From Escherichia coli (lineage in GTDB: Bacteria > Pseudomonadota > Gammaproteobacteria > Enterobacterales > Enterobacteriaceae): a DNA stretch of 64,000 bases. The stretch lies in assembly GCF_030384885.1 (NCBI RefSeq), contig NZ_CP128613.1; one strand, given 5' to 3'. This document shows positions 1 through 64,000 of this stretch, piece after piece. A program made the position numbers and the translations under genes. The number at the start of each line of letters is the position of its first letter. Positions within the stretch are counted from its first letter, which is position 1. The notes beneath the pieces were generated by a model. That model worked only from the letters and a program-made list of their open reading frames with translations. It did not search any database and was not told the origin of the DNA.

Positions 1-230
1 GCCTGGCGCATGAGTTGGCGTAGCATTAAACCGCTCTCATCAACCATGGTCAGACCCAGTTCGTCTACGTCGCGGAAATGCCGATAAAAAGAGGTGGGAG
101 CAATGCCCGCTTCACGCGCCACTTCACGCAAACTCAGGCTGGCGAAGCTGCGTTCAGCACTTAATTGGCTAAATGCGGCTTCCACCAACGAACGGCGGGT
201 TTTTTCTTTTTGTTGCGCTCTTACGCCCAT
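1..230 (-). CDS. fabR: FabR (TetR-family repressor of unsaturated fatty acid synthesis), N-terminal part only; gene runs off the window start
   Basis: Minus-strand translation from ATG at 228-230 reads [23 protein letters not shown]..., the FabR N-terminus; divergent from sthA. Confidence 0.8.
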
Positions 231-564
231 CACGATGTCTGAATCCTTGCCAAAAGTACTGCTGGCACTATACCAGAGAATGAACATACTGGATTGCTCC
301 AGTGTTGTGAATGAACCGTAACGCAATAAAACATATTTACTGCAATTCTTTGGCTGGTTCTTTTACGAACATCGGAAACCTGCCGCTTAAACGGTGAGTA
401 TTGGCGATAAAAATCCAATAAAACGTTCAAGGCAAAAGTAAGAAACAGACAAAGCAAAGGCCGCTCACGATATAGCCAGATAAATGACGGGGATCAATTG
501 GCTTACCCGCGATAAAATGTTACCATTCTGTTGCTTTTATGTATAAGAACAGGTAAGCCCTACC

Positions 565-1965
565 ATGCCACATTCCTACGATTACGATGCCATAGTAATA
601 GGTTCCGGCCCCGGCGGCGAAGGCGCTGCAATGGGCCTGGTTAAGCAAGGTGCGCGCGTCGCAGTTATCGAGCGTTATCAAAATGTTGGCGGCGGTTGCA
701 CCCACTGGGGCACCATCCCGTCGAAAGCTCTCCGTCACGCCGTCAGCCGCATTATAGAATTTAATCAAAACCCACTTTACAGCGACCATTCCCGACTGCT
801 CCGCTCTTCTTTTGCCGATATCCTTAACCATGCCGATAACGTGATTAATCAACAAACACGTATGCGTCAGGGATTTTACGAACGTAATCACTGTGAAATA
901 TTGCAGGGGAACGCTCGCTTTGTTGACGAGCATACGTTGGCGCTGGATTGCCCGGACGGCAGCGTCGAAACACTAACCGCTGAAAAATTTGTTATTGCCT
1001 GTGGTTCTCGCCCTTATCATCCAACAGATGTTGATTTCACCCATCCACGCATTTACGACAGCGACTCAATTCTTAGCATGCACCACGAACCGCGCCATGT
1101 ACTTATCTATGGTGCTGGAGTGATCGGCTGTGAATATGCGTCGATCTTCCGCGGTATGGATGTAAAAGTAGATCTGATCAATACCCGCGATCGCCTGCTG
1201 GCATTTCTCGATCAAGAGATGTCAGATTCTCTCTCCTATCACTTCTGGAACAGTGGTGTAGTGATTCGTCACAACGAAGAGTACGAGAAAATCGAAGGCT
1301 GTGACGACGGTGTGATCATGCATCTGAAGTCGGGTAAAAAACTGAAAGCTGACTGTCTGCTCTATGCCAACGGTCGCACCGGTAATACCGATTCGCTAGC
1401 GTTACAGAACATTGGGCTGGAAACTGACAGCCGCGGACAACTTAAAGTCAACAGCATGTACCAGACCGCACAGCCGCACGTTTACGCGGTGGGCGACGTG
1501 ATTGGTTATCCGAGCCTGGCGTCGGCGGCCTATGACCAGGGGCGCATTGCCGCGCAGGCGCTGGTGAAAGGCGAAGCCACCGCACATCTGATTGAAGATA
1601 TCCCTACCGGTATTTACACCATCCCGGAAATCAGCTCTGTGGGCAAAACCGAACAGCAGCTGACCGCGATGAAAGTGCCATATGAAGTGGGCCGCGCCCA
1701 GTTCAAACATCTGGCACGCGCACAAATCGTCGGCATGAACGTGGGCACGCTGAAAATTTTGTTCCATCGGGAAACAAAAGAGATTCTGGGCATTCACTGC
1801 TTTGGCGAGCGCGCTGCCGAAATTATTCATATCGGTCAGGCGATTATGGAACAGAAAGGTGGCGGCAACACTATTGAGTACTTCGTCAACACCACCTTTA
1901 ACTACCCGACGATGGCGGAAGCCTATCGGGTAGCCGCGTTAAACGGTTTAAACCGCCTGTTTTAA
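565..1965 (+). CDS. sthA: Soluble pyridine nucleotide transhydrogenase
   Basis: 466 aa ORF; FAD/NAD Rossmann motif IVIGSGPGG near N-terminus; matches SthA/UdhA as recalled. Confidence 0.95.
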
Positions 1966-2865
1966 CACTTTATCGAAATGGCCATCCATTCTTGCGCGGA
2001 TGGCCTCTGCCAGCTGCTCATAGCGGCTGCGCAGCGGTGAGCCCGGACGATAAACCAGGCCAATAGTGCGGCGTGGTTCCGGCTTAATACACGGCAAATA
2101 AACAACCCCATCGCGTTTGCGCTCCGGCGGCACAGCCAGTGCAGGCAGTAAAGTGATCCCGCTACCTGCCGCCACCATGTTGCGCAGAGTTTCCAGGCTG
2201 GTCGCGCGGAAGTGTGTATCTTCATCCGCCCCGGCTTCAAAGCAGAAACCCATTGCCTGATCGCGCAAACAGTGACCATCTTCCAGCATCAGCAGTTTTT
2301 CCCCTGCCAGATCGGCCATTGGTACGCATTCGCGGTTCGCCCACGGGTGATCTTCATAGATAGCCAGCAACATTGGCTCATCAAACAACGGCACTTCAAT
2401 GAATGCTTCGCTCTCTTTCACCAACGCGAGGATCACGCAATCGAGTTTGCCACTGTCCAGTTGCGCCAGTAACTGGTGGGTCTGTGCTTCATGCAGATAC
2501 ATTTCCAGCTTTGGAAAGGTCTGGTGCAGCATCGGGATAATATGTGGTAGCAGGTACGGTCCGACCGTGGGAATCAAACCAATATGCAGCGGCCCGGACA
2601 TTGTCTCGCCCTGCTGGCTTGCCATCTCTTTAAGGACTTTCACCTCACGCAGCACGGTACGCGCCTGATCCACCAGCAGCATTCCCGCCTGGGTGAATAA
2701 CACTTTACGGCTGGTCCGCTCCAGCAACATCACGCCCAGCTCATCTTCCAGCTTACGAATTTGCCCGCTAAGCGTCGGCTGGCTAACGTGGCAGGAATCT
2801 GCCGCACGCCGAAAATGACGGTGTTCAGCCAATGCCACCAGGTACTCAAGATCACGAATATTCAT
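1948..2865 (-). CDS. oxyR: LysR-type oxidative stress regulator OxyR
   Basis: ORF translation from internal Met reads [44 protein letters not shown] (305 aa form); 3' end overlaps sthA convergently. Confidence 0.95.
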
Positions 2866-2960
2866 TATCCATCCTCCATCGCCACGATAGTTCATGGCGA
2901 TAGGTAGAATAGCAATGAACGATTATCCCTATCAAGCATTCTGACTGATAATTGCTCACA
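2866..2960. promoter_or_regulatory. oxyR-oxyS divergent promoter region with expected OxyR operator
   Basis: Position between oxyR start codon and oxyS 5' end; operator not delineated base by base. Confidence 0.5.
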
Positions 2961-3078
2961 GAAACGGAGCGGCACCTCTTTTAACCCTTGAAGTCACTGC
3001 CCGTTTCGAGAGTTTCTCAACTCGAATAACTAAAGCCAACGTGAACTTTTGCGGATCTCCAGGATCCGCTTTTTTTTA
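2961..3078 (+). ncRNA. oxyS: OxyS small regulatory RNA
   Basis: Sequence GAAACGGAGCGGCACCTCTTTTAACCCTTGAAGTCACTGCCCGTTTCGAGAGTTTCTCAACTCG... ending in hairpin GCGGATCTCCAGGATCCGC plus T8 matches OxyS as recalled. Confidence 0.85.
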
Positions 3079-3116
3079 TTCTACAGGCCCACAGCAAGAG
3101 AGCCTGATAGTAACAG

Positions 3117-4400
3117 TTACTCAATCCGATCTTTGACAATAAAGAAGTAACACAGCGCCCCGGTGAACGTCACACAGGCCGCGATAACCAGCGCCAGATT
3201 AAACGAGTGCGTGGTATCCACTACCCAACCGGTTACGATCGGAGCAAAGGAAGCAAAAACAAAACTGCCAAAGTTTTGAATCCCGGCGATGGAAGCCACT
3301 TTTGTTTCTGACACCATCACCTGCACCAGTCCCCATGCAGATGTTCCCGCGAAATGCACGCAGAACAGCGCCATTGAGATAAACGCTACAGCCTGGGCTG
3401 GCGAGGAGGATTGCACTACCAGCAACGTGCCTAATGCCGACATCATCAAACCGCAGACAATAGCCGTTTTACGCGTCTTCGCCAGGTCGTAGCCTTTTTT
3501 CGCCAGCCGATCGACAACAATACCGTTAACCCACATCCCGACCGCCGCCGCGAGGAAAGGAATCGCCGCCACCCAACCGGTTTTCGCCAGACTGAAGCCT
3601 TGCTCGGCTTGTAAATAACCGGGTAACCACGCGATGTAGAGCCAACCGGTATAATTGACGCCAGAGAAACCTAAAATCATCCCCCAGGTTGTCCGATGCT
3701 TAAACAGCGCCAGCCACTCGCTAAATTGTAATTGTGGACGCGGTTTAACCGGCGCGGAGAGATAGGTCCGTTCTTCGTCGGTCAGGACAAACTGCGCCCG
3801 GTTGCGATACCACGCGTACCAACAGATCCCAACCAGAATCCCCGCCACGCCGATGATGACGAACATTGCCCGCCAGCCCCATGCCAGCTGCATCAATACA
3901 AGAGCAGGAGGCGCAATAGCCTGACCGATAACGGTAGATGAGTTAAAAATCCCCAGCGCCGTGCCGCGTTCTTTTTGCGCATACCAGTCGGTGATCGACT
4001 TTACTCCCGCAGGCATAAATGGCGCTTCGCCAATACCCAGACCGATACGCATTAAAATAAAGTGGCTAAAAGAATTAACCATTCCTGTTAATGCCTGCAT
4101 TAATGACCAGAATATTAAGCCTGCGCCTAAAACTATTCGTGGGCCAAAGCGGTCTAGCAAAATACCGGAAGGGAGTTGTGAAAAACCATAAGACAGAGAA
4201 AATGCAGAAAGCAAAACGCCAAATTCTGTCGCCGATAATCCTAACTCGCCACGAATCGCTTCGCCTGCCACGCTCAATGACGAACGGTCGAGGAAATTAA
4301 CGATCCCCGCCATAAATAATAAAACCAGCGTTACTGTCTGAATACGACGAATCCGTTGCGGTTTATTACCCGCAACACTGGTTGACACATCAACGTCCAT
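3117..4400 (-). CDS. MFS transporter, anion:cation symporter-like (sugar-acid/hexuronate transporter type)
   Basis: 427 aa, multiple hydrophobic helices, MFS-type motifs; sits 66 bp downstream of the dehydratase gene on the same strand. Confidence 0.8.
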   Translation of the reverse strand: MDVDVSTSVAGNKPQRIRRIQTVTLVLLFMAGIVNFLDRSSLSVAGEAIRGELGLSATEFGVLLSAFSLSYGFSQLPSGILLDRFGPRIVLGAGLIFWSLMQALTGMVNSFSHFILMRIGLGIGEAPFMPAGVKSITDWYAQKERGTALGIFNSSTVIGQAIAPPALVLMQLAWGWRAMFVIIGVAGILVGICWYAWYRNRAQFVLTDEERTYLSAPVKPRPQLQFSEWLALFKHRTTWGMILGFSGVNYTGWLYIAWLPGYLQAEQGFSLAKTGWVAAIPFLAAAVGMWVNGIVVDRLAKKGYDLAKTRKTAIVCGLMMSALGTLLVVQSSSPAQAVAFISMALFCVHFAGTSAWGLVQVMVSETKVASIAGIQNFGSFVFASFAPIVTGWVVDTTHSFNLALVIAACVTFTGALCYFFIVKDRIE

Positions 4401-4466
4401 TTTTAGCTCCTTGAGCGGAATTAATCGATTTGCTGACTATTCAGAAAATAATTAAGCGAACCGTTA

Positions 4467-5681
4467 TTACCAGTTCCACAATGTGCCATCTTCCAGTCGT
4501 GCGACGGGGAGATACGCCGGGTCATACGGATATTTCGCCGCCAGTTTCTCATCGAAAGAAATACCCAGCCCCGGTTCATCGCCTGGGTGCATATAACCTT
4601 CATCGAAGCGCCAGCTGTGCGGGAAGACTTCAAGCATTTGTTCGGAATAGCCCATGTACTCCTGAACACCAAAGTTTGGCACCCAGAGGTCAAAATGCAG
4701 CGCCGCCGCATGACAAACAGGCGATAAATCTGAAGGGCCATGCGAACCGGTACGTACCTGATAAAGCGATGCAAAATCGGCAATCCGTCGCATCCCGGTA
4801 ATGCCGCCTGCATGGGTAATCGTCGTGCGAATATAGTCAATCAGCTGCTCTTCGATTAACTGCTTGCAGTCCCAGATACTGTTAAACACTTCACCGACCG
4901 CAATCGGCGTCACAGTATGCTGGCGAATCAGACGAAAACATTCCTGGTTCTCGGCAGGCGTCGGATCTTCCATCCAGAACAGGCGGTAATCCTCTATGCT
5001 CTTCCCAAAGCGTGCCGCTTCGATAGGAGTCAGGCGATGGTGCATGTCATGCAACAGATGTTCGTTAAAACCGAACTTATTACGCACCGCTTCAAATAAC
5101 TTCGGTGTAAAATCGAGATACTTTTCTGAAGACCACAAATGCTCTTCCGGCCACAGGCCTTTGGTTGCCGGTTCATACGCCAGTCCTTTGCCCTTCGCCA
5201 GGCCATAAGTGGTTTGCATACCCGGTACACCGCACTGCACACGAATCGCCTTAAAGCCCATCTGCTGGTGCTTTGCATAGTCTTCAAGGACTTCATCAAT
5301 CGTGCGCCCGGTGGTGTGGCAATAAACCATCACGCCTTCACGAGAAGCCCCACCAAGCAGTTGATACAATGGCATATTTGCCGCTTTGGCTTTGATATCC
5401 CACAACGCCATATCAATGGCAGAAATGGCCGACATCGTGACGGGGCCACGTCGCCAGTAAGCACCTTTATAAAAGAATTGCCAGATATCTTCAATACGGC
5501 TGGCATCGCGGCCAATTAATTGTGGACAAAGATGATCTTTCAGATAAGAAGCGACCGACAATTCGCGACCATTTAATGTGGCATCTCCCAATCCACAAAG
5601 TCCGCTTGCAGTGGTTATTTTAAGCGTAACGAAATTACGTCCTGGGCAAGTAACAAAAACATCTGCAGCAATAATTTTCAT
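4467..5681 (-). CDS. Enolase-superfamily sugar-acid dehydratase (mannonate dehydratase / RspA-like)
   Basis: Translation [59 protein letters not shown]...; start set at ATG 5679-5681 preceded by AGGAGA; the track ORF extends upstream to 5741. Confidence 0.85.
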
Positions 5682-5805
5682 TATTGCAATCTCCTGTGTT
5701 GTAAATAGACGCTTCAAACTTAATTTTACGCCTACTACCATACAAGAGAGAAAGAGCGATTATTCAACCGTGATCACATTAAAAATAAAAATTTCCGCCG
5801 AGGAG

Positions 5806-5815
5806 CCCCCCCCCC
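5806..5815. repeat. Homopolymeric C10 (G10 on coding strand) tract ~125 nt upstream of the dehydratase start
   Basis: Ten consecutive C read directly at 5806-5815. Confidence 0.9.
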
Positions 5816-6165
5816 TCAAAAACCACCTGAATAATTAACCATCATCGTTAAAACAACACGTTAAATAATCACATAACAAACTCCATTAATCATTAAAAAT
5901 GAGCGCAGCAATAGAAATGAATTATATTCAATTAATTAAAATATGTATTGATTGATGTATTGAAAATATGATTTTCATGGGGAGAGTGAAGGTAAAGAAG
6001 ACGCAAGAATAAAAAGGAATATGACAAATAATAGTTCTGGTTGGGCGTTAAATTTAAGGTCACCAGAATGCTGACAAATTTCTGCCTGAGGCAGTCCGCC
6101 TACGTAGTGTCGCTACTTTATAGGCGTGGTAAGCTCCCCATTTTCAGGGGAGCAATATAAACCAA

Positions 6166-7539
6166 TTACCCCAACCGCGCCTGCGCAAAAGCAATCGCCT
6201 GCGCCACCTGCTGCGGTGAGACGCCGCCTTTTGCCGCACGCTTGTCGAGGCACGATTGCAGCGACAGAATCGGATAGACATCTTCGCCAATCACCTGACT
6301 GAATTTCTGCAACTCACTGAGCGGCAGTTCTTCCAGCGGTTTGCCCTGACGAATGGCTTCCACCACCGCTTCACCCACAATATGATGCGCCTCGCGGAAA
6401 GGTACGCCTTTCGCCACCAGGTAATCCGCCAGTTCAGTGGCGTTGGCGTAACCCTGCTGAGCCGCTTCCTGGCAACGCGGACGTTTCACCTGAATCCCGT
6501 CCAGCACCAGCGCCGCCATATGCAGGCAGTCCAGCCAGGTATCGAGCGCGTCGAACAGACCTTCTTTATCTTCCTGCATATCTTTGTTATAGGCCAGCGG
6601 CAGACCTTTCAGCGTCATCATCATGCCGGTCAACGCGCCCTGAACACGACCGCATTTACCCCGAATCAGCTCCAGCGCATCCGGGTTTTTCTTCTGCGGC
6701 ATTAATGATGAACCGGAAGTAACACGATCAGAAAGCTCCACAAAACCCGCTTCGCCGGTGTTAAAGAAAATCAGATCTTCGGCAAAACGCGACAAATGCA
6801 CCATACCGATAGCGGCGGCAGAAAGCAGTTCCAGCACGTGGTCGCGGTCAGAAACGCTGTCGAGACTGTTACGGGTCGCCGAGGCAAAGCCCAGCCAGCC
6901 TGCTAACTGTTCACGGTCGATTTCATAGGCCGTTCCCGCCAGTGCGCCACAGCCTAACGGGCTGACATCCAGACGCTTAAGCGCATCCTGCAAACGGCTT
7001 TCATCACGCGCCAGCATCTCAACATAGGCCAGGCACCAGTGCGCAAACGTCACCGGCTGGGCGCGTTGCAGGTGAGTGTAACCAGGCATTACCGCGTCCT
7101 GATTATTCTGCGCGGTCTCGACCAGAGCGGATTGTAACTGTCGGTTAGCCGTCAGCAACTCGCTAACGGTATCCTTGCACCACAGTTTCAGGTCAGTCGC
7201 TACCTGATCATTACGGCTACGCCCGGTATGCAATTTTTTGCCTAACTGGCCCACTTTGTCGATCAGTTTGCCTTCCACCCAGCTATGGATATCTTCGGCG
7301 TCGCTTTCAAGAATTTGTTGTGGCCTGGCGCGAACATCTTCCAGCAGCACATTGAGCGCCTCTTCCAGTTGCACCTGTTCTTCTGCGGTTAACACGCCTA
7401 CCGTTACCAGCGCTTTGGACCAGGCCACAGAGCCAACAATATCCTGCTCCGCCAGACGGTAATCAAAGCGCAGTGAGTCGTTGAATTGTTTAAACCGTTG
7501 ATCTGCTGCCTGGGTAAAACGCCCGCCCCAAAGTGCCAT
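6166..7539 (-). CDS. argH: Argininosuccinate lyase
   Basis: 457 aa, [37 protein letters not shown]...; lyase signature [12 protein letters not shown]. Confidence 0.95.
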
Positions 7540-7599
7540 AACTCTGTTTCCTTATTTTGAAATTCAATGCCAGAAAGCTACGTCTCCGGCCAACAAAAC

Positions 7600-8376
7600 T
7601 TAAGCTAAAATCCGCGTACCCATCGGCATACCGTTAAACAGTGCCGGAAGCTGTTCCGCATGACGCCAGGAGGCAATATCTACCGGGCGACCCAGCGTGC
7701 GCGCAGCGTCCAGCGCCGCGTTCACTTTCACTATCATGCCGTCAGTAATAATGCCCTGCTCAATCAGTTGTTCTGCTTTCGCTGCGGTCATTTCGGCAAT
7801 ACGTTGCCCTTTGCCGTCGAGAATACCGCTGACATCAGAGAGCAAAATCAGATCCGCGCCCAGCGTTGCCGCCAGCGCCGTCGCCGCCTGGTCAGCATTG
7901 ACGTTCATCAGTTGCCCTTCGTCCGTTACGCCAATGGAGCTGACCACTGGTAGATAACCGTTTTCCAGCAACGTGTTGATAAGCTTAGGCGAACCTGGCT
8001 GCGCCAGTCCAACATGGCCTAACTCTTCATCGAGCTGGGTCACTTTTACGCTGTCGCCGTCACCGAGAAACAAACCTACGGCTGCAATCTGATGTTTCTT
8101 CGCCCATGCCAGCAGGGTTTTATTTGCCGTTCCCGCCAGCGCTCCGGTGATAATGTCTATCTGATCCGCAGGCGTCACCCGCAGGCCGTTTTTCTTTTTC
8201 ACCGGCAGATTCAGTCCTTTCATCAGCTCATCCACCACGCAGCCGCCGCCGTGGACAATCACCAGCGGACGCTGATGTGACTCGCGATAATTCACCAGGG
8301 CGCTAAACAGACGTTCCAGCGCCTCTTCACTATCCAGCAGTACGCCGCCCAGTTTGATAATTAATGGATTCATCAT
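7600..8376 (-). CDS. argB: N-acetylglutamate kinase
   Basis: [14 protein letters not shown]... amino-acid kinase family; start set at internal Met giving 258 aa. Confidence 0.9.
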
Positions 8377-8383
8377 TGCACCC

Positions 8384-9388
8384 CTAAATAAGAGACTGCG
8401 TTTCCGCATAGCCGAAACGAATATTGGCGCACTGTACCGCTTGTGCTGCCGCGCCTTTCAATAAGTTGTCTTCGGTCGCCACAATAATCAGATGTTCCCC
8501 CTGAACGGCAAAACCGATATCGCAGAACGGCAGCCCGACGACATTTTTCAGCGCCGGAACGCCTTTGTCATACAACCGTACCAGCGGTTTATGGGCATAC
8601 GCCTGCTGTAACGCTTGCGCGACTTGCGCCTGGTTCACGCCAGGCTTCAGGCGGCAGGTAATGGTTTCGAGAATGCCGCGCGGGAAATTGCCCAGATGCG
8701 GGGTAAAAATAACGTCAGCACCGAGATGCGTGGCGATCTCCGGCTGGTGGCGATGGGTAAAGACACCATACGGTTGCAGGCTAACTTCACAAAAACTATT
8801 TGAAATCGCTGCCTTACGTCCTGCTCCGCTCACACCACTGGTGGCGTTGATAACCGGCCACTGATTGAGGTCAAGAAGATCGGCATCAATCAACGGTTTC
8901 AGCGCCAATTGCGCCGCCGTCGGATAACAGCCAGGCACCGCAATTAAGTTCGCTTCTTTTAATTTATGACCGCACCACTCCGCCAGACCGTAAGCTGCCT
9001 GTTCCAACAGTTCCGGGTATTGATGGCTAAAGCCGTAATATTTTTCATAGAAGGTGGCGTCGTTAACACGAAACGCGCCGGAAAGGTCGAACACCACACA
9101 GCCCGCTTCAAGAAATTGTGGCGCTAAATCGTGACTAACTTCATGGGCAGTAGCAAGAAACACCACGTCCACCCCTGGGCTAAACTCACTGATATCCGAC
9201 ATCGGCTGCAACGGCAGATCAACGATGCCTTTTAGCTGCGGATGCAAATCGGAGATTAACTTTCCCGCATCATTGCTTTGCGCTGAAACAGTCAAAGCGG
9301 TTATGTTCATATGCGGATGGCGATTTACATAGGTCACTAGCTCTGCGCCAGCGTAACCGCTGGCACCCACAATCAGCGTATTCAACAT
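8384..9388 (-). CDS. argC: N-acetyl-gamma-glutamyl-phosphate reductase
   Basis: 334 aa, [43 protein letters not shown]... Confidence 0.95.
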
Positions 9389-9541
9389 CGGGGCTATTCA
9401 CCTTCTTATGTCTGGTTGCCTGGTTAAACGTAAAACATTCACCTTACGGCTGGTGGGTTTTATTACGCTCAACGTTAGTGTATTTTTATTCACAAATACT
9501 GCATGAATATTGATACTATCATGACCAGAGGTGTGTCAACA
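9389..9541. promoter_or_regulatory. argE / argCBH divergent control region with ARG-box-like repeats
   Basis: AT-rich imperfect palindromes (tgtatttttattcacaaatactgcatgaatattgatact) between the divergent argC and argE starts. Confidence 0.6.
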
Positions 9542-10693
9542 ATGAAAAACAAATTACCGCCATTTATCGAGATTTACCGTGCTCTGATTGCCACACCTTC
9601 AATAAGCGCCACGGAAGAGGCACTCGATCAAAGCAATGCAGATTTAATCACTCTGCTGGCGGACTGGTTTAAAGATTTGGGCTTCAATGTGGAAGTGCAG
9701 CCCGTGCCGGGAACTCGCAACAAATTTAATATGCTGGCAAGTACCGGACAGGGAGCTGGCGGTTTGCTGCTGGCGGGGCATACCGATACGGTGCCATTTG
9801 ATGACGGCCGCTGGACGCGCGATCCGTTTACGCTGACGGAGCATGACGGCAAGCTTTACGGCTTAGGCACCGCCGACATGAAAGGCTTTTTTGCGTTTAT
9901 CCTCGATGCACTACGCGATGTCGACGTCACGAAACTGAAAAAACCGCTCTACATTCTGGCGACTGCCGATGAAGAGACCAGTATGGCAGGAGCGCGTTAT
10001 TTTGCCGAAACTACCGCCCTGCGCCCGGATTGCGCCATCATTGGCGAACCGACGTCGCTGCAACCGGTACGCGCGCATAAAGGCCATATCTCGAACGCCA
10101 TCCGTATTCAGGGCCAGTCGGGGCACTCCAGCGATCCAGCACGCGGAGTTAACGCGATCGAATTGATGCACGACGCCATCGGGCATATTTTGCAATTGCG
10201 CGATAATCTGAAAGAACGTTATCACTACGAAGCATTTACCGTGCCATACCCTACGCTCAACCTCGGGCATATTCACGGTGGCGATGCATCTAACCGTATT
10301 TGCGCTTGCTGTGAGTTGCATATGGATATTCGTCCGTTGCCAGGCATGACACTCAATGAACTTAATGGTTTGCTCAACGATGCATTGGCTCCGGTGAGCG
10401 AACGCTGGCCGGGTCGTCTGACGGTCGACGAGCTGCATCCACCGATCCCTGGCTATGAATGCCCACCGAATCATCAACTGGTTGAAGTGGTTGAGAAATT
10501 GCTCGGAGCAAAGACCGAAGTAGTGAACTACTGTACCGAAGCGCCGTTTATTCAGACGTTATGCCCGACGCTGGTGCTGGGACCTGGCTCAATTAATCAG
10601 GCTCATCAGCCTGATGAATACCTGGAGACACGGTTTATCAAGCCCACCCGCGAACTGATCACCCAGGTGATTCACCATTTCTGCTGGCATTAA
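9542..10693 (+). CDS. argE: Acetylornithine deacetylase
   Basis: [23 protein letters not shown]... M20 peptidase family; start at ATG 9542 giving 383 aa. Confidence 0.9.
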
Positions 10694-10695
10694 AA

Positions 10696-10796
10696 CGTAG
10701 TCCGGATAAGGCGCTCGCGCCGCATCCGGCACTGTTGCCAAACTCCAGCACCGCAATAATGTCGGATGCGATGCTTGCGCATCTTATCCGACCTAC
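10696..10796. repeat. REP/BIME-type palindromic units (two, inverted)
   Basis: gtagtccggataaggcgctcgcgccgcatccggca and gtcggatgcgatgcttgcgcatcttatccgacctac. Confidence 0.6.
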
Positions 10797-11044
10797 ACCT
10801 TTGGTGTTACTCAAGGCGATTTTTTAACATTTCCATAAGTTACGCTTATTTAAAGCGTCGTGAATTTAATGGCGTAAATTCCTGCTATTTATTCGTTTGC
10901 TGAAGCGATTTCGCAGCATTTGACGTCATCGCTTTTACGTGGCTTTATAAAAGACGACGAAAAGCAAAGCCCGAGCATATTCGCGCCAATGCGACGTGAA
11001 GGATACAGGGCTATCAAACGATAAGATGGGGTGTCTGGGGTAAT

Positions 11045-13696
11045 ATGAACGAACAATATTCCGCATTGCGTAGTAATGTCAGTATGCTCGGCAAAGTGCT
11101 GGGGGAAACCATCAAGGATGCGTTGGGAGAACACATTCTTGAACGCGTAGAAACTATCCGTAAGTTGTCCAAATCTTCACGCGCTGGCAATGATGCTAAC
11201 CGCCAGGAGTTGCTCACCACTTTACAAAATTTGTCGAACGACGAGCTGCTGCCCGTTGCGCGTGCGTTTAGTCAGTTCCTGAACCTGGCCAACACCGCTG
11301 AGCAATACCACAGCATTTCGCCGAAAGGCGAAGCTGCCAGCAACCCGGAAGTGATCGCCCGCACCCTGCGTAAACTGAAAAACCAGCCGGAACTGAGCGA
11401 AGACACCATCAAAAAAGCAGTTGAATCGCTGTCGCTGGAACTGGTCCTCACGGCTCACCCAACCGAAATTACCCGTCGTACGCTGATCCACAAAATGGTG
11501 GAAGTGAACGCCTGCTTAAAACAGCTCGACAACAAAGATATCGCCGACTACGAACATAACCAGCTGATGCGCCGCCTGCGCCAGTTGATCGCCCAGTCAT
11601 GGCATACCGATGAAATCCGTAAGCTGCGCCCAAGCCCGGTAGATGAGGCCAAATGGGGCTTTGCCGTAGTAGAAAACAGCCTGTGGCAAGGCGTACCGAA
11701 TTACCTGCGCGAACTGAACGAACAACTGGAAGAGAACCTCGGCTACAAACTACCCGTCGAATTTGTTCCGGTGCGTTTTACCTCGTGGATGGGCGGCGAC
11801 CGCGACGGAAACCCGAACGTCACTGCCGATATCACCCGCCACGTCCTGCTGCTCAGCCGCTGGAAAGCCACCGATCTGTTCCTGAAAGATATTCAAGTTC
11901 TGGTTTCTGAACTGTCGATGGTTGAAGCAACTCCGGAACTGCTGGCGCTGGTCGGCGAAGAAGGTGCCGCAGAACCGTATCGCTATCTGATGAAAAACCT
12001 GCGTTCCCGCTTGATGGCGACACAGGCATGGCTGGAAGCGCGCCTGAAAGGTGAAGAAGTACCAAAACCAGAGGGTCTGCTGACGCAGAACGAAGAACTG
12101 TGGGAGCCGCTCTACGCTTGCTACCAGTCCCTTCAGGCGTGTGGCATGGGTATTATTGCCAACGGCGATCTGCTCGACACCCTGCGCCGCGTGAAATGTT
12201 TCGGTGTACCGCTGGTCCGTATTGATATCCGTCAGGAGAGCACCCGTCATACCGAAGCGCTGGGCGAACTGACCCGCTACCTCGGCATCGGCGACTACGA
12301 AAGCTGGTCAGAGGCCGACAAACAGGCGTTCCTGATCCGCGAACTGAACTCCAAACGCCCTCTTCTGCCGCGTAACTGGCAACCGAGCGCCGAAACGCGC
12401 GAAGTACTTGATACCTGTCAGGTAATTGCTGAAGCACCGCAAGGTTCCATTGCCGCCTACGTGATCTCGATGGCAAAAACGCCGTCCGACGTCCTGGCTG
12501 TACACCTGCTGCTGAAAGAAGCGGGTATTGGATTTGCGATGCCGGTTGCACCGCTGTTTGAAACCCTTGATGACCTGAACAACGCCAACGATGTCATGAC
12601 CCAGTTGCTCAATATCGACTGGTATCGCGGCCTGATTCAGGGCAAACAGATGGTGATGATTGGCTATTCCGACTCAGCAAAAGATGCGGGGGTGATGGCG
12701 GCTTCCTGGGCGCAATATCAGGCACAGGATGCATTAATCAAAACCTGCGAAAAAGCGGGTATTGAACTGACGCTGTTCCACGGCCGCGGCGGTTCCATTG
12801 GTCGCGGCGGCGCACCTGCCCATGCGGCGCTGCTGTCACAACCGCCAGGAAGCCTGAAAGGCGGCCTTCGCGTGACCGAACAGGGCGAGATGATCCGCTT
12901 TAAATATGGTCTGCCAGAAATCACTGTTAGCAGCCTGTCGCTGTACACCGGGGCAATTCTGGAAGCCAACCTGCTGCCACCGCCGGAGCCGAAAGAGAGC
13001 TGGCGTCGCATTATGGATGAACTGTCAGTCATCTCCTGCGATCTCTACCGTGGCTACGTACGTGAAAACAAAGATTTTGTGCCGTACTTCCGCTCCGCTA
13101 CGCCGGAACAAGAGCTGGGCAAACTGCCGTTGGGTTCACGTCCGGCGAAACGTCGCCCGACCGGCGGCGTCGAGTCACTGCGCGCCATTCCGTGGATTTT
13201 TGCCTGGACACAAAACCGCCTGATGCTCCCCGCCTGGCTGGGTGCAGGTACGGCGCTGCAAAAAGTGGTCGAAGATGGCAAGCAGAGCGAACTGGAAGCC
13301 ATGTGCCGCGACTGGCCATTCTTCTCGACGCGTCTCGGCATGCTGGAGATGGTCTTCGCCAAAGCAGACCTGTGGCTGGCGGAATACTATGATCAACGTC
13401 TGGTAGACAAAGCATTGTGGCCGTTAGGTAAAGAGTTACGTAATCTGCAAGAAGAAGACATCAAAGTGGTGCTGGCGATTGCCAACGATTCTCACCTGAT
13501 GGCCGATCTGCCGTGGATTGCGGAGTCTATTCAGCTGCGAAATATTTACACCGACCCACTGAACGTATTGCAGGCCGAGTTGCTGCACCGCTCCCGCCAG
13601 GCAGAAAAAGAAGGCCAGGAACCGGATCCTCGCGTCGAGCAAGCGTTAATGGTTACTATTGCCGGGATTGCGGCAGGTATGCGTAATACCGGCTAA
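11045..13696 (+). CDS. ppc: Phosphoenolpyruvate carboxylase
   Basis: 883 aa, [36 protein letters not shown]...; C-terminal ...GMRNTG. Confidence 0.97.
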
Positions 13697-13712
13697 TCTT
13701 CCCCTCCTGCAA

Positions 13713-13742
13713 ACCCTCGTGCTTTTGCGCGAGGGTTTTCTG
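13713..13742 (+). terminator. Rho-independent terminator downstream of ppc
   Basis: Hairpin ccctcgtgc-tttt-gcgcgaggg followed by ttttc. Confidence 0.5.
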
Positions 13743-13877
13743 AAATACTTCTGTTCTAACACCCTCGTTTTCAATATATTTCTGTCTGCATTTTATTCAA
13801 ATTCTGGATATCCCTTCAGATATCCTTAAGGAATTGTCGTTACATTCGGCGATATTTTTTCAAGACAGGTTCTTACT

Positions 13878-15611
13878 ATGCATTCCACAGAAGTCCAGGC
13901 TAAACCTCTTTTTAGCTGGAAAGCCCTGGGTTGGGCACTGCTCTACTTTTGGTTTTTCTCTACTCTGCTACAGGCCATTATTTACATCAGTGGTTATAGT
14001 GGCACTAACGGCATTCGCGACTCGCTGTTATTCAGTTCGCTGTGGTTGATCCCGGTATTCCTCTTTCCGAAGCGGATTAAAATTATTGCCGCAGTAATCG
14101 GCGTGGTGCTATGGGCGGCCTCTCTGGCGGCGCTGTGCTACTACGTCATCTACGGTCAGGAGTTCTCGCAGAGCGTTCTGTTTGTGATGTTCGAAACCAA
14201 CACCAACGAAGCCAGCGAGTATTTAAGCCAGTATTTCAGCCTGAAAATTGTGCTTATCGCGCTGGCCTATACGGCAGTGGCAGTTCTGCTGTGGACACGC
14301 CTGCGCCCGGTCTATATTCCAAAGCCGTGGCGTTATGTTGTCTCTTTTGCCCTGCTTTATGGCTTGATTCTGCATCCGATCGCCATGAATACGTTTATCA
14401 AAAACAAGCCGTTTGAGAAAACGTTGGATAACCTGGCATCGCGTATGGAGCCTGCCGCACCGTGGCAATTCCTGACCGGCTATTATCAGTATCGTCAGCA
14501 ACTAAACTCGCTAACAAAGCTACTGAATGAAAATAATGCCTTGCCGCCGCTGGCTAATTTCAAAGATGAATCGGGTAACGAACCGCGCACCTTAGTGCTG
14601 GTGATTGGCGAGTCGACCCAGCGTGGACGCATGAGTCTGTACGGTTATCCGCGTGAAACCACGCCGGAGCTGGATGCGCTGCATAAAACCGATCCGAATC
14701 TGACCGTGTTTAATAACGTGGTGACGTCTCGTCCGTACACCATTGAAATCCTGCAACAGGCGCTGACTTTTGCCAATGAAAAGAACCCGGATCTGTATCT
14801 GACGCAGCCGTCGCTGATGAACATGATGAAACAGGCGGGTTATAAAACCTTCTGGATCACCAACCAGCAGACGATGACCGCCCGCAATACCATGCTGACG
14901 GTATTTTCGCGCCAGACCGACAAGCAGTACTACATGAACCAGCAACGTACGCAGAGTGCGCGTGAATACGACACCAACGTGCTGAAGCCGTTCCAGGAAG
15001 TACTGAATGACCCTGCGCCGAAGAAACTGATCATCGTTCATCTGCTGGGTACGCATATCAAATACAAATACCGCTACCCGGAAAATCAGGGCAAGTTTGA
15101 TGGCAATACCGATCATGTTCCGCCGGGACTAAGCGCAGAAGAGCTGGAGTCATATAACGATTATGATAACGCTAACCTGTATAACGATCATGTGGTTGCC
15201 AGCCTGATTAAAGACTTTAAAGCAGCAGACCCGAACGGTTTCCTGGTTTACTTCTCTGACCACGGTGAAGAGGTTTACGACACGCCGCCGCACAAAACTC
15301 AGGGGCGTAATGAGGACAACCCGACGCGTCATATGTACACCATTCCGTTCCTGCTGTGGACGTCAGAAAAATGGCAAGCGACTCATCCGCGTGATTTCTC
15401 GCAGGATGTTGATCGTAAATACAGCCTGGCGGAACTGATCCACACTTGGTCAGATTTGGCGGGCTTATCTTACGACGGTTACGATCCAACCCGTTCAGTG
15501 GTGAATCCGCAGTTCAAAGAAACTACCCGCTGGATTGGTAACCCGTACAAGAAAAACGCGCTGATCGATTACGACACTCTGCCGTATGGCGATCAGGTGG
15601 GTAATCAGTAA
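13878..15611 (+). CDS. eptC: Phosphoethanolamine transferase (sulfatase-fold inner-membrane enzyme)
   Basis: 577 aa; N-terminal transmembrane helices plus periplasmic sulfatase-like domain; matches YijP/EptC as recalled. Confidence 0.9.
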   Translation: MHSTEVQAKPLFSWKALGWALLYFWFFSTLLQAIIYISGYSGTNGIRDSLLFSSLWLIPVFLFPKRIKIIAAVIGVVLWAASLAALCYYVIYGQEFSQSVLFVMFETNTNEASEYLSQYFSLKIVLIALAYTAVAVLLWTRLRPVYIPKPWRYVVSFALLYGLILHPIAMNTFIKNKPFEKTLDNLASRMEPAAPWQFLTGYYQYRQQLNSLTKLLNENNALPPLANFKDESGNEPRTLVLVIGESTQRGRMSLYGYPRETTPELDALHKTDPNLTVFNNVVTSRPYTIEILQQALTFANEKNPDLYLTQPSLMNMMKQAGYKTFWITNQQTMTARNTMLTVFSRQTDKQYYMNQQRTQSAREYDTNVLKPFQEVLNDPAPKKLIIVHLLGTHIKYKYRYPENQGKFDGNTDHVPPGLSAEELESYNDYDNANLYNDHVVASLIKDFKAADPNGFLVYFSDHGEEVYDTPPHKTQGRNEDNPTRHMYTIPFLLWTSEKWQATHPRDFSQDVDRKYSLAELIHTWSDLAGLSYDGYDPTRSVVNPQFKETTRWIGNPYKKNALIDYDTLPYGDQVGNQ

Positions 15612-15685
15612 ATGACCGTTGTATCGCGTCTGGCGCTATTTGCCGGATGCGATACTGGCACAATGTTTACATCGCACTCCCATCA

Positions 15686-15712
15686 GGCCACACTTTTCAG
15701 GTGGCCTTTTTT
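15686..15712 (+). terminator. Terminator-like hairpin after eptC
   Basis: aggccacac-ttttc-aggtggcc followed by ttttttaat. Confidence 0.5.
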
Positions 15713-15759
15713 AATAATGCCAGTTACTGTTTTCCCGACTACCTACCTAAGGGAATAAC

Positions 15760-16611
15760 ATGTATCACGACGTCAGCTATCTGCTCTCCCGCCTGATAAA
15801 CGGCCCACTGTCGCTGCGCCAGATTTACTTTGCCAGCAGCAACGGCCCGGTGCCCGATCTTGCGTATCAGGTCGATTTTCCACGGCTGGAAATTGTGCTG
15901 GAAGGTGAGTTTGTTGATACCGGCGCTGGAGCAACGTTAGTTCCCGGCGATGTGCTGTACGTTCCCGCTGGTGGCTGGAATTTTCCACAATGGCAAGCCC
16001 CCGCCACTACCTTTAGCGTGCTGTTTGGCAAACAGCAACTCGGCTTCAGCGTCGTGCAATGGGATGGCAAACAATATCAAAATCTGGCGAAGCAACACGT
16101 CGCCCGACGCGGCCCGCGCATTGGTTCTTTTCTGCTACAAACGCTCAATGAAATGCAAATGCAGTCGCAAGAGCAGCAAACGGCAAGGCTTATCGTCGCC
16201 AGCCTGCTTAGCCACTGCCGCGATTTGCTTGGCAGCCAAATCCAGACCGCCTCACGCAGCCAGGCACTGTTCGAAGCTATTCGTGATTATATCGACGAAC
16301 GCTATGCCTCCGCGCTTACCCGCGAATCTGTCGCACAGGCATTCTATATTTCGCCAAATTACCTCTCGCACCTGTTTCAAAAAACGGGGGCCATTGGTTT
16401 TAACGAATACCTGAATCACACGCGACTGGAGCACGCTAAGACGTTATTGAAAGGCTATGACCTGAAGGTAAAAGAAGTGGCGCACGCCTGCGGCTTTGTC
16501 GACAGCAACTACTTCTGCCGTCTGTTTCGTAAAAACACCGAACGCTCGCCGTCGGAATATCGCCGGCAGTACCACAGCCAACTGACAGAAAAACCGACTA
16601 CTCCAGAATAA
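15760..16611 (+). CDS. yijO: AraC/XylS-family transcriptional regulator
   Basis: 283 aa, C-terminal AraC-type HTH (…YLSHLFQKTGAIGFNEYLNHTRLEHAKTLL…). Confidence 0.85.
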   Translation: MYHDVSYLLSRLINGPLSLRQIYFASSNGPVPDLAYQVDFPRLEIVLEGEFVDTGAGATLVPGDVLYVPAGGWNFPQWQAPATTFSVLFGKQQLGFSVVQWDGKQYQNLAKQHVARRGPRIGSFLLQTLNEMQMQSQEQQTARLIVASLLSHCRDLLGSQIQTASRSQALFEAIRDYIDERYASALTRESVAQAFYISPNYLSHLFQKTGAIGFNEYLNHTRLEHAKTLLKGYDLKVKEVAHACGFVDSNYFCRLFRKNTERSPSEYRRQYHSQLTEKPTTPE

Positions 16612-16939
16612 GATGGGTTTGCTGCGGCGCAGAAAGCACTTTGCGCACCGCGCTCATTACCCGCTGCGGCTCACGCAGGAATGCGTAGATGCTGCATTGC
16701 ACATAGCGGCAATGTTCAAATCGCTCGGCACCGGCAAGCTCGATATCCGTAATCAACAGCGCAACATCCGCCCGACGGATATCCTCGTCCGCTAAACGAT
16801 TCTCCGTCCCCAGCGCGCCCTGAGTTTCAATGCTGACGCCCCACTTCTCTAACTGGCACAACTTTTCCAGCCGTTCCGCCGCCATATAAGTATGCGCCAC
16901 GCCACTGACGCAGGCGGTTACTGCCACCAGGTATGCCAT
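16598..16939 (-). CDS. frwD: PTS fructose-like EIIB component
   Basis: MAYLVAVTACVSGVAHTYMAAERLEK...; start at ATG 16937-16939 after AGG RBS; 113 aa. Confidence 0.85.
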   Translation of the reverse strand: MAYLVAVTACVSGVAHTYMAAERLEKLCQLEKWGVSIETQGALGTENRLADEDIRRADVALLITDIELAGAERFEHCRYVQCSIYAFLREPQRVMSAVRKVLSAPQQTHLILE

Positions 16940-16940
16940 T

Positions 16941-17819
16941 TTAACCTCCCACGGTAACCTGAAATCCGGCCCGTTCTGCCATTTCGCGCATCGTTGCCAC
17001 ATCGGCTGACGACGGCGCTGGCACCTCTTTCATCGACCATGTTTTCCCCAGCAGACGGTATTTTGGTTCGCCGTACTGATGAAACGGTAACAGATGGATC
17101 TGCCTGATATTCAGCGGGATCAGCACGTCCAGCGCCTGCTGCATATTCTCCCGGCTGAGTGTGAAACCAGGGATCAGCGGTAAACGCGGGGTCACGTTGA
17201 CACCCTCACTCACCAGCAAACGCAAGTTCTCCAGCACGCGTGGCAAGTTCATCTTCACCACATCCCGCGCCTGAGTCACGTCCATAATTTTTAAATCGAA
17301 CAACACTTCATCGCACAATTTCGCCAGCGGTAACAACTTGCTGGTCGGCGCGTCTCCGGCAGTTTCGATAGCGCATGACACGCCCCACAGACGAAGTCGC
17401 TGTAAAAAACGGGTAGCAAACTCCGCCTGCATTAACACTTCGCCGCCAGAAAGCGTGACGCCGCCGCCGGACGCGCGAAAGAAAATGTCATCTTTCATCA
17501 CTTCCCGCTCCAGCGCGTCAAGGCTGATATCGCGACCAATCCGTTCAAACGCACCGGAAGGGCATTCATCCGCATCACGCAAACATTTCGCGCAGTGCAG
17601 GCATTTCGCCTCTCTGCGTACCGTCTGGATTTTGCCGGAGATCGACTCCGGATTAGCACACCACGGGCAAAGATGCGGGCAGCCTTTAAAAAAGACCACC
17701 GTACGAATGCCCTCGCCGTCATTCAGTGAATAACGCTGAATGTTGAAAATGCGCGCCACATCATTGCGGCGCGTTTCCACAACGTTACAGCTGATGCGCT
17801 GTCCGGCGGATGATGTCAT
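16941..17819 (-). CDS. pflC: Pyruvate formate-lyase 2 activating enzyme (radical SAM)
   Basis: CPHLCPWC radical-SAM cysteine motif; start set at internal Met (MTSSAGQRIS..., 292 aa). Confidence 0.85.
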   Translation of the reverse strand: MTSSAGQRISCNVVETRRNDVARIFNIQRYSLNDGEGIRTVVFFKGCPHLCPWCANPESISGKIQTVRREAKCLHCAKCLRDADECPSGAFERIGRDISLDALEREVMKDDIFFRASGGGVTLSGGEVLMQAEFATRFLQRLRLWGVSCAIETAGDAPTSKLLPLAKLCDEVLFDLKIMDVTQARDVVKMNLPRVLENLRLLVSEGVNVTPRLPLIPGFTLSRENMQQALDVLIPLNIRQIHLLPFHQYGEPKYRLLGKTWSMKEVPAPSSADVATMREMAERAGFQVTVGG

Positions 17820-20082
17820 CCTGGATCTCCTTCGACAATTCAACAAAGAAGGCGCTGTATCCGGCTACGCGCACCACCAGCCCGGCATAGTCCTGTGGGC
17901 GCTGTTGGGCTTCCCGCAACGTGTCAGCGTTCACCACGTTAAACTGAATATGCTGCAACTTAAGCTGGGTAAATGCCCGTAAGAAGTCGGCTAGTTTGCG
18001 TAATCCCGCTTCACCTTCCAGGGTCGCCGGAGTGAATTTCACGTTCAGCAACGTACCGTTAGAAAGCAGCGTGTTATCGAGCTTGCTGACTGATTTCAGT
18101 ACCGCCGTTGGTCCTTGTGCATCCTGGCCCAGCATGGGAGACAAACCACCGTCTGCCAGTTGTTCCCCGGCAAAACGGCCGTCTGGCGTCGCACCAACCA
18201 CCGATCCCAACGGGACGTGAGCAGAAACGGTATACGATCCCGGCGTGAAGTAGCCGCCGCGCGGGTTCTGGTATTTTTCCACTTCTTTGCAGTAATGACG
18301 CAGGAGTTCGGCGCTAATGTTATCCACCTCGTCGATATCGTTACCGTATTTCTCAAAGCGGTTAATTAAGCGAGCGCGGACTTTTTCGCCTTCTGGCGTT
18401 GCGAAGTTGGCTTTTAATACCGACAGCAATTCGTCAAAACTTAAACGCTGTTGCTCAAAAACCATCCCTTTCAACGCATGGAGAGAATCGCTCAGGTTGG
18501 CGATACCGATCCCCTGTACGCCGGAGAAGTTATAACGCGCGCCGCCATCGGTAATATCGCGGCCTTTTTCCAGACAATCGCTGATAAACGACGAGAGCAG
18601 CGGTACAGGGGCCCAGTCACGGTGACCGATATCACAAATATTGCTGCCTTCAACCATCAGGGTGATGTAGTGGCTGATCTTGGCGCGGATCTGTTCCAGC
18701 AAACCTTCATAACTCAGCGTGGCATTACCTTCATTTTCATGCAGGCAGATTTCCATCACTTTCAGCAGGTTAAACATCGCGATGTCATGCAGACCATAGG
18801 TTCTGCCAGGAATAGATAACTCCACGCAACCCACTACGGAATAATCGCGCGCATCTTCCAGCGAAACGCCACGATTGAGGAACGCTGGCACCACCACTTC
18901 ATCGTTGAAGATTTGCGGAATACCCGTGCCGAGGCGAATGGTTTCTGCGGTTATCATCAGGAACGGCGTGTCGATCAAGGCGTTAGTGCGCACACCCAGG
19001 TTCGGTTGTGGTAATTGCACGCTTTGATAGGCATCGAGGCAAAGGAACGAAAGCACGTTCACCGCGCTACGTCCGTTTTCGGTTAACCCACCGAGCAGGG
19101 CGGTATAGCCGGTCGGGAAACCTGCGAAATAGCGCGCGCTGCTGGTGGAGCGCAACAGCACGATGTCGTTGCATTTCACCCATAAAGATTCGAGCAGTTC
19201 TTTCAGGAACGCCGGATCTTCGCCCTGGGTTAATGATGCCTGATAGAATGGCAACATATACTGGTCGAAGCGCCCTAAAGACAGCGAGCTGGCGTTGGAT
19301 TCGTATTGCAGAATGATGTTCATGTACCAGAACAACTGGCACGCTTGCCAGAACGTCTGCGGCTTATGTTCGGCGTTATGGCGGGAGATCTCCGCGATAG
19401 TCAGCAGTTCTTCGCGACGCTGGGCATCGGTGCAGTTTGCCGCCATCGTTTCCGCCAGTTCGGCGTAACGCAAAATGTGTTTCTGCGAGGCTTCGAGCAA
19501 TAACAGCGCAGCCTGATAAAAGTGATTCTCCGGCTGTTGCTGGCAATGTTGCTGCATCTGCGCCACCAGCTCACCCAGCCCGTGATTCAGCAGGCGCGGG
19601 TAATCAATAATGATGTGCCCCTGGCCTTTATCTGTCTGGTTGATACTGAAAATCTGCGTGCTGGTCGCGGCTTTTACTTCATCCGTCATCTGCCCGTTAA
19701 TGAAATCTTTCATCGAGCGTTTTTCCCAGTATGGGAACAGCTCTTCGCGGTAGATACGTTTATCTTCTTCACTAATGGCGAAGCGGTCCTGCGGTCGCGT
19801 CGGAAATTGATCCAGCTCTTTCAGCAGCCAGTAAGGGTCCATTTCCGGCGACATAATCCCGGCGCGCGGTTTTACGGTACGGTTACCAGCAATCAGTTCT
19901 TCATCACGAATCGAAATTTCAACATGTTCAAGGATATACGCTGTTGCTTTCGCCCGGCGCAATATCACTGGTTCGCCTTCGGTTTGCCGATGGCTGGCGG
20001 TATAAAGCAGCGCCCGCTCCAGCGAGATTTCACGGGTATTAGCAAACAGTGCAGTTTTAAGGCGAGAGATACGATTCGTCAT
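17785..20082 (-). CDS. pflD: Formate acetyltransferase 2 (glycyl-radical enzyme)
   Basis: 765 aa; C-terminal glycyl radical motif region ...VVRVAGYSAFF... Confidence 0.95.
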   Translation of the reverse strand: MTNRISRLKTALFANTREISLERALLYTASHRQTEGEPVILRRAKATAYILEHVEISIRDEELIAGNRTVKPRAGIMSPEMDPYWLLKELDQFPTRPQDRFAISEEDKRIYREELFPYWEKRSMKDFINGQMTDEVKAATSTQIFSINQTDKGQGHIIIDYPRLLNHGLGELVAQMQQHCQQQPENHFYQAALLLLEASQKHILRYAELAETMAANCTDAQRREELLTIAEISRHNAEHKPQTFWQACQLFWYMNIILQYESNASSLSLGRFDQYMLPFYQASLTQGEDPAFLKELLESLWVKCNDIVLLRSTSSARYFAGFPTGYTALLGGLTENGRSAVNVLSFLCLDAYQSVQLPQPNLGVRTNALIDTPFLMITAETIRLGTGIPQIFNDEVVVPAFLNRGVSLEDARDYSVVGCVELSIPGRTYGLHDIAMFNLLKVMEICLHENEGNATLSYEGLLEQIRAKISHYITLMVEGSNICDIGHRDWAPVPLLSSFISDCLEKGRDITDGGARYNFSGVQGIGIANLSDSLHALKGMVFEQQRLSFDELLSVLKANFATPEGEKVRARLINRFEKYGNDIDEVDNISAELLRHYCKEVEKYQNPRGGYFTPGSYTVSAHVPLGSVVGATPDGRFAGEQLADGGLSPMLGQDAQGPTAVLKSVSKLDNTLLSNGTLLNVKFTPATLEGEAGLRKLADFLRAFTQLKLQHIQFNVVNADTLREAQQRPQDYAGLVVRVAGYSAFFVELSKEIQDDIIRRTAHQL

Positions 20083-20132
20083 GAGGAACTCCTGTGGGGA
20101 AGCGAACCCGCCCTTGCGAGCGGGATAAGGAC

Positions 20133-20453
20133 TTAAGCGGTTTGTGCCAGGTGAGCTTCAATTTTGCTCATAATGGCGTCAGCGCGTTTTACCGCGTCGC
20201 TGATGTTGACGCGCACAATGGTCTTGCCAGCAAAACGCTCTTCAAACTTGATGCCGATATCTTTGGTCAGAATCACCATATCGGCGCTCGCCACGTCTTC
20301 CGCAGTCAGTTCATTTTCCAGACCAATCGAGCCCTGAGTTTCTACTTTCACTTCCCAACCTTTCGCTTTCGCAGCGCTTTCAAGCGCCTCTGCCGCCATA
20401 TAAGTATGGGCAACACCAGATGGACATGCGGTTACTGCAATAATTTTCGTCAT
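20133..20453 (-). CDS. frwB: PTS fructose-like EIIB component
   Basis: 106 aa, MTKIIAVTACPSGVAHTYMAAEALE... Confidence 0.9.
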   Translation of the reverse strand: MTKIIAVTACPSGVAHTYMAAEALESAAKAKGWEVKVETQGSIGLENELTAEDVASADMVILTKDIGIKFEERFAGKTIVRVNISDAVKRADAIMSKIEAHLAQTA

Positions 20454-20467
20454 GGCTCGTTCCTCAA

Positions 20468-21547
20468 TTAATTAATTTCAAAATCCAGATCCAGGTCGTC
20501 TTCCTTCTCATCAGTCGAAGGCCCATTTTTACGCGCCAGACTTTTCAGCACGTTCACACAAACTGCTGTCACTACTGCCCCGACAGCCACTGCGGCGATA
20601 TAACCCAGCTTGCCTTCAACCACAGGCAGCACAATCAGACCACCCCAGCCTGCATAGCACTGCGCACCGACCAGCGCCGCAGTCACTGCACCACAAACTG
20701 AACCGACCATGATGGAAGGAATGACACGCAGCGGATCGGCAGCGGCGAAAGGAATCGCCCCTTCAGTAACCCCAACACACCCCATCACCAACGCCGCTTT
20801 GCCGGTTTCGCGCTCTTCTGCAGAGAAATTTTTACGACCAATCAGCGTCGCCAGCCCCATGCCCAACGGTGGAACACAAATCCCCACGGCAGCAATGGCC
20901 ACCACGGTATAAACGCCCTGAGCCACACAGATCAGCATGAAGGCATAGGCCACTTTGTTAACCGGGCCGCCCATATCAAAGGCCAGCATCAATCCCATGA
21001 TCACCGCCAGCATCACTACGCTGCCTTGTTGCATGCCCTGAAGCCACTGGGTCAGGCTGTTGGTCAACGCCCCCACCGGCTCGCCCAGTCCCCACATCAT
21101 GACACCAGCGGTAATCAGTGTGCCGACGATCGGAATGATGAAGATTGGCATCACCGAGCGCAGAACTTTATGCACCGGAATTTTCTTCAGGTAATGCACC
21201 ACGATGCCGCCGATAATCCCGGCGATCAGCGCGCCAAAGAAGCCCGCACCAAAGCTGTTACCAACCCAGGCACCGATAGCGCACGGAGCCAGCGCAGAAC
21301 GTTCTGCAATGGAATAACCGATGTACGCTGCGAGGAAAGGCACCATCAGCGTCAACCCCGCAACGCCGATATCAAACAGTTTTTTTAGATTCGGATCGGC
21401 TACGGCATCCGGCACTGCGCCTTTGCCATACAACATGACGGAAACCGCCAGCAAAATACCGCCCGATACCACGAAGGGAATCATATGTGAAACGCCCGTC
21501 ATTAAATGCTGACGGGTATTTTTCAGGATCTGCACCAACTCATTCAT
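20468..21547 (-). CDS. frwC: PTS fructose-like EIIC permease
   Basis: Polytopic membrane protein; start set at internal Met (MNELVQILKNTRQ...). Confidence 0.85.
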   Translation of the reverse strand: MNELVQILKNTRQHLMTGVSHMIPFVVSGGILLAVSVMLYGKGAVPDAVADPNLKKLFDIGVAGLTLMVPFLAAYIGYSIAERSALAPCAIGAWVGNSFGAGFFGALIAGIIGGIVVHYLKKIPVHKVLRSVMPIFIIPIVGTLITAGVMMWGLGEPVGALTNSLTQWLQGMQQGSVVMLAVIMGLMLAFDMGGPVNKVAYAFMLICVAQGVYTVVAIAAVGICVPPLGMGLATLIGRKNFSAEERETGKAALVMGCVGVTEGAIPFAAADPLRVIPSIMVGSVCGAVTAALVGAQCYAGWGGLIVLPVVEGKLGYIAAVAVGAVVTAVCVNVLKSLARKNGPSTDEKEDDLDLDFEIN

Positions 21548-21855
21548 AAGCTGCTCCCGGGCTTGCAAAAGCCCATGTCCATATTTTTGATGGAGGAAAC
21601 AATAGGCAATCGCAGGCGGAGCAAACAGTGGATAAAAAGGCCATTTACTGGACTTTTGTAATATCAGTACAAAAATGCGATCCGCCTCATAACTTGCGAT
21701 AACCCGGAAGCATGCCGCAGAACGGCGTCTTGTGAGACGCGTCGCAAATTGACGGTTACATTACATTTGTCCAGCTTTTGGCAGATTTGTCACATGGCAG
21801 GCCGTTGCCGTGCGCTCTTATCCTGTAAACAGAAAACCGTACCGGGAGAGAGGCA

Positions 21856-24357
21856 ATGGCCCTGATTGTGGAATTTATTTGTGAGCTACCTAACGGCGTA
21901 CATGCGCGTCCGGCAAGCCACGTTGAAACGCTGTGTAATACTTTTTCATCACAAATTGAGTGGCATAACCTGCGCACTGACCGCAAGGGCAACGCCAAAA
22001 GCGCCCTTGCGCTGATTGGCACCGATACGCTGGTGGGCGATAACTGCCAGTTACTGATTTCCGGGGCCGACGAGCAGGAAGCGCACCAGCGTTTAAGCCA
22101 ATGGCTGCGCGATGAATTCCCCCACTGCGACGCACCGCTGGCAGAAGTAAAATCTGACGAACTGGAGCCGCTGCCGGTTTCACTGACCAACCTGAATCCG
22201 CGAATTATCCGCGCCCGCACCGTGTGCAGCAGTAGCGCAGGCGGCATTCTGACGCCGATCTCTTCTTTAGATCTCAATGCGCTGGGTAATCTTCCCGCTG
22301 CCAAAGGCGTTGACGCCGAGCAATCCGCGCTGGAAAACGGCCTGACGCTGGTACTGAAAAACATTGAGTTTCGTCTGCTGGATAGCGACGGTGCTACCAG
22401 CGCGATTCTGGAAGCGCACCGATCCCTGGCTGGCGATACTTCCCTGCGCGAACATTTACTGGCAGGCGTCTGCGCCGGATTAAGCTGCGCCGAAGCAATT
22501 GTTACCAGTGCGAATCACTTTTGCGAAGAGTTTTCCCGTTCCAGCAGCAGCTACCTGCAAGAACGCGCGCTGGATGTGCGCGATGTCTGCTTCCAGTTAC
22601 TCCAGCAAATCTACGGCGAGAAACGCTTTCCGGCACCGGGCAAGCTGACGCAGCCCGCCATTTGTATGGCTGATGAACTGACCCCTAGCCAGTTCCTCGA
22701 ACTGGATAAAAATCACCTCAAAGGATTGTTGCTCAAAAGTGGCGGCACTACCTCACACACGGTGATCCTTGCCCGTTCGTTCAACATTCCGACGCTGGTT
22801 GGTGTGGATATTGATGCCCTTACTCCGTGGCAGCATCAAACGATTTATATCGACGGCAACGCTGGGGCGATTGTGGTTGATCCTGGAGAAGCCGTAGCCC
22901 GTTATTATCAGCAAGAAGCCCGCGTACAGAACGCCCTTCGTGAGCAACAGCGTGTCTGGCTGACCCAACAAGCCCGTACCGCTGACGGTATCCGCATTGA
23001 AATTGCCGCTAACATCGCTCACTCCGTCGAAGCGCAGGCCGCATTCGGCAATGGTGCGGAAGGCGTTGGTTTGTTCCGCACTGAAATGCTCTATATGGAT
23101 CGCACCAGTGCACCGGGCGAAAGCGAGCTGTACAACATTTTTTGTCAGGCGCTGGAGTCCGCCAACGGACGCAGCATTATTGTGCGCACTATGGATATTG
23201 GCGGTGACAAACCCGTTGATTATCTGAATATTCCCGCAGAGGCAAACCCGTTCCTCGGTTATCGCGCCGTGCGTATTTATGAAGAGTACGCGTCGTTATT
23301 TACCACGCAGCTACGATCGATCCTGCGCGCCTCCGCTCATGGTAGCCTGAAAATCATGATCCCGATGATCTCTTCAATGGAAGAGATCTTATGGGTGAAA
23401 GAAAAACTGGCAGAAGCTAAACAGCAGCTGCGTAACGAACACATTCCGTTTGATGAGAAGATCCAGCTCGGTATCATGCTTGAAGTGCCGTCAGTAATGT
23501 TCATCATCGATCAATGCTGTGAGGAGATTGATTTCTTTAGTATTGGTAGTAATGACCTGACGCAATATCTGCTGGCAGTGGATCGCGATAACGCTAAGGT
23601 AACTCGTCACTACAACAGCCTGAATCCGGCATTCTTACGAGCGCTTGATTACGCCGTGCAGGCAGTGCATCGCCAGGGCAAATGGATTGGTCTGTGCGGT
23701 GAACTGGGGGCGAAAGGTTCCGTGCTGCCGTTGCTGGTCGGTTTAGGGCTGGATGAGTTGAGCATGAGTGCACCGTCAATTCCGGCGGCGAAAGCGCGAA
23801 TGGCGCAACTTGATAGCCGCGAATGCCGCCAGTTACTCAACCAGGCAATGGCCTGCCGTACTTCGCTGGAAGTGGAACACCTGCTGGCACAATTCCGCAT
23901 GACGCAACAGGATGCACCACTGGTCACCGCCGAGTGCATCACGCTGGAAAGCGACTGGCGCAGCAAAGAAGAAGTGCTCAAAGGCATGACCGATAACCTG
24001 CTGCTGGCGGGCCGCTGCCGCTATCCGCGTAAACTGGAAGCCGACTTGTGGGCGCGCGAGGCCGTTTTCTCTACCGGTCTGGGCTTTAGTTTTGCCATTC
24101 CACACAGCAAATCAGAACACATTGAGCAGTCCACCATCAGCGTGGCGCGTCTGCAAGCGCCAGTGCGCTGGGGCGATGATGAAGCACAATTCATCATTAT
24201 GTTAACCCTTAACAAACACGCTGCCGGCGATCAGCATATGCGCATTTTCTCGCGCCTCGCTCGCCGCATCATGCACGAAGAATTCCGTAACGCGCTGGTT
24301 AACGCCGCCTCTGCCGACGCTATCGCCAGCCTGCTGCAACATGAACTGGAACTGTAA
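21856..24357 (+). CDS. ptsA: Multiphosphoryl transfer protein (HPr-like, enzyme I-like and EIIA-like domains)
   Basis: 833 aa; enzyme I PEP-utilizing motifs and C-terminal EIIA(Fru)-like domain. Confidence 0.9.
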
Positions 24358-24368
24358 AAGGAAACATC

Positions 24369-25031
24369 ATGGAACTGTATCTGGACACCGCTAACGTCGC
24401 AGAAGTCGAACGTCTGGCACGCATATTCCCGATTGCCGGGGTAACAACTAACCCGAGCATTATCGCGGCCAGCAAGGAGTCCATCTGGGAAGTACTGCCG
24501 CGTTTGCAAAAAGCGATTGGTGATGAGGGTATTTTGTTTGCTCAGACCATGAGTCGTGACGCACAGGGGATGGTGGAAGAAGCGAAGCGCCTGCGCGACG
24601 CCATTCCGGGCATCGTGGTGAAAATCCCGGTGACTTCCGAAGGTCTGGCCGCCATTAAGATGCTGAAAAAAGAGGGTATTACTACACTTGGCACCGCTGT
24701 ATATAGCGCCGCACAAGGATTATTAGCCGCGCTGGCAGGGGCAAAATATGTTGCTCCGTATGTTAACCGCGTCGACGCCCAGGGCGGTGACGGCATTCGT
24801 ACGGTTCAGGAGCTGCAAGCGCTGTTGGAAATGCACGCGCCAGAAAGCATGGTGCTGGCTGCCAGTTTTAAAACACCGCGTCAGGCGCTGGATTGTTTGC
24901 TGGCAGGATGTGAGTCCATCACCCTACCCTTAGATGTAGCGCAACAAATGCTCAACACTCCTGCGGTAGAGTCGGCTATAGAGAAGTTTGAGCACGACTG
25001 GAATGCCGCATTTGGCACTACTCATCTCTAA
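24369..25031 (+). CDS. fsaB: Fructose-6-phosphate aldolase 2
   Basis: 220 aa, [35 protein letters not shown]... transaldolase-like. Confidence 0.9.
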
Positions 25032-25041
25032 AGGAGCAATT

Positions 25042-26145
25042 ATGGACCGCATTATTCAATCACCGGGTAAATACATCCAGGGCGCAGATGTCATTAATCG
25101 TCTGGGCGAGTACCTGAAGCCGCTGGCAGAACGCTGGTTAGTGGTGGGTGACAAATTTGTTTTAGGTTTTGCTCAATCCACTGTCGAGAAAAGCTTTAAA
25201 GATGCTGGACTGGTAGTAGAAATTGCGCCGTTTGGCGGTGAATGTTCGCAAAATGAGATCGACCGTCTGCGTGGCATCGCGGAGACTGCGCAGTGTGGCG
25301 CAATTCTCGGTATCGGCGGCGGTAAAACCCTCGATACAGCCAAAGCACTGGCACATTTCATGGGTGTTCCGGTCGCCATTGCCCCGACCATTGCTTCAAC
25401 CGACGCGCCTTGTAGCGCTCTTTCCGTTATCTACACTGACGAAGGTGAATTTGACCGCTATCTGCTGTTGCCAAATAACCCGAATATGGTCATTGTCGAC
25501 ACCAAAATCGTCGCGGGCGCACCTGCACGTCTGTTAGCGGCGGGTATCGGCGATGCGCTGGCGACCTGGTTTGAAGCGCGTGCTTGCTCTCGTAGCGGTG
25601 CGACCACAATGGCGGGCGGTAAGTGTACTCAGGCAGCGCTGGCGCTGGCTGAACTGTGCTACAACACGCTGCTGGAAGAAGGCGAAAAAGCGATGCTTGC
25701 CGCCGAACAGCATGTAGTAACTCCAGCACTGGAACGCGTGATTGAAGCGAACACCTATTTGAGCGGCGTTGGCTTTGAAAGCGGTGGGCTGGCTGCGGCG
25801 CACGCGGTGCATAACGGCCTGACTGCAATACCTGATGCCCATCACTATTATCATGGTGAAAAAGTGGCATTCGGTACGCTGACGCAGCTGGTTCTGGAAA
25901 ATGCGCCGGTGGAAGAAATCGAAACCGTAGCTGCACTTAGCCATGCGGTAGGTTTGCCAATAACCCTCGCTCAACTGGATATTAAAGAAGATGTCCCGGC
26001 GAAAATGCGGATTGTGGCAGAAGCGGCATGTGCAGAAGGTGAAACCATCCACAACATGCCTGGCGGCGCGACGCCAGATCAGGTTTACGCCGCACTGCTG
26101 GTAGCCGACCAGTACGGTCAGCGTTTCCTGCAAGAGTGGGAATAA
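25042..26145 (+). CDS. gldA: Glycerol dehydrogenase
   Basis: [24 protein letters not shown]...; AAGGAG RBS at 25031-25036; 367 aa. Confidence 0.92.
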
Positions 26146-26152
26146 TCTATGC

Positions 26153-26289
26153 CAAACTCCCGGCTTGTCCGGGAGTTTGAACGCAAAATTGCCTGATGCG
26201 CTACGCTTATCAGGCCTACGAAATATCTGCAACGCATTGAATTTACGTGTTTTTTATGTCTGACAAGGCGTTCACGCCGCATCCGGCAC
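26153..26289. repeat. Stem-loop plus REP-type palindromic units downstream of gldA
   Basis: Perfect 10-bp stem aaactcccgg/ccgggagttt; REP-like gcctgatgcgctacgcttatcaggcctac and gacaaggcgttcacgccgcatccggcact. Confidence 0.55.
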
Positions 26290-26416
26290 TCTGTGCCATT
26301 AATCTGATACTCCCACGTTGTTCGGGAGTTTTTATCCGCTTCTGGACATTTTCTCCACAGAACAATCGTTAGCCCGGAAGGTCGAATCTGTGAATATTTT
26401 TTCACGGACGAAACAG

Positions 26417-27034
26417 ATGAAAGCTTCACTGGCGTTGTTCAGTCTTCTGACGGTATTTACCAGTTACTCCTTAAAATCTCCCGCTGTTCCACCAACCGTG
26501 GTACAAATCCAGGCCAACACCAATCTTGCCATCGCAGACGGTGCCAGACAGCAAATTGGCAGCACGCTATTTTACGATCCGGCGTATGTGCAGCTTACTT
26601 ATCCTGGCGGTGATGTCCCGCAAGAACGCGGCGTATGTTCCGATGTGGTAATCCGTGCATTGCGCAGCCAGAAGGTCGATTTGCAGAAACTGGTGCACGA
26701 AGATATGGCGAAGAATTTTGCTGCGTACCCGCAAAAATGGCAGTTAAAGCGCCCGGACAGCAACATCGATCACCGTCGGGTGCCTAATCTGGAAACCTGG
26801 TTTACCCGCCACGATAAAACACGCCCCACCAGCAAAAACGCCAGTGACTACCAAGCGGGCGATATTGTCTCCTGGCGATTAGATAATGGGCTGGCACATA
26901 TTGGGGTGGTTTCAGATGGCTTCGCCCGCGACGGTACGCCGCTGGTGATACATAACATTGGCGCAGGCGCGCAGGAAGAAGACGTGCTGTTTAGCTGGCG
27001 GATGGTGGGGCATTATCGGTATTTTGCTAAATGA
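26417..27034 (+). CDS. yijF: DUF1287-family secreted protein
   Basis: Start at ATG 26417 (MKASLALFSLLTVFTSYS signal-like N-terminus), 205 aa. Confidence 0.8.
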   Translation: MKASLALFSLLTVFTSYSLKSPAVPPTVVQIQANTNLAIADGARQQIGSTLFYDPAYVQLTYPGGDVPQERGVCSDVVIRALRSQKVDLQKLVHEDMAKNFAAYPQKWQLKRPDSNIDHRRVPNLETWFTRHDKTRPTSKNASDYQAGDIVSWRLDNGLAHIGVVSDGFARDGTPLVIHNIGAGAQEEDVLFSWRMVGHYRYFAK

Positions 27035-27058
27035 GCGCTCGCCCCACCTGTAAAAAAT

Positions 27059-27964
27059 TCAGATCCTTTTTACGCTGACGGCTTCTTTTTTCTTACGGCT
27101 CACCAGCGCCAGTGCCAGCACAATCAGCACAATGCCGCTACCTTCAACGGTCCCCGGATTTTCACCGAGCAGCCACCAGGAAAAGAGTACGCCGCAAACA
27201 GGAACTGCTAACGTGCTTAGGCTGGCGATACTGGCGGGTAAGTTTTTCAATACAAACAGCCATAAGCTCCAGGCCAGCGCTGTCGCCAGAATCGCACTGT
27301 AGGCCAGCGCCCAGAACACGGTGGGCTGCCAGTCAATTTCACGTTGCGGCACCAGCCAAGCGACCACGCTCATCACCAGCGCCGCATAAAGCATCTGCCA
27401 GGATGTTAACGACAATAAATCCACGCGTGGATGGCGGGCGTATAGGCGTTTCGCGACAATCGCGCTCGCCCCCCAACTAACACCGGAGAGGATCGCCAGC
27501 ATGGCGCTTTTCATCGAAGAGAAATCGAGTTGCCACGGCTGCAACACCAAAAATAAGCCGAAAGCGGCAATCAGAATCGCCAAATATTGCCCGCGTCGCA
27601 GGCGTTCACCGAGAAACAACGCGGCGAAAATCACCACCCAGAATGGCATGGTATAGCTCAGGATTGCCACCTTCCCTGCTCCGCCGCTCACCAGCGCCCA
27701 CTGCGCCAGGCCAACCATCCCGCAGGTTTGTAACAGGGCAATGGCTAAGGTGTATTTAAACGGCGTCGGGCGCATTCCGCGACCACGTAATAAAAGGACG
27801 ATGAATAAAACGAGAGCGCCGAAAATGCAGCGTAAAGCGGTAAAGTCGAAGGCACCGATGTAGCTGGTGACTTGCTTCATGAAAATCCAGCTATAACTCC
27901 AGATAAGTGTGAGCACAACCAGGCCACTGATTGCCAGTGGGTTGCTCTTTCCTGCGGCAGACAT
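27059..27964 (-). CDS. yijE: EamA/DMT-family inner membrane transporter
   Basis: Ten-helix hydrophobic profile; start chosen at internal Met, start uncertain. Confidence 0.8.
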
Positions 27965-28057
27965 GAGAGATCCAGTGTGTAGTTTTCCTGTGGACACTAT
28001 ACGCTGGTAAAGAAACTTCAGCGACTGCCAGACAGACAGTCGCTGAAGAAGGTTAGA

Positions 28058-30292
<2,235 letters not shown>

Positions 30293-30565
30293 TTATAATT
30301 GAATTAATCCACGGATGCGATAGTTGAGATCTTACATATTGTTGGTTAAAGAGATGTAGATCAAATTGATCGTAATTAAGACTTTTTGATTATGTCCGAT
30401 TTCGGACAAATGCTTTATAAAAAAGGTTTTAGCTTCGTAAGCTTCAAGAAATGAGGGAGAAAACAAGGCTGACTACCTTATTTTCTCACTCGCATTTCGA
30501 GGCAGCATTTTGTGCTCTGTTTAAAATTTGTGATCACAGTGTGATTTTCACAAAAGGCGCACTAT

Positions 30566-31459
<894 letters not shown>

Positions 31460-31510
31460 TTACCTCATCAATCGCTTGTAGTTATATGTTGTGTTGTGCA
31501 CATCTATCCG

Positions 31511-31535
31511 TTTAGACGTCCAGATGTAAAGATGA
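31511..31535. promoter_or_regulatory. MetJ operator (met-box repeats) upstream of metF
   Basis: Tandem 8-bp AGACGTCT-like repeats ttagacgtccagatgtaaagatg just upstream of the metF start. Confidence 0.5.
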
Positions 31536-31808
31536 AGGAAAAGCTGAAGGGCGTCAACCGAAAAATGACCAATGATGGTGAGGAAAAATCAGGGAAGATG
31601 AAAAAAATTCAGGATAAAGGCCAAAGTTCCTCGTACCTGAACATGTGGAATATACCTCATTTAAGATGATATTTATTTGTTTAATTATTTTTTCTATTAA
31701 CCGGTGCAACGAGTGTTAAAGCGTGTAATTTTAGGATTATATCAATAGTCACGGTTATACAAACAGTGATAATTTATGAAATAATTTTATTTACCAGAGG
31801 AATAGCGC

Positions 31809-32783
31809 ATGTATCTTAATACTCAAGTTCAATATAATAAGTTAAATAAAGATGAAAAAAAGATCCTGTTGTTACAAAAGCTAGCCCATTTAACTGATTT
31901 TACTTTTGACAGAATAGAGACATTTTCAGCATTTGGACAATCTACTGAAACAGGTGTTTTTAAATATAAAGATGGCAATGAATTTGTTGTTGTCCCCGGG
32001 GATACAGTAATATTAGGGTGGGATGCCAGTCTCAATAATATGGATGGTCCGACAAAACAAGAATTTGAAGAGATGTTGGAACCAGAAGGTTTAGATTTGA
32101 ATAATTATCTCACCGACTCTTGCACACCTGTCAGGAAGGTTACAATTTCCCCGATGCTGGTTGAAAGAAACGTTCACGCCGAACCAAGTTGGAAGGAAGT
32201 ATCTCTTACGGACCCCCGCATCACAGAGAACAGCATGCTGCAAAAATTTCTGTCTGATTATATGGAAAAAATTAATCCTGGAGTTCACGAATTAAACGCA
32301 AGATTGAGATTACAATATATAGATGGGGATTTATTTGCACAAATATATGAATCAATTAGCTATGATGAGTTACTTCAAAATATCCAAAGCAATAGTTTTG
32401 ATCTTCCGAGCGAAGATGAATGGGAATATTTATGTGGCGGTGGTTCCAGGACACTCTGGCGCTGGGGGAATAATTTCGACTATCAAATGAAAATCCCATT
32501 TATTACTTCAGAAGAACCAACAACCTGGGATATAGAATGGCCTAATCAGTTTGGGTTGCAGATTGCATTTGATCCCTATCTTCAGGAAATTATTAATGAT
32601 AAAGATATTCTTCTGAAAGGTGGCGATGGTGGGTGCAATCTCTGCGGAGGTGCTAATGTTGTATTAGGATTCTTGCCTGTGGCAACTTATTACAAAGGAT
32701 ATAATAAACATACGGACGAATTAGAATATATGGATGACATTGGAGACAATTATACTTCTTATCGCAGAATAATTCGTTTATGA
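31809..32783 (+). CDS. Hypothetical protein, AT-rich gene; weak FGE-sulfatase (SUMF1)-like motif
   Basis: 324 aa ORF with AGAGGA RBS; motif LPSEDEWEYLCGGGSRTLWRWGNNFD resembles the FGE-domain EWEY...GG core; no other FGE signatures recognised. Confidence 0.6.
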   Translation: MYLNTQVQYNKLNKDEKKILLLQKLAHLTDFTFDRIETFSAFGQSTETGVFKYKDGNEFVVVPGDTVILGWDASLNNMDGPTKQEFEEMLEPEGLDLNNYLTDSCTPVRKVTISPMLVERNVHAEPSWKEVSLTDPRITENSMLQKFLSDYMEKINPGVHELNARLRLQYIDGDLFAQIYESISYDELLQNIQSNSFDLPSEDEWEYLCGGGSRTLWRWGNNFDYQMKIPFITSEEPTTWDIEWPNQFGLQIAFDPYLQEIINDKDILLKGGDGGCNLCGGANVVLGFLPVATYYKGYNKHTDELEYMDDIGDNYTSYRRIIRL

Positions 32784-32864
32784 GTAAAAATTATATTTCA
32801 GGACAAGAAGTTATGCTCGAGTCAAGCTAATGAATTGCTTAACGCAAGGAATAAAAACGTATTG

Positions 32865-34346
32865 ATGAACACTGGGAATTTCGAGTCGATACAAATCATG
32901 ATCGCCGCGCAAGAGTGGCGTAGCCTGCCGCTGCATCTGCGTTTGTATCAGGCTTTTCGTCAGTTGGTGATTTCTGGCGCGTTGTCTGATGGCGCAAAAC
33001 TGCCGTCCGCTCGCGCACTGGCCCAGCAACTGCACCTTTCCAGAGATACCATCGAAAATGCCTATTCCCAGCTCCACCGCGACGGTTTTATGGCTCGCAG
33101 GCAGGGGGCCGGGAGTTTCGCCAGCCGCCAGGGGATACCGCATATTCAGGGCCAGCATGCGCAACCACCCTCGCCCGGACAAGTACCGGCTTTAAGCGCT
33201 CGCTGGCAGCCAATTGCCGATCGCGCAGTCTCTTTCGATGCCCGCCAGATGCAGACCTTTACGCTTGGCCTGCCGGAAACGCGAAACTTCCCGCTAAACA
33301 TTTGGCAGAACTTTTCCCGCCAGATCCAACGTGAGCAGGCGCATACGCTGATGTTAAATAGCGATCCGCAGGGCGAGCCACAGCTGCGCCAGCAAATTGC
33401 GCATTACCTTAATTTTGAACGCGGCGCGAAGGTAGATGCCGGGCAGATTGTGATTGTCAGCGGCGCACGGCAGGCGTTCTGGCTGTGCGGGCAACTGCTG
33501 GCAGAGGCCGGACAGTCGGTGGCGATGGAAAATCCGGGCTATCCCGGCGCGCGTCAGGCGTTTTCTGCCGCACAGCTTAATCTTCTTCCCGTTGAAGTGG
33601 ATGACGCCGGGATCCGGGTGGATAAACTGCCGCCCGCGCCGCTGGTTTACGTCACGCCCTCGCACCAGTTTCCTTCCGGTCATTTGCTCACGCTGGCGCG
33701 GCGTCATGCCCTGATTGCCTGGGCGCAGGCGCACAATGCATGGATTATCGAAGACGACTACGACAGCGAATTTCACTACACCAGCGCGCCCGTCGCCTGT
33801 CTGCAAGGGTTAGACTGCGAGCAACGCACCCTGTATGTCGGCACTTTCAGCAAAACGCTCTATCCCGGCCTGCGCATCGGTTATCTGGTGGTGCCGACGT
33901 CGCTGGCTGCGCACTTTGCCGCCGCGCGTAATTTGCTTGATGGCGCAACGCCTGCGTTATCCCAACTAACGCTGGCGCGATTTATCGAGTCCGGTCATTT
34001 TGCCGCCCATATTCGCAACATGCGCAGTATGTACGCAGTGCGACAGGCGAGCCTGGCAGAGGCTATTCATCAACACTTAAGTGAATGGGTCACGCCAGTG
34101 GTGACATCCGGTGGGTTACAAATGCCCTGCTGGCTGCATGAAGGTATTGATGAGCAACAGACGCTAAATGCCGCGCGCCGCGCCGGGTTAAACATCGCCG
34201 GAATGCGCCAGTTCTGGCTGACGCACCCCGCGCCCGCGGGCTGGCTGCTGGGATTTGCCGCCTTTACCCCCTACGAGATTGAACAGGGCGTCAAGCGTCT
34301 GCGGGCTGCATTATGCACTGAAAACGTGCGCCCAGCCGGGTCATAA
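32865..34346 (+). CDS. MocR/GntR-family regulator with fused PLP aminotransferase-like domain
   Basis: N-terminal GntR HTH (…LPSARALAQQLHLSRDTIENAYSQLHRDGFMARRQGAGSFAS…) and large C-terminal fold-type-I-like domain; start ambiguous (TTG 32835, ATG 32865 or 32898). Confidence 0.8.
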   Translation: MNTGNFESIQIMIAAQEWRSLPLHLRLYQAFRQLVISGALSDGAKLPSARALAQQLHLSRDTIENAYSQLHRDGFMARRQGAGSFASRQGIPHIQGQHAQPPSPGQVPALSARWQPIADRAVSFDARQMQTFTLGLPETRNFPLNIWQNFSRQIQREQAHTLMLNSDPQGEPQLRQQIAHYLNFERGAKVDAGQIVIVSGARQAFWLCGQLLAEAGQSVAMENPGYPGARQAFSAAQLNLLPVEVDDAGIRVDKLPPAPLVYVTPSHQFPSGHLLTLARRHALIAWAQAHNAWIIEDDYDSEFHYTSAPVACLQGLDCEQRTLYVGTFSKTLYPGLRIGYLVVPTSLAAHFAAARNLLDGATPALSQLTLARFIESGHFAAHIRNMRSMYAVRQASLAEAIHQHLSEWVTPVVTSGGLQMPCWLHEGIDEQQTLNAARRAGLNIAGMRQFWLTHPAPAGWLLGFAAFTPYEIEQGVKRLRAALCTENVRPAGS

Positions 34347-35397
34347 TCTCATACGGGATGGTGTTGCAGGCAGCGGCAACCTGTTCCAGCGTCTGGCCTG
34401 CGCCAATAAATTCCACCTTATCGCCCGCTGTCGGCGTGACGGCGCTGGCATCGACCATAAAGCTGTCCATACAAACCCGCCCCAATACCGGTAACCGCAC
34501 GCCGCGCCAGCATACGCCCGCCGGAGGACGCATATTTCGCGGAACGCCATCCGCGTAACCCGCGGATATCGTAGCGATACGCAGCGGACGCGTGGCGGTA
34601 ATCGTACTGCCATAGCCAACTGGCGTTCCCGCCGGGACATCCTGCACGCGCAGAATAGTTAGCGTCAGCGTAAAAGCCGGTTTTAGCGGCCTGGAAAACC
34701 ACGGCTGGGCGACGCCAAACAGCGCAATCCCCGGACGGCAGAGATCTTCCCGCCAACCTGGTTGCAAAAACATTCCGCAGGAGTTCGCCAGCGAAAATCG
34801 GCTGCTGGGGAAAACCGTTTTTGCCTGCTGGAATAGCGCGTGTTGCGCCACATTTAACGCATGATCCGGCCTGTCGGCGTTCGCCAGATGGCTGATGATA
34901 TAGTCCGGCGCAGGCCAGTTACGCTCACGAAATATCGCCGCCAGACGCATCAGTTGTTGCGGCATCACGCCCAGCCGCGACATACCGGAATCGAGCTGGA
35001 TCATCACCGCACGCCGCTGCTGGCGCGTTTCCAGTAACGTAAGCCACGCCATCACCTGGTCAATGGAATTGAGCAATGGCGTGATCTGCTGCGCGTAACA
35101 ATACGCCATCGCCTCCGGCATAACCCCATTAAGCACTACCACCATCGCATCAGTGGGCAGGATTTTACGCAGCGCCACGCCCTCCGAAAGCTGTGCCACA
35201 AAAAAGATCCGGCAGTTCGCCGCATACAGGGCGGGCGCAATCGCCTCCGCCCCCAGACCATAGGCATTGGCTTTCAACACCGCGCCACATTGCGCAGGGG
35301 CAACATGGCGCGCCAGCGTGCGATAATTATCGACGATGGCGGCGAGATTGACGCACATAACGCCGCACGCCGCCTGGATTTCAGTAGAAGTCATCAT
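34291..35397 (-). CDS. Alanine racemase-family PLP enzyme (fold type III)
   Basis: PLP-lysine motif AVLKANAYGLGA and C-terminal GRVCMDSFMVD motif; start ATG overlaps the stop of the upstream SHMT-like gene (ATGA). Confidence 0.85.
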   Translation of the reverse strand: MMTSTEIQAACGVMCVNLAAIVDNYRTLARHVAPAQCGAVLKANAYGLGAEAIAPALYAANCRIFFVAQLSEGVALRKILPTDAMVVVLNGVMPEAMAYCYAQQITPLLNSIDQVMAWLTLLETRQQRRAVMIQLDSGMSRLGVMPQQLMRLAAIFRERNWPAPDYIISHLANADRPDHALNVAQHALFQQAKTVFPSSRFSLANSCGMFLQPGWREDLCRPGIALFGVAQPWFSRPLKPAFTLTLTILRVQDVPAGTPVGYGSTITATRPLRIATISAGYADGVPRNMRPPAGVCWRGVRLPVLGRVCMDSFMVDASAVTPTAGDKVEFIGAGQTLEQVAAACNTIPYEIMTRLGARFQCIMQPADA

Positions 35398-36632
35398 TGA
35401 TAAGACAACGGGTAGCGGTTGGTTAGTTGTATTACTTTTTGCTCAATATCGGCGCAAATGCCTGCGATATCTGACGAGTTGATGGCGAAAATGATTTCAC
35501 TTATCCAGTCAGCAATAAGCACAAAATCATCCGCCTTCATCCCACGCGTGGTGCAGGCCGCGCTGCCAATACGGACCCCGGAGGTAATCGACGGCGGCTG
35601 CGGATCGCCCGGCAGGGTGTTTTTATTGACCGTGATCCCCGCCAGTTCGAGAAAGTACTCCACCTGTGCGCCGGTTAACCCCTGCGGGCGCAGGTCGATA
35701 ATCCCCAGATGGCAGTCGGTGCCGCCCGTTAACAGCGTCAGACCGCGCTGCGCCAGTTGCTGGCACATCGCCTGCGCATTGTCGATAACCTACCCGGCGT
35801 AACGTTTAAATTCTGGTTGTAATGCCTCGCCAAGCGCCACCGCTTTCGCCGCGATAACGTGCATCAACGGCCCGCCCTGCAAACCGGGAAAGATGGCGCT
35901 GTCGATTTTTTTCGCAAGCCTGGCGTCATTGGTGAGGATCATGCCGCCGCGCGGCCCGCGCAACGTTTTATGCGTGGTGGTGGTGACCACATCAGCATAC
36001 GCCAGCGGCGAAGGAAAACAGCCGCCCGCCACCAGCCCGGCAAAGTGCGCCATATCCACCAGCAAAATGGCATCAACGGCATCGGCAATGCGGCGAAAAC
36101 GGGCAAAATCATAGTGGCGTGGATAAGCCGATCCTCCGGCAATAATTAACCGTGGGCGCTCGCGTAGCGCGATCATCTCGACCTCATCCATATCAATCAG
36201 GCCACTATGGGCATCGACGCCATAGTGAAAGGCGTTAAACCATTTGCCGGATTGATTGACCGGAGAACCGTGCGTGAGATGCCCGCCGCATTGCAGGCTC
36301 ATGCCAAGAATTTTGTCGCCGGGCTTCAGCAACGCCAGATAGACCGCCTGATTCGCCTGGCTGCCGGAGTGAGGCTGCACATTGACGTAACGCGCGCCAA
36401 AGAGCTGCTGCGCGCGGGTTATCGCCAGCATCTCAACCTCATCAATAAACTTACAGCCGCCGTAATAGCGATGCTGGTAATAACCTTCGGCGTATTTATT
36501 GGTTAACACCGACCCCTGCGCCGCGAGAACGGCGGGGCTTACGAAATTCTCCGAGGCAATCAGTTCCAGCGACTGCTGCTGGCGCTGTTGCTCCTGGTTA
36601 ATCAATGCAAAAAGTGGATCGTTATTTATCAT
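35394..36632 (-). pseudogene. Serine hydroxymethyltransferase (GlyA)-like gene interrupted by an in-frame TAG at 35790-35792
   Basis: N-terminal ORF (…[31 protein letters not shown]…[14 protein letters not shown]…PEFKRYAG*) and C-terminal ORF (VIDNAQAM…TSGVRIGSAA…) are in the same frame, separated only by TAG where GlyA has Gln. Confidence 0.75.
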
Positions 36633-36864
36633 GCGCTTCCCCCGCAAATTCATCATGCGATGATTTTCGCAGGGAAAACCTCGTCCGCACCCTGCCACTT
36701 TTTAGACTGAGCGCAGACCACCTATGTCGTTTTACTTAAAAGAAGAGGGAAGAAGGCTCCAGGCATCTCCATATGCGATTCTGGTTGGTAATACATCATA
36801 TTCCAGCTGCTCTTATCCGCCTACGTTATTGCATATACGGATAAGGCAGCCTCAATACGTACTT

Positions 36865-38430
36865 TTACTTGATATCTTTCACGCGCATACCGTTGATCTG
36901 TTCATCCGTGATGGTATTACCCGCTTTAAAGTAATCAACCACCGCGTGATAAACGTAATAACCGCCCGTCGTATTGCGCGCTTTACCCTCGGTAAACGCG
37001 GTAAAACCATCTCCACCATCAGCAAGGAAACTCTGAGTGGCAATGTGGTAAACCGTCGCATCTTCAATCGGTTCGCCATTCAGAGTCAGCGAGATAACCC
37101 GCTGACCAACCGGCTTGCTGCTGTCGTACTTCATTTCCAGGCCTTTCGATACCTGTAAAACGCCATTACTTAAACTTGCGCCGTGTTCCATCAAACTGCG
37201 TAATTGTTTACCCGTGAGTTCCATCGTCACCAGTTCGTTGGGGAACGGGAAGGTACTGATGACGCCACCCATCGTAATTGCACCCGCCGGGATCTCATTG
37301 CGGATACCGCCAGAGTTGGTTAACGCCAACTGGGTATTTTTACCCGCCGCTGCCAGCAAAGCGTCCGCCGCCAGATTCCCGAGAGAAGCCGATTCACCAT
37401 AGGCACGTTTCAATTCAACTGGCGATTGCGCCACCGTTTGCTGCACGACTTCATCCAGCTTTTTATTCCAACTATCAATCACCTGTTTTGTTTGCGGATC
37501 GGGCTTCCACTCGTCGGCGTAAAGGGTTTTAAGCTCGAAGTTTTTCACCGTAAAAGTGTGCGGCTTCTCTTTGTAGTCTAGAACCAGTTTACCCACATCA
37601 ATCCCGCCGCTGTCAGTGGAGAGGATTAACGTATTGCCGACTTTAATCGGTTCCGGCGTACCCACATGTGCATGCCCGGTGATCAAAATATCCAGCCCTT
37701 TCACCTGACTTGCCGTCTGAATATCTTTATCCAGTGCGCGGCGCACATCTGTGCCCCCCATACTGGACTGGCGGGCCGGAACACCTTCGTGAATCAGCGC
37801 AACGGTCAAATCAACCTTGCCTTTGAGTTCATCGATATAACGTTGTAGCCATTTAATTTCATCACGCGCCTCAATACCCACTCGCGTTGCCGCAGATACC
37901 GTATCATTAAAGGCAAATACACCGTGCAAACCAATCACGCCAATTTTCACGCCGTCTTTTTCAATGATGGTATAGGGCTTATCCCAGAATGATTTACTGC
38001 TGTTCTGATAAAAAACATTACCCTGCACAATCGGGAATTTTGCCTGACTCAACTGTAATAACGTATTGTCCCAGCCGTGATCAAATTCATGATTACCTAT
38101 AGTGGCCGCATCGAACGGCATGGTATTCATAATATCGATAATCGCCTTGCCTTTAGTCAGGCTGCTAATATACGGCCCGGTAAAATAGTCACCCGCATCA
38201 AAAAACCAGGTCGCTTTGTTTTTAGCTTTTTCTTGTTTAACAAGCGTAGTGATATTTGCCCAGCCGCCAATATCTCGTTTACCGTCAGCAATCCACGGCA
38301 CTTTATAAGGCTCTACATGTGCATGGAGGTCGTTGGTATAAATGATGGTGACATCTTTGGCGCAAGCCCAAAACGGCAGTGTTAATGCGATACCCGCAGC
38401 AAGCATTTTAATTTTCATAAACAATCCCAT
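36865..38430 (-). CDS. UshA/CpdB-family periplasmic nucleotidase (paralog A)
   Basis: Signal peptide [20 protein letters not shown]; metallophosphatase motifs [26 protein letters not shown]; C-terminal 5'-nucleotidase-type domain (…[13 protein letters not shown]…). Confidence 0.85.
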
Positions 38431-38550
38431 CCAGTGAGATAAAGGATTGCTACATTACGTTCTGAAAGGCTTTTTTATGTGAGAATACTCACATCCAGAG
38501 GCGATAACTGTAGGACAAAATCAACGACCTTATGAAATCGTTGGTGATAT

Positions 38551-39678
38551 ATGTCAAATCTGTTTGCGATTAATGTCTGTAAAACGTTCGGTTGTCGAAA
38601 TTTGGGATTGGCCTCATCGGAAGATTACAGTTGGCCAGACTATAAACTGGGTTTTCCGGCACTGCACTGCCAGGCATGCGGAAGTTACCCCCCTTTGTTT
38701 GATGAACAACAATTTCGTGACTGGTTGTCAGTTCACATGACTGCGTGTGCCATAGAAACAGGGCATTTTTGTCCATCATGCTATTGTAAAGAAAAGATTT
38801 TTTATGGCCACAACCCGCAGGGAACACAACGCGTTCAATGCCGTTCATGCAAAAAAGTCTGGACTCCGAAACAGCAGCCAGCAAGAGAAATTACGTATCC
38901 CCAGTCCATTGAAACCGTTCAACTGTTCATGCCCTTTCAAGGAGCCAGCGCAGTACAAAAGCTCTATGTTTTAGTCAGTCTTGACGCCACTCGTGGCAAC
39001 ATCCTTCATCTCTCCACGAATTATACGCAACATCAGACAGGAGACAGTCTGCGGTACAGTTACAGAGGCAATACAGAACCAACTGAGCACCATAGCGATA
39101 TTGCGCAGAGGGTAGATATGCGTGAAGCACAATTCTTGCGCCGGAGCCAGTTCGATGAAATTCAGTATGGCAGTGCTGTGCTCAAGCGCAACGGCAAGGG
39201 AGCCATACTACGCCCGGTTATCACGGCACACGGGCATTTCAGAATACTGAAAATCCGCTTTCCACATGTCAAAACGCATATCATTTCACACGAATGTTTT
39301 CTGAGAGGCGCAATTATTACAGCCTGGGCAGATCAGTTCCGCCAACAACAAGGCGAACTTTGGTTCGTAGAGGAAGAAATCAGCGACCGTAATGCTGATA
39401 TTCCCTGGCATTTTCAGGGAACGACATACCATGGTTGGTGGCAAAATCAGTGGCAACGCTGGGGGCAGGGGAATAACAGCAAGATGGTCTGCCTGCTCAC
39501 AGGAGTCTCCTTAGAAAGGGGCGCAAATGTTTCTCTGGCAACCAGTCGTTGCTTTATCACATGGCTGACAGACCAACACGACTTTACCCAAAGCGCGTTA
39601 TTATCCGCAGGTCGCGTAACGAAAATGCTGACCTCACTGGCGTTAAAATACAATGAATCGCTCACTCCATCTTGTTAG
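38551..39678 (+). CDS. Hypothetical cysteine-rich protein with N-terminal zinc-ribbon motifs (transposase-like zinc ribbon?)
   Basis: 375 aa; C-x4-C, C-x2-C, C-x2-C…C-x2-C spacing including FYGHNPQGTQRVQCRSCKKVW, resembling IS1 InsA / IS1595-type ribbons; remainder unassigned. Confidence 0.6.
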   Translation: MSNLFAINVCKTFGCRNLGLASSEDYSWPDYKLGFPALHCQACGSYPPLFDEQQFRDWLSVHMTACAIETGHFCPSCYCKEKIFYGHNPQGTQRVQCRSCKKVWTPKQQPAREITYPQSIETVQLFMPFQGASAVQKLYVLVSLDATRGNILHLSTNYTQHQTGDSLRYSYRGNTEPTEHHSDIAQRVDMREAQFLRRSQFDEIQYGSAVLKRNGKGAILRPVITAHGHFRILKIRFPHVKTHIISHECFLRGAIITAWADQFRQQQGELWFVEEEISDRNADIPWHFQGTTYHGWWQNQWQRWGQGNNSKMVCLLTGVSLERGANVSLATSRCFITWLTDQHDFTQSALLSAGRVTKMLTSLALKYNESLTPSC

Positions 39679-39907
39679 TCAATACACTCGACAAACGACC
39701 ATAAATTAATGGGATCACTATTTCTCATTTAATTAAATATATGAATGTATGACTGAAAAATATAATCACAGTCAATGTTTAATTAATAACATTATTTGTT
39801 ACTAAGATCACATAATACTTTCCTGACCTATGTTTACATAAAAATAAGACACGGTGTTCCTTTTATTTAAATAATTCAACCAATGTAACAACCCCTATCA
39901 AGGAGGG

Positions 39908-41461
39908 ATGATGAGAACTGTATTTACGACTTTATCAGTCATATTCAGCGTGATGTTTTCTCACAGTATACTAGCTCAGGACGTTACTATTTATTATACG
40001 AATGATATTCACGCACATGTCAATCCGGCAAAAATTCCCGCTGTTGATAAGAACAGACTTGTAGGTGGTATGGCTAATATTGCAGGCATCGTTAATGAAG
40101 CGAAGAAAAAAAACAAAGATGTCTTTTTCTTTGATGCAGGCGACTATTTTACCGGTCCGTATATCAGTACCCTGACCAAAGGTGAAGCTATTATTGATAT
40201 CATGAACACCATGCCCTTTGATGCGGTGTCCGTTGGTAATCACGAGTTCGATCACGGCGTGCCCAATATGGTATCTCAGTTATCAAAAGCAAAATTCCCC
40301 ATTCTGCTGGGAAATATTTACTACACCGATACAAATAAACCAGTTTGGGATCATCCGTGGACCATTATCGAAAAAGATGGTTTAAAGATTGGTGTGATTG
40401 GATTGCATGGTGCATTCGCTTTCTATGATACAGTCGCGGCAAAAGCACGTGAAGGCGTAGAAGCCAGAGACGAAATTAAATATTTAAATAAAGCACTTGC
40501 AGAATTAAAAGGTAAAGTCGACATTACCGTTTTGCTAATTCACGAAGGTGTTCCGGCGCGTCAATCAAGCTTTGGTAGTAAAGATGTGGAGCGGCTACTA
40601 CAGGCAGATATTGAGACAGCTAAAAAAGTGAATGGTGTTGATGTCTTAATTACCGGTCACGCACATGTCGGAACACCGCAACCAATAAAAGTTAATAACA
40701 CATTAATTGTATCTACCGATGCATACGGCACCGACATCGGAAAACTTGTGCTTGATTACAATCCGAAAACAAAGAAAATTGATAGTTATAATGGTGAGTT
40801 AATCACCATCTTTGCAGATCAATTTAAACCTGACACCATCGTTCAAAATACTATCGATAAATGGAGCATAAAGCTTAACAAAATAACACAGGAAGTTGTC
40901 GGCCATTCTCCCGTAGTTTTAACACGTGAGTATGGCAGTTCTTCTTCTACCGGTAACCTTATTCTAGATGCAATGATGGAAAAAACACCTGATGCCATTG
41001 CCGGATTTCAAAATAGCGGTGGGATGCGAGCTGATTTTCCTAAAGGTGATATCACACTGGGAGATGTTATTAGCACATTCCCCTTTAATAATGACCTCAT
41101 CGAGATGGATTTGACGGGCCGCGATCTCAAATCATTGATGACGCATGCAACCAATCTAACTAACGGTGTGTTACAGGTTTCAAAAAGCGTTGCGGTTGTC
41201 TATGACAGCAAAAAACCACTCAACCAACGGTTAATCTCTTTCACCATTAACGGCAAACCCGTGGAAGATAATCAAACATATCGTATTGCCACGCACTCCT
41301 TTTGTGCCAGTGGTGGTGACGGTTTTGAAGCATTTTTGAATGGAAAAAATGTGAAGACGATACCGGGAACAACCTCGGCGGAATCTATCATCGATTATTT
41401 CAAAAATCATAAACCTGTCACCCCAGACTTAACTAAACGAGTCATGGACGTCGCCAAATAA
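39908..41461 (+). CDS. UshA/CpdB-family periplasmic nucleotidase (paralog B, most divergent)
   Basis: Signal peptide, same metallophosphatase motif set ([26 protein letters not shown]); AGGAGG RBS at 39901. Confidence 0.85.
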   Translation: MMRTVFTTLSVIFSVMFSHSILAQDVTIYYTNDIHAHVNPAKIPAVDKNRLVGGMANIAGIVNEAKKKNKDVFFFDAGDYFTGPYISTLTKGEAIIDIMNTMPFDAVSVGNHEFDHGVPNMVSQLSKAKFPILLGNIYYTDTNKPVWDHPWTIIEKDGLKIGVIGLHGAFAFYDTVAAKAREGVEARDEIKYLNKALAELKGKVDITVLLIHEGVPARQSSFGSKDVERLLQADIETAKKVNGVDVLITGHAHVGTPQPIKVNNTLIVSTDAYGTDIGKLVLDYNPKTKKIDSYNGELITIFADQFKPDTIVQNTIDKWSIKLNKITQEVVGHSPVVLTREYGSSSSTGNLILDAMMEKTPDAIAGFQNSGGMRADFPKGDITLGDVISTFPFNNDLIEMDLTGRDLKSLMTHATNLTNGVLQVSKSVAVVYDSKKPLNQRLISFTINGKPVEDNQTYRIATHSFCASGGDGFEAFLNGKNVKTIPGTTSAESIIDYFKNHKPVTPDLTKRVMDVAK

Positions 41462-41495
41462 AATATCATTTATCAGTCTATTTATTTAACAAGGA

Positions 41496-43121
41496 ATGCG
41501 AATGAAAACAGTGCAGCGTACTTTACTTGCCGCAACATTGCTGACTATTTTTTCGGTCTCGGTCATGGCGCAGGATGTCACGATTATTTATACAAATGAT
41601 CTTCACGCTCATGTGGATTCTTATAAAGTGCCGTATATCGCAGACGGAAAACGCGACATTGGCGGCTTTGCCAATATATCTACTTTAGTAAAACAAGAGA
41701 AAGCGAAAAATAAAGCCACCTTTTATTTTGATGCTGGAGACTATTTCACCGGCCCTTATATCAGCAGTCTGACAAAGGGCGAAGCAATAATTGACATTAT
41801 GAATACCATGCCTTTTGACGCAGTATCAATCGGTAATCATGAGTTTGACCATGGCTGGGATAATGCCCTGCGACAATTAAGCAAAGCGAATTTTCCTGTT
41901 TTATTGGGCAATGTTTATCATAAAGAGAGTGAAAAACCCTTCTGGAACAAGCCCTACACCATCCTGGAAAAAGATGGCATCAAGATTGGTATTATTGGGC
42001 TACACGGCGTATTTGCATTTAATGATACGGTCTCGGAGCTCTCTCTCCAGGGACTCGATAATGACAATAATAACCGCTTTGATAAATCTTCCGAGACCCT
42101 TAAGAATCAGGGGATTGAAGCACGTGATGAAGTGAAGTATTTGCAGCATTATATCGACGAGTTACGTGATAAGGTTGACCTCACTGTGGCGCTGGTTCAT
42201 GAAGGCGTTCCGGCGCGTCAGTCCAGCATTGGCAATACAGATGTTAGACGCGCTCTTGATAAAGATATTCAAACCGCTAGCAAGGTGAAAGGATTGGATA
42301 TTCTGATTACCGGGCATGCCCACGTCGGAACGCCAGAACCAATCAAAGTCGGCAACACCTTAATCCTTTCGACTGATAGTGGCGGTATCGATATTGGTAA
42401 ATTAGTCCTTGATGTCAACCCTACAGCTCGTACCCATAAAATGAAGAGCTTTGAGCTGAAAACAGTTTATGCCGATGAATGGATACCCGATCCAACGACA
42501 CAAAAAGTTATCAATGGCTGGAATAAAAAACTGGCGGATATTGTACGCCAACCAGTGGGTGAATCATCGATTGCATTAACTCGCGCCTATGGTGAGTCAT
42601 CGCAACTAGGCAACCTGTTTACCGATGCAATGCTTGTCGCTGCTCCGACTGCACAGATTGCATTGATAAACTCCGGCAGCTTACGTGCGGATATAAATGC
42701 AGGCACGATTACCTTTGGCGACATTACCAGTACATTCCCCTTCAAGAATGAACTTACTGAAATGGATCTCAGCGGTAAGGATCTGCGTAACCTACTGGAA
42801 CACGGGGCATCGCTTACCAATGGCATCCTGCAAATGTCAAAAGGCGCAGAAATGCGCTATACCCCGCAGAAACCAGTAGGTCAGCGCATAGTATCTTTTA
42901 AAATTAATGGTGAAGAGATCGTTGATACGAATATTTACCATGTTGCAACAACGACTTTCCTTGCACTGGGGGGCGATGGTTTTCTGGCATTCAAAGAAGG
43001 GAAAAATGTTCAGGTCCGCGCCGGAAAAAACATGTCCGATGTCGTGATCGATTATTTGAAGAAAGGCCACAAGATTACGCCTGCACAGGTAAATGAAATG
43101 CGGGTGGACGTTAGCAAATAA
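41496..43121 (+). CDS. UshA/CpdB-family periplasmic nucleotidase (paralog C, with ~27 aa Asn/Asp-rich insert)
   Basis: Signal peptide; same motif set; insert ELSLQGLDNDNNNRFDKSSETLKNQG absent from paralogs A and B; real start probably ATG 41502. Confidence 0.85.
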   Translation: MRMKTVQRTLLAATLLTIFSVSVMAQDVTIIYTNDLHAHVDSYKVPYIADGKRDIGGFANISTLVKQEKAKNKATFYFDAGDYFTGPYISSLTKGEAIIDIMNTMPFDAVSIGNHEFDHGWDNALRQLSKANFPVLLGNVYHKESEKPFWNKPYTILEKDGIKIGIIGLHGVFAFNDTVSELSLQGLDNDNNNRFDKSSETLKNQGIEARDEVKYLQHYIDELRDKVDLTVALVHEGVPARQSSIGNTDVRRALDKDIQTASKVKGLDILITGHAHVGTPEPIKVGNTLILSTDSGGIDIGKLVLDVNPTARTHKMKSFELKTVYADEWIPDPTTQKVINGWNKKLADIVRQPVGESSIALTRAYGESSQLGNLFTDAMLVAAPTAQIALINSGSLRADINAGTITFGDITSTFPFKNELTEMDLSGKDLRNLLEHGASLTNGILQMSKGAEMRYTPQKPVGQRIVSFKINGEEIVDTNIYHVATTTFLALGGDGFLAFKEGKNVQVRAGKNMSDVVIDYLKKGHKITPAQVNEMRVDVSK

Positions 43122-43133
43122 TAAAAAAATTAT

Positions 43134-43165
43134 AATGCCATTCATTCACTGAATGGCATTATTTT
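43134..43165 (+). terminator. Terminator-like hairpin after nucleotidase paralog C
   Basis: atgccattca-ttcac-tgaatggcat followed by T-rich tract. Confidence 0.5.
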
Positions 43166-43198
43166 CTCTAAATCAACAATAGATAATGAGATATATTT

Positions 43199-44059
43199 AT
43201 GTGTATAAAAAAGCACGGGATAGCTTTATCGATTCTATTAATACCTTGCATTGGAAACGCTCAGAAAATTAAAAGTGAGGAAGGCTGGTTACATCAAAGC
43301 TTGAATGTCATTGGTCGCACAGACTCTCGCTTTGGCCCAAGGCTGACTAACGACCTCTACCCTGAATATACTGTAGCAGGAAGAAAAGACTGGTTTGATT
43401 TTTATGGTTATGTTGATCTACCAAAATTCTTTGGCGTCGGCAGTCACTATGATGTTGGGATCTGGGATGAGGGCTCACCACTATTTACGGAAATAGAACC
43501 TCGGTTTTCCATTGACAAATTGACCGGATTAAATCTTGCGTTCGGCCCTTTTAAAGAATGGTTCATTGCAAACAACTATGTCTATGATATGGGTGACAAC
43601 CAGTCATCCCGGCAAAGTACATGGTATATGGGGCTTGGTACAGATATCGACACGGGTCTACCAATTAAGCTTTCTGCCAATATATACGCCAAGTATCAGT
43701 GGCAAAACTATGGTGCCGCTAATGAAAATGAATGGGACGGATATCGATTCAAAATAAAATATAGCATTCCTCTTACCCATTTATTCGGAGGGCGATTGGT
43801 ATACAATAGTTTTACTAACTTTGATTTTGGATCCGATCTTGCGGACAAATCACACAATAATAAACGAACCAGTAATGCTATTGCTTCAAGCCATATCCTT
43901 TCCCTGCTATATGAACACTGGAAATTTGCATTTACACTACGTTATTTTCACAACGGTGGACAATGGAATGCTGGGGAGAAAGTTAACTTCGGAGATGGTC
44001 CATTTGAATTAAAAAACACAGGATGGGGAACCTATACTACTATTGGTTATCAATTTTAA
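43199..44059 (+). CDS. Tsx-family nucleoside-specific outer-membrane channel paralog
   Basis: Signal peptide, C-terminal Phe; long colinear blocks matching Tsx as recalled (…KDWFDFYGY…[12 protein letters not shown]…[14 protein letters not shown]…[26 protein letters not shown]…). Confidence 0.85.
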
Positions 44060-44275
44060 ATCAGGTGATGTTTTAGATATTTTTACTTAATGCCATTTTG
44101 TAATTGTCATAAATAACTTCACCATTCACACTGTGAATTCATCGCTCAACACAAAAGCCCCCTTATTACCGGGGCACTGACCAAAGGCAAAATGACAATC
44201 AATCACCACCTCCGCAGGAGGTGGTTTAGAGGTGACAACAAAAGCTGGCAACTGCCAGCTTTTGTTCAATAATCA

Positions 44276-46708
44276 CTACAACAACTGCGCCAGACGGTTA
44301 ATATCCGACTGAATCGCCCCGGCGGTGACGTCGCGCCCTGCGCCTGGCCCACGGATCACCAGCGGGTTGTCGCGATACCAGCGGCTTTCGATGGCAAAGA
44401 CGTTATCGCACGGTAGTAGTGATGCCAGCGGATGGTCTTCTCGCACCGCTTCCACGCCTACTCGCGCTTTGCCGTTAGCATCGAAACGCGCCACGTAGCG
44501 CAACACCAGCCCCATTTCACGGGCCGCTTCCAACCGTTGTACCATCTGCTCATTAAGTTCATCGCCATTTTCAAAGAAATGGTCGATGCTGCCACCTTCG
44601 CAATGGGTTGGCACCAGTGATTCAACACGCACCTGGTCCGGTTCAATGTTGTAACCCGCTTCACGCGCCAGAATCACCAGCTTGCGCATCACATCTTTGC
44701 CGGAGAGGTCATCACGCGGGTCAGGTTCAGTTAAGCCCTGCTGCCACGCCTGATCCACCAGCTCAGTAAACGGCACGCTACCGTCGAATTGCAGGAACAG
44801 CCAGGAGAGCGTGCCGGAGAAGATCCCGCTGATCGACAAAATAGTGTCGCCGCTGTCGATCAGATCGCGCACGGTATGGTTGATCGGCAAACCTGCGCCG
44901 ACGGTGGCGTTGTATAGCCAGTGACGCCCGGTTTTTTCGAACGCGTCGTGGATCTGTCGATATTTATTGCTGTCGCTGGCTCCCGCCAGTTTGTTGGCAC
45001 TGATGACGTGGAAACCGTGGCTGGCGAAATCGAGATACTGATCAGCAAGCTGCTGGCTGGCAGTAACGTCCAGCACCACTAAATCATCATACGGATGGGC
45101 ACGCATCCACAGGAACAGCGACTCTTCATCCTGTTCGACGGCTTCATCATTAAAGAAGGCTAGCGCACGGCTGGCGTCCAGCCCGTCATAGCTCAACAGG
45201 CTGCGACGGCTGTCCACCACGCCTGCCAGCACAAATTCAAAGCCGGTGCGCGCCGAGAGCGTGCTCTGCTCACGGGCGAACAGTTCCAGCCAGCGGGAAC
45301 CGATATTGCCCTTACCGAACAATACCAGGCCGATGCGTTTTTCTGCGCGGAAGACGGACTGATGCAGCCCCTGAATCAGGCTTTCGGTAGGTCCGGTACG
45401 CAGTACTGCCACCAGGCTGATGCCGTCATCGGACTGCCAGGTAAATTCGACCGGCTGGCCTTTCAGTTGCTGCCAGAAGCGGTGGCAATGCAGCGGGTTA
45501 CGGGTGACGCCTGCACCAACCATCGCCACCAGCGCCAGCCCCTGACGCAGGCGCAGTTCGCCAGGTAATCCTGCTTCGTCGAGGATTTTCAGCGCACTAT
45601 CGGCCACTTCCGAGGTGTAGCAAAATTGCAGCAACTGGCGATCGTTATGCACGCCAACCGCCAGTGGGCGCACCTGAGCACGTTTCAGGATTTGGTCGAT
45701 CTCTTTATGCGCCAGTTTGAAATCCTGACTGGCGGGCACCTGAAACTCAATCAAACAGACATCATCGTGGCTGGTGACAATACGCGCGCCAGTACCGGAA
45801 GCCAGCACGCGTTCAATGCGCGTGGAACCTTGATCCGGCGTGTAGCTACAGCGCAGCTGCAGGTCGATTTCACTGCCAGAAACTGGCTGTAAAGTACGGG
45901 CGTGAAGAACGGGGGCCGCCAGACGCGCCAGTTCACTGGCTTCATCAAGACGCAGCAATGGCAGCAGGCAGGCATCTTTCACTTTACGCGGGTCAGCGCT
46001 GTATACCCCGGCGACGTCGCTCCAGATGGTTACGCGGGAAACTCCCGCCAGCGCACCGATTTGTGTCGCGGAATAGTCGGAACCGTTACGCCCCAGCAGC
46101 ACCGTTTCACCGGCGTTGTTACGGCTGATAAACCCGGTCACCACCAGACGTTTGCCCGGATGTTGTACCAGTAGCTGTTGCAGCAACGGGTAAGAAAGCC
46201 CTTCATCAACCTGCGGCTGCGCGGCGCGTTCAGCGCGTAAAAACTCGCGGGCATCAAGCCAGGCCGCAGGCAATCCTTGTTGATTAAGTACCGCAGACAT
46301 CAGGCGCGCCGACCACACTTCACCGTGGCCCACCACTTCCGCATACACCGCATCGTTAATACCGCTGTCGAGCAGCGCCGCCAGGCGTTCCAGATCGCTG
46401 ACAAAAGCGCTAATGAGGCTATCGGCTTCTTCGGCGGGTAGCAGGCCGCTAATCAGATCGCACTGATAGCGACGCAGCGTTTGTTGAACCTGATGCGCAG
46501 AGAGACGATCGGTCTGGCTTAGTTTCAACCAGTTAATCAACTGGTTAGTGGTGCTACCGGCGGCGGAAACCACCATCATATCGTCAGGCTGAGAGTACTC
46601 CGCCATAATGCCCGCGACACGCAAATAACACTTCACATCAGCCAGACTACTGCCACCAAATTTATGCAGTTGACGACCTTTCGCCCCTGCCTGCGCAATC
46701 ACACTCAT
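44276..46708 (-). CDS. metL: Bifunctional aspartokinase II / homoserine dehydrogenase II
   Basis: 810 aa, MSVIAQAGAKGRQLHKFGGSSLADVKCYLRVAGIMAEY... Confidence 0.95.
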   Translation of the reverse strand: MSVIAQAGAKGRQLHKFGGSSLADVKCYLRVAGIMAEYSQPDDMMVVSAAGSTTNQLINWLKLSQTDRLSAHQVQQTLRRYQCDLISGLLPAEEADSLISAFVSDLERLAALLDSGINDAVYAEVVGHGEVWSARLMSAVLNQQGLPAAWLDAREFLRAERAAQPQVDEGLSYPLLQQLLVQHPGKRLVVTGFISRNNAGETVLLGRNGSDYSATQIGALAGVSRVTIWSDVAGVYSADPRKVKDACLLPLLRLDEASELARLAAPVLHARTLQPVSGSEIDLQLRCSYTPDQGSTRIERVLASGTGARIVTSHDDVCLIEFQVPASQDFKLAHKEIDQILKRAQVRPLAVGVHNDRQLLQFCYTSEVADSALKILDEAGLPGELRLRQGLALVAMVGAGVTRNPLHCHRFWQQLKGQPVEFTWQSDDGISLVAVLRTGPTESLIQGLHQSVFRAEKRIGLVLFGKGNIGSRWLELFAREQSTLSARTGFEFVLAGVVDSRRSLLSYDGLDASRALAFFNDEAVEQDEESLFLWMRAHPYDDLVVLDVTASQQLADQYLDFASHGFHVISANKLAGASDSNKYRQIHDAFEKTGRHWLYNATVGAGLPINHTVRDLIDSGDTILSISGIFSGTLSWLFLQFDGSVPFTELVDQAWQQGLTEPDPRDDLSGKDVMRKLVILAREAGYNIEPDQVRVESLVPTHCEGGSIDHFFENGDELNEQMVQRLEAAREMGLVLRYVARFDANGKARVGVEAVREDHPLASLLPCDNVFAIESRWYRDNPLVIRGPGAGRDVTAGAIQSDINRLAQLL

Positions 46709-46710
46709 TT

Positions 46711-47871
46711 TTACCCCTTGTTTGCAGCCCGGAAGCCATTTTCCAGGTCGGCAATTAAATCTTCGCCATCTTCAATACCGGTGGAGATACGCAGCAGCGT
46801 CTCGGAGATCCCGGCGGCAGCACGCGCTTCTGGTGCCATGCCTGCATGTGTCATGGTTGCGGCGTGAGAGATTAAACTTTCCACTCCCCCTAATGATTCC
46901 GCCAGCGTAAACAACGACAACCCGCCCAGGAAACGACGCAGCGTCTGCTCATCGCCATCCAGTTCAAAACTCAACATTGCGCCAAAGCCTTTTTGCTGGC
47001 GCGCGGCAATTTCATGCCCCTGATTTTCCGGCAGCGACGGGTGATACAGTTTTTTCACTAACGGCTGGGTTTGCAGATATTTCACTATCGCCTGCGCGTT
47101 GCGCTGCGCCAGCTCCATACGCGGCACCAGCGTTCGCAAACCGCGCAGCAACAAATAACTGTCAAACGCGCCGCCCGTCACGCCAATATTGTTTGCCCAC
47201 CAGGCCAGTTCGGTGACAACGTCCGGGTCTTTAGCAATCACCACGCCAGCCACTACATCTGAGTGACCGTTCAGATATTTCGTGCATGAATGCAACACCA
47301 GATCGGCACCTAATGCCAGTGGATTTTGTAATGCCGGGCTTAAGAAGGTGTTATCCACCACGCTCACCGCCCCGACTTCCCTTGCCAGATGGCAGATTTT
47401 CGCAATATCCACGACGCGTAACAATGGATTACTTGGGCTTTCTACCAGTACTAGTTTGGGTTTTTCTGCCAGTGCAGCCTGCAATGCCTGCTCATCTCCT
47501 TGATCAACAAACAGCACGCGATAACAGCCGCGTTTCGCCAGGCTGTCGAACAGGCGATAGCTGCCGCCGTAGCAGTCGTGCGGCGCAACCAGCAAATCGC
47601 CAGGTTTCAAAAAGACGGTCGTTACCAGGTGGATGGCAGACATGCCGGTATTAGTCAGCACTGCACCAGCACCGCCTTCCAGTTCAGCCAGCGCACGCTG
47701 AACCACATCGCGCGTTGGGTTGCCGCGACGCGAGTAATCATGCGCGCGCGGTTCATTAAATCCGGTAAAGTTATAGGTGCTGGAAAGATGGATGGGAGGG
47801 ACAACGCAACCATACTGTTCGTCGTCATTTAACCCGCTACGCACTGCAATGGTGGCCTGTTTACGCGTCAT
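46711..47871 (-). CDS. metB: Cystathionine gamma-synthase
   Basis: MTRKQATIAVRSGLNDDEQYGCVVPPIHLSSTYNF...; start at internal Met giving 386 aa. Confidence 0.95.
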   Translation of the reverse strand: MTRKQATIAVRSGLNDDEQYGCVVPPIHLSSTYNFTGFNEPRAHDYSRRGNPTRDVVQRALAELEGGAGAVLTNTGMSAIHLVTTVFLKPGDLLVAPHDCYGGSYRLFDSLAKRGCYRVLFVDQGDEQALQAALAEKPKLVLVESPSNPLLRVVDIAKICHLAREVGAVSVVDNTFLSPALQNPLALGADLVLHSCTKYLNGHSDVVAGVVIAKDPDVVTELAWWANNIGVTGGAFDSYLLLRGLRTLVPRMELAQRNAQAIVKYLQTQPLVKKLYHPSLPENQGHEIAARQQKGFGAMLSFELDGDEQTLRRFLGGLSLFTLAESLGGVESLISHAATMTHAGMAPEARAAAGISETLLRISTGIEDGEDLIADLENGFRAANKG

Positions 47872-48147
47872 GTGATGAAGTTCCCTGGGCTTGGTCGGTG
47901 AAATGTCAGGCACCAGAGTAAACATTGTGTTAATGGACGTCAATACATCTGGACATCTAAACTTCTTTGCGTATAGATTGAGCAAATCCCAAATAGCCGT
48001 TAAAATTATATGCATTATCACGCCGACAGGTGCATTACACGATGTCACGGTAACGCCTGTACGGTAAACTATGCGGGTTTACGGTCAGTACCCACATAAA
48101 TTGTGTGGTCTGATCTCAATTTATTGACGAAGAGGATTAAGTATCTC
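47872..48147. promoter_or_regulatory. metB / metJ divergent promoter region with met-box-like repeats
   Basis: acatctggacatctaaac contains AGATGT repeats typical of MetJ boxes; between divergent metB and metJ. Confidence 0.45.
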
Positions 48148-48465
48148 ATGGCTGAATGGAGCGGCGAATATATCAGCCCATACGCTGAGCACGGCAAGAA
48201 GAGTGAACAAGTCAAAAAGATTACGGTTTCCATTCCTCTTAAGGTGTTAAAAATCCTCACCGATGAACGCACGCGTCGTCAGGTGAACAACCTGCGTCAC
48301 GCTACCAACAGCGAGCTGCTGTGCGAAGCGTTTCTGCATGCCTTTACCGGGCAACCTCTGCCGGATGATGCCGACCTGCGTAAAGAGCGCAGCGACGAAA
48401 TCCCGGAAGCGGCAAAAGAGATCATGCGTGAGATGGGGATTAACCCGGAAACGTGGGAATACTAA
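48148..48465 (+). CDS. metJ: Methionine repressor MetJ
   Basis: [66 protein letters not shown]..., 105 aa. Confidence 0.95.
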
Positions 48466-48524
48466 AGCGGAAAAGAGCGGCGCGGAGTTAACCAGCCGCT
48501 TTTTTCATACATGGACGTTTAACT

Positions 48525-49133
48525 ATGAAATACAGGCTACTGATCCTCAACCTGCTGGTTTCTGTGCCTGCCTTTGCCTGGCAGCCGCAAACTGGCGACA
48601 TCATCTTTCAAATCTCTCGCTCATCGCAAAGTAAAGCGATCCAACTGGCGACCCATTCCGATTACAGCCACACCGGTATGCTGGTGATGCGTAACAAAAA
48701 GCCCTACGTTTTTGAAGCGGTCGGCCCGGTGAAATACACCCCGCTCAAGCAGTGGATCGCCCATGGTGAAAAGGGTAAATACGTTGTTCGCCGCGTTGAA
48801 GGCGGACTGAGTGTTGAACAACAGCAAAAACTGGCGCAAACGGCAAAACGTTATCTCGGAAAACCGTACGATTTCAGCTTCTCATGGAGCGACGATCGCC
48901 AGTACTGTTCGGAAGTGGTGTGGAAGGTTTACCAGAATGCGCTGGGGATGCGCGTGGGTGAACAGCAAAAACTGAAAGAGTTCGATCTCAGCAACCCGCT
49001 GGTTCAGGCGAAGCTCAAAGAACGTTACGGGAAAAATATTCCGCTTGAGGAAACGGTGGTCTCGCCACAAGCCGTTTTCGATGCGCCACAACTCACCACA
49101 GTCGCCAAAGAATGGCCGCTGTTTTCGTGGTAA
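48525..49133 (+). CDS. yiiX: YiiX-family secreted protein (permuted papain-like fold)
   Basis: 202 aa with signal peptide MKYRLLILNLLVSVPAFA. Confidence 0.85.
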   Translation: MKYRLLILNLLVSVPAFAWQPQTGDIIFQISRSSQSKAIQLATHSDYSHTGMLVMRNKKPYVFEAVGPVKYTPLKQWIAHGEKGKYVVRRVEGGLSVEQQQKLAQTAKRYLGKPYDFSFSWSDDRQYCSEVVWKVYQNALGMRVGEQQKLKEFDLSNPLVQAKLKERYGKNIPLEETVVSPQAVFDAPQLTTVAKEWPLFSW

Positions 49134-49136
49134 TGG

Positions 49137-49225
49137 ATGATGAAAAAAATAATTCCCGCCGTAGTCTGTTTGTTGCTTTGTAGTTGCACGACCTTTCCGC
49201 AAGCTGTCGCTCCGGCAGGGAAAGA
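49137..49225 (+). pseudogene. Lipoprotein gene start, apparently truncated by the adjacent H-repeat element
   Basis: MMKKIIPAVVCLLLCSCTT has a signal peptide with lipobox LLCSC; the reading frame then runs antisense into the transposase gene. Confidence 0.3.
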
Positions 49226-50362
49226 TTACGAAAGCCCGCTCCCAGCAAGGACTGACGCCAGATACTTTCTGTCCATGGCTGCTTTTCGCATCTTACGTCT
49301 TAACCCTGCCTTGAATACCTTATCATTCGTTAAAATATTAATAGCGATGTGCCGTATCCCTGAAAATAATTCTGCGGCGTTTCCTCTTCGTATTTTGCAG
49401 TCGTCTTCATTCATTACCACGTCCAGACGCCAGTGCAGCTTATTCTCCACGTGCCAGTGGTTTCGGATTGCTGTGGCGAACTTTTCTGCGGTTAAATCAG
49501 CAGAACTGATATAATATCTGACCGTCATTTCTGGCTCTTTCTTTTGTTCTGCTATTATTGACCGAAAGGAGAATGCCACGCATAATTTCTTCAGTCCTTT
49601 CCATTCAAACGTGAAATCAATAAGTTCATCACGGACATCGCAAACAATATGAAGACGGATTTCTTCTCTGCCGTGACTCTTTTCACTCATTGCGTAACTG
49701 TCATGCTCTGGATTATTTAATTCTTTCAGCGGAAATTTTTCCTCGAAGGCTTTATTTAGCCGCCCCTGGTTTCCTTTTACAGCGAATACATAATCACCGC
49801 CCTGTTTTTGTATCTTCTCTGCAATATCTTTCTGGCAACCCATCGCATCAGTTGTGATGATTTTTCCTTTAATATCCAGCATGTTAAGAAGTTCAGGGAT
49901 AGCTGTAATTTCATTGGATTTCTCATCCGTCCTGATCTGTCCGATGACCAGACTGTGCATTGTTGAGAATGCACTAATGACATGAATCGCTCCCCTGCGG
50001 CGACTCTTGTCATAAGAATGCCGGAGTGTTTTTCCATCAATTGCGATGACGTCTTTATCATCTGAAGTATGGCAATCTCGCATCCAGTTAATAAAGCACT
50101 CGTGAAATTTTGAAGGACTGATACAGGATACAACTCTGGCGATGGTATCGTGAACAGGAATACCATTTTCAAAATCACCATATTGTTTTAAAAAATCGCG
50201 ATGTGCTTCCCCAAAATCCTCTATATGTTCCCAGCCTTCTGCACCAGAAATAACGGCGCAAATAGTCAACAGTAGAATATCCGATAATTTATGTTCCACT
50301 TTCCAGGTTTGTCTGTAATCGGGGATAATAGAAATATGTTCCATCAATTTTTTAAGTTCCAT
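49226..50362 (-). mobile_element. H-repeat-associated (ISAs1-family) transposase gene, intact ORF
   Basis: 378 aa, [59 protein letters not shown]... matches Rhs-associated H-rpt proteins as recalled; element ends not mapped. Confidence 0.8.
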
Positions 50363-50469
50363 TCTTTTCTCCTTAATTATGTAAGGAGTATTTGATCATG
50401 TATAAGCAATAAAAAAACAGCTTCAGGCAATGAGGAATATCTCAATTTTTAAACATAAAATGCGAATTG

Positions 50470-50905
50470 TTTAGTACAAAAAAGCAGCGTTAAGTGAGTA
50501 GGCCACCGGAACCTCCCCGACAGCCTCTCGCAGAACCGTACGTGAAACTCTCGCTTCATACGGCTCCCGTCAGGCAAACGCGCTTCCTGGTCCTGCTTTC
50601 CAGTGGGCAAACAACTCCGGCTTCTCTTTTGACAGCCTTTCCATTAGCTGACACGCCTTCGTCTTTCTATACCGCAGGGTTTTATATTTCTTTCTCGCCC
50701 ACGCAATCAGCGTCAGATTAATATATCTGCATACTTTCTTCATCGCTGATTTGTGGTATCTCGCGTAATAATTCAGCCACCCCAATATTATCGGATTCAG
50801 CCACTTCGCAATATCTTCGAGACTCATCTCCACCCTGCGTCTGATCCACAGTTTCCTGAGTTTTCCAATCATGCCTTCGGGTTTACTCATCTCACTGTAT
50901 CTCAC
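50470..50905 (-). mobile_element. Group II intron 3' remnant: maturase C-terminal fragment plus domain V
   Basis: ORF fragment has maturase motif WLNPIILGWLNYYARY; just downstream, minus-strand 50566-50533 reads GAGCCGTATGAAGCGAGAGTTTCACGTACGGTTC, a 34-nt domain-V-type hairpin. Confidence 0.6.
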
Positions 50906-51111
50906 ATAGGATCAGATCTCGTCTGATCGTTCCCCCTGCGCTCACTACCATGGCTCTTTACCACAGCAGCCGGGGTTGTTTGGGACCGACTTCCGACAGC
51001 AGATCCCGGTGGGCCTGCCACCATCTCTTCACAAGCTTATGCTTATTACATGCAAAACGTCCCGTTTTGCATCTTTGTGCCTACGGCACACCGTGATCTT
51101 TCCCTGTCGGC

Positions 51112-51330
51112 ATGTTGACCACTGACGAATGGGGTAGTTACGCTAGAGAGTTACCAAAGGAGAAGCATCTGACTGGTAAGATTTTTACTCAGCATATTGA
51201 GCGTAACAATCTGACCCTGAGAACCCGAATCAAACGTCTGGCCCGCAGAACCATCTGTTTCTCGCGTTCTGTAGAACTTCATGAAAAAGTCATCGGTGCT
51301 TTTATCGAAAATATATGTTCTACTAATTGG
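51112..51330 (+). pseudogene. IS1-family InsB transposase C-terminal fragment
   Basis: …DEWGSYARELPKEKHLTGKIFTQHIERNNLTLRTRIKRLARRTICFSRSVELHEKVIG… parallels the InsB C-terminus (…[37 protein letters not shown]…); no N-terminal part present. Confidence 0.6.
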
Positions 51331-51395
51331 AGTCATCACCCTTCTGATGAGCTTTCCTTGGATGATTACCAGACTGAATACATAGCCAAAGATTT

Positions 51396-51755
51396 TTACC
51401 TCATTCTGCTTTTTTTTCTCAAATGACATATATTATATTTTACATCATATTCATAGGCATATGACATTCCCCCGCCCCCCATTATGTCATTGTGGGTTGA
51501 TGTTGGGCTTTCATAAAAAAATACATCTTTTTTTGAACTAGCATTAATTATATTTACTTTATATATTAAAATATTTTCTCCATCTGGAAATATTTTAGCC
51601 ACACAATATAAAGCAGCCAAATCCGAATTACTTAAAAATATATTGTCATCACTCATAACTCCAGCCATTAAATGACTGGAGACTAAAGCAAGGAAATAAC
51701 AACATTGTATTGCCTTCATTTTAATTACTCCCTTGCCTGATAATTGTAACTCCAT
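51396..51755 (-). CDS. Putative Rhs-toxin immunity protein (secreted/membrane-anchored); 3' end may be truncated by the IS1 fragment
   Basis: ORF directly downstream of and overlapping the Rhs C-terminal tip; internal start [21 protein letters not shown] looks like a signal peptide; AT-rich. Confidence 0.45.
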
Positions 51756-52275
51756 TCCCTTTAGCTTTGGGATTATATTTTAGATAGGTGTTATTTGGTG
51801 TTCCCAAGTAACTACTGTATTCTTTTTTTCCCATTCCATTCATATAAGAATTCGTTAAATCTTTGCTTGAAAAATTTAGACTATCATAAACATCATTTTC
51901 TTTTGTTACTTTATTTCCTTTATCGTCAGAGTAAAAACCGTGAGTGTGATAATCGCCTACTCTCTCTGAACCTTCAGGGCATTTTATATTTCGCAAGTCT
52001 ACACTATCATTATCATTTGAACTTATCGGATTCATGGGGAAATATTCACCTTGCTTCTTACATATTAGTCCACCATATTCTTTATTCTCGTTAATTGATT
52101 CTCCATTACACATTGCCAATGCAAATATTCCAATATCATCTATATTTTTTGATTTAAATTCATATAATCCTAATGGATCCATGCCATTCACCGGGCTCAG
52201 CGGATATGTATACAGGTTCCATCCCCCCTTCAGCCCAATCGGATCCTGAGTGATATACCGCCCCTGTAACCGTCC
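51721..52275 (-). pseudogene. Rhs core-end plus C-terminal toxin tip (RhsA-CT-like), detached from any intact rhs core
   Basis: Open frame reads [36 protein letters not shown]…; tip contains [16 protein letters not shown], resembling the K-12 RhsA C-terminal region as recalled. Confidence 0.6.
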
Positions 52276-52664
52276 TCACCGGGAAACAGGTGCTCAAAAT
52301 ACAGGCTTCTGCCGCCGTTATCACTGAGTATCAGAGTGTTATCGCGCAGCTGCAAGCGGATATCCGCAGGCATTTTCCAGCCGGGGCCGAGGCTCCCCAC
52401 CGGCGCGGGCGTTTTTGTCCGGTAACTGCTGTAGGTGCGGGAGAGGATGAACGGCAGCGGGCCGGGCAGGGCAAGGTCGGTTTCGCCGGGAAGGACCTTC
52501 GCACCGAGCAGCGGATTGACCGGATGGCCGGACGTCACCCCGCCGGGGCACACCGAACAGGCCACGCCGGTGGGGGCACCAATACGTACCCCGGCAGAAC
52601 CCTGGACAATGGGGCCACCATACTGCGTCATGTCGCCCTGACGCGCCGCCGGTTTTCCGCTCAT
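52230..52664 (-). pseudogene. Rhs N-terminal fragment (PAAR-like region), 144 codons then stop
   Basis: MSGKPAARQGDMTQYGGPIVQGSAGVRIGAPTGVACSVCPGG… matches Rhs N-termini; frame differs from the downstream core-end/CT frame. Confidence 0.7.
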
Positions 52665-52783
52665 CGTAAAATCCTTTTAAAATAAATAAGAACCAGAAGC
52701 CTAGCGCCAGTCAACAACAGGAAATGATAATGAGTTAACACCCCGGAATGTTTCAGAATTTATAAAAGGCAAATTACAGGCAC

Positions 52784-52811
52784 AAAAAAAGCGCCGTGCG
52801 GCGCTTTTTTC
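52784..52811 (-). terminator. rpmE rho-independent terminator
   Basis: aaaaaaagcgccg-tgc-ggcgcttttttc; on the minus strand the hairpin is followed by a T-run. Confidence 0.6.
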
Positions 52812-52823
52812 GGAAATCCGGTC

Positions 52824-53075
<252 letters not shown>

Positions 53076-53079
53076 CTAA

Positions 53080-55437
<2,358 letters not shown>

Positions 55438-55592
55438 TGCGCAAACGATGCGAGGCGGATCGAAAAATTCAATATTCATCACACTTTTCATGAAAATTCT
55501 GTAACCGTTTTCACGCGCTATCTGCTAAAAATGTTGCCGATGTGAAGTAAACATGGAAGTAGTACGCCTGCCGTGCCGGGCGAGGAGTGAGT

Positions 55593-56618
55593 GTGAAAGC
55601 GAAGAAGCAGGAAACTGCCGCGACCATGAAAGACGTTGCCCTGAAGGCAAAAGTCTCTACAGCGACCGTCTCCCGAGCATTAATGAATCCCGATAAAGTC
55701 TCCCAGGCCACCCGTAATCGGGTTGAAAAAGCGGCCCGGGAAGTAGGTTATTTGCCGCAGCCTATGGGGCGCAACGTCAAACGTAATGAATCCCGCACCA
55801 TTCTGGTGATTGTCCCGGATATCTGCGATCCCTTCTTTAGCGAAATTATTCGCGGTATCGAAGTTACGGCGGCAAATCACGGATATCTGGTGCTGATTGG
55901 CGACTGTGCGCATCAAAATCAGCAGGAAAAAACCTTTATCGATTTGATTATCACCAAGCAAATTGATGGCATGTTGCTGCTGGGTTCAAGGCTGCCGTTT
56001 GATGCCAGCATTGAGGAACAGCGTAATCTGCCGCCGATGGTGATGGCGAACGAATTTGCGCCGGAACTGGAGCTGCCTACAGTTCATATCGACAATCTGA
56101 CCGCCGCATTTGATGCAGTAAATTATTTATATGAGCAAGGTCATAAACGGATTGGCTGTATAGCCGGTCCCGAAGAGATGCCGCTGTGTCACTACCGCCT
56201 GCAAGGCTACGTTCAGGCGCTGCGTCGCTGCGGCATTATGGTTGATCCGCAATACATCGCCCGGGGCGACTTCTCCTTTGAAGCCGGAAGCAAAGCGATG
56301 CAACAGCTGCTTGCTCTTCCGCAACCGCCTACTGCTGTCTTCTGCCATAGCGATGTAATGGCGCTCGGCGCACTTTCTCAGGCAAAACGCCAGGGGCTGA
56401 AAGTCCCGGAAGACCTTTCCATAATCGGTTTTGATAACATCGACCTGACGCAATTTTGTGATCCGCCGCTGACAACCATCGCGCAGCCGCGTTACGAAAT
56501 CGGTCGGGAAGCTATGCTGTTATTGCTTGATCAAATGCAGGGGCAACACGTTGGCAGTGGCTCTCGTTTAATGGACTGCGAACTTATCATCCGGGGATCA
56601 ACGCGCGCGTTACCTTAA
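55593..56618 (+). CDS. cytR: LacI-family transcriptional repressor CytR
   Basis: GTG start after GAGGAG RBS; VKAKKQETAATMKDVALKAKVSTATVSRAL… HTH. Confidence 0.92.
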   Translation: MKAKKQETAATMKDVALKAKVSTATVSRALMNPDKVSQATRNRVEKAAREVGYLPQPMGRNVKRNESRTILVIVPDICDPFFSEIIRGIEVTAANHGYLVLIGDCAHQNQQEKTFIDLIITKQIDGMLLLGSRLPFDASIEEQRNLPPMVMANEFAPELELPTVHIDNLTAAFDAVNYLYEQGHKRIGCIAGPEEMPLCHYRLQGYVQALRRCGIMVDPQYIARGDFSFEAGSKAMQQLLALPQPPTAVFCHSDVMALGALSQAKRQGLKVPEDLSIIGFDNIDLTQFCDPPLTTIAQPRYEIGREAMLLLLDQMQGQHVGSGSRLMDCELIIRGSTRALP

Positions 56619-56709
56619 AGTAAACCTTTAAGACTGCCGTGACTGGTCAAAGGCCCGCCGCTTAAGTAACATGGCGGGCTGACGAACGAATAAATACAGC
56701 GAAACGATA

Positions 56710-57657
56710 GTGGCACAACGAGATTATGTACGCCGCAGCCAACCGGCACCTTCGCGGCGAAAAAAAAGCACCTCACGGAAAAAGCAACGAAATCTGCCTG
56801 CGGTTTCTCCCGCAATGGTCGCTATTGCTGCCGCCGTTCTTGTGACCTTTATCGGTGGTCTGTACTTCATTACGCATCACAAGAAAGAAGAGTCCGAGAC
56901 ACTGCAAAGCCAGAAAGTGACCGGAAACGGATTACCACCGAAACCAGAAGAACGCTGGCGCTACATTAAAGAGCTGGAAAGTCGCCAGCCGGGTGTGCGT
57001 GCACCAACAGAACCTTCTGCCGGTGGTGAAGTGAAAACGCCGGAGCAACTGACACCAGAACAACGTCAGCTTCTTGAACAAATGCAGGCTGATATGCGCC
57101 AGCAACCAACGCAACTGGTTGAAGTCCCATGGAATGAACAGACGCCGGAACAGCGTCAGCAAACGCTTCAACGTCAGGCACAACAGCGTCAGATTCAGGC
57201 GGCTCAACAGCAGCAGCGTCAGGCTGAGCAGGCATATCAACAACCGCGTACCGCGCAAGCGCAGCAACCACCGCGCCAGACGCAGCAGACTCGCCAGGCG
57301 GCTCAGCAGCCGTACCAGGATCTCCTGCAAACGCCAGCACACACTGCCGCGGCGCAGCCGAAGTCACAGCAAGTCGCGCCTGTTAGCCGGGCCGCTGACG
57401 CGCCAAAACAGACGGCGGAGAAAAAAGACGAGCGGCGCTGGATGGTACAGTGCGGTTCGTTCCGAGGCGCGGAACAGGCAGAGACGGTACGTGCTCAGCT
57501 GGCGTTCGAAGGCTTTGACTCGAAAATTACCACCAACAATGGCTGGAATCGTGTGGTGATTGGCCCGATTAAAGGGAAAGAAAATGCCGACGGCACCCTG
57601 AATCGCCTGAAGATGGCGGGTCATACAAACTGTATTCGACTCGCTACCGGGGGTTGA
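56710..57657 (+). CDS. ftsN: Cell division protein FtsN (Gln-rich linker, C-terminal SPOR domain)
   Basis: GTG start; …QRDYVRRSQPAPSRRKKSTSRKKQRNLPAVSPAMVAIAAAVLVTFIGGLYF…; Q-rich periplasmic region. Confidence 0.92.
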   Translation: MAQRDYVRRSQPAPSRRKKSTSRKKQRNLPAVSPAMVAIAAAVLVTFIGGLYFITHHKKEESETLQSQKVTGNGLPPKPEERWRYIKELESRQPGVRAPTEPSAGGEVKTPEQLTPEQRQLLEQMQADMRQQPTQLVEVPWNEQTPEQRQQTLQRQAQQRQIQAAQQQQRQAEQAYQQPRTAQAQQPPRQTQQTRQAAQQPYQDLLQTPAHTAAAQPKSQQVAPVSRAADAPKQTAEKKDERRWMVQCGSFRGAEQAETVRAQLAFEGFDSKITTNNGWNRVVIGPIKGKENADGTLNRLKMAGHTNCIRLATGG

Positions 57658-57749
57658 AACCCTCAAAATCCCCCCCATCTATAATTGCATTATGCCCCGT
57701 ACTTTTGTACGGGGTTTGTACTCTGTATTCGTAACCAAGGGGTCAGCTC

Positions 57750-58280
57750 GTGACAACTATAGTAAGCGTACGCCGTAACGGCCATGTGGTCATCGCTGGT
57801 GATGGTCAGGCCACGTTGGGCAATACCGTAATGAAAGGTAACGTGAAAAAGGTCCGCCGTCTGTACAACGACAAAGTCATCGCGGGCTTTGCGGGCGGTA
57901 CTGCGGATGCTTTTACGCTGTTCGAACTGTTTGAACGTAAACTGGAAATGCATCAGGGCCATCTGGTCAAAGCCGCCGTTGAGCTGGCAAAAGACTGGCG
58001 TACCGATCGCATGTTACGCAAACTTGAAGCACTGCTGGCAGTCGCGGATGAAACCGCTTCACTGATCATCACCGGTAACGGTGACGTGGTGCAGCCAGAA
58101 AACGATCTTATTGCTATCGGCTCCGGCGGCCCTTACGCCCAGGCTGCGGCGCGCGCGCTGTTAGAAAACACTGAACTAAGCGCCCGTGAAATTGCTGAAA
58201 AGGCGTTGGATATTGCAGGCGACATTTGCATCTATACCAACCATTTCCACACCATCGAAGAATTAAGCTACAAAGCGTAA
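57750..58280 (+). CDS. hslV: ATP-dependent protease subunit HslV
   Basis: 176 aa, [38 protein letters not shown]…. Confidence 0.95.
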
Positions 58281-58289
58281 GGATCTCCC

Positions 58290-59621
58290 ATGTCTGAAAT
58301 GACCCCACGCGAAATCGTCAGCGAACTGGATAAGCACATCATCGGCCAGGACAACGCCAAGCGTTCCGTGGCGATTGCACTGCGTAACCGCTGGCGTCGC
58401 ATGCAGCTTAACGAAGAGCTGCGCCATGAAGTGACCCCGAAAAATATCCTGATGATCGGCCCGACCGGTGTCGGTAAAACTGAAATCGCTCGTCGTCTGG
58501 CTAAGCTGGCGAATGCGCCGTTCATTAAAGTTGAAGCGACCAAATTCACCGAAGTGGGCTATGTAGGTAAGGAAGTGGATTCTATTATCCGCGATCTGAC
58601 CGATGCCGCCGTGAAAATGGTACGCGTCCAGGCTATTGAGAAAAACCGTTATCGCGCTGAAGAACTGGCAGAAGAACGTATTCTCGACGTGCTGATCCCA
58701 CCGGCTAAAAACAACTGGGGACAGACCGAACAACAGCAGGAACCGTCCGCTGCTCGTCAGGCATTCCGCAAAAAACTGCGTGAAGGCCAGCTCGATGACA
58801 AAGAAATCGAGATCGATCTTGCCGCAGCACCGATGGGCGTTGAAATTATGGCGCCTCCGGGAATGGAAGAGATGACCAGCCAGCTGCAGTCCATGTTCCA
58901 GAACCTGGGTGGTCAGAAACAAAAAGCGCGTAAGCTGAAAATCAAAGACGCCATGAAGCTGCTGATTGAAGAAGAAGCGGCGAAACTGGTGAATCCGGAA
59001 GAGCTGAAGCAAGACGCTATCGACGCCGTTGAACAGCACGGGATCGTGTTTATTGACGAAATCGACAAAATCTGTAAGCGCGGCGAGTCTTCCGGTCCGG
59101 ATGTTTCTCGTGAAGGTGTTCAGCGTGACCTGCTGCCGCTGGTAGAAGGTTGCACCGTTTCCACCAAACACGGGATGGTCAAAACTGACCACATTCTGTT
59201 TATCGCTTCTGGCGCGTTCCAGATTGCGAAACCGTCTGACCTGATCCCGGAACTGCAAGGTCGTCTGCCAATCCGCGTTGAACTGCAGGCACTGACCACC
59301 AGCGACTTCGAGCGTATTCTGACCGAGCCGAATGCCTCTATCACCGTGCAGTACAAAGCACTGATGGCGACTGAAGGCGTAAATATCGAGTTCACCGACT
59401 CCGGTATTAAGCGGATCGCGGAAGCAGCATGGCAGGTGAACGAATCTACCGAAAACATCGGTGCTCGTCGTTTACATACTGTTCTGGAGCGTTTAATGGA
59501 AGAGATTTCCTACGACGCCAGCGATTTAAGCGGTCAAACCATCACTATTGACGCAGATTATGTGAGCAAACATCTGGATGCGTTGGTGGCAGATGAAGAT
59601 CTGAGCCGTTTTATCCTATAA
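58290..59621 (+). CDS. hslU: ATP-dependent protease ATPase subunit HslU
   Basis: 443 aa, [39 protein letters not shown]…; Walker A GPTGVGKT. Confidence 0.97.
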
Positions 59622-59687
59622 TCGCGTTCAATCATTTTCATCATTGTTTGATGGGGCTGAAAGGCCCCATTTTTATTGGCGCGTATT

Positions 59688-60614
59688 ATGACTGAACAAC
59701 AAATTAGCCGAACTCAGGCGTGGCTGGAAAGTTTACGACCTAAAACCCTCCCCCTCGCCTTTGCTGCAATTATCGTCGGGACGGCGCTGGCATGGTGGCA
59801 AGGTCACTTCGATCCGCTGGTCGCCCTGCTGGCACTGATTACCGCCGGACTGCTTCAAATTCTCTCTAACCTCGCTAATGATTACGGCGATGCAGTAAAA
59901 GGCAGCGATAAACCTGACCGCATTGGCCCGCTACGTGGCATGCAAAAAGGGGTCATTACCCAGCAAGAGATGAAACGGGCGCTCATTATTACCGTCGTGC
60001 TCATCTGTCTCTCCGGGCTGGCACTGGTTGCAGTGGCGTGCCATACGCTGGCCGATTTTGTCGGTTTCCTGATTCTTGGCGGGTTGTCGATCATTGCCGC
60101 TATCACCTACACCGTGGGCAATCGTCCTTATGGTTATATCGGTTTGGGTGATATTTCCGTACTGGTTTTCTTTGGCTGGTTAAGCGTCATGGGCAGCTGG
60201 TATTTACAGGCTCATACATTGATTCCGGCACTGATCCTTCCGGCGACCGCATGCGGCCTGCTGGCAACGGCAGTACTGAACATTAATAACCTGCGTGATA
60301 TCAATAGCGACCGCGAAAATGGCAAAAACACGCTGGTAGTGCGCTTAGGTGAAGTGAACGCGCGTCGTTATCATGCCTGCCTGCTGATGGGCTCTCTGGT
60401 GTGTCTGGCGCTGTTTAATCTCTTTTCACTGCATAGCCTGTGGGGCTGGCTGTTCCTGCTGGCGGCACCATTACTGGTGAAGCAAGCCCGTTATGTGATG
60501 CGGGAAATGGACCCGGTGGCGATGCGACCGATGCTGGAACGCACTGTCAAGGGAGCGTTACTGACTAACGTGCTGTTTGTTTTAGGGATATTCCTAAGCC
60601 AGTGGGCAGCATAA
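59688..60614 (+). CDS. menA: 1,4-dihydroxy-2-naphthoate octaprenyltransferase
   Basis: MTEQQISRTQAWLESLRPKTLPLAF…; polytopic UbiA-family; start at internal Met of the track ORF. Confidence 0.9.
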   Translation: MTEQQISRTQAWLESLRPKTLPLAFAAIIVGTALAWWQGHFDPLVALLALITAGLLQILSNLANDYGDAVKGSDKPDRIGPLRGMQKGVITQQEMKRALIITVVLICLSGLALVAVACHTLADFVGFLILGGLSIIAAITYTVGNRPYGYIGLGDISVLVFFGWLSVMGSWYLQAHTLIPALILPATACGLLATAVLNINNLRDINSDRENGKNTLVVRLGEVNARRYHACLLMGSLVCLALFNLFSLHSLWGWLFLLAAPLLVKQARYVMREMDPVAMRPMLERTVKGALLTNVLFVLGIFLSQWAA

Positions 60615-60706
60615 CTGACAAATATCAATTAACAATTGATGATTTTGCCAACAGCCCACATAGCGCGATATACTGAAAATTCTCGCAGCAACTGAATGTT
60701 AAGCCT

Positions 60707-61192
60707 ATGAAATACGATACTTCCGAGCTTTGTGACATCTATCAAGAAGATGTTAACGTCGTGGAACCGCTGTTCTCCAACTTTGGCGGACGGGCGTCGT
60801 TTGGCGGACAAATAATCACGGTAAAATGTTTCGAGGACAACGGGTTGCTGTACGATCTGCTCGAACAGAATGGCCGTGGTCGTGTTCTCGTCGTTGATGG
60901 CGGTGGTTCTGTTCGTCGCGCACTGGTCGATGCTGAGCTGGCGCGTCTGGCAGTACAAAATGAATGGGAAGGCCTGGTCATTTACGGCGCGGTGCGTCAG
61001 GTAGATGACCTGGAAGAGCTGGATATCGGCATCCAGGCGATGGCAGCAATTCCAGTCGGTGCCGCTGGCGAAGGCATTGGCGAAAGCGATGTCCGCGTTA
61101 ATTTTGGCGGCGTCACCTTCTTCTCCGGTGACCATCTTTATGCCGACAATACCGGAATTATTCTTTCAGAAGATCCGCTGGATATTGAATAA
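60707..61192 (+). CDS. rraA: Regulator of ribonuclease activity A
   Basis: 161 aa, [47 protein letters not shown]…. Confidence 0.92.
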
Positions 61193-61209
61193 GTACCTGC
61201 CATGCGTTA

Positions 61210-61236
61210 AAAGGGGAATTAAATTCCCCTTTTTTA
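61210..61236 (+). terminator. rraA terminator
   Basis: aaggggaatt-aaattcccc followed by ttttttat. Confidence 0.55.
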
Positions 61237-61450
61237 TATGCAAAATATTCATAAAGACTATCATTTGTTTTTATTTAATTCATTTTAAATATCAATAGTT
61301 CACATCTGACAATATAAATTAATTATCGATAAATCATTTCATAAAAATATGCAGCATTAAAAATTAATGCTATATGGTAAATTAACTATTCTGGGAATAG
61401 GGATATGAATCATCGTTAGTAGCGAACGTATTATATAATAAGGGATTGAT

Positions 61451-62167
61451 ATGAGATACGTTATCTTATTAATACTATGGATAATAACTACTTTTCTTAG
61501 TCATCTTCAGCACAGCAACCTACTGTCTGGAGATCCTGGCATGGTTGGCGAGTATATCGGTTCAGTATTTCTGGGGCCGTTGTTACTTCCCGTGCTTGTG
61601 TCAGGTATTCTGTGCGCATTTATTAAAAAAAAACGTAACTTCGCCAGTTTTACTCGCGGGTGCTGTTGGGTATTGGGAATCCTGCTTTTATCCAAAGTCG
61701 GCAATACGTTTCGTATGTTTACCCCGTGGCAATATACCTTTGAGAATGCTGCGATAACCGTGACTATCCCGAACCGACACTGGAATACGGTTTCCATTAG
61801 TACTAATAAAACCATTGATATAAGAAGTGAGGATAATAGCGTCTTCATTTCTGCTTTCCGCCTGCCCGCAGGACGTAGCGCCGATGACCCGCTGGAAGCG
61901 TTAAAGAAGAAGCAGCGAGACAATCTCAAGGATCAATACAATGAGGAAGCCTTCCAGTTTCATGATTGTAATGCCAAACATTTCACCTGTAAGTATCAGG
62001 ATGTGTTGATAAATTTTGATGGTCAGCAGAAAAGAACCATCAGTGTTTATCTTGAAGACACCCCCAGGGCTGTGGGGATCATTGCATTAATGGCGCCAGA
62101 TACGGCAGATAAATATCGCCAACAGGCGATGGAGATTATGCTTTCCGCTAAAAATGCAGTGAAGTAA
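61451..62167 (+). CDS. Hypothetical membrane protein (orphan, AT-rich gene)
   Basis: 238 aa; two to three N-terminal hydrophobic helices (MRYVILLILWIITTFLSHL; SVFLGPLLLPVLVSGILCAFI; CCWVLGILLLS) then soluble domain; no family recognised. Confidence 0.6.
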   Translation: MRYVILLILWIITTFLSHLQHSNLLSGDPGMVGEYIGSVFLGPLLLPVLVSGILCAFIKKKRNFASFTRGCCWVLGILLLSKVGNTFRMFTPWQYTFENAAITVTIPNRHWNTVSISTNKTIDIRSEDNSVFISAFRLPAGRSADDPLEALKKKQRDNLKDQYNEEAFQFHDCNAKHFTCKYQDVLINFDGQQKRTISVYLEDTPRAVGIIALMAPDTADKYRQQAMEIMLSAKNAVK

Positions 62168-62169
62168 AA

Positions 62170-62192
62170 AATAAGGCGCCTTGCGGCGCCTC
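62170..62192. terminator. Terminator-like hairpin between the orphan gene and zapB (convergent)
   Basis: aggcgcc-ttgc-ggcgcct flanked by A-run on one side. Confidence 0.45.
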
Positions 62193-62205
62193 TGCGTGGA
62201 AGAGA

Positions 62206-62514
<309 letters not shown>

Positions 62515-62876
62515 TTAATAAATACGAGCGCACTTTAGTTAGCTCCGATTGTATGAAGCCGCGCCATCGCTGTCCAGCGGCACGCCTTGCAGATTACGGT
62601 TTGCCACACTTTTCATCCTTCTCCTGGAGACATAATCCACGCAAATCGAAAATGTTAATAAATTTGTTGCGCGAATGATCTAACAAACATGCATCATGTA
62701 CAATCAGATGGAATAAATGGCGCGATAACGCTCATTTTATGACGAAGCACACACATTTTAAGTTCGATATTTCTCGTTTTTGCTCGTTAACGATAAGTTT
62801 ACAGCATGCCTACAAGCATCGTGGAGGTCCGTGACTTTCACGCATACAACAAACATTAACTCTTCAGGATCCGATT

Positions 62877-63722
62877 ATGAGTCAAACATCAACCTTGAAA
62901 GGCCAGTGCATTGCTGAATTCCTCGGTACCGGGTTGTTGATTTTTTTCGGTGTGGGTTGCGTTGCAGCACTAAAAGTCGCTGGTGCGTCTTTTGGTCAGT
63001 GGGAAATCAGTGTCATTTGGGGACTGGGGGTGGCAATGGCCATCTACCTGACCGCAGGGGTTTCCGGCGCGCATCTTAATCCCGCTGTTACCATTGCATT
63101 GTGGCTGTTTGCCTGTTTCGACAAGCGCAAAGTTATTCCTTTTATCGTTTCACAAGTTGCCGGCGCTTTCTGTGCTGCGGCTTTAGTTTACGGGCTTTAC
63201 TACAATTTATTTTTCGACTTCGAGCAGACTCATCACATTGTTCGCGGCAGCGTTGAAAGTGTTGATCTGGCTGGTACTTTCTCTACTTACCCGAATCCTC
63301 ATATCAATTTTGTGCAGGCTTTCGCAGTTGAGATGGTGATTACCGCTATTCTGATGGGGCTGATCCTGGCGTTAACGGACGATGGCAACGGTGTACCACG
63401 CGGCCCTTTGGCTCCCTTGCTGATTGGTCTACTGATTGCGGTCATTGGCGCATCTATGGGCCCATTGACGGGCTTTGCCATGAACCCAGCGCGTGACTTC
63501 GGTCCGAAAGTCTTTGCCTGGCTGGCGGGCTGGGGCAATGTCGCCTTTACCGGCGGCAGAGACATTCCTTACTTCCTGGTGCCGCTTTTTGGCCCTATCG
63601 TTGGCGCGATTGTAGGTGCATTTGCCTATCGCAAACTGATTGGTCGCCATTTGCCTTGCGATATCTGTGTTGTGGAAGAAAAGGAGACCACAACTCCTTC
63701 AGAACAAAAAGCTTCGCTGTAA
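62877..63722 (+). CDS. glpF: Glycerol uptake facilitator (aquaglyceroporin)
   Basis: 281 aa with two NPA motifs (HLNPAVT and MNPARD). Confidence 0.95.
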
Positions 63723-63744
63723 TATGACTACGGGACAATTAAAC

Positions 63745-64000
63745 ATGACTGAAAAAAAATATATCGTTGCGCTCGACCAGGGCACCACCAGCTCCCGCGC
63801 GGTCGTAATGGATCACGATGCCAATATCATTAGCGTGTCACAGCGCGAATTTGAGCAAATCTACCCAAAACCAGGCTGGGTAGAACACGACCCAATGGAA
63901 ATCTGGGCCACCCAAAGCTCCACGCTGGTAGAAGTGCTGGCGAAAGCCGATATCAGTTCCGATCAAATTGCAGCTATCGGTATTACGAATCAACGTGAAA
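63745..64000 (+). CDS. glpK: Glycerol kinase, N-terminal part only (runs off window end)
   Basis: [54 protein letters not shown]…. Confidence 0.9.

Follow-up and report, generated by a model that had tools for sequence, protein, structure and literature searches.

The two genes lying between argH and oxyS in the stretch of Escherichia coli DNA analyzed here (64,000 nucleotides, hereafter the window) probably form a vertically inherited operon, encoding a ManD/RspA-type dehydratase and an MFS transporter, that has occupied this site since before Escherichia diversified, was lost in part of E. coli, and would serve the RspR/CRP-controlled import of a hexonate and its conversion by ManD into 2-keto-3-deoxy-D-gluconate (KDG). 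Among 5,426 complete E. coli genomes, 1,860 (34%) carried the module, CFT073 included, and all 10 of the empty sites sampled held an identical 54-bp filler.

Alignment to the empty site delimited the module segment to positions 3078–6165 of the window, where 3,088 bp stand in place of the 54 bp of the empty allele (Table 1); an earlier note on this DNA, starting the segment at 3079, had located it properly except for a left edge that was one base off. In K-12 MG1655, argH ends at 4158223 and oxyS starts at 4158278, so the note had rightly stated that oxyS adjoins argH there, and the 54-bp gap leaves K-12 without the two genes at this position. The filler shares with the module ends a sole stretch, TTTATAT, beside the argH stop codon. 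According to the terminator scan and the junction alignment, the left edge of the indel is the terminator hairpin and T-run of oxyS (3051–3077), which is transcribed convergently with the MFS gene. On the other side, the K-12 argH terminator is replaced by a different hairpin, which is followed by a U-poor tail and then by a degraded REP-like element, and which is kept in the aligned loci L003, L005, and L006. The longest open reading frame of manD spans 4467–5741 on the minus strand; 5681 was taken as the true start because the NCBIfam alignment begins at residue 21 and because of the RefSeq annotation of strain 2013C-4282 (99.9% identical). Since the rsp-type motif was found once in the whole window, and a second promoter motif was absent from the intergenic spacer, we read manD and the MFS gene as one operon. 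The neighboring oxyR corresponds to c4922 in CFT073, according to one paper.

Table 1. Features of the argH–oxyS interval and its flanks (window positions).
Feature	Position	Strand	Remarks
oxyR	1948–2865	-	gene call
oxyS sRNA	2961–3070	+	Rfam RF00035, 139.5 bits (gathering score 75)
MFS transporter	3117–4400	-	427 aa; second gene of the presumed operon
manD/MFS intergenic spacer	4401–4466	-	66 nt
ManD/RspA-type dehydratase	4467–5681	-	404 aa; first gene of the presumed operon
Leader	5682–6165		484 bp, AT-rich
Predicted -10 hexamer TAAGTT	5717–5722	-	17 nt downstream of TTGTAT
12-mer CTTGTATGGTAG	5735–5746	-	contains -35 hexamer TTGTAT (5740–5745) and right half of RspR box
CRP-like site TGTGATCACGGTTGAA	5763–5778	-	left half perfect
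AT-rich leader core	5780–6060		~31% GC
G10 run (C10 on + strand)	5806–5815	-	G/T tract in leader
Upstream block TTAACGTGTTGTTTTAACG	5846–5864	-	from alignment; common to Escherichia and Citrobacter sp. R56
Hairpin GCTCCCC-TGAAAAT-GGGGAGC	6133–6153	-	just 3' of argH stop codon
argH (right flank)	6166–7539	-	gene call

The absence of the module from K-12 gives the segment the appearance of an insertion, and the earlier note had described it as such, assigning the pair to the flexible genome. Variable presence was borne out by the genome counts, and the claim of insertion was not. E. whittamii, Escherichia sp. E1V33, and Escherichia sp. MOD1-EC7003 carry the module at this position as well, and Citrobacter sp. 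R56 has, again at this site, an intact promoter and MFS gene together with a manD from which the interior is deleted, residues 1–32 being fused to residues 371–404. Between the window and L003, L005, and L006, respectively, dS was 0.11, 0.16, and 0.39 for ManD and 0.11, 0.27, and 0.26 for the MFS protein, against 0.19, 0.30, and 0.30 for argH, so that the module follows its flanks at every depth compared. The GC contents of the two genes (0.499 and 0.512) are close to that of the window (0.508), the segment ends showed only chance-level matches when examined for flanking direct or inverted repeats, and no integrase, tRNA, or mobility gene was found at the module. Most likely, therefore, the site was occupied ancestrally and K-12 shows a derived loss, a direction that rests on few outgroups; the genome-contig scan made with the MFS listed no representative of E. 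albertii, E. fergusonii, and Salmonella. The MFS homologue search returned mostly Raoultella entries and no further argH–oxyS contexts. In addition, all four combinations of the module indel with the neighboring sthA–fabR indel exist, and the loss in part of E. coli, K-12 among them, probably represents a single deletion/replacement allele that was later shuffled among lineages by recombination.

Recent horizontal transfer of an island into the oxyS–argH interval of some E. coli lineages would account for the presence of the module in only about a third of genomes, for the AT-rich leader, and for a ManD that is closer to the RspA of Enterobacter and Pluralibacter (93–94% identity) than to that of E. 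coli (91%). However, occupancy of this site in one Citrobacter and in three species of Escherichia besides E. coli, the agreement of dS with the flanks, and the normal GC without terminal repeats, integrase, or tRNA all speak against it, and in a neighbor-joining tree the module ManD clade is not nested in a donor genus but is sister to all 13 RspA orthologues, outside all enterobacterial RspA. Recent transfer is thus already largely refuted, and we regard it as highly improbable.

Both module genes are under strong purifying selection. Their dN/dS was 0.012–0.050 (ManD, 0.014–0.050; MFS, 0.012–0.028), compared with 0–0.029 for argH and oxyR, and no stop codon interrupted any of the 17 ManD and five MFS sequences translated. 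These values, reached at dS up to 0.39 and at the level of argH and oxyR, are incompatible with long-term neutrality, and weigh against the possibility that the operon is a cryptic, effectively silent, and functionless relic in the course of being lost, perhaps silenced by H-NS through its AT-rich leader. Such a relic would fit the 66% of E. coli genomes that have no module, the sporadic disrupted copies (a 263-bp deletion in the MFS gene of DSM 101139, besides the truncated manD of Citrobacter sp. R56), the failure of a simple scan to find a strong sigma-70 consensus, and the suggestion, reportedly made by Wichelecki et al. 2014, that pathways of low-efficiency ManDs may be relics. Yet the promoter elements are also invariant from Escherichia to Citrobacter, and we think it quite unlikely that the operon is functionless.

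Both protein identities proposed in the earlier note, an MFS transporter and an RspA-like dehydratase of the enolase superfamily, were upheld by Pfam, NCBIfam, and PDB matches. The dehydratase has the two-domain organization of that superfamily (MR_MLE_N PF02746, 6.7e-34; MR_MLE_C PF13378, 1.1e-45), scored 730.9 bits against the NCBIfam equivalog model for ManD (NF043051, cut-off 550) and 805 bits against NF011654 (cut-off 430), and matched RspA of E. coli CFT073 (PDB 4IL2), its closest assayed relative, over the full length with 896 bits. Residues R147, Y159, D212, H214, E238, and E264 are all present, which, with roles and numbering following Rakus et al. 2007, we take to be the Tyr-Arg dyad, the D/E/E ligands of Mg2+, and the general-acid His. 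E. coli RspA shares 91.3% identity with the dehydratase but 93–95% with the other RspA orthologues, and dS between module manD and E. coli rspA was 1.87. These values and the tree position mark the module protein as an old RspA paralogue that lies outside the RspA orthologue clade. It also belongs to the same subgroup and fold as the high-efficiency ManDs of the glucuronate pathway (Novosphingobium, 2QJJ; Caulobacter, 4GME), matching them at ~610 bits and with the same catalytic residues. High-efficiency ManDs stand in for UxuA where the latter is absent, whereas E. coli has UxuA for D-mannonate and its RspA-type enzymes are of low efficiency; the physiological role of these low-efficiency enzymes reportedly could not be established.

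The second protein was recognized as MFS_1 (Pfam PF07690, 2.8e-56), and its best match among solved structures was DgoT (PDB 6E9N; 4e-57, residues 13–424), the D-galactonate:H+ symporter of E. coli (6E9N/6E9O), an ACS/SLC17-type MFS protein. In the alignment with DgoT, the TM1 D-R pair and the GxxEAP glutamate both have counterparts in the protein (as LDR and GEAP); in DgoT the residues concerned, D46, R47, and E133, reportedly serve in proton coupling and carboxylate binding (Leano et al. 2019). On these grounds the protein is classed as an anion:cation symporter (ACS) of DgoT-like type. It differs from DgoT in that only about one third of positions are identical (as read from the alignment) and in that its top NCBIfam match, TIGR00893, a curated model of the D-galactonate-transporter subfamily, stays at 275.3 bits, below the cut-off of 395. 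Closer relatives were found in other genera: the protein is 82–89% identical to the MFS transporter adjoining rspA, near ynfA, in Enterobacter, Klebsiella, Raoultella, Pluralibacter, Lelliottia, and Siccibacter, and it is the orthologue of the transporter in the rsp operons of other Enterobacteriaceae. In the rspAB locus of E. coli, which we inspected, an MFS gene of this type is not present.

The comparison with rsp loci places the module more precisely. E. coli rspAB lies at ynfA-rspA-rspB (L025), pairs RspA with the Zn-dehydrogenase RspB, and is repressed by RspR (YdfH), whereas the module lies at argH-manD-MFS-oxyS and pairs its dehydratase, an older, separate paralogue that is 91% identical along the full length and has the same catalytic residues, with a transporter. 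Elsewhere the gene order at ynfA is MFS > rspA > rspB in Enterobacter, Klebsiella, Raoultella, and Pluralibacter, and rspA > MFS in Lelliottia and Siccibacter. These loci contain the same adjacent pair of gene families (ManD, 91–94% identity) and the same promoter cassette, and in addition to rspB they comprise more transporters, a mannitol-dehydrogenase-family enzyme, and often a nearby rspR. In contrast, the module of E. coli is reduced to the two genes, lies elsewhere on the chromosome, has no linked regulator, and is present in only a third of genomes, whereas rspR is core (5,416 of 5,426 genomes).

The leader upstream of manD has 36.2% GC and its core 31.3%, against 50.8% for the whole window, in agreement with the AT-rich promoter region reported earlier. 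A simple sigma-70 scan of the leader found no strong consensus promoter, and the promoter was therefore deduced from homology to rspA. The layout TGTGATCAC - 23 nt - CTTGTATGGTAGTAG is common to both, and the module promoter is, by sequence, homologous to that of rspA. The CRP-like site and the 12-mer are separated by 32 nt, start to start, a distance identical to that at E. coli rspA, whose CRP-like site is centered at -60.5. The window contains a single TGTGA-N27-CTTGTATGGTAG combination (0.01 expected by chance); this combination is found in all 25 of the rsp-type promoters listed as well as in the module, and precedes rspA or the MFS gene in each rsp locus examined. In rspA, the published RspR footprint of 31 bp encloses the 12-mer, which there runs from -36 to -25 as counted from the mapped start, and the RspR box has been defined as the palindrome ATACnnGTAT (PMC8249747). 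By analogy with this mapped promoter, from which the -10 hexamer was also deduced, transcription of the module is predicted to start near 5710, ~30 nt upstream of the ATG. A KdgR-type site and a full CRP palindrome in the leader, considered by eye without validated matrices, were dropped as their spacing did not fit.

One element differs. At the position of the RspR box the module has TCTCTTGTAT, in which the right half is kept and the left half-site is missing, so that the published palindrome is not reproduced and binding by RspR may be weak or none. This feature, together with the second conserved block upstream (TTAACGTGTTGTTTTAACG), would be compatible with a functional operon that is wired otherwise, with CRP and another factor acting at the upstream block. 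Likewise, the ManD clade has 10 clade-specific substitutions, two of which, Q156 and L161, lie in the active-site loop on either side of the catalytic Y159, and specificity for mannonate or gluconate varies among members of the ManD subgroup, so that D-gluconate or L-idonate-derived intermediates might be the substrate. Nevertheless, the ATA left half is likewise absent from the MFS-first rsp promoters of other genera, which preserve the 12-mer at the same spacing and belong to genuine rsp operons located beside rspR, and the module's TCT-CTTGTATGG resembles their MFS-proximal TT-CTTGTATGG type; besides, the NF043051 score is far over the cut-off and identity to RspA is 91%. We therefore consider another wiring or substrate unlikely, though less so than the readings discussed above, and retain an RspR- and CRP-controlled operon for mannonate as the more probable reading.

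We infer the substrate, the transport, the control by RspR and CRP, and the transcription start as follows. First, a sigma-70 promoter homologous to that of rspA would drive the operon, its -35 hexamer lying inside the RspR-operator-like 12-mer and its CRP-like site in the class I position known from rspA; such a layout suggests that expression needs cAMP-CRP together with relief from the core, unlinked GntR-family repressor RspR. Second, the DgoT-like transporter would import a hexonate by proton coupling, D-mannonate being the simplest candidate and L-gulonate a possible one that would draw on the core enzymes RspB and YdfI/UxuB. Third, ManD would convert D-mannonate into KDG, which the core enzymes KdgK and Eda could turn into pyruvate and glyceraldehyde-3-phosphate. 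Hexonate import and conversion of D-mannonate into KDG under CRP and RspR is, from the sequence evidence, the most likely role of the operon, and the sugar-acid function suggested in the earlier note is consistent with the ManD family and the DgoT-like transporter. Counting against this proposal are the two thirds of E. coli genomes without the module, the disrupted copies in DSM 101139 and Citrobacter sp. R56, the low efficiency reported for RspA-type ManDs, the UxuA that E. coli already has, and the transporter's sub-threshold TIGR00893 score. The literature searched yielded no paper specific to the module and no start, binding, expression, or growth data on the operon.

The apparent insertion relative to K-12 thus probably reflects the derived state of K-12, which would be a reduced reference here. 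On the basis of K-12 DNA alone, RspR has been called a regulator with a single target, and it probably has a second target in about one third of E. coli genomes, including the uropathogenic CFT073. In addition, the MFS protein is a candidate for the transporter missing from the E. coli rsp pathway, which could help to explain the apparently cryptic catabolism of L-gulonate and D-mannonate via RspAB and guide substrate screening; the general understanding of such systems is unchanged by all this.

Finally, the G/T tract of the leader is hypervariable among near-identical alleles. A G3TGT6 stretch, ~35–45 bp upstream of the CRP-like site, became a pure G run stepwise in the sub-lineage of the window, through G4T7, G6T5, and G9T to G10. 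It might be speculated, with very little probability, that this is a contingency-type homopolymer at birth, tuning or phase-varying the aldonate operon, as a second and strain-specific RspR target, by altering how the conserved upstream block is phased with the promoter. The run was G10 or G8 between strains otherwise identical over the 3,088 bp.

The manD and MFS transporter gene pair (hereafter the module) is real and correctly located: alignment with the K-12-type empty site showed that 3,088 bp of the window (3078-6165) stand against 54 bp, which confirmed almost to the base the position between oxyS and argH given in an earlier note. The absence of the pair from K-12 was likewise borne out, MG1655 having 54 bp between the end of argH and oxyS, and so was the AT-rich region ahead of the dehydratase (GC content of 36% in the 484-bp leader and 31% in the leader core, against 51% in the window). 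RefSeq annotates the pair as manD plus an MFS transporter, and both genes are members of known families. The dehydratase start was taken as the downstream of two candidates, because the alignments to the family models begin at residue 21 and 404 aa is the length that RefSeq annotates in the 99.9% identical strain 2013C-4282.

Coordinates of features in the window, with equivalents in other loci
Feature	Position	Strand	Remark
oxyR	1948-2865	minus	
oxyS	2961-3070	plus	
MFS transporter	3117-4400	minus	
ManD-type dehydratase	longest ORF from 5741, start taken as 5681	minus	404 aa
argH	6166-7539	minus	
Module TTGTAT	5740-5745		
Module TAAGTT	5717-5722		17 nt on from TTGTAT
G/T tract	5806-5815		C10 on plus strand
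REP-like elements	6085-6130		equivalents in L003 (B2-like allele), L005 (Escherichia sp. E1V33), L006 (E. whittamii)
sthA-fabR indel	about 234-564		fabR-sthA intergenic region; L031 (indel locus) 30897-33422; L003 1-336
MFS deletion of E. coli DSM 101139 (L035)	3573-3835		window-equivalent position
manD remnant of Citrobacter sp. R56	L020 7693-7885		

The proposal that the pair had been inserted at this site was not supported, as the same site is occupied in other Escherichia and in Citrobacter sp. R56, and dS tracks the flanks. Species-representative genomes were scanned once with the MFS gene as query, and the order argH-manD-MFS-oxyS-oxyR was kept in E. whittamii and Escherichia sp. E1V33; Escherichia sp. 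MOD1-EC7003 showed manD-MFS-oxyS-oxyR, its locus ending inside manD. Citrobacter sp. R56 retained the MFS gene at this site, and the 840-bp gap upstream of it contained the module's promoter together with what is left of manD, codons 1-32 joined in frame to codons 371-404. Synonymous divergence of the window from the B2-like allele, sp. E1V33 and E. whittamii, respectively, was 0.11, 0.16 and 0.39 for manD, 0.11, 0.27 and 0.26 for the MFS gene, and 0.19, 0.30 and 0.30 for argH, so that the module genes were in step with the flanks at each depth compared. Their dN/dS values (0.012-0.050) fell in the same range as those of argH and oxyR, the GC content of the module was normal, and neither terminal repeats nor mobility genes were found at it. 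For the species matched in the scan, among which the representatives of several Escherichia species and of Salmonella did not figure, the simplest reading is that the occupied site is ancestral and the empty site a derived loss. The polarity is thereby reversed, K-12 having presumably lost the module.

Carriers (80% or more of the module at the oxyS-argH site) made up 1,860 of the 5,426 complete E. coli genomes, and the remainder had the empty site. The allele class of the window (at least 99% identity) comprised 155 genomes, and the other carriers were mostly 96-97% identical to its module. CFT073 (phylogroup B2) is a carrier (C_RS23255 and C_RS23260); since its oxyR is c4922, we infer that the module genes were formerly tagged c4920 and c4921. 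All ten empty sites read, including K-12 and O157:H7, had the same 54-bp filler, differing by one SNP at most, which points to a single empty allele. Sporadic decay of the module is exemplified by DSM 101139, in which a 263-bp deletion left a truncated MFS reading frame. About 3 kb from the module, a second, small indel between sthA and fabR comprises two genes, annotated by RefSeq as an M20 aminoacylase and a citrate-proton symporter, which are present in CFT073 and other strains and missing from the window and K-12. All four presence/absence combinations of the two indels occur, therefore recombination has shuffled these alleles.

ManD scored 731 bits against the NCBIfam ManD equivalog (cut-off 550), aligned end to end with CFT073 RspA (PDB 4IL2), and contained the catalytic residues Arg147/Tyr159, Asp212, His214, Glu238 and Glu264. 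The four Escherichia module sequences formed their own clade in a neighbour-joining tree, outside all 13 RspA orthologues, E. coli RspA among them, and dS between manD and E. coli rspA was saturated (1.87). The separate clade and saturated dS indicate the paralogy added here: ManD is an old paralogue, neither an RspA orthologue nor a recent duplicate. Ten residues fixed in the module clade were found in no RspA sequence, and two of them, Q156 and L161, lie on either side of Tyr159.

The closest match of the transporter was the D-galactonate/H+ symporter DgoT (6E9N, 4e-57), with which it shares an aligned Asp-Arg pair and the GxxEAP glutamate. Its score fell below the curated cut-off of the DgoT subfamily model. 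Its orthology to rsp-locus transporters is also added here. An MFS gene 82-89% identical adjoins ynfA, ahead of rspA-rspB, in Enterobacter, Pluralibacter, Klebsiella, Raoultella and a Citrobacter; rspA precedes the MFS gene in Lelliottia and Siccibacter; and in Enterobacter sp. kpr-6 a manD-MFS pair adjoins a GntR/FCD regulator that is the rspR orthologue. As E. coli rspAB lacks such a transporter, the module joins a second RspA-type enzyme to a transporter normally belonging to the rsp system.

The last ~100 bp ahead of manD aligned with the promoter of E. coli rspA, and the two share TGTGATCAC, then 23 nt, then CTTGTATGGTAGTAG. The arrangement TGTGA-N27-CTTGTATGGTAG preceded rspA and/or the MFS gene in all rsp loci retrieved (25 promoters) and had a single occurrence in the 64-kb window, where chance would give 0.01. 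From Escherichia to Citrobacter R56 it was unchanged within a leader that had otherwise diverged. K-12 rspA has a 31-bp footprint of the repressor RspR centred on ATACnnGTAT and a transcription start mapped 30 nt upstream of the ATG, and is derepressed in an rspR mutant (Shimada et al., PMC8249747). Counted from that published start, its -35 hexamer is TTGTAT (-35 to -30), its -10 hexamer TAGATT, and its TGTGA site is centred at -60.5. In the module, the 17-nt spacing of TTGTAT and TAAGTT predicts that manD transcription starts about 30 nt before the ATG. Unlike the K-12 box, the module lacks the left half-site's ATA and has TCT-CTTGTAT, and MFS-proximal rsp promoters of other genera lack this ATA as well. 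Judging from the promoter sequence, RspR control of the module is likely, and rspR is core (5,416 of 5,426 genomes). The promoter common to rspA and the module thus adds a predicted strain-specific second RspR target. Lelliottia nimipressuralis and Raoultella ornithinolytica have an extra (third) copy of the 12-mer CTTGTATGGTAG followed by ...GATGTCATACCAATTG. This resembles a UxuR/ExuR operator, a hint that another gene of the hexuronate/hexonate network is jointly controlled.

The results shown are at the level of sequence, and from them we infer the substrate, transport and regulation of the module. The two genes would be transcribed in a CRP-dependent, RspR-repressible manner, a hexonate would be imported by proton coupling, and D-mannonate, the putative substrate, would be dehydrated to KDG, which would enter the core KdgK/Eda route, an established pathway. 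Alternatively, L-gulonate might feed in by way of RspB and YdfI/UxuB, a route that reportedly goes back to Wichelecki and colleagues in 2014.

Upstream of the manD promoter, a hypervariable G/T tract reads G3TGT6 in most carriers including CFT073 (B2), which is the ancestral state, and, as relatedness increases, G4T7, G6T5, G9T, G10 (window) and G8. Its 11 bp contain about 8 of the 21 differences that separate the window from the next allele class, and the sole difference from the nearest strain, 2013C-4282, across 3,088 bp is G8 versus G10. Growth of the run by T-to-G changes at its edge, followed by length change, fits dislocation or slippage mutagenesis, and the last step (G10/G8) may be a homopolymer sequencing error. 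The REP-like elements that follow argH differ among alleles in how many copies are present and how complete these are, being degraded in the window and intact in one or two copies in L003, L005 and L006, and this variation accounts for most leader length differences. On the 3' side of argH, carriers have a hairpin with a U-poor tail in place of the K-12 terminator. The MFS gene and oxyS converge, with only 46 nt between the MFS stop codon and the oxyS 3' end, and no intrinsic terminator for the manD-MFS transcript was evident ahead of oxyS (window 3051-3116, no U-tailed candidate), so read-through would go antisense to oxyS, towards oxyR.

In addition, window 6166-13000 and beyond (argH, argB, argC, argE, ppc) was unusually diverged for a within-species comparison, with 92-97% identity per kb to CFT073 and 91.9% in the kb holding most of argE. 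For argH, identity between the window and K-12 was 95.6%, against 97.0% between K-12 and a B2-like strain; this stretch may have been imported by recombination or may reflect a deep lineage.

Follow-up and report, generated by a model that had tools for sequence, protein, structure and literature searches.

A C10 homopolymer upstream of the manD-MFS operon of Escherichia coli: a probable young by-product of a replication-error hotspot

Homopolymers located in promoters serve as phase-variation switches, as exemplified by the poly-G tract of porA and the poly-C tract of opc in Neisseria meningitidis and by the fim poly-C tract in Bordetella pertussis. A different concept, developed for eukaryotes, is the "birth of a microsatellite", in which substitutions extend a proto-repeat. 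Tracts of poly-G/C in Campylobacter (PMC4965091) and a survey of Neisseria (PMC5084427) belong to the same field as the promoter switches. In E. coli mutation-accumulation experiments, base substitutions cluster beside mononucleotide runs, and more frequently so the longer the run; about half of these run-adjacent substitutions are explicable by transient misalignment (bioRxiv 10.1101/346874), also called dislocation (Kunkel & Soni 1988, as cited in these studies). One of the two strongest run-associated hotspots is AC3+, an A followed by at least three Cs, which undergoes A:T>C:G transversions (PMC13250602, PNAS 2026). Its mechanism is a loop-out of the nascent strand on the template C run, followed by realignment; the hotspot persists when proofreading and MMR are active, and an A on the leading-strand template makes it stronger (PMC13250602).

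The locus described here has points in common with all three systems. The window, meaning the whole stretch of 64 kb that was analyzed, is E. coli chromosome with the gene order sthA, oxyR, OxyS, MFS transporter, manD, argH-argB-argC (minus strand), and argE (plus strand). The features in and around the tract are:

1948-2895, minus strand: oxyR
2961-3070, plus strand: OxyS sRNA, full-length, divergent from oxyR (Rfam RF00035, 139.5 bits)
3117-4400, minus strand: gene for an MFS transporter of the D-galactonate transporter subfamily type, 427 aa, intact
4467-5681, minus strand: manD, 404 aa, intact (NCBIfam equivalog NF043051 and RefSeq annotation)
5800-5805, plus strand: left flank GAGGAG of the tract, kept in E. 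coli and E. whittamii in the alignment
5806-5815, plus strand: C10 homopolymer, exactly CCCCCCCCCC, which is G10 on the manD sense strand
5816-5837, plus strand: right flank TCAAAAACCACCTGAATAATTA, used as an anchor and invariant in all examined E. coli loci with the two-gene island
6032-6165, minus strand: argH 3′ flank, the right edge of the island, common to island-free strains, with a stem-loop at 6133-6153 and a partly deleted REP element

The manD product matches profile NF043051 over residues 1-404 with 731 bits (cutoff 550), and it is accordingly a predicted D-mannonate dehydratase of the enolase superfamily. The MFS gene is co-oriented with manD and located 66 nt downstream of it. The profile match and the annotation thus agree with the dehydratase-transporter operon that had been proposed in an earlier, sequence-only reading of this DNA. 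Since manD is read from the minus strand, starting at the ATG at 5681, the tract is G10 in the sense of the gene. It is located upstream of manD, 125-134 nt from the ATG, between GAGGAG on the left and TCAAAAACC on the right. This placement matches the ten Cs about 125 nt ahead of the dehydratase start described in the sequence-only reading, as do the AT-rich surroundings: the GC content of the intergenic region 5682-6031 is 0.32, compared to 0.51 for the whole window.

The manD and MFS genes and their AT-rich upstream region of ~350 nt make up an accessory island, bounded by the 3′ end of oxyS and the argH 3′ flank. The island-free relative H40 aligns only from query position 473, which corresponds to window position 6032. 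The island was found in 1,867 of 5,426 complete E. coli genomes and is missing from about two thirds of them. The argH-oxyS interval (window ~3071-6031) is a variable insertion point that may be empty or may hold the two-gene island or a larger island. In some strains (e.g., strain 100117; locus L041 12611-21677), an extra ~9-kb module containing a sugar ABC transporter, an FGGY kinase, L-ribulose-5-P epimerases, and a DeoR regulator lies between the manD upstream region and argH. A dedicated regulator was considered and rejected, as the two-gene island is without any and the DeoR of the larger variant belongs to the separate inserted sugar-ABC/FGGY module. A literature search on the manD island returned nothing relevant. 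In STEC2018-607 (L009), manD is annotated as frameshifted; in ampC_0069 (L040 17694-18701), the MFS CDS is annotated as shorter (1,008 nt compared to 1,284 nt); and in ET479 (H6), an IS1 transposase interrupts the manD-argH intergenic region. Because of these three cases and because about two thirds of the genomes are without it, the operon is regarded as dispensable. Two further observations concern the island borders and its spread. In the REP-like element downstream of argH (~6085-6100), 13 nt are missing compared to most strains (GCCTGAGGCAG-TCCGCCTAC against GCCTGATGCGGCGTAAACGCCTTATCCGCCTAC), and this deletion is common to the window clade and to ampC_0069-type strains. Across phylogroups, in strains that are 3.5% distant, the island (window 3001-6000) differs by 1-12 SNPs/kb, compared to 20-68/kb in the core genes on its flanks, which suggests a recent spread of the island by recombination.

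To return to the tract, C10 is the sole C/G run longer than 7 nt in the 64-kb window, where C6 occurs five times and C7 once, and C8 and C9 do not occur. On an iid expectation, 0.11 C/G runs of at least 10 nt would be found per window; the empirical decay of run lengths suggests that C10 is more exceptional than this value implies. No C/G run of at least 8 nt was present in 566 kb from 80 other Enterobacterales loci, and the whole E. coli K-12 genome contains one 10-nt mononucleotide run (bioRxiv 10.1101/346874). The tract is therefore as uncommon as had been supposed. The second-longest homopolymer of the window is an A9 run at 61625-61633, outside the stretch that was compared with the genome of strain 2013C-4282 (see below).

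The alleles at the site were counted as exact 41-mer matches across the 5,426 complete E. coli genomes. About 1,714 of these genomes carry the site, and in ~99.5% of the carriers the 11-nt sequence AAAAAAYACCC is found between GAGGAG and TCAAAAACC. The alleles are:

AAAAAATACCC: 916 genomes
AAAAAACACCC: 698 genomes
A6C5: 2 genomes (377323_2f and EC12)
A7C4: 1 genome (2017-02-2CC)
A5C6: RMDEC465
A1C9: 2020CK-00188
C8: 2013C-4282
C10: this window only, with 0 matches among the 5,426 genomes

Exact AAAAAAYACCC thus accounts for at least 1,614 of the ~1,714 genomes, and ~92 genomes are apparently of the T-type with one further difference in the 41-mer. When C10 was used as the query against the 5,426 genomes, just two close alleles were obtained, those of 2020CK-00188 (A1C9) and 2013C-4282 (C8). 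Runs of at least 8 nt are accordingly present in 2 of the 5,426 genomes plus the window, A/C-boundary alleles in six genomes plus the window in total, and no C-rich alleles beyond those listed were detected in the 5,426 genomes. A6TC4, which would be the first intermediate from the T-type, had no exact match in this set. What separates A6C5, A5C6, A1C9, and C10 from the ancestor is solely A>C substitution where the As meet the Cs, except that A1C9 and C10 are also altered in length by one base. A pattern scan of metagenome contigs yielded 17 with the site (13 C-type, 3 T-type, and one A7 variant, A7CAC3, in contig L034). Slippage also affects the ancestral A6 run, as seen in the complete genomes of N4220121 (A7CAC3; L125) and 05-3629 (A7TAC3; L126).

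In E. whittamii and in the large-island variant of E. coli, the site reads ACAAAAATATCC, which is related and non-repetitive. Among 80 ManD-encoding loci of other species, the upstream region is common only to E. whittamii, so that no broad cross-genus footprint was possible; most ManD-locus hits in other species are probably RspA-type paralogues. As judged from these alignments, the tract is a derived, lineage-specific allele of the 11-nt ancestral AAAAAAYACCC.

The closest relative of the window is informative on the behavior of the tract. Over a 25.5-kb ungapped alignment, the window and 2013C-4282 differ by 3 SNPs, and over ~58 kb by 7 SNPs, with two Cs of the tract as the sole small indel in this one pair. 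The two genomes are near-clonal, and their tracts are C10 and C8. The sole structural difference between them (window ~50,877-52,266 compared to L122 25,054-30,970) is ~4.5 kb of extra DNA in 2013C-4282; the annotated features of this region are an RHS element, an ISAs1 transposase, an IS1 fragment, and the reverse transcriptase of a group II intron (ltrA). The sequence-only reading had held the tract to be prone to slipped-strand mispairing and had proposed a comparison of tract length among strains. In this comparison the tract appeared unstable, since the four C-rich carriers all differ (C10, C8, A1C9, and A5C6).

The window, 2020CK-00188, RMDEC465, and 2017-02-2CC are each about 1.1-1.5% apart, compared to 3.4-3.7% between these same four genomes and two controls with the ancestral allele. 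These derived alleles are therefore all found within a single chromosomal clade. In contrast, the intergenic haplotype of the two genomes with A6C5 is of B2 type, with 45 differences in 765 bp from the window haplotype and 6 differences from typical B2 strains carrying the ancestral allele. The first A>C step consequently occurred at least twice independently. Since only six genomes plus the window carry boundary alleles, the steps are ordered by parsimony and not from a resolved phylogeny. Ancestry is blurred by recombination, with the island far less diverged than its flanks.

We consider it probable that C10 is a real, evolutionarily young, lineage-specific homopolymer that arose as a by-product of replication errors and not as a programmed element. 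The ancestral site contains ACCC, with an A directly 5′ of three Cs. The GC skew of the plus strand is -0.037 and the neighboring rrn operon is on the minus strand; by established replication and skew rules, the plus strand with 5′-ACCC-3′ is therefore the leading-strand template. Here, the C run would be copied just before the A, and a nascent strand that loops out in the C run and then realigns would give A>C. A single A>C at position 8 would fuse the Cs and yield A6C5. This allele was predicted as the missing first intermediate and then searched for, and it was found in exactly two genomes. Each further A>C would shift the A/C boundary to the left, by way of A5C6 towards A1C10 and C11, with the hotspot strengthening as the run lengthens. 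A7C4 could be one reverse boundary step from A6C5, which would match the weaker template-loop-out class (PMC13250602). Once the run had reached ~8-10 nt, ordinary slipped-strand indels would set in, and one or two deletions would give A1C9, C10, and C8. According to this model, ~99.5% of genomes would still be ancestral because the first step, at a C3 run, is slow, and every lineage past the first step would have a different allele because the later steps accelerate. From the series we infer the order of the steps, a process driven by mutation and not by selection, and an effect on manD-MFS expression that is small or nil. The total allele lengths along the series are 11, 11, 11, 10, 10, and then 8; selection on spacing could equally yield such a near-constant length.

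The correspondence with the AC3+ hotspot is close. At both, an A lies 5′ of at least three Cs, A:T>C:G changes make the neighbor the run base, and the purine is on the leading-strand template; here too, each lengthening of the run would favor the next change, and the first step has arisen more than once, on separate haplotypes. The AC3+ studies recorded single events in laboratory mutation-accumulation lines, whereas here several consecutive events, preserved in natural isolates, would have made a pure run of 10 nt out of 11 nt of mixed sequence. The series also resembles the birth of a microsatellite, in that a non-repetitive ancestor became a pure repeat by point substitutions and slippage polymorphism appeared afterwards. 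In contrast to the eukaryotic concept, this is a bacterial mononucleotide run, and the substitutions would be driven by the growing run, which would make the process directional.

The exact tract lengths (10, 8, and 9) were taken from assemblies, and the sequence-only reading had cautioned that such tracts are a common site of sequencing error. It is rather unlikely, in our estimate, that the tract is real but its length polymorphism technical, arising from homopolymer miscalling in long-read or hybrid assemblies of a tract that is stable in vivo. Consensus sequences are classically prone to indel errors in long G/C homopolymers, and the sole small indel between the window and 2013C-4282 is located in the tract, as a tract-specific error would look. 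In addition, contig L034 contains compensating one-base changes in two nearby A runs, which resemble long-read noise. However, A5C6, A6C5, A7C4, and A1C9 differ by substitutions and not by indels, and their genomes originate from separate laboratories and countries; the pair of A6C5 genomes is concordant. Moreover, the ~58 kb compared between the window and 2013C-4282 cover an A8 run (40106-40113), a T8 run (3070-3077), and many 7-mers, and they contain no further homopolymer indel; therefore, neither assembly is generally error-prone at runs. (The T8 run is located at the 3′ end of OxyS.) The warning about sequencing error thus applies to the exact length (10 compared to 8) and not to the existence of the C-rich allele, which is corroborated by independent assemblies.

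A regulatory function of the tract was weighed against the conservation of the upstream region in E. coli lineages and E. whittamii. The segments of this region are:

5682-5799, minus strand: proximal conserved block upstream of manD, 93% invariant columns
5778-5774, within the proximal block: CRP-like half-site TGTGA (palindrome GTGATCAC), read by eye, as are an A/T-rich stretch and the RBS AGGAG in the same block
5742-5737, minus strand: candidate -10 hexamer TATGGT, by eye only
5728-5723, minus strand: candidate -10 hexamer TAAAAT, by eye only
5806-5815: tract columns, 73% invariant (E. coli lineages and E. whittamii)
5823-5843: from the tract flank to the distal block, 43% invariant
5844-5884, minus strand: distal conserved block GGAGTTTGTTATGTGATTATTTAACGTGTTGTTTTAACGAT, 93% invariant

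The distal block is probably a regulator-binding region. The CRP-like site and the -10 hexamers were read from the sequence by eye and are not treated as evidence. These candidate core promoter elements are located 65-100 nt downstream of the tract, which would place the tract ~75-100 nt upstream of a putative transcription start. A consensus scan found no sigma-70-like -35/-10 pairs in 5500-6300. As the region reads, the tract is within a conserved regulatory segment and outside any recognizable core-promoter spacer. It replaces a moderately conserved A/T run, so that an effect on expression is possible.

Several other candidate elements were examined in this region. Two terminator-like matches in 5500-6300 are inside the manD coding sequence and were set aside as irrelevant. 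An Rfam scan of 2700-6300 at E<=1 returned OxyS only (2961-3070) and nothing at or near the tract. A short inverted repeat surrounds the tract, in which GAGG of the left flank pairs with CCTC at 5814-5817. The corresponding hairpin, with the tract as its loop, was rejected as a structured RNA or terminator, as RNA folding was no better than that of shuffled sequences (z of -0.23 for the ancestral E. coli sequence, -0.01 for E. whittamii, and -1.25 for the G10 version). Far from the tract, a repeat search upstream detected a direct repeat of 9 nt, ATGTATTGA, whose two copies are separated by 12 nt (5943-5963). AT-rich palindromes are likewise distant from the tract, and so is an imperfect inverted repeat of 17 nt at 5923-5968, in the AT-rich stretch far upstream of manD.

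On this evidence, we find it quite unlikely that the tract is a contingency locus, at which slippage would change the spacing between the distal block (5844-5884) and the core promoter with its CRP-like site (5682-5799), so that sugar-acid uptake and catabolism are switched or tuned stochastically. The tract does lie between two 93%-invariant blocks, in a ~210-nt upstream segment that is kept even when the upstream neighbor differs, and in the assemblies of two near-clonal genomes it is 2 nt longer in one than in the other. In the derived alleles the two blocks are 1-3 bp closer together, an uninterrupted C10 is long enough to slip (about 7-8 nt or more), and G/C tracts of at least 7 nt are the standard switch in Campylobacter and Neisseria (PMC4965091, PMC5084427). 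Like the known switches, the tract consists of some 8-10 G/C residues ahead of an operon, and its assembled lengths differ between very close relatives. Unlike them, it is not between a recognizable -35 and -10, is not conserved in the species, and precedes metabolic genes instead of surface-structure genes. The missing sigma-70-like pair around the tract argues against a switch, and so does the scarcity of runs of at least 8 nt, which are confined to two of the 5,426 genomes and the window; in ~99.5% of carriers the site is non-repetitive and stable across phylogroups. The gene products are cytoplasmic or metabolic and not surface antigens, and the operon is dispensable and decaying in some strains. 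The tract is not maintained across strains, and there is therefore no sign of selection for mutability. The modulation of promoter spacing suggested by the sequence-only reading is thus not borne out: the scan of 5500-6300 gave no -35/-10 pair, the candidate elements are well downstream, and the tract is absent from ~99.5% of operon carriers. On present evidence, this is not a new regulatory system, and nothing shows a gene switch. We see only a slim chance that the window lineage is now evolving a contingency locus de novo, in which a mutation-driven homopolymer between conserved blocks would make manD-MFS expression heritably and reversibly variable. If true, E. coli would here offer one of its rare cases of promoter phase variation by strand slippage, and the evolutionary intermediates would still be alive.

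A one-step origin, whether through foreign DNA acquired by recombination or through a templated event (quasi-palindrome or template switch), is very improbable: the short inverted repeat GAGG...CCTC flanks the tract and the recombinational history of the island is distinct from that of its flanks, but there is no nearby G/C run to act as template (a single run of at least 8 nt in 64 kb), the C-rich alleles match haplotypes with the ancestral allele in their flanks, without a difference as far as the tract, and A6C5, A5C6, and A1C9 are exactly the intermediates expected of stepwise boundary movement.

The locus has practical consequences. Tract length in assemblies is not to be trusted, and the site should be masked or handled carefully in SNP/indel typing of the window clade. 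For manD-MFS biology, the tract is of little import unless an effect on expression is demonstrated. The locus is probably a natural example of a known mutational process. AC3+ was only recently defined in laboratory lines, and in the favored reading this locus shows it in natural E. coli, where it has acted repeatedly and directionally and has made, from an unremarkable stretch of 11 nt, a G/C run that is among the longest of the species. The strain-resolved series A6CAC3, A6C5, A5C6, A1C9, C10, and C8 is a model for the birth of hypermutable tracts.

Follow-up and report, generated by a model that had tools for sequence, protein, structure and literature searches.

A BIME-1 element between two related hairpins in the gldA-yijF spacer of Escherichia coli: a probable composite gene end

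The spacer between gldA and yijF contains several palindromes in close succession, which raises the question of whether they represent a small family of related repeats, a terminator, or a structure assembled from different sources. In the window, i.e., the whole stretch of 64,000 nt of E. coli DNA analysed here (NZ_CP128613.1), four parts of the spacer can be distinguished: an upstream hairpin (hp1), a BIME-1 element, a downstream hairpin followed by a T-run (hp2), and the presumed yijF leader. The features of the locus are as follows.

25042-26145, plus strand: gldA, glycerol/L-1,2-propanediol dehydrogenase, 367 aa (open reading frame list, RefSeq annotation, 100% protein matches named GldA)
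26146-26416: gldA-yijF spacer, 271 bp
26153-26179, plus strand: hp1, perfect 11-bp stem with the 5-nt loop CTTGT, beginning 7 nt past the gldA stop
26190-26288: BIME-1, composed of y REP, linker L and z1 REP
26190-26219, plus strand: y-type REP in iREP orientation, left half of BIME-1; TGCCTGATGCGCTACGCTTATCAGGCCTAC, intact, with the CTAC end at 26216-26219
26220-26255, no strand assigned: long linker (L) of BIME-1, about 36 nt, with the IHF-like core ATTCAATGCGTTG on the minus strand at 26230-26242
26256-26288, plus strand: z1-type REP, right half of BIME-1, degenerate in this strain
26309-26333, plus strand: hp2 and T-run; 6-bp stem ACTCCC (26309-26314) / GGGAGT (26324-26329), 9-nt loop, then TTTTT
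26334-26416, plus strand: near-invariant yijF upstream region, which bounds the palindrome cluster and lies outside it
26417-27034, plus strand: yijF, DUF1287 protein (open reading frame, RefSeq annotation, Pfam PF06940 on the Salmonella orthologue)

The gldA stop codon is TAA (26143-26145), and the RefSeq annotation of both genes was taken from the identical region of strain 2013C-4282 and from K-12. All sequences quoted in the initial annotation are found where it placed them, and its view that the spacer is more than one simple terminator holds. With a probability of roughly 0.78, the whole is best explained as a composite 3' end of the ptsA-fsaB-gldA transcription unit which was built stepwise. 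Gene ends with REPs, BIME-1 elements, or terminator hairpins are textbook knowledge. The palindrome cluster is an ordinary E. coli gene end, already known in kind, and only mildly new in that a split, duplicated terminator flanks a polymorphic repeat slot.

The middle element belongs to the long-described BIME-1 class. BIME-1 elements (RIP/RIB; Bachellier/Gilson classification according to PMC3333891) are defined by a y and a z1 REP in inverse orientation, a single copy, and a long conserved linker L that often contains an IHF site (PMC3333891). Likewise, the spacer carries inverse REPs, whose CTAC and GTAG ends face the linker in the orthologues, as a single unit with a recurrent linker and an IHF-like core, located at the 3' end of a transcription unit. 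Both REP-like units of the initial annotation are indeed real REPs, the z1 type of the second being assigned by likeness to the published description and not by consensus scoring. They pair with each other in the fold of the whole region. For the y REP a folding energy of -13.2 (z = -4.1) was obtained, and for the z1 REP one of -11 (z = -1.0). The exact REP core GCCGGATGCGGCG is present on the minus strand at 26275-26287. In the linker, the IHF-like core differs by one mismatch from WATCAANNNNTTR and occupies the same position as in K-12; the K-12 version of the linker is itself dispersed, recurring at a median of 18 places per genome. Similarly, a median of about 20 matching places per E. coli genome was obtained for the REP-containing parts of the spacer. 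A curated RNA family in the spacer was rejected, since the Rfam scan gave only sub-threshold partial matches to ES036 (linker) and naRNA4 (REP units, far below the threshold), which reflect the REP/BIME content.

In contrast to a regular BIME-1, the z1 half is decayed in this strain. It has ATGT in place of GTAG, its outer stem is disrupted and two stem pairs are lost; in the alignment, GTAGGCCGGATAAGGCG of K-12, Escherichia sp. E1V33, and E. albertii stands against ATGTCTGACAAGGCG here. By the rules given in PMC3333891, the decayed z1 REP should no longer be recognised by TnpA-REP. The BIME-1 is single and non-tandem in the window, K-12, O157, E. albertii, and E. whittamii. An exception is given by MOD1-EC7003 (L011, positions 1-290, upstream of yijF), where the BIME-1 is opposite in orientation to that of E. 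coli and occurs in tandem, as two or more copies of a unit of about 165 nt; because the contig breaks off within this repeat, the link to gldA is out of sight.

On the gldA side of the BIME-1, the arms of hp1 read CAAACTCCCGG (26153-26163) and CCGGGAGTTTG (26169-26179). The stem is perfect, as the initial annotation had it, but comprises 11 bp rather than 10. As RNA, hp1 folds with -20.3 kcal/mol (z = -5.4), a value equalled by none of 200 shuffles. Judged as an intrinsic terminator, hp1 possesses the stable GC-rich stem-loop but lacks a U-rich tract directly past the stem: the tail UUUGAACG has three U residues only, and the sequence 3' of the hairpin, TTTGAACG, contains no T-run. The hp1 orthologues of Escherichia spp., Salmonella, Klebsiella, and Citrobacter differ in stem sequence, and all are fully paired, with energies from -16.9 to -24.5 kcal/mol. 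Five versions of the stem were found, namely CTCCCGG/CCGGGAG, CTCCCGC/GCGGGAG, ACTCCTGAC/GTCAGGAGT, CACCCGGC/GCCGGGTG, and ATCCCCGC/GCGGGGAT. Compensatory changes were detected at three of the five pairs of the MAFFT/RNAalifold consensus, a count that understates conservation because orthologues with 4-nt and 5-nt loops were left out of register, and the folds of the individual sequences are thus preferred. Due to the fact that it is perfectly paired in every lineage examined despite sequence change, hp1 is maintained by selection.

On the yijF side, the T-run past hp2 reads TTTTTAT, with AT at 26334-26335. In the window hp2 folds with -8.4 kcal/mol (z = -1.3), a stability reached by 20 of 200 shuffles. 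Across lineages the stability of hp2 ranges from -3.6 kcal/mol in K-12 to -19.6 kcal/mol in the SCPM-O-B-8794 lineage (deposited as E. coli; SCPM hereafter). The stem has been lost in K-12, where about -3.4 to -3.6 was obtained and no hairpin remains, and in most E. coli. The U5 tract lies 3' of a stem that is weak here, absent in K-12, and strong in the SCPM lineage. Neither hp1 nor hp2 is a canonical terminator. A simple terminator scan called neither of them, hp1 being missed because it has no T-run and hp2 because its loop exceeds the 8-nt limit of the scan. A terminator-like call at 26319-26348 was given no weight, as shuffled sequences give as much.

The two hairpins are related to each other, as the initial annotation had noticed. 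They are direct repeats within 153 bp, in the same orientation, with 19 of 23 bases matching (83% identity); their local alignment reaches a score of 26, compared to a mean of 12.2 and a maximum of 23 for shuffles, none of 2000 scoring as high. Significance is reached in the window, E1V33, SCPM, and E. albertii, where no shuffle attains the observed score, and nearly reached in K-12 and E. whittamii. With two related copies within 153 bp, and with cores of CCGG type in both stems as in many mobile palindromes, one could think of a small dispersed cccgg/ccggg palindrome family, distinct from the REPs and with members elsewhere in the genome, as the initial annotation did. We give this hardly any credence. 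The pattern CTCCC-N5-12-GGGAGTTT occurs in the 64-kb window only at the hp1 and hp2 sites (0.01 matches expected), and a third copy was not found in the window either with up to 3 mismatches or with the gapped pattern. Genome-wide, hp1 (37-nt query) has a median of 1 and a maximum of 2 places per genome in 5,422 complete E. coli genomes, and hp2 (50-nt query) a median of 1 place per genome in 5,421, with the restriction that blastn with 11-nt words misses copies below about 80% identity, so that very diverged members of a family would escape these counts. Both observations named beforehand as speaking against a family were essentially made: extra copies are lacking genome-wide, and the K-12 spacer (4,137,658-4,137,931 of NC_000913.3) shows the same architecture, although with 91% identity rather than as an identical sequence. 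Hence hp1 and hp2 are a local pair and not a new dispersed repeat family.

The origin of this pair becomes apparent from the outgroups. In Klebsiella, the gldA TAA is followed by 8 nt and AAAACACCCGGCGACAGCCGGGTGTTTTTTATGC and then by convergent yijE; in Citrobacter, gldA is followed by AAAAATCCCCGCGATTGCGGGGATTTTTTAT and convergent katG. Both gldA ends thus consist of one hairpin and TTTTTTAT, without yijF, REP, or second hairpin, and hp1 and the outgroup hairpin are situated at equal distance from the gldA stop. The Klebsiella/Citrobacter element is a textbook intrinsic terminator with a GC-rich 12-bp stem, a 4-nt loop, a U6 tract directly past the stem, and an upstream A-tract. In Escherichia, by contrast, the stem (hp1, followed only by UUUG) and the U5-6 tract (at hp2, with its stem weak or missing) are split and lie about 150 nt apart. 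The tail TTTTTTAT(C/G)C, which follows the single terminator in Klebsiella and Citrobacter, is found past hp2 in Escherichia. Judging from these single-hairpin outgroups, hp1 and hp2 most likely arose when a single ancestral terminator hairpin of gldA was duplicated locally and in direct orientation. The duplication appears to be direct and not inverted, since hp2 of MOD1-EC7003 has the hp1-type loop GCTTGTCC in the same orientation. The downstream copy, hp2, is a drifting, decaying duplicate of hp1 that holds the ancestral terminator T-run.

The order hp1, BIME-1, hp2 is common to E. coli, E. albertii, E. whittamii, Escherichia sp. E1V33, and the SCPM lineage. Salmonella retains hp1 together with a degenerate REP and a short remnant, CTGAAATAGAC followed by TTTTTTATC; on this basis the duplication is probably older than the split of Escherichia and Salmonella. 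We presume CTGAAATAGAC to be a remnant of hp2, but it is too short for homology to be certain. Against such an old duplication it may be argued that two neutral copies predating Salmonella should differ more than they do, so that selection or gene conversion would be needed. In the SCPM lineage, hp1 and hp2 are identical at 22 of 23 positions and share a derived stem top, which suggests gene conversion or restoring selection. Taken stepwise, the ancestor would have had gldA with one intrinsic terminator, i.e., a stem-loop about 8 nt past the stop followed by TTTTTTAT. In the Escherichia lineage this hairpin would have been directly duplicated (about 23-25 nt, AAACTCCC...GGGAGTTT), with repeat DNA coming to lie between the copies; hp1 upstream would have been cut off from the T-run, which hp2 downstream would have retained, and the slot between them would have been filled by BIME-1 in most Escherichia. 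Duplication may have preceded insertion or both may have been simultaneous, as the data fit both orders. The locus offers a clean, datable case in which duplication around a repeat has separated the stem of an intrinsic terminator from its U-tract, each now on its own copy; read-through from gldA into yijF is accordingly predicted to vary between strains.

With respect to gene content, yijF is situated between gldA and katG/yijE in Escherichia and Salmonella and is absent from this position in Citrobacter and Klebsiella. Beyond the enterics, the best matches of a genome scan (at most 61% identity) occur in Acinetobacter, Chryseobacterium, and Acidobacteria. Due to this pattern of presence and absence and the distant best matches, horizontal acquisition of yijF is suggested. 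In Salmonella and Citrobacter, yijE, too, is missing from the locus.

The slot between the hairpins does not always contain BIME-1. This allele is present in about 4,588 of 5,425 E. coli genomes, while in about 15% of E. coli (796 records, at least 95% identity) it is replaced by a BoxC/PIT/TMECO inverted pair of about 180 bp, e.g., in the gldA-yijF spacer of E. coli O166:H15 JNE070796 (L002, positions 377-567). In this allele the BoxC/TMECO motif CCCTCNCCC-N3-6-GGGNGAGGG-N3-GGGNGAGGG occurs twice in inverted arrangement. BoxC/TMECO elements are repeats associated with intrastrand triplexes, for which a consensus and five inverted pairs of type B and type A in K-12 have been published (PMC4666352); the BoxC allele of the slot resembles them, being an inverted pair of type B and type A that matches the consensus. 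Per genome, this element occupies a median of 6 places. In the spacer of the window the motif does not occur, so that BoxC/PIT/TMECO concerns this locus only as an alternative allele. Because the pair stands there in place of BIME-1, the slot shows itself to be a polymorphic landing site for repeats. A further inhabitant is IS621 (IS110 family), described as REP-specific (PMC1525189), which in E. coli no107 (L003, positions 1-600) is inserted in the y REP with its right end abutting ...CTACGCAATCTC. With BIME-1, the BoxC/TMECO pair, and IS621 alternating, the slot may serve as a small test case for repeat turnover. An "empty" allele with one hairpin was not encountered in 40 sampled E. coli records (of 5,426), all of which aligned in two pieces to the synthetic junction query; a sample of this size could miss rare alleles.

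The bounds of the slot bear on the way in which the hairpin was duplicated. Both cargo alleles, BIME-1 and the BoxC pair, share the same bounds, ...GGGAGTTTGA on the left and TCTGAAACTCCC... on the right, and the hairpin copies lie immediately outside this only variable segment of the spacer. Together with the single hairpin of the insert-free outgroups, this would fit a target-site duplication, produced when a repeat element (BIME-1 or a predecessor) inserted into the gldA terminator, possibly via staggered cuts at the base of the extruded hairpin. If so, the duplication would be a direct footprint of how such elements insert. This origin is nevertheless unlikely. IS200/IS605-type transposases are not known to duplicate their target, which would hold for TnpA-REP as a member of this family, and target-site duplications usually fall well short of 23-25 nt. 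Furthermore, the four other K-12 loci with a BoxC/TMECO pair lack a significant flanking direct repeat, and the hairpin duplication is thus not a general signature of BoxC insertion. TnpA-REP, related to the IS200/IS605 transposases, has been linked to the spread of REP/BIME (PMC3333891). That hp2 forms part of the BoxC-pair element itself, as a BLAST extension of the alx-sstT copy into CACGTTG had indicated, was rejected, since other copies diverge there and the flank comparisons at the other loci are non-significant.

It is tempting to speculate that the hairpin pair, which is both a direct and an inverted repeat, acts as portable recombination arms around the cargo slot. Such arms, improbable as we consider them, would explain the exchange of BIME-1 and BoxC, the inverted and tandem BIME-1 of MOD1-EC7003, and the apparent homogenisation of hp1 and hp2 in SCPM, and the duplication itself would then be the footprint of an insertion into the extruded terminator hairpin.

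Returning to the composite gene end, its roles in termination and stabilisation are inferred from its anatomy and from what is generally known about REPs and terminators; for the RNA 3' ends of gldA, no entry was found in the published Term-seq supplements examined. REPs have been credited with mRNA stabilisation and partial termination as stable 3' structures (PMC3333891). On the RNA, hp1 and the REP/BIME stems would be expected to block 3'-to-5' exonucleases and may pause RNA polymerase; on the DNA, BIME-1 is a predicted site for IHF and gyrase. Where its stem is intact, i.e., in this strain, E. whittamii, and the SCPM lineage, hp2 with its U-run could bring about canonical intrinsic termination. 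In K-12-type strains, which have lost the hp2 stem, termination is probably leaky, and read-through into yijF is plausible because the remaining stem (hp1) and the U-tract are about 150 nt apart. Since each arm of hp1 necessarily has a complement in hp2, the 3' arm of the former might instead pair with the 5' arm of the latter and so enclose the BIME, alternative folds then setting the degree of read-through from gldA into yijF. The location of both genes on the same strand with only 271 nt between them and the lack of a strong sigma-70 consensus upstream of yijF in the promoter scan are compatible with such a regulatory switch, but we regard it as very improbable: minimum-energy and centroid folds of the gldA 3' UTR agree on hp1, one long hairpin of the paired REPs, and hp2 with the U-run, i.e., both outer hairpins stay local, and due to the loss of hp2 in K-12 and most E. 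coli the switch would not be conserved.

Compared to K-12, not only the spacer has diverged. The surrounding 10.4 kb (positions 20500-31500 of the window) are about 95.5% identical to K-12, and the spacer as a recombination breakpoint in this strain was rejected for this reason, the whole region and not the spacer alone being diverged. At an identity of at least 99%, the spacer was found in only 23 of about 5,460 records, with 2013C-4282 at 100%. The YijF protein is 97% identical to that of Escherichia sp. E1V33, 96% to that of E. whittamii, and 93% to that of the E. coli species representative. Considering the low K-12 identity, the few records at 99% or above, and the closer relation of YijF to E1V33 and E. 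whittamii, the window appears to derive from a divergent E. coli lineage or the region to have been introgressed, either of which would fit these sequence relationships.

Two minor observations concern the yijF upstream region and another part of the window. The 83 nt before the yijF start are invariant in nearly all alignment columns across E. coli, E. albertii, E. whittamii, E1V33, and MOD1-EC7003; this stretch varies less than the neighbouring coding sequence and contains an inverted repeat, TTCTG...CAGAA. Positions 26334-26416 are presumed to be the yijF promoter or 5' leader, and the invariant stretch may be a regulatory leader. Elsewhere in the window, at 10697-10797, a second REP pair (BIME), GTAGTCCGGATAAGGCGCTCGCGCCGCATCCGGCA ... 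TGTCGGATGCGATGCTTGCGCATCTTATCCGACCTAC, is located right after a gene end.

Follow-up and report, generated by a model that had tools for sequence, protein, structure and literature searches.

Between metF and katG of Escherichia coli, a perfect palindrome and an adjacent TGTGA/TCACA pair raise the question of whether this inverted repeat ends metF transcription, acts on katG as a site for CRP or FNR, or does neither. We addressed this question in a 64,000-nucleotide stretch of an E. coli genome (contig NZ_CP128613.1), referred to here as the window. It is matched at 100% by E. coli strain 2013C-4282. A first-pass annotation had reported the string tgtgatcacagtgtgattttcacaaa at this position, and the string is present, one base to the left of where it had been estimated to lie. 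The perfect 10-bp palindrome and the accompanying TGTGA/TCACA pair were both found, at 30529-30538 and 30540-30552, and the placement between the metF stop codon and the katG upstream region was correct, as was the gene context. The features that define the locus are as follows.

30566-31456, minus strand: metF
30568-30566, minus strand: metF stop codon TAA
30540-30544 and 30548-30552: TGTGA and TCACA of the second pair, TGTGA-TTT-TCACA, with a 3-bp spacer
30529-30538: perfect 10-bp palindrome TGTGATCACA with a central GATC, perfect in the window-type allele only
30238, minus strand: katG ATG

The two genes thus have the same orientation, both being encoded on the minus strand. Read in the direction of metF, the repeat starts 13 nt past the metF TAA; its centre lies downstream of the metF stop and about 295 bp ahead of the katG ATG. 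RefSeq E. coli genomes carry no annotated feature at the position of the repeat.

In order to judge how unusual the repeat is, its parts were compared with chance expectation. The 10-mer TGTGATCACA occurs once in the window, compared with 0.07 copies expected. Given that perfect 10-bp palindromes of any sequence are common in the window (56, versus 77 ± 9 in Markov-1 simulations), the palindrome alone is unremarkable; perfect palindromes of 12 bp number fifteen. Four TGTGA/TCACA half-sites inside 24 bp were reached in none of 300 simulations, indicating that their arrangement is non-random, and clustering of this kind points to a single nested inverted repeat, not to four separate sites.

The first-pass annotation had suggested a CRP- or FNR-like site affecting katG, to be checked by a motif scan. 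For CRP we scored the 16-bp core TGTGA-N6-TCACA (within the 22-bp site) and for FNR the 14-bp frame TTGAT-N4-ATCAA, in each case over 10 core positions. The repeat shares with CRP sites the exact inverted TGTGA and TCACA pentamers; however, a CRP site requires an N6 spacer within its 16-bp core, whereas the half-site spacings here are 0 and 3 bp, and the top 16-bp CRP frames over the repeat (starts 30511, 30529 and 30540) do not exceed 7/10 core matches. Across the whole window, 159 CRP frames score 7/10, 25 score 8/10, three score 9/10 and one scores 10/10. The top FNR frame within 30490-30570, GTGATTTTCACAAA, also gives 7/10. Since 7/10 core matches represent background level for CRP and FNR, the repeat fits neither, and the scan spoke against the suggestion on which it bore. 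Furthermore, at about 295 bp from the katG ATG, the repeat would fall outside the placement (about -40 to -100) suited to class I or class II activation, or to repression, of a promoter. Neither metF nor katG is named in the main text of the CRP genomic-SELEX paper (PMC3105977), and in the portion of the Crp ChIP-exo supplement covered here katG appears solely in the transcription-unit table.

FNR has a documented site in the katG upstream region. An FNR ChIP-seq peak was reported upstream of katG, with the site TTAATTAAGATCAA given at K-12 coordinate 4131717 (Myers et al., 2013). By alignment, this coordinate maps exactly to the following element of the window, 150 bp from the palindrome.

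30366-30379: FNR site documented upstream of katG, TTGATCGTAATTAA here and TTAATTAAGATCAA in K-12, 9/10 core matches

The FNR site list of the same study (Myers et al., 2013) has no entry at the palindrome coordinates. The repeat resembles an FNR site in being inverted with a GATC-containing core and in lying within an FNR-occupied intergenic region, but its top frame reaches 7/10 and the published TTAATTAAGATCAA site is 150 bp away. The analysis removes a tempting false positive, namely a repeat that bears exact CRP-type pentamers without being a CRP site, and it locates the actual FNR site upstream of katG 150 bp from the palindrome. As a separate observation, about 134 bp separate the FNR-type site TTGATCGTAATTAA from the katG ATG downstream of it; the site departs from the K-12 sequence at a single spacer base and overlaps a GATCAA-T-TTGATC element (two GATC) that is conserved into Citrobacter and Salmonella.

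We also examined what the repeat would look like as RNA. In the metF-sense transcript it is predicted to form a stem-loop, hairpin A, with the following layout.

30527-30554, minus strand, metF-sense RNA: hairpin A, UUUGUGA[AAA]UCAC[ACU]GUGAUCACAAA
30523-30526, minus strand: UUUU run directly 3' of hairpin A, then AAAC (K-12 U00096.3 about 4133546-4133549)

The predicted fold is AU-rich and comprises 11 pairs, four of them G-C, with a 3-nt bulge, a 3-nt loop and an energy of -8.0 kcal/mol; UUUUAAAC follows directly in the metF-sense RNA. The single nucleotide that distinguishes K-12 from the window falls within the loop. A 136-nt stretch holding hairpin A together with a further stem-loop, hairpin B, folds better than 200 of 200 shuffled sequences (z = -4.1). 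The consensus terminator scan, in which at least 5 T in 8 are required, calls hairpin B; hairpin A is left uncalled by a simple terminator scan with this requirement, as it is followed only by UUUU and then AAAC. Scanning of 30100-30800 against Rfam at E<=10 returned only sub-threshold matches to eukaryotic snoRNAs and miRNAs (13.8-19 bits versus gathering thresholds of 35-57.3).

Variation of the repeat within the species was determined by exact 43-mer searches of 5425 complete E. coli genomes. K-12 reads CAGTGATCACA, and the palindrome there is therefore only 8 bp long (GTGATCAC). The comparison with K-12 proposed in the first-pass annotation thus confirmed the repeat itself, but the 10-bp perfection of the palindrome proved to be strain-specific. 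The alleles were distributed as follows.

3719 genomes (68.6%): K-12 allele, 8-bp palindrome GTGATCAC
758 genomes (14.0%): GTGTTCAC allele, GATC and palindrome centre destroyed
480 genomes (8.8%): window allele, perfect 10-bp palindrome
325 genomes (6.0%): O157-type TATGA allele
35 genomes (0.6%): TGTAA allele

Apart from the K-12 and window types, these alleles disrupt a half-site, the GATC or a stem pair (three substitutions affect both a half-site and a stem pair), and none of the changes is compensated. Hairpin A weakens to -2.6 kcal/mol in the O157-type allele, to -3.6 kcal/mol in the TGTAA allele and to -1.1 kcal/mol in E. albertii, where two changes disrupt it. A hairpin A of -7 kcal/mol or better is kept by about 92% of E. 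coli genomes. In the katG OxyR-site region, 5405 of the 5425 genomes (99.6%) have the same 43-mer as K-12, as against 68.6% for the palindrome region, which argues that the palindrome region evolves as a loosely constrained spacer and not as a protein-binding site. For hairpin B, the 43-mer is identical to K-12 in 3736/5425 genomes (68.9%), similar to the palindrome region. Between the window strain and K-12 there is one difference in the 63 nt from hairpin A onward, and about 14% difference over the next ~120 nt, so that hairpin A may be under some constraint.

To place the repeat in a wider context, we compared 80 metF loci from species-representative genomes. Hairpins A and B both lie in a spacer that is confined to Escherichia.

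30372-30565, minus strand: Escherichia-specific AT-rich spacer of about 190 nt, 36% GC, holding hairpins A and B

A blastn search found no counterpart of this spacer in 78 other Enterobacterales metF loci; in E. albertii, its identity is only 72% and the repeat is degraded. Most relatives (Citrobacter, Salmonella, Enterobacter, Leclercia and others) instead carry a compact GC-rich hairpin with a U-run no more than about 25 nt past the metF stop, e.g., GCCCTCTTCGGAGGGCTTTTTT, with energies of -10 to -24 kcal/mol. In Citrobacter and Salmonella, where katG also comes after metF, conserved katG upstream sequence stands directly behind this compact terminator. In Escherichia, a textbook compact metF terminator has given way to a long spacer that is AT-rich, evolves fast and bears different hairpins, a replacement of modest evolutionary interest and one because of which the end of metF transcription in E. 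coli is not obvious from sequence. The repeat is single-copy (median of one per genome across the 5425 genomes), and a search of phages gave no match to the spacer. A mobile or repeat element of the REP/ERIC/MITE type was considered and rejected: the repeat is present in single copy, and four apparent plasmid matches are E. coli records of 1-5 Mb that contain the same locus. Separately, we noted that the stretch of spacer bounded by hairpin B and the T6 run diverges by about 14% between the window strain and K-12, and that the MetF proteins of the two are identical (WP_000007523.1).

The second stem-loop of the spacer lies about 30 nt beyond hairpin A and is the sole minus-strand terminator-like call in the interval.

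30448-30498, minus strand: hairpin B, long stem-loop with 16-nt arms (30453-30468 and 30476-30491) and the tail AUUUCUU

For each of the nine E. coli sequences examined, hairpin B had a predicted energy between -20.7 and -26.6 kcal/mol, despite differences in the sequence of its arms. On the basis of these predicted structures, hairpin B is a better candidate for the metF terminator than is the palindrome hairpin. The Term-seq supplement of Adams et al. (2021) has no entry at 41335xx-41338xx, metF possibly being poorly expressed under those conditions. SMRT-Cappable-seq contains no metF entry, and a search of the literature on the metF terminator or on CRP control of katG found nothing that bears on the palindrome. 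Elsewhere in the spacer, a small hairpin, TGTCCGATTTCGGACA, at 30393-30408 adjoins a conserved T6/A6 run (30418-30424); it is a plus-strand terminator-like call, is conserved in E. coli and E. albertii, and could either form the last part of metF termination or serve to block antisense transcription.

Taken together, the data favor, with a probability of roughly 65%, the interpretation that the repeat forms a stem-loop in the 3' untranslated region of metF, specific to the lineage and under weak constraint, that hairpin B is the more credible terminator, and that the repeat is not a CRP or FNR site. Transcription of metF would copy the repeat into the 3' end of the mRNA, where hairpin A could form, a stem-loop rich in AU and of modest stability (about -8 kcal/mol), with four U behind it. 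Judging from sequence and folding, metF transcripts most likely run through hairpin A and end at hairpin B (30448-30498). The repeat itself would have little or no sequence-specific function and would not regulate katG; the perfect 10-bp palindrome would represent a single-base allele, the base in question falling in the hairpin loop. As the repeat is neither a CRP nor an FNR site, is variable, and forms a weak hairpin at most, it is to be regarded as an ordinary feature.

Several other explanations were weighed against this interpretation. The first-pass annotation had also considered that the palindrome might be the metF terminator, and in a revised form, in which hairpin A and its UUUU act as a weak intrinsic terminator or as a stem-loop protecting the 3' end, the first of two with hairpin B as back-up, this idea is weakly tenable but unlikely. 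An 11-bp stem followed by UUUU does stand 13 nt past the stop codon, much as intrinsic terminators (such as the GCCCTC-loop-GAGGGC-T6 found after metF in Citrobacter, Salmonella and Enterobacter) place a stem-loop and a U-run directly past the metF stop. The ancestral compact terminator of the relatives is missing in Escherichia, the K-12/window SNP is confined to the loop, and -7 to -8 kcal/mol is kept in most E. coli genomes. However, hairpin A differs from those terminators in its bulged, AU-rich stem (four G-C pairs of 11, 3-nt bulge), in having only 4 U before AAAC, and in an energy of -8 kcal/mol compared with -10 to -24 kcal/mol, and the terminator scan was negative for it. Moreover, its stem is lost without compensation in the O157-type (325 genomes) and TGTAA (35 genomes) alleles and in E. 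albertii, so that no compensatory preservation is seen, and the hairpin B downstream of it is three times more stable and was recovered in 9/9 E. coli sequences. The Term-seq data of Adams et al. (2021) also show no 3' end in the interval, with the caveat that metF may have been poorly expressed there. A CRP-family site (CRP or FNR) acting on katG from far upstream, for which one could cite the four exact pentamers within 24 bp and the in vivo occupancy of the metF-katG intergenic region by FNR, appears extremely improbable: the spacings are 0 and 3 bp, every CRP and FNR frame scores 7/10 or less, the FNR peak is accounted for by the 9/10 site at 30366-30379, which is the authors' own site, the main text of the CRP SELEX paper contains neither metF nor katG, the repeat centre is about 295 bp from the katG ATG, and the half-sites are gone in 21% of E. 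coli genomes.

The non-random architecture of the repeat, the GATC at the centre of the palindrome and the lack of a match to any known family are what might be expected if the mini-palindromes (TGTGA-N3-TCACA and TGTGA-N0-TCACA) or the GATC were bound by an uncharacterised DNA-binding protein or by the Dam/SeqA system. We consider this very unlikely given that the GATC is lost in 758/5425 genomes and other half-sites in 360 more, that the element is found only in Escherichia and has decayed in E. albertii, and that a single-copy repeat provides no regulon-like recurrence. Least credible of all is that the palindrome lies inside a small coding gene, either a plus-strand ORF of 58 codons (30451-30627) or a minus-strand ORF of 39 codons that is open in K-12. 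The plus-strand frame across the palindrome is open in eight of nine E. coli sequences, but its start codon is lost in E2865, it is frameshifted in SCPM-O-B-8794 and it ends early in E. albertii; there is no visible Shine-Dalgarno sequence, PGAP annotates no such ORF in K-12 or in the source strain, and among the aligned sequences the minus-strand ORF is only 11 codons long in that of the window strain. These frame disruptions refute the coding explanation. Finally, the Escherichia spacer might conceivably be a lineage-specific regulatory module, in which an unknown protein or RNA would bind hairpin A, with its tandem TGTGA..TCACA mini-palindromes, and adjust how much transcription passes from metF into katG or how stable the metF mRNA is. 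Such a module, which would link one-carbon and methionine metabolism to peroxide defence, is a speculative proposition to which we assign little weight.

A weak RpoN genomic-SELEX peak has been reported in the metF>katG spacer, and a sigma-54 promoter within the spacer was therefore among the candidates rejected. The spacer contains no match to GG-N10-GC, i.e., no properly spaced -24/-12 elements. In K-12, an intragenic sigma-54 site, TTGGCGCGAATATTGCC, was identified by ChIP-seq inside metF, 128 nt before the stop codon (Bonocora, 2015); this site probably explains the weak SELEX peak, which has no connection with the palindrome. Synonymous changes in the window strain have altered the site to GGGCGCAAATATCGC (about 30687-30703, minus strand), with the GG-N10-GC spacing kept. 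The -12 element is changed from TTGC to TCGC, and the site may therefore be weaker in this strain.

On the other side of metF, the window carries an island of about 12.5 kb (approximately 31800-44500) that lies between metF and metL and is absent from K-12. Its genes encode a 324-aa hypothetical protein, a PLP-dependent aminotransferase family protein, an alanine racemase, three metallophosphatase/5'-nucleotidases, a "cytoplasmic protein" and a Tsx-like nucleoside channel, together with a serine hydroxymethyltransferase pseudogene. The only perfect CRP core of the window, TGTGAGAATACTCACA at 38478-38493, is located in this island, in the intergenic region from which a 5'-nucleotidase gene and the "cytoplasmic protein" gene diverge. 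From its sequence and setting, TGTGAGAATACTCACA is a plausible candidate for a genuine CRP site serving a nucleoside-utilisation cluster.

Follow-up and report, generated by a model that had tools for sequence, protein, structure and literature searches.

What occupies the interval between metF and metL in this Escherichia coli strain, how did it come to be there, and what might it do? In K-12-like genomes the two genes are separated by a spacer of only 350 bp, in agreement with an earlier, sequence-only reading of this DNA. In the stretch of 64,000 nucleotides analysed here (the window), which matches E. coli 2013C-4282 (NZ_CP027579.1) at 100% identity, nine CDS stand between the metF start codon (31456) and the metL stop (44276), the number given by that reading. 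They comprise three Sec-type 5′-nucleotidase paralogues (Nuc1, Nuc2 and Nuc3), a Tsx paralogue (Tsx2), a MocR/PdxR-like regulator, an alanine-racemase-like gene (Alr), an SHMT gene interrupted by a nonsense codon, and two further, unnamed genes (orf324 and hyp375), which had been taken for orphans and which both fall in conserved families.

Borders and block structure of the interval

In blastn alignments, homology to the metF upstream DNA of all E. coli and of Citrobacter/Pseudocitrobacter ends at 31612..31616, which marks the left border. The right border falls at the metL stop codon (44276..44278, minus strand), with the junction at 44276/44277 and core homology restarting at 44277. The start proposed earlier, at 31560, therefore falls some 50 bp within the conserved promoter region of metF. 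Neither a tRNA nor border repeats were found at the interval and no integrase is encoded among its nine products, as had already been noted; the interval has no Rfam match.

In structure it is a mosaic in which at least four blocks, some old and some newer, differ in composition and distribution, namely orf324, MocR-Alr-SHMT, Nuc1-hyp375 and Nuc2-Nuc3-Tsx2, the GC contents of the blocks being 37%, 56-59%, 48% and 40-44%. The AT-richness of several genes is borne out by orf324, Nuc2 and Tsx2 (36.6%, 40.6% and 39.8% GC against 50.8% for the whole window). On the left, orf324 (31809-32783, plus strand) is a rare passenger gene encoding a cytoplasmic protein of 324 aa with a C-terminal FGE/C-type-lectin-like fold. 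The MocR/PdxR-like regulator (32865-34346, plus strand) combines a GntR HTH with an aminotransferase fold and scores 428.7 bits with the NCBIfam PdxR model (cut-off 320). Alr (34291-35397, minus strand), a PLP enzyme of the alanine racemase family (TIGR00492, 234 bits, cut-off 168), is 83% identical to Salmonella 'alanine racemase 3', its next relatives being alphaproteobacterial with at most 50% identity. The SHMT paralogue (35394-36653, minus strand) matches the SHMT model and is labelled a pseudogene in RefSeq, an in-frame CAG to TAG change having created a nonsense codon at codon 288 (bases 35790-35792). GF4-3 carries an independent stop at codon 20, and both RMDEC465 and Salmonella have an uninterrupted reading frame. 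With its SHMT pseudogene, the MocR-Alr-SHMT block of the present strain is decaying.

Distribution and ancestry of the blocks

Among 5426 complete E. coli genomes, the full Nuc1-to-Tsx2 stretch is carried by 658 (12%), B2/ExPEC strains among them, and Nuc1 and hyp375 alone by about 1186 others; the nucleotidase cluster is missing from about 66%. The left 5.2-5.3 kb (orf324, MocR, Alr and SHMT) is full-length in two of the 5426 and partial in one. The order metF-...-Nuc1-hyp375-metL recurs in 22 species-representative genomes, spread over Citrobacter spp., Klebsiella pneumoniae, K. oxytoca, Kosakonia, Phytobacter, Kluyvera, Superficieibacter, S. enterica arizonae and E. whittamii. The MocR-Alr-SHMT block, rare in E. 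coli, is syntenic in Salmonella, where the order is metL/../hyp374<>Nuc1-SHMT-Alr><MocR/metF.

Reference E. coli annotations already include the core of the cluster, and a description of it has been published, so that the earlier reading, which did not recognise the combination as a described system, is not borne out on this point. In CFT073 the five right-hand genes correspond to c4894-c4898, with c4894 confirmed as a member. The same five genes (Nuc1, hyp375, Nuc2, Nuc3 and Tsx2) form GR31 at the same site (metL..metF) in APEC BEN2908, with about 94.6% DNA identity, and the passages devoted to GR31 in a 2026 paper (PMC12928451) put forward the functional hypothesis favoured here, 'coordinated nucleoside degradation and transport'. 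These passages mention no role for the 375-aa gene, no CRP site and no cross-genus synteny. Induction of c4894 upon TosR overexpression has also been described. Unlike GR31, the present strain carries the extra left-hand genes, including the SHMT pseudogene, between metF and Nuc1.

The sequence-only reading had framed the interval as a single horizontally acquired island that had entered a metF-metL spacer of the K-12 type. The absence of the cluster from about two thirds of E. coli, its AT-rich genes and a foreign-looking hyp375 allele (dS of 1.9 to the other E. coli allele class and of 0.44 to Pseudocitrobacter) would fit such an event. We nevertheless consider it decidedly unlikely, given the lack of an integrase, tRNA or border repeat, the differences in GC content and distribution among the four blocks, and the presence at this very site of Nuc1-hyp375 in many genera and of MocR-Alr-SHMT-Nuc1-hyp375 in Salmonella. 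Moreover, the K-12-type spacer is unrelated DNA bearing a REP element (recognised by eye). Because of the synteny in other genera and in Salmonella, the K-12 state is better read as a deletion. Repeated insertion at a hotspot may, instead of ancestry, account for Nuc1-hyp375 at metF-metL, yet we find it reasonably probable that this is an old, variable enterobacterial locus. Judging from synteny, the ancestor shared by Escherichia, Salmonella, Citrobacter and Klebsiella would already have had Nuc1-hyp375 here, and the K-12-like majority of E. coli would have lost the pair. The lineage of the present strain, as in B2/ExPEC, carries the additional AT-rich Nuc2-Nuc3-Tsx2 block, and hyp375-Nuc2-Nuc3-Tsx2 was probably imported by recombination, since dS places the hyp375 allele nearer to Pseudocitrobacter.

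Nucleotidases, control region and putative function

Nuc1 (36865-38418, minus strand) is a two-domain Sec-type 5′-nucleotidase with all metal and substrate motifs and a dN/dS of 0.03-0.07, and it is 98% identical to PDB 3IVD/3IVE, a 'Nucleotidase' structure. Its paralogues Nuc2 (39911-41461, plus strand) and Nuc3 (41502-43121, plus strand, carrying an insert of some 22 aa) are respectively 58% and 66% identical to it, pairwise identity among the three being 54-66%. Each matches Metallophos and 5_nucleotid_C and retains all catalytic and substrate-clamp motifs, and with the NCBIfam models for UshA, CpdB, NadN and SoxB all three score below the cut-off. Tsx2 (43199-44059, plus strand), an outer-membrane channel paralogue of the Tsx family, matches Channel_Tsx and NCBIfam PRK15106 (492 bits, cut-off 311) and aligns with Tsx over its full length (E 1e-114). 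The HMM searches upheld the nucleotidase and Tsx calls made from sequence, with the PdxR, alr and SHMT models matching as well, and the N-termini of all four proteins are, as had been claimed, signal-peptide-like with AxA-type ends (by eye). Given the retained motifs, the closeness of Nuc1 to a solved structure and the full-length match of Tsx2, the module for nucleotide-to-nucleoside processing and uptake in the envelope proposed by the sequence-only reading gains support and is the most economical reading. As a counterpoint, a nucleoside-specific outer-membrane channel is not obviously needed by periplasmic nucleotidases.

Across Enterobacteriaceae, both the length and the sequence of the divergent control region between Nuc1 and hyp375 (38419..38550, 132 bp) are conserved: column identity is 86%, and a 36-sequence alignment shows a spacing of 131-144 bp. 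A near-invariant block, TACATTACGTTCTGAAAG (38451..38468), includes the candidate -10 (TAATGT, minus strand) of a putative Nuc1 promoter and may also hold an operator. A perfect predicted CRP core, TGTGA-N6-TCACA (38478..38493), is the sole exact match in the 64 kb; its TCACA half is invariant across genera, and the candidate transcription starts are each some 41 bp away from it (promoters placed by eye from hexamer spacing). Directly 5′ of the hyp375 Shine-Dalgarno sequence, the conserved inverted repeat CAACGA-N10-TCGTTG (38522..38543) is a candidate operator or 5′-UTR hairpin. Further downstream, the CRP-like site TGTTACTAAGATCACA (39797..39812, one mismatch), 100 bp upstream of Nuc2, is conserved in the B2 allele, and between Nuc3 and Tsx2 a hairpin with a 13-bp stem followed by a U-run (43132..43162, plus strand; dG -20.7 kcal/mol, z -4.1) looks like a terminator or attenuator. 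In the control regions next to distant members of the hyp375 family, CRP-like sites with at most one mismatch occur in four of seven, five sites against about 0.1 expected by our own arithmetic. The conserved CRP core suggests that control is of the catabolic kind.

The most likely function of the cluster, in which we place fair confidence, would be CRP-activated nucleotide scavenging, the substrates, the CRP control and the part of hyp375 being predicted from sequence. When carbon is limiting, cAMP-CRP would bind one shared site and activate the back-to-back Nuc1 and hyp375 promoters, and would also act at the second site upstream of Nuc2. Nuc1-3, exported through Sec, would strip phosphate in the periplasm from nucleotides that had entered via porins and perhaps also via Tsx2; the nucleosides would then be imported by the housekeeping NupC/NupG and the phosphate recovered as well, while hyp375 would most likely bind the conserved control region and tune the module. 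E. coli K-12 scavenges nucleosides with periplasmic UshA, CpdB and AphA, with Tsx and with NupC/NupG, under cAMP-CRP and CytR control. Like that set, the cluster pairs periplasmic metallophosphatase-type nucleotidases with a Tsx channel and has a CRP core consensus in its promoter region. In contrast, its genes are clustered where those of K-12 are scattered, Nuc1-3 are orthologous to neither UshA (152-165 bits against a cut-off of 600) nor CpdB (83-103 against 486), and the candidate for a dedicated regulator is related to transposases and not to the LacI family.

Two other roles have to be weighed against scavenging. The enzymes could mainly remove or convert extracellular nucleotide signals (the sequence-only reading had offered signal degradation as an alternative), to the benefit of ExPEC in the host. 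Such signals might be host eATP, converted to adenosine as by S. aureus AdsA and CD73, or else NAD or cyclic (di)nucleotides. B2/ExPEC/APEC strains do commonly have all five genes, the family takes in ecto-5′-nucleotidases and NadN, and three paralogues so diverged suggest different substrates. In H. influenzae, NadN and e(P4), which convert NAD to nicotinamide riboside, likewise place a 5′-nucleotidase-family member at work on a nucleotide past the outer membrane, and NadN appears among the matches of Nuc1-3; however, these score only 122-135 bits against the NadN cut-off of 436, and our analysis gave no link of the cluster to NAD. We regard a signalling role as unlikely, since the Nuc1-hyp375 core is kept in the environmental or plant-associated Kosakonia, Phytobacter and Superficieibacter, hyp375 relatives adjoin nupC-deo catabolic operons, the enzymes appear periplasmic and not surface-anchored (by eye), and the CRP core points to catabolism. 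Still less probable is a Pho-regulon device recovering phosphate from nucleotides and eDNA under phosphate starvation. In V. cholerae, the use of nucleotides and eDNA via UshA, CpdB and PhoX is reportedly tied to phosphate limitation, and these enzymes are close functional analogues with the same chemistry, periplasmic dephosphorylation preceding nucleoside and phosphate uptake in both systems. Those of the present cluster nonetheless belong to different subfamilies, and no Pho-box-like sequence (up to three mismatches) occurs anywhere in the window, where the conserved CRP core is present instead.

hyp375, an IS1-transposase homologue beside nucleotidase genes

The hyp375 gene (38551-39678, plus strand), annotated as 'cytoplasmic protein', encodes 375 aa with two Cys4 zinc modules and an RNase-H-like core. 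Comparison with IS1 InsAB′ by hhalign gave a probability of 96% (E 4e-9): an N-terminal Cys4 zinc ribbon aligns to InsA, the start of the catalytic core aligns too, and the RNase-H-like fold is shared. Unlike IS1, hyp375 is single-copy and syntenic, terminal inverted repeats were looked for around it and none found, and a further Cys4 module is present at its N-terminus. Conservation does not extend to the DDE acidic residues, no acidic residue being invariant in a 44-sequence alignment of the family, so that hyp375 is, on these alignments, an IS1-transposase homologue devoid of conserved catalytic acids. Of 35 species loci, 34 place a relative of hyp375 next to a nucleotidase gene; distant relatives adjoin nupC-PNP, nupC-deoCABD, porin-AphA-PDE, another nucleotidase or a Tsx-sulfatase operon. 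We propose hyp375 as a candidate regulator of the nucleotidase module. The case for DNA binding is weakened because the enterobacterial subfamily lacks the HTH-like segment present in distant relatives and in IS1 InsA.

A minor but appreciable possibility is that hyp375 is not a regulator at all. It could then be an IS1-like remnant, selfish or in decay, or else have some other nucleoside-related task in the cytoplasm, for instance in sensing, binding or processing. Besides its homology to IS1 and the loss of the HTH segment, it evolves fast (dN 5-20 times that of Nuc1), and a ligand pocket or an active site could be built from residues that are invariant (R198, H229) or nearly so (H247, W297, W301). 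The selfish or decaying version is, however, at odds with the single-copy state of the gene in each of 1844 genomes, with the fixed syntenic position and 132-bp spacing across genera, with a dN/dS of 0.08-0.24, indicative of purifying selection, and with its confident fold; another cytoplasmic role would be compatible with all of these findings. What is new here is the IS1 homology of hyp375, its adjacency to nucleotidase genes and the conserved CRP core in the divergent region, and the fresh lead is hyp375 itself, a transposase-derived gene almost constantly found beside a nucleotidase gene.

Organization of the metF-metL interval

The window has the same sequence as the chromosome of E. coli 2013C-4282, which was isolated from human stool in the USA. 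The order katG, metF, nine CDS, metL and metB appears in both the ORF lists and the RefSeq annotation, which bears out the nine-gene interval of the sequence-only reading, and its gene assignments were all recovered with Pfam and NCBIfam models. Following metF (30566-31456, minus strand), the interval holds an unnamed 324-aa gene, orf324 (31809-32783, plus), a MocR-type regulator (32865-34346, plus), an alanine-racemase-family gene (34291-35397, minus), an SHMT paralogue (35394-36653, minus), the 5'-nucleotidase gene Nuc1 (36865-38418, minus), an unnamed 375-aa gene divergent from it, hyp375 (38551-39678, plus), two further nucleotidase paralogues, Nuc2 (39911-41461, plus) and Nuc3 (41502-43121, plus), and the Tsx paralogue Tsx2 (43199-44059, plus), before metL (44276-46708, minus). 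Base composition differs between blocks: orf324 has a GC content of 36.6%, MocR-Alr-SHMT 56-59%, Nuc1 with hyp375 48%, and Nuc2-Nuc3-Tsx2 40-44%. The AT-rich DNA reported earlier is real, with dips to 32-40% GC across orf324 and to 36-46% across Nuc2-Tsx2, against 51% for the window. When the interval was first delimited it was placed at 31560-44275; the right end holds, as core homology restarts at the metL stop codon, but the true break on the left lies at 31612-31616.

As had been claimed from the sequence, the metF-metL region contains no integrase or recombinase, no tRNA or other attachment site and no flanking direct repeats. A repeat search of the region returned only the paralogous nucleotidase genes and short chance matches, and Rfam gave zero matches in 31000-44600 at E up to 0.1. 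Elsewhere in the window, a mobile-element patch between yiiX and rpmE (49226-57193) carries an ISAs1 transposase, a group II intron reverse transcriptase (ltrA), an IS1 fragment and an RHS element core protein with a downstream ORF. The genes manD (D-mannonate dehydratase) and an MFS transporter (3119-5683) lie between oxyR and argH and are probably another accessory insert, since oxyR and argH are adjacent in K-12.

Distribution and ancestry of the locus

Searches across 5426 complete E. coli genomes distinguished four states at metF-metL. A K-12-like 350-bp spacer is present in about 66% of them, Nuc1 and hyp375 alone in about 22%, and Nuc1, hyp375, Nuc2, Nuc3 and Tsx2 together in 12% (658/5426), while the full-length left 5.2 kb was found in only two, the window strain and RMDEC465. 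GF4-3 is a third genome with MocR-Alr-SHMT, in which PTS EIIC and MalI-like genes replace orf324 ahead of the block. The K-12-like spacer was searched for traces of Nuc1 or hyp375 and none were found, the DNA being unrelated. In a representative of this state (L004), we recognised by eye a REP/BIME-type palindrome and a second hairpin (1617-1808), and a 44-aa hypothetical ORF annotated by RefSeq overlaps the start of the spacer.

A scan of one genome per species, with a query profile of 10 sequences, yielded 35 loci encoding a hyp375 relative. In 34 of these the next gene upstream, in divergent orientation, encodes a Nuc1-family nucleotidase, and the 35th locus ends at that point. The pair sits between metF and metL in 22 of the 35, including many Citrobacter species, K. 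pneumoniae, K. oxytoca, K. spallanzanii, Kosakonia, Phytobacter, Pseudocitrobacter, Superficieibacter, Kluyvera, S. enterica arizonae, E. whittamii and a cryptic Escherichia. One Salmonella enterica lineage has the order metL, an MscS-like gene, a 332-aa gene, hyp374 diverging from Nuc1-SHMT-Alr, MocR converging on the latter, and metF.

The sequence-only reading had taken the whole interval for a single inserted accessory island. Neither this nor an integrative genomic island fits a site that has no integrase, tRNA or direct repeats, at which the Nuc1-hyp375 pair is found in 22 species representatives and both that pair and MocR-Alr-SHMT are syntenic in Salmonella. These comparisons argue instead that the Nuc1-hyp375 pair is older than E. 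coli at metF-metL and that the K-12 arrangement is a loss, and thus a derived state. The MocR-Alr-SHMT block is probably likewise older than E. coli at this position.

When we compared window positions 36865-39678 with two other loci (L003 and L007), hyp375 in E. coli fell into two deeply diverged allele classes, with 72% amino acid identity and a dS of 1.9 between the window strain and ST2747, and the window allele was nearer to Pseudocitrobacter (dS 0.44). In contrast, the Nuc1 genes beside those alleles were nearly identical (98% amino acid identity, dS 0.15). The hyp375-Nuc2-Nuc3-Tsx2 stretch was thus probably brought in via recombination with a foreign allele, which would place a breakpoint inside the 132-bp control region between Nuc1 and hyp375 or close to it. 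A second arrangement, in which hyp375 diverges from Nuc1-Nuc2-Tsx-Nuc3 read in one direction, occurs at other chromosomal loci (L009, L010, L022, L025, L043 and L047) in Enterobacter, a Klebsiella sp., Citrobacter sp. wls619 and some Escherichia; both versions of the module are found in E. coli SCPM-O-B-8794 and Escherichia sp. MOD1-EC7003.

The MocR-type regulator combines a GntR HTH with an aminotransferase-fold domain and scores 428.7 against the NCBIfam PdxR model (cut-off 320), and under the cut-offs of both the rhizopine MocR and the GabR models. The SHMT paralogue is intact in RMDEC465 and Salmonella and carries independent nonsense mutations in two E. coli strains: Q288 is replaced by an in-frame TAG at codon 288 in the window (35790-35792), and Q20 by a stop in GF4-3 (L005 9693-10931). 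These mutations show the block decaying in E. coli and suggest that the additional glyA-like gene is under relaxed or negative selection there. Beyond the E. coli and Salmonella sequences ('alanine racemase 3'), the nearest kin of the racemase-like gene (34291-35397) are alphaproteobacterial alanine racemases of Bartonella, Rhizobium and Sphingomonas, at 50% identity or less, as if the gene had been acquired long ago from a donor that was not gammaproteobacterial.

The orf324 product lacks a signal peptide and has a confident predicted structure (pLDDT 91.6); its homologues are found chiefly in Firmicutes and Bacteroidota, and also in E. albertii. An 87% identical relative occupies the same metF-proximal site in a cryptic Escherichia (L018 4708-5688), and a frameshifted relative, 54-69% identical, lies at that site in Superficieibacter electus (L038 4133-5139). 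We rejected a defence-system reading of orf324 and hyp375, for which PADLOC gave no match and PHROGs only weak domain-level matches.

The nucleotidases, Tsx2 and their control region

Nuc1, Nuc2 and Nuc3, which are 54-66% identical to one another, each consist of a Metallophos N-domain and a 5_nucleotid_C domain (Pfam). All three keep the metal motifs D-x-H, GD, GNHE, H and GH-x-H, as well as the His-Asp catalytic dyad, the C-domain Arg residues and the Phe clamp, residues whose roles are known from the structures of UshA and CD73. Read by eye, their N-termini resemble Sec signal peptides with AxA-type sites. Their scores are far under the curated cut-offs for UshA (NF007109, 152-165 against 600), CpdB (NF006938, 83-103 against 486), NadN (TIGR01530, 122-135 against 436) and SoxB (TIGR04486, 148-155 against 550), and they are therefore not orthologues of any of these enzymes. 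Nuc1 is under strong purifying selection (dN/dS 0.03-0.07) and shares 98% identity with PDB 3IVD/3IVE, depositions named 'Nucleotidase', which we take to be structural-genomics entries for CFT073 c4898 with uridine and cytidine bound. Tsx2 is a full-length Channel_Tsx protein (Pfam E 5.6e-70; NCBIfam 492 against a cut-off of 311; 1TLW E 1.3e-114).

The sequence-only reading had proposed an undescribed system for nucleotide processing and uptake. The system is not undescribed, since PMC12928451 names the five right-hand genes GR31 in APEC BEN2908, gives them as common to ExPEC and AIEC model strains and takes them to process and transport nucleosides in a coordinated way. An RNA-seq table lists c4894 (Tsx2) as one of the genes that respond to TosR overexpression in CFT073 with induction. 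The functional guess was reasonable, was already in the literature and concerns a predicted function. Its nearest functional counterparts are the K-12 UshA/CpdB/AphA-Tsx-NupC/G set under CRP/CytR and the use of nucleotides and eDNA by V. cholerae. The cluster is an ordinary one, a predicted variant of the well-known scavenging route through periplasmic nucleotidases and Tsx, in which paralogous genes are clustered. In ExPEC the five-gene form has already been annotated, crystallised and described. Our literature search found no experimental work on the Nuc1-3 enzymes, no work on hyp375 or its family, and no earlier statement of the pair as ancestral or CRP-linked.

The spacer between Nuc1 and hyp375 is 132 bp long, and across genera it keeps its length (131-144 bp) and 86% sequence identity, while the hyp375 proteins of those genera are only 57-85% identical. 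It contains an exact CRP core, TGTGA-N6-TCACA (38478-38493), the sole exact match in the 64-kb window, where we calculate a chance expectation of about 0.06; the TCACA half is invariant across the aligned control regions. The 22-bp full CRP consensus found no match with up to 3 mismatches because the spacer differs, although the 16-bp core is exact. With candidate -10 hexamers on both sides (TAATGT for Nuc1, CAAAAT for hyp375), the core lies about 41 bp from both starts, which suggests back-to-back class II CRP promoters with one common site, the -41.5-type spacing depending on those candidate hexamers. Two candidate operators flank it, an invariant block TACATTACGTTCTGAAAG (38451-38468) and a conserved inverted repeat CAACGA-N10-TCGTTG (38522-38543). 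The conserved control-region motifs have no further copies in the window, therefore no local regulon can be defined. A one-mismatch CRP-like site, retained in the B2 allele, precedes Nuc2 by 100 bp, and a strong hairpin followed by a U-run separates Nuc3 from Tsx2.

Membership of the Pho regulon was rejected, as a search of the window that allowed up to 3 mismatches recovered no Pho box. CytR operators gave weak by-eye matches only (6-7/8 positions). The gene for CytR, the LacI-family repressor of the nucleoside-catabolism regulon, itself lies at 60122-61147, some 16 kb beyond the right end of the cluster (metL-metB-metJ-...-rpmE-priA-cytR), and a LacI-family gene likewise follows priA in the Pseudocitrobacter and Citrobacter loci. 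In genomes that lack the RHS insertion, only about 7-8 kb thus separate cytR from the ancestral Nuc1-hyp375 pair, a closeness that may be coincidence.

The hyp375 family and its possible role

The transposase-derived partner gene hyp375 is the sole lead that merits pursuit. Clustering of 1.84 billion proteins at 50% leaves 123 representatives of the small gammaproteobacterial family that it forms with its relatives. Many members are mis-annotated, the AFDB labels being 'cytoplasmic protein' or 'IS1 family transposase'. The protein carries two Cys4 modules, R198 and H229 are invariant in its C-terminal domain, and its AlphaFold model is confident (pLDDT 92.5, pTM 0.92). The single sequence matches IS1 HMMs weakly (NCBIfam 20.4, cut-off 100; Pfam E 0.043). 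When the family profile was compared with IS1 InsAB', hhalign gave a probability of 96% (E 3.9e-9), with an alignment that spans the InsA-type zinc ribbon, the HTH (in distant members only) and the first strands of the catalytic core. An RNase-H-like fold is present, but there is no conserved DDE triad: the family alignment has no invariant D or E, and the first catalytic Asp of IS1 falls on a non-conserved stretch. A mobile IS1 can be dismissed, as hyp375 occupies one place per genome in 1844 genomes, is syntenic across genera and has no flanking inverted repeats. The gene is under purifying selection (dN/dS 0.08-0.24).

Among distant relatives, a divergent 5'-nucleotidase gene neighbours P0260 and the V. 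rhodolitus relative, and one on the same strand lies immediately upstream of P0286. Others are found beside nupC and a nucleoside phosphorylase (P0264), nupC-deoCABD (P0274), a porin with an AphA-like phosphatase and a class II phosphodiesterase (P0262), or a Tsx-sulfatase operon (P0278). CRP-like sites are enriched in the control regions beside these members, with 5 found against about 0.1 expected by our own arithmetic. We tentatively propose, at somewhat short of even confidence, that the hyp375 family is a domesticated IS1 transposase which lost catalysis and mobility and became a dedicated DNA-binding regulator or sensor, acting with cAMP-CRP on envelope nucleotide/nucleoside scavenging modules (periplasmic nucleotidases, Tsx or porin channels, nupC-deo operons). 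A regulator or sensor role, drawn from gene neighbourhood and fold, would be the most economical reading, and the case for DNA binding is weaker because the enterobacterial subfamily lost the HTH-like segment.

Because K-12 shows the derived arrangement, this site exemplifies differential loss and not island gain, which matters when 'pathotype-specific acquisitions' are counted. Depending on the lineage, E. coli has none, one or three predicted periplasmic nucleotidases here, a testable difference in the use of nucleotides and DNA in gut and urine. If hyp375 does regulate the scavenging modules, it would offer a clear example from bacteria of a DDE transposase co-opted to control host genes, and re-annotation would be needed for proteins that now bear an IS1 transposase label in the genomes of Vibrio, Serratia and Proteus.

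Follow-up and report, generated by a model that had tools for sequence, protein, structure and literature searches.

A rare gene at the metF-metL locus of Escherichia coli belongs to a widespread FGE-fold family and may encode an orphan immunity protein

FGE-fold immunity proteins are so far known from proteobacterial T6SS loci only. These are the proteins of the Tsi3 family, after Tsi3 of Acinetobacter baumannii (Lopez et al. 2021, bioRxiv 10.1101/2021.05.21.445229), FGE-like T6SS immunity proteins that have been shown experimentally to act by binding. In the study that defined them, similarity to Tsi3 was set at E < 1e-50; their FGE domain is clearly recognised by Pfam, they occur in Proteobacteria only, 98% of which have a T6SS, and their genes are neighbours of tse3, vgrG and PAAR genes and mostly form tandem arrays of divergent paralogues (84% of occurrences). 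Immunity genes also make up the "heterogeneous polyimmunity loci" of Zhang et al. (2011, 2012; PMC3113570, PMC3482391), same-orientation, toxin-free arrays whose immunity domains include SUKH (SMI1_KNR4), SuFu, Imm-NTF2, ankyrin (Imm-ank) and LRR. The FGE fold is outside the 90-odd immunity families of PMC3482391, and the terms "FGE", "sulfatase" and "C-type lectin" are missing from its text. [quoted passage not shown]

The gene of interest adjoins metF within a stretch of 64,000 nucleotides of E. coli DNA (contig NZ_CP128613.1), the whole of which is referred to below as the window. It is a genuine open reading frame with a product of 324 aa (Table 1), and we regard the gene as real because dN/dS lies between 0.07 and 0.22 against its Escherichia orthologues, with dS reaching 1.3-1.45. 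Selection is purifying, with a dN/dS of 0.07 in the comparison with E. albertii, even though dN is there 15 times that of the adjoining metF. The preliminary description had noted a strong ribosome-binding site, which is indeed present 7 nt before the ATG, and a codon usage unlike that of metF, which is borne out by GC and GC3 values of 36.6% and 30.8% vs. 52.4% and 58.6% for metF. Promoter-like hexamers at 31746-31785 are no commoner than in shuffled sequence.

Homology with typical E. coli ends at 31615, and the open reading frame and the 190 bp upstream of it form a module of their own, 31616-32783. The alignment with E. albertii is unbroken over 30321-32779 (83.7%), breaks off at 32779 and picks up again at 44282; in that species the orthologue is the sole gene between metF and metL. 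Across the junction GC climbs from 0.37-0.40 to 0.60. The gene had been placed at the edge of an island, and it does adjoin the MocR segment, but it belongs to a separate module, and the 11.5 kb from MocR to Tsx are a distinct piece. One could nevertheless suppose that it is a functional part of that island, for instance a target or partner of the MocR/PdxR regulator and of the alanine racemase, SHMT and nucleotidase genes, as the MocR gene follows on the same strand after 51-81 bp in the window, in the remaining E. coli that have the island, and in E. fergusonii. This we consider very unlikely: besides the solitary E. albertii orthologue, Escherichia sp. MOD1-EC7003, where MocR is reduced to a 136-bp remnant, and Superficieibacter keep the gene without MocR, alr or SHMT, the recurrent neighbour clusters of the other 70-odd loci include no MocR, and GC is 37% in the gene vs. 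59-60% in the MocR-alr-SHMT block. The gene is found without MocR in every other lineage examined as well, and the functional link to the regulator that had been proposed was dropped on these comparative grounds.

Of 5426 complete E. coli genomes, 2 carry the gene, for which the annotation in E. coli, E. albertii and E. fergusonii alike is "hypothetical". That nearly all E. coli have lost it, that the copies of Listeria costaricensis and Superficieibacter are frameshifted, and that the SHMT neighbour in this island is a pseudogene would fit a decaying remnant with no present function in E. coli. Against this stand a frame that is intact in E. coli, E. fergusonii, E. albertii and one cryptic Escherichia clade, the low dN/dS at such high dS, and the retention of all conserved motifs in the E. 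coli protein, so that decay seems to us a most improbable explanation. For the window as such the result is modest: the gene is an accessory one, rare, located at the metF-metL hotspot and unrelated to the neighbouring metabolic island.

Table 1. Position and nature of the features of the gene, its module and its product in the window
Feature	Coordinates	Strand	Remarks
AT-rich upstream part of the module	31616..31808	+	common to E. albertii; ordinary E. coli without it
Ribosome-binding site AGAGGA	31796..31801	+	7 nt before ATG; direct sequence reading
Coding sequence	31809..32783	+	324 aa; one FGE-fold domain plus lineage-specific insertions; acidic, predicted cytoplasmic
First conserved strand pair EFVVVPGDTVILG, residues 58-70	31980..32018	+	F59, P63, G64 and G70 at least 95% conserved
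Core FGE-superfamily motif LPSEDEWEYLCGGGSRTLWRWGNNFD, residues 199-224	32403..32480	+	C209 aligned to human FGE C235
PNQFGLQIAFDPYLQE, residues 245-260, counterpart of the FGE PNxxGL segment	32541..32588	+	N246, F248, G249, P256, Y257 and E260 at least 95% conserved
KGGDGGCNLCGG, residues 270-281, family-specific glycine-rich Asp/Cys loop	32616..32651	+	opposite FGE active-site segment KGGSYMCHRSYC; low-confidence hhalign stretch
Junction of the module with the separate MocR-alr-SHMT-5'-nucleotidase-Tsx segment (about 32780-44276)	32784..32834	.	E. albertii homology break and GC rise

The 324-aa protein consists wholly of the FGE (C-type-lectin-like) fold, and its three-dimensional fold agrees with solved FGE-fold structures at 11-21% identity. 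The weak FGE motif pointed out earlier is there, as a partial Pfam match, but it is the fold of the whole protein that is FGE-like and not the motif alone. The match to Pfam FGE-sulfatase (PF03781) covers residues 184-226 only (E 3.7e-4, 20.7 bits) and stays below the gathering score of 23.3 bits; a precomputed match to this family is present in some relatives. Scans of the protein with Pfam, NCBIfam, PADLOC and PHROGs gave nothing or sub-threshold FGE-motif matches only, a single-sequence search of PDB sequences recovered only a 35-residue motif, and a viral structure library had no match. The profile search suggested at the outset thus remains sub-threshold for the single sequence, whereas a profile of the family matches FGE chains with an E of about 3e-5. 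The LPTExEWEY and PNxxGL core motifs align with those of human FGE (hhalign probability 96-97%; FGE residues verified against PDB 1y1e).

The description of the gene as an orphan did not survive: 360 homologues are found at E<=1e-3 and 284 clusters (50% identity) at E<=1e-30, and a relative is present in 355 of the species-level genomes. The gene is a member of a widespread FGE-fold family, as yet uncharacterised, with a patchy phyletic spread over Bacillota, Bacteroidota, Fusobacteriota, Spirochaetota, Campylobacterota and Enterobacteriaceae; most hosts are Bacillota, Bacteroidota or Fusobacteriota, and the majority are Gram-positive. One candidate, P0224, was rejected as a multi-FGE repeat protein of the canonical type. 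No match was obtained in phage genomes and only three weak ones in 72,556 plasmid records; the gene is therefore not a typical mobile-element cargo gene. No literature was found on DUF4241, on the protein's accession or on its locus tag, and the family is absent from the few papers that name related DUFs.

The gene context of the relatives was analysed for 75 related loci; the positive loci are mostly from gut Clostridia. At 35 of the 75, a same-strand giant protein (1477-2402 aa; SUFU, DUF4253, DUF7832 and TPR) or an Imm-NTF2 protein is encoded within 6 genes, in co-directional runs with a median of 7 genes, and one or more of six recurrent neighbour clusters occur at 43 of the 75; NADAR, Tpt1/KptA, DUF6892/DUF7738 and DUF6881 are among these clusters. 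The families found more than once in 150 random non-redundant neighbours include Imm51, SMI1_KNR4 (SUKH), SUFU, DUF6892 and DUF6881. Individual loci show much the same company. A DUF4253 gene lies immediately upstream of the family member in Brevibacillus and Paenibacillus, DUF4261 follows it after 5 bp in a Peptococcaceae MAG and a SUKH protein gene after 32 bp at locus L084; in Clostridium an ankyrin gene is immediately downstream, with HEAT and WGR genes further upstream, an LRR protein gene adjoins it in a Cytophagales MAG, and at locus L098 it sits amid ankyrin, DUF1266 and DUF4261 genes.

The domain is also frequently fused in one polypeptide to other domains, namely DUF4241 (P0122, P0129, P0135, L036 and L047), DUF4261 (P0126 and P0127), DUF1963/YwqG (P0160), DUF5713, DUF6966 and TPR; elsewhere DUF6966 is encoded by a separate gene next to the family member. 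The DUF4241, DUF4261, DUF1963, DUF5713 and DUF6966 partners are themselves uncharacterised, and no direct fusion to a SUKH, SuFu or Imm family was seen. Fusions to a carboxyl transferase, a T2SS ATPase, PilM and a resolvase look like chimeras of assembly or gene calling and were set aside. No cognate toxin was recognised among the immediate neighbours scanned in about 80 loci, which are housekeeping genes, DUFs and immunity-type domains instead. Within 10 kb no tandem copy is present in any of the 75 loci, the double matches being frameshifted single genes only.

These observations support the possibility that the gene product is an orphan immunity protein, acidic and cytoplasmic, which would bind an incoming toxin, a reading to which we give a probability of about one half. 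The family would consist of immunity or toxin-neutralising proteins of interbacterial polymorphic-toxin conflicts; the E. coli copy, with no toxin gene alongside, would be an orphan that blocks an effector sent by a rival cell through binding to its toxic domain, much as the FGE-fold Tsi3 acts on Tse3 and as the variable proteins of DGRs use the same fold as a binding scaffold. The reading is favoured because the gene arrays of the relatives, and perhaps their fusions, are hallmarks of polyimmunity loci, because the FGE-fold Tsi3 proteins are proven immunity proteins, because the population pattern (rarity, frameshifts, raised dN, patchy spread) is typical of dispensable conflict genes, and because the protein has an acidic pI (4.46, vs. 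a family median of 4.67) and neither a signal peptide nor a membrane segment was found in it, the acidic pI being weak support. Function and binding mechanism alike are presumed to carry over to the E. coli protein from relatives 35-45% identical to it. If this is so, the family would be a second and far more widespread one of FGE-fold immunity proteins, with members in no fewer than 355 species, predominantly gut Clostridia, Fusobacteria, Bacteroidota and soil Bacillota. It would enlarge the interbacterial defence repertoire, provide a name and a testable function for the "hypothetical" gene of the three Escherichia species, and tie DUF4241, DUF4261, DUF4253, DUF6966 and DUF5713 to the same biology.

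Several points count against an immunity role. No toxin gene lies beside any member examined, and the argument therefore lacks an anchoring cognate pair. The closest relatives are solitary: the copies of E. coli, E. albertii, E. fergusonii, Listeria, P0003, Breznakiella and several Paenibacillus stand alone among housekeeping genes, and the polyimmunity context comes mainly from gut-Clostridia copies of 35-40% identity, which may reflect one shared mobile array. The functions of DUF4241, DUF4261 and DUF4253 are putative, and "polyimmunity" is a computational concept. The relatives do share with the described polyimmunity loci the same-strand, toxin-free arrays of unrelated small genes, the patchy spread and the isolated orphans, and may resemble them in their giant multi-domain fusions with TPR and similar domains, whereas the E. 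coli gene is outside any such array; sequence conservation in the family is also much above what is usual for those immunity families.

The 324-aa protein resembles Tsi3 in consisting of one FGE-fold domain for which no enzymatic role has been demonstrated, in the occurrence of orphan copies and, as proposed here, in toxin neutralisation by binding. Judged by the published description of Tsi3, the family appears to be distinct from it: it stays below the Pfam threshold, is mainly from Bacillota, Bacteroidota and Fusobacteriota, is never in tandem at the 75 loci, and keeps cysteines near the FGE active-site position that are missing in Tsi3. No tse3, vgrG, PAAR or DUF4123 gene is annotated within 20 kb in E. 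coli, and genes of this kind are absent from the recurrent clusters scanned and from the families named for the sample of 150 neighbours; the recurrent neighbours include no T6SS gene at all.

For a binder, the family is conserved to an unusually high degree, with about 40% identity across phyla, and 26 positions that are at least 95% conserved, among them a Gly-rich Asp/Cys loop that falls where FGE has its active site. The protein might then be an enzyme and not a binder, in which the GGDGGC(N)xCGG loop would form a metal or redox site together with C209 and D273. Its substrate could be a metabolite that contains sulfur, or it could provide "enzymatic immunity" by undoing toxin damage in the manner of the neighbouring NADAR, Tpt1 and RNA-repair genes. 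Of 162 members, 161 have D273, 96% have C279 and 92% have C209; C209 is confidently aligned to FGE C235, which adjoins the active-site loop, and hhalign sets C276 and C279 against C336 and C341 of human FGE. Neighbours in the polyimmunity arrays that are true enzymes are Tpt1/KptA, NADAR and an RNA-repair protein resembling Pnkp. In two Fusobacteriales genera the family member is preceded at 8 bp by a gene for a 2-thiouracil desulfurase, and several homologues are named "SUMF1/EgtB/PvdO family nonheme iron enzyme" by NCBI. Yet C276 is kept in only 64% of members and swapped for S, G, A, V or R in the other 36%, the spacing is CxxC where FGE has CxxxxC, the alignment over these cysteines is of low confidence, and many of the invariant residues belong to motifs that define the fold in all FGE-superfamily proteins, including those with no enzymatic role such as PorK, Tsi3 and the variable proteins of DGRs. 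Nor do the lineages have a conserved substrate-related gene in common. A catalytic role is on balance doubtful, and we are still more hesitant about a new catalytic branch of the fold in which the GGDGGCxxCGG loop and C209, located where FGE has its copper site, would coordinate a metal and provide enzymatic immunity by chemical reversal of a modification that a toxin had made to a protein, RNA or nucleotide, in parallel with the adjacent NADAR, Tpt1, RNA-repair and thiouracil-desulfurase genes, although such a branch would explain how a conflict-associated protein comes to be so similar across phyla. The conserved cysteine loop offers a clean handle for telling binder from enzyme.

The more specific suggestion of an enzyme that modifies its targets oxidatively found no backing, as no sulfatase or biosynthetic cluster is nearby, C276 is poorly kept and the relatives have a gene context that speaks for toxin immunity instead. 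That the protein is a genuine formylglycine-generating enzyme maturing a sulfatase is the least probable of all the readings. Fold and core motif agree with FGE, the cysteine pair is roughly at the place of the copper ligands, and some database copies are called "formylglycine-generating enzyme family protein"; but the Pfam match is sub-threshold and spans 43 residues, identity to FGE structures is low, and in place of the conserved copper-cysteine pair of FGE (human C336 and C341) there is C276-x-x-C279, with an unconserved first cysteine. No sulfatase gene was seen in the E. coli, E. albertii and E. fergusonii neighbourhoods or among the recurrent neighbours elsewhere.

The other FGE-fold enzymes and accessory proteins (pFGE/SUMF2, PvdO, ToxD, CalU17, EgtB and OvoA, besides FGE/SUMF1 itself) likewise differ from the 324-aa protein in the spacing and conservation of cysteines, at 11-21% identity, and the latter is about 150 residues longer, by an N-terminal extension and two insertions; no siderophore, toxoflavin, enediyne or ergothioneine genes are found near it. 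In EgtB, OvoA and SenA, a DinB_2 and an FGE domain jointly form the iron-binding active site. A sulfoxide or selenoxide synthase of this type was ruled out, there being no N-terminal DinB_2 and, in the comparison with EgtB and OvoA, no His triad. A DGR variable protein of the Mtd, TvpA or TaqVP type, which goes with a nearby reverse transcriptase and a template repeat that matches the 3' end of its gene, was ruled out by the lack of such a repeat, and a T9SS ring lipoprotein like PorK/GldK by a TIGR03525 score of 13.6 bits vs. a cut-off of 350 and by an N-terminus that is not hydrophobic (mean hydropathy -0.64 over the first 30 residues). With the YwqG/TYPP proteins, the relatives share their partners, as in the P0160 fusion and the WGR and ankyrin neighbours of the Clostridium copy, whereas the E. 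coli protein is a stand-alone domain.

The ORF lies near katG-metF on the E. coli chromosome and encodes an acidic protein (pI 4.46, against a median of 4.67 for its homologues, here called the family) with neither a signal peptide nor a membrane segment; existing annotations call it 'hypothetical' or 'FGE family protein'. The ORF has 36.6% GC and a GC3 of 30.8%, vs. 52.4% and 58.6% for the adjoining metF; the MocR-alr-SHMT block downstream is at about 60% GC. On matters of fact the preliminary description stands, since the ORF, its ribosome-binding site, its distinct A/T-rich composition, the quoted peptide (residues 199-224) and a sub-threshold Pfam match were all borne out.

The suspicion of an FGE/SUMF1 relationship, raised there from that motif, proves correct as regards the fold, and for the whole protein, though not as a Pfam assignment: the FGE-sulfatase profile covers residues 184-226 only, at 20.7 bits vs. 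a gathering score of 23.3. Scans of NCBIfam, PADLOC and PHROGs gave nothing useful. The fold matches are PorK (11.9), PvdO (11.8), CalU17 (11.6), the DGR variable protein TvpA (11.4), pFGE/SUMF2 (11.4), ToxD (11.0) and EgtB (9.7), with 138-187 residues aligned and 16-21% identity; Foldseek is consistent with them, and the family profile matches PDB FGE chains at E ~3e-5. Against a human FGE fragment, checked against PDB 1y1e, hhalign places LPSEDEWEYLCGG and PNQFGL opposite the equivalent FGE motifs with 96-97% probability, making C209 the counterpart of human C235. Some 150 residues, an N-terminal extension and two insertions, are family-specific. A reading of the ORF as a DGR target was dropped because the template repeat is absent.

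The gene had been called an orphan, which it is not. A sequence search returned 360 homologues of about 325 residues, full-length and 36-58% identical, from Paenibacillus, Cohnella, Brevibacillus, Clostridium, Listeria, Chitinophaga, Tenacibaculum, Prevotellaceae, Breznakiella and Helicobacteraceae. Searched with a profile, 1.84 billion cluster representatives yielded 284 clusters at E<=1e-30, and with one genome scanned per species, 355 species have a relative. The gene is essentially missing from the plasmids and phages searched. The family as a whole is undescribed in the searchable literature, and its link to polyimmunity is new.

That link comes from the neighbours, within six genes of each copy, in 80 related loci (crude gene calling recovered the family gene as an ORF in 75), which were clustered and their representatives annotated by Pfam. 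A giant protein of 1477-2402 aa (SUFU + DUF4253 + DUF7832 + TPR) is encoded on the same strand in 33 loci, nearly always 1-5 genes downstream, and further neighbours are NADAR (20 loci), Imm-NTF2, DUF6892/DUF7738 and DUF6881 (10 each) and Tpt1/KptA (9). At least one of these six clusters occurs in 43 of the 75 loci, and the SUFU giant or Imm-NTF2 in 35. When 150 neighbours were drawn at random without redundancy, Imm51, SMI1_KNR4 (SUKH), SUFU, DUF6892 and DUF6881 were among the Pfam families that recurred. Brevibacillus and Paenibacillus have DUF4253 directly upstream and a colicin/pyocin immunity gene nearby, a Peptococcaceae MAG has DUF4261 5 bp downstream, and locus L084 has a 977-residue SUKH protein 32 bp downstream. 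A Clostridium copy is followed directly by an 880-residue ankyrin protein and preceded, at some distance, by HEAT and WGR proteins; a Cytophagales MAG has an LRR protein among the neighbours, and in locus L098 a giant fusion protein is flanked by ankyrin, DUF1266 and DUF4261 genes. The family domain is itself fused to DUF4241, DUF4261, DUF1963/YwqG, DUF5713, DUF6966 (also seen as a separate adjoining gene) and TPR. [quoted passage not shown]

Zhang et al. described polyimmunity loci as toxin-free runs of unrelated small genes in the same orientation, including SUKH, SuFu, Imm-NTF2, ankyrin and LRR (PMC3482391), and giant multi-domain fusions as polyimmunity proteins (PMC3482391; PMC3113570). 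As judged from sequence, the relatives' arrays fit this definition of heterogeneous polyimmunity loci and proteins exactly. The giants of gut Clostridia recur with NADAR, Tpt1/KptA, Imm-NTF2, DUF6892, DUF6881 and DUF6547 genes, apparently in a large polyimmunity array that they share, many of its members being uncharacterised.

We give about an even chance (roughly 0.5) to the ORF being an orphan that belongs to a new family of toxin-immunity proteins with the FGE fold: its protein would stay in the cytoplasm and, when a competitor injects an effector into the cell, would bind the effector's toxic domain and block its toxicity. A precedent is Acinetobacter baumannii Tsi3, which has the FGE fold but not the FGE cysteines and, as Lopez et al. 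showed (bioRxiv 10.1101/2021.05.21.445229), confers immunity to the T6SS effector Tse3 by binding it. The family differs from Tsi3 in five respects: it is sub-threshold in Pfam, occurs mainly in Gram-positive and Bacteroidota genomes, lacks tandem duplication in every locus examined, has not been seen beside T6SS genes and, unlike Tsi3, keeps cysteines near the active-site position. If the immunity reading is true, the FGE fold would have a second, wider role in interbacterial defence; the ORF is otherwise ordinary, being an accessory gene that is rare and sits in an already known hotspot.

Several observations weigh against immunity by binding. No cognate toxin was found among the immediate neighbours in about 80 loci; the closest relatives, all Escherichia copies included, are solitary amid housekeeping genes; most of the polyimmunity evidence comes from gut Clostridia, possibly sharing related arrays; and conservation is far above that usual for binder-type immunity proteins. 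Because of this last point, and of a glycine-rich Asp/Cys loop that is invariant, the main rival stays in play, though distinctly less probable: that the protein is an enzyme, perhaps reversing toxin-inflicted damage as do NADAR, Tpt1 and RNA-repair enzymes, which occur in the same arrays; the 2-thiouracil desulfurase gene adjoining the family gene in Fusobacterium and Leptotrichia also speaks for it. In the Fusobacterium locus a Pnkp-like RNA-repair protein (kinase + phosphatase + RNA ligase) is encoded two genes further upstream of the desulfurase; such neighbours may point to an activity on nucleic acids or one related to sulfur. The protein is probably not a canonical FGE-type enzyme. A permissive hhalign run does set KGGDGGCNLCGG opposite FGE KGGSYMCHRSYC, with C276 and C279 facing the copper ligands C336 and C341, in a low-confidence stretch; the spacing is CxxC vs. 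CxxxxC in FGE, and among 162 full-length members D273 is kept in 99%, C279 in 96%, C209 in 92% and C276 in only 64%. Nor was a sulfatase gene, DinB domain or biosynthetic cluster found beside the family gene in the neighbourhoods examined. The oxidative modification raised in the preliminary description finds no support, and a canonical FGE is a very improbable reading.

Also unlikely is a function within the MocR island, for which co-occurrence across genomes had been proposed as a check. Only 2 of 5426 complete E. coli genomes have the ORF; ordinary E. coli has 192 bp of REP-like filler between metF and metL, its homology with the window ending at 31615 and resuming at 44277. E. albertii has the ORF module alone between metF and metL, without MocR. 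E. fergusonii has a near-identical copy, then MocR, alanine racemase, intact SHMT, 5'-nucleotidase and a 376-residue protein (optionally also LysR and CMD), Escherichia sp. MOD1-EC7003 just a MocR-gene scar between ORF and nucleotidase, and Superficieibacter a frameshifted copy. Since these arrangements differ, the ORF reads as a module in its own right within a variable hotspot; on this evidence it is not part of the island, and its co-occurrence with MocR is lineage-specific synteny. That the ORF is a dead gene is just as unlikely: against orthologues from E. albertii and a cryptic Escherichia clade its dN/dS is 0.07-0.22, with synonymous divergence near saturation (dS up to 1.3-1.45), and by these measures it is a genuine gene.

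Features of the window and of related loci
Feature	Location	Strand	Remarks
183-aa ORF	window 31118-31669	+	antisense to metF, extends into intergenic region
metF-metL gap	window 31616-44276		layered variable hotspot
ORF module	window 31616-32779		extent in E. albertii
AGAGGA	7 nt 5' of the ORF's ATG	+	sequence inspection
ORF	window 31809-32783	+	324 residues
MocR-gene scar	window 32880-33015		136 bp, in MOD1-EC7003
SHMT gene	window 35394-36698	-	two ORFs, 302 and 124 aa
Nucleotidase cluster	window ~36865-44060		three paralogous bifunctional metallophosphatase/5'-nucleotidase genes, 376-aa 'cytoplasmic protein', Tsx nucleoside channel
Desulfurase (PF04463)	L034:2885-3355		Fusobacterium sp. oral taxon 370; ends 8 bp upstream of family gene
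Desulfurase (PF04463)	L039:9462-9947		Leptotrichia MAG; ends 8 bp upstream of family gene
TPR, SUFU, DUF7832, DUF4253 giant	L054:11464-15897		gut Clostridia; 32 similar loci
Frameshifted family copy	L016:10001-10959		Listeria costaricensis
Frameshifted family copy	L032:10001-10974		Superficieibacter electus
Mobile-element stretch	L001:37827-41501		NZ_CP027579, strain matching the window; ISAs1 transposase, group II intron reverse transcriptase, IS1 fragment, Rhs-element ORF
44-aa 'hypothetical protein'	L002:8133-8267		annotated in metF-metL gap, ordinary E. coli

The Listeria and Superficieibacter copies are probable pseudogenes, because each consists of two tblastn segments in different frames. 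The SHMT gene of the window is a RefSeq pseudogene with an internal stop, its E. fergusonii counterpart being intact (411 aa). Beyond the E. fergusonii island the window adds two further 5'-nucleotidase paralogues and the Tsx channel, and the make-up of this cluster suggests a predicted nucleoside-scavenging module. The mobile-element stretch lies ~17-20 kb from the ORF, past metJ-yiiX, where ordinary E. coli has rpmE-priA. The 183-aa antisense ORF and the 44-aa ORF of ordinary E. coli look like annotation noise.
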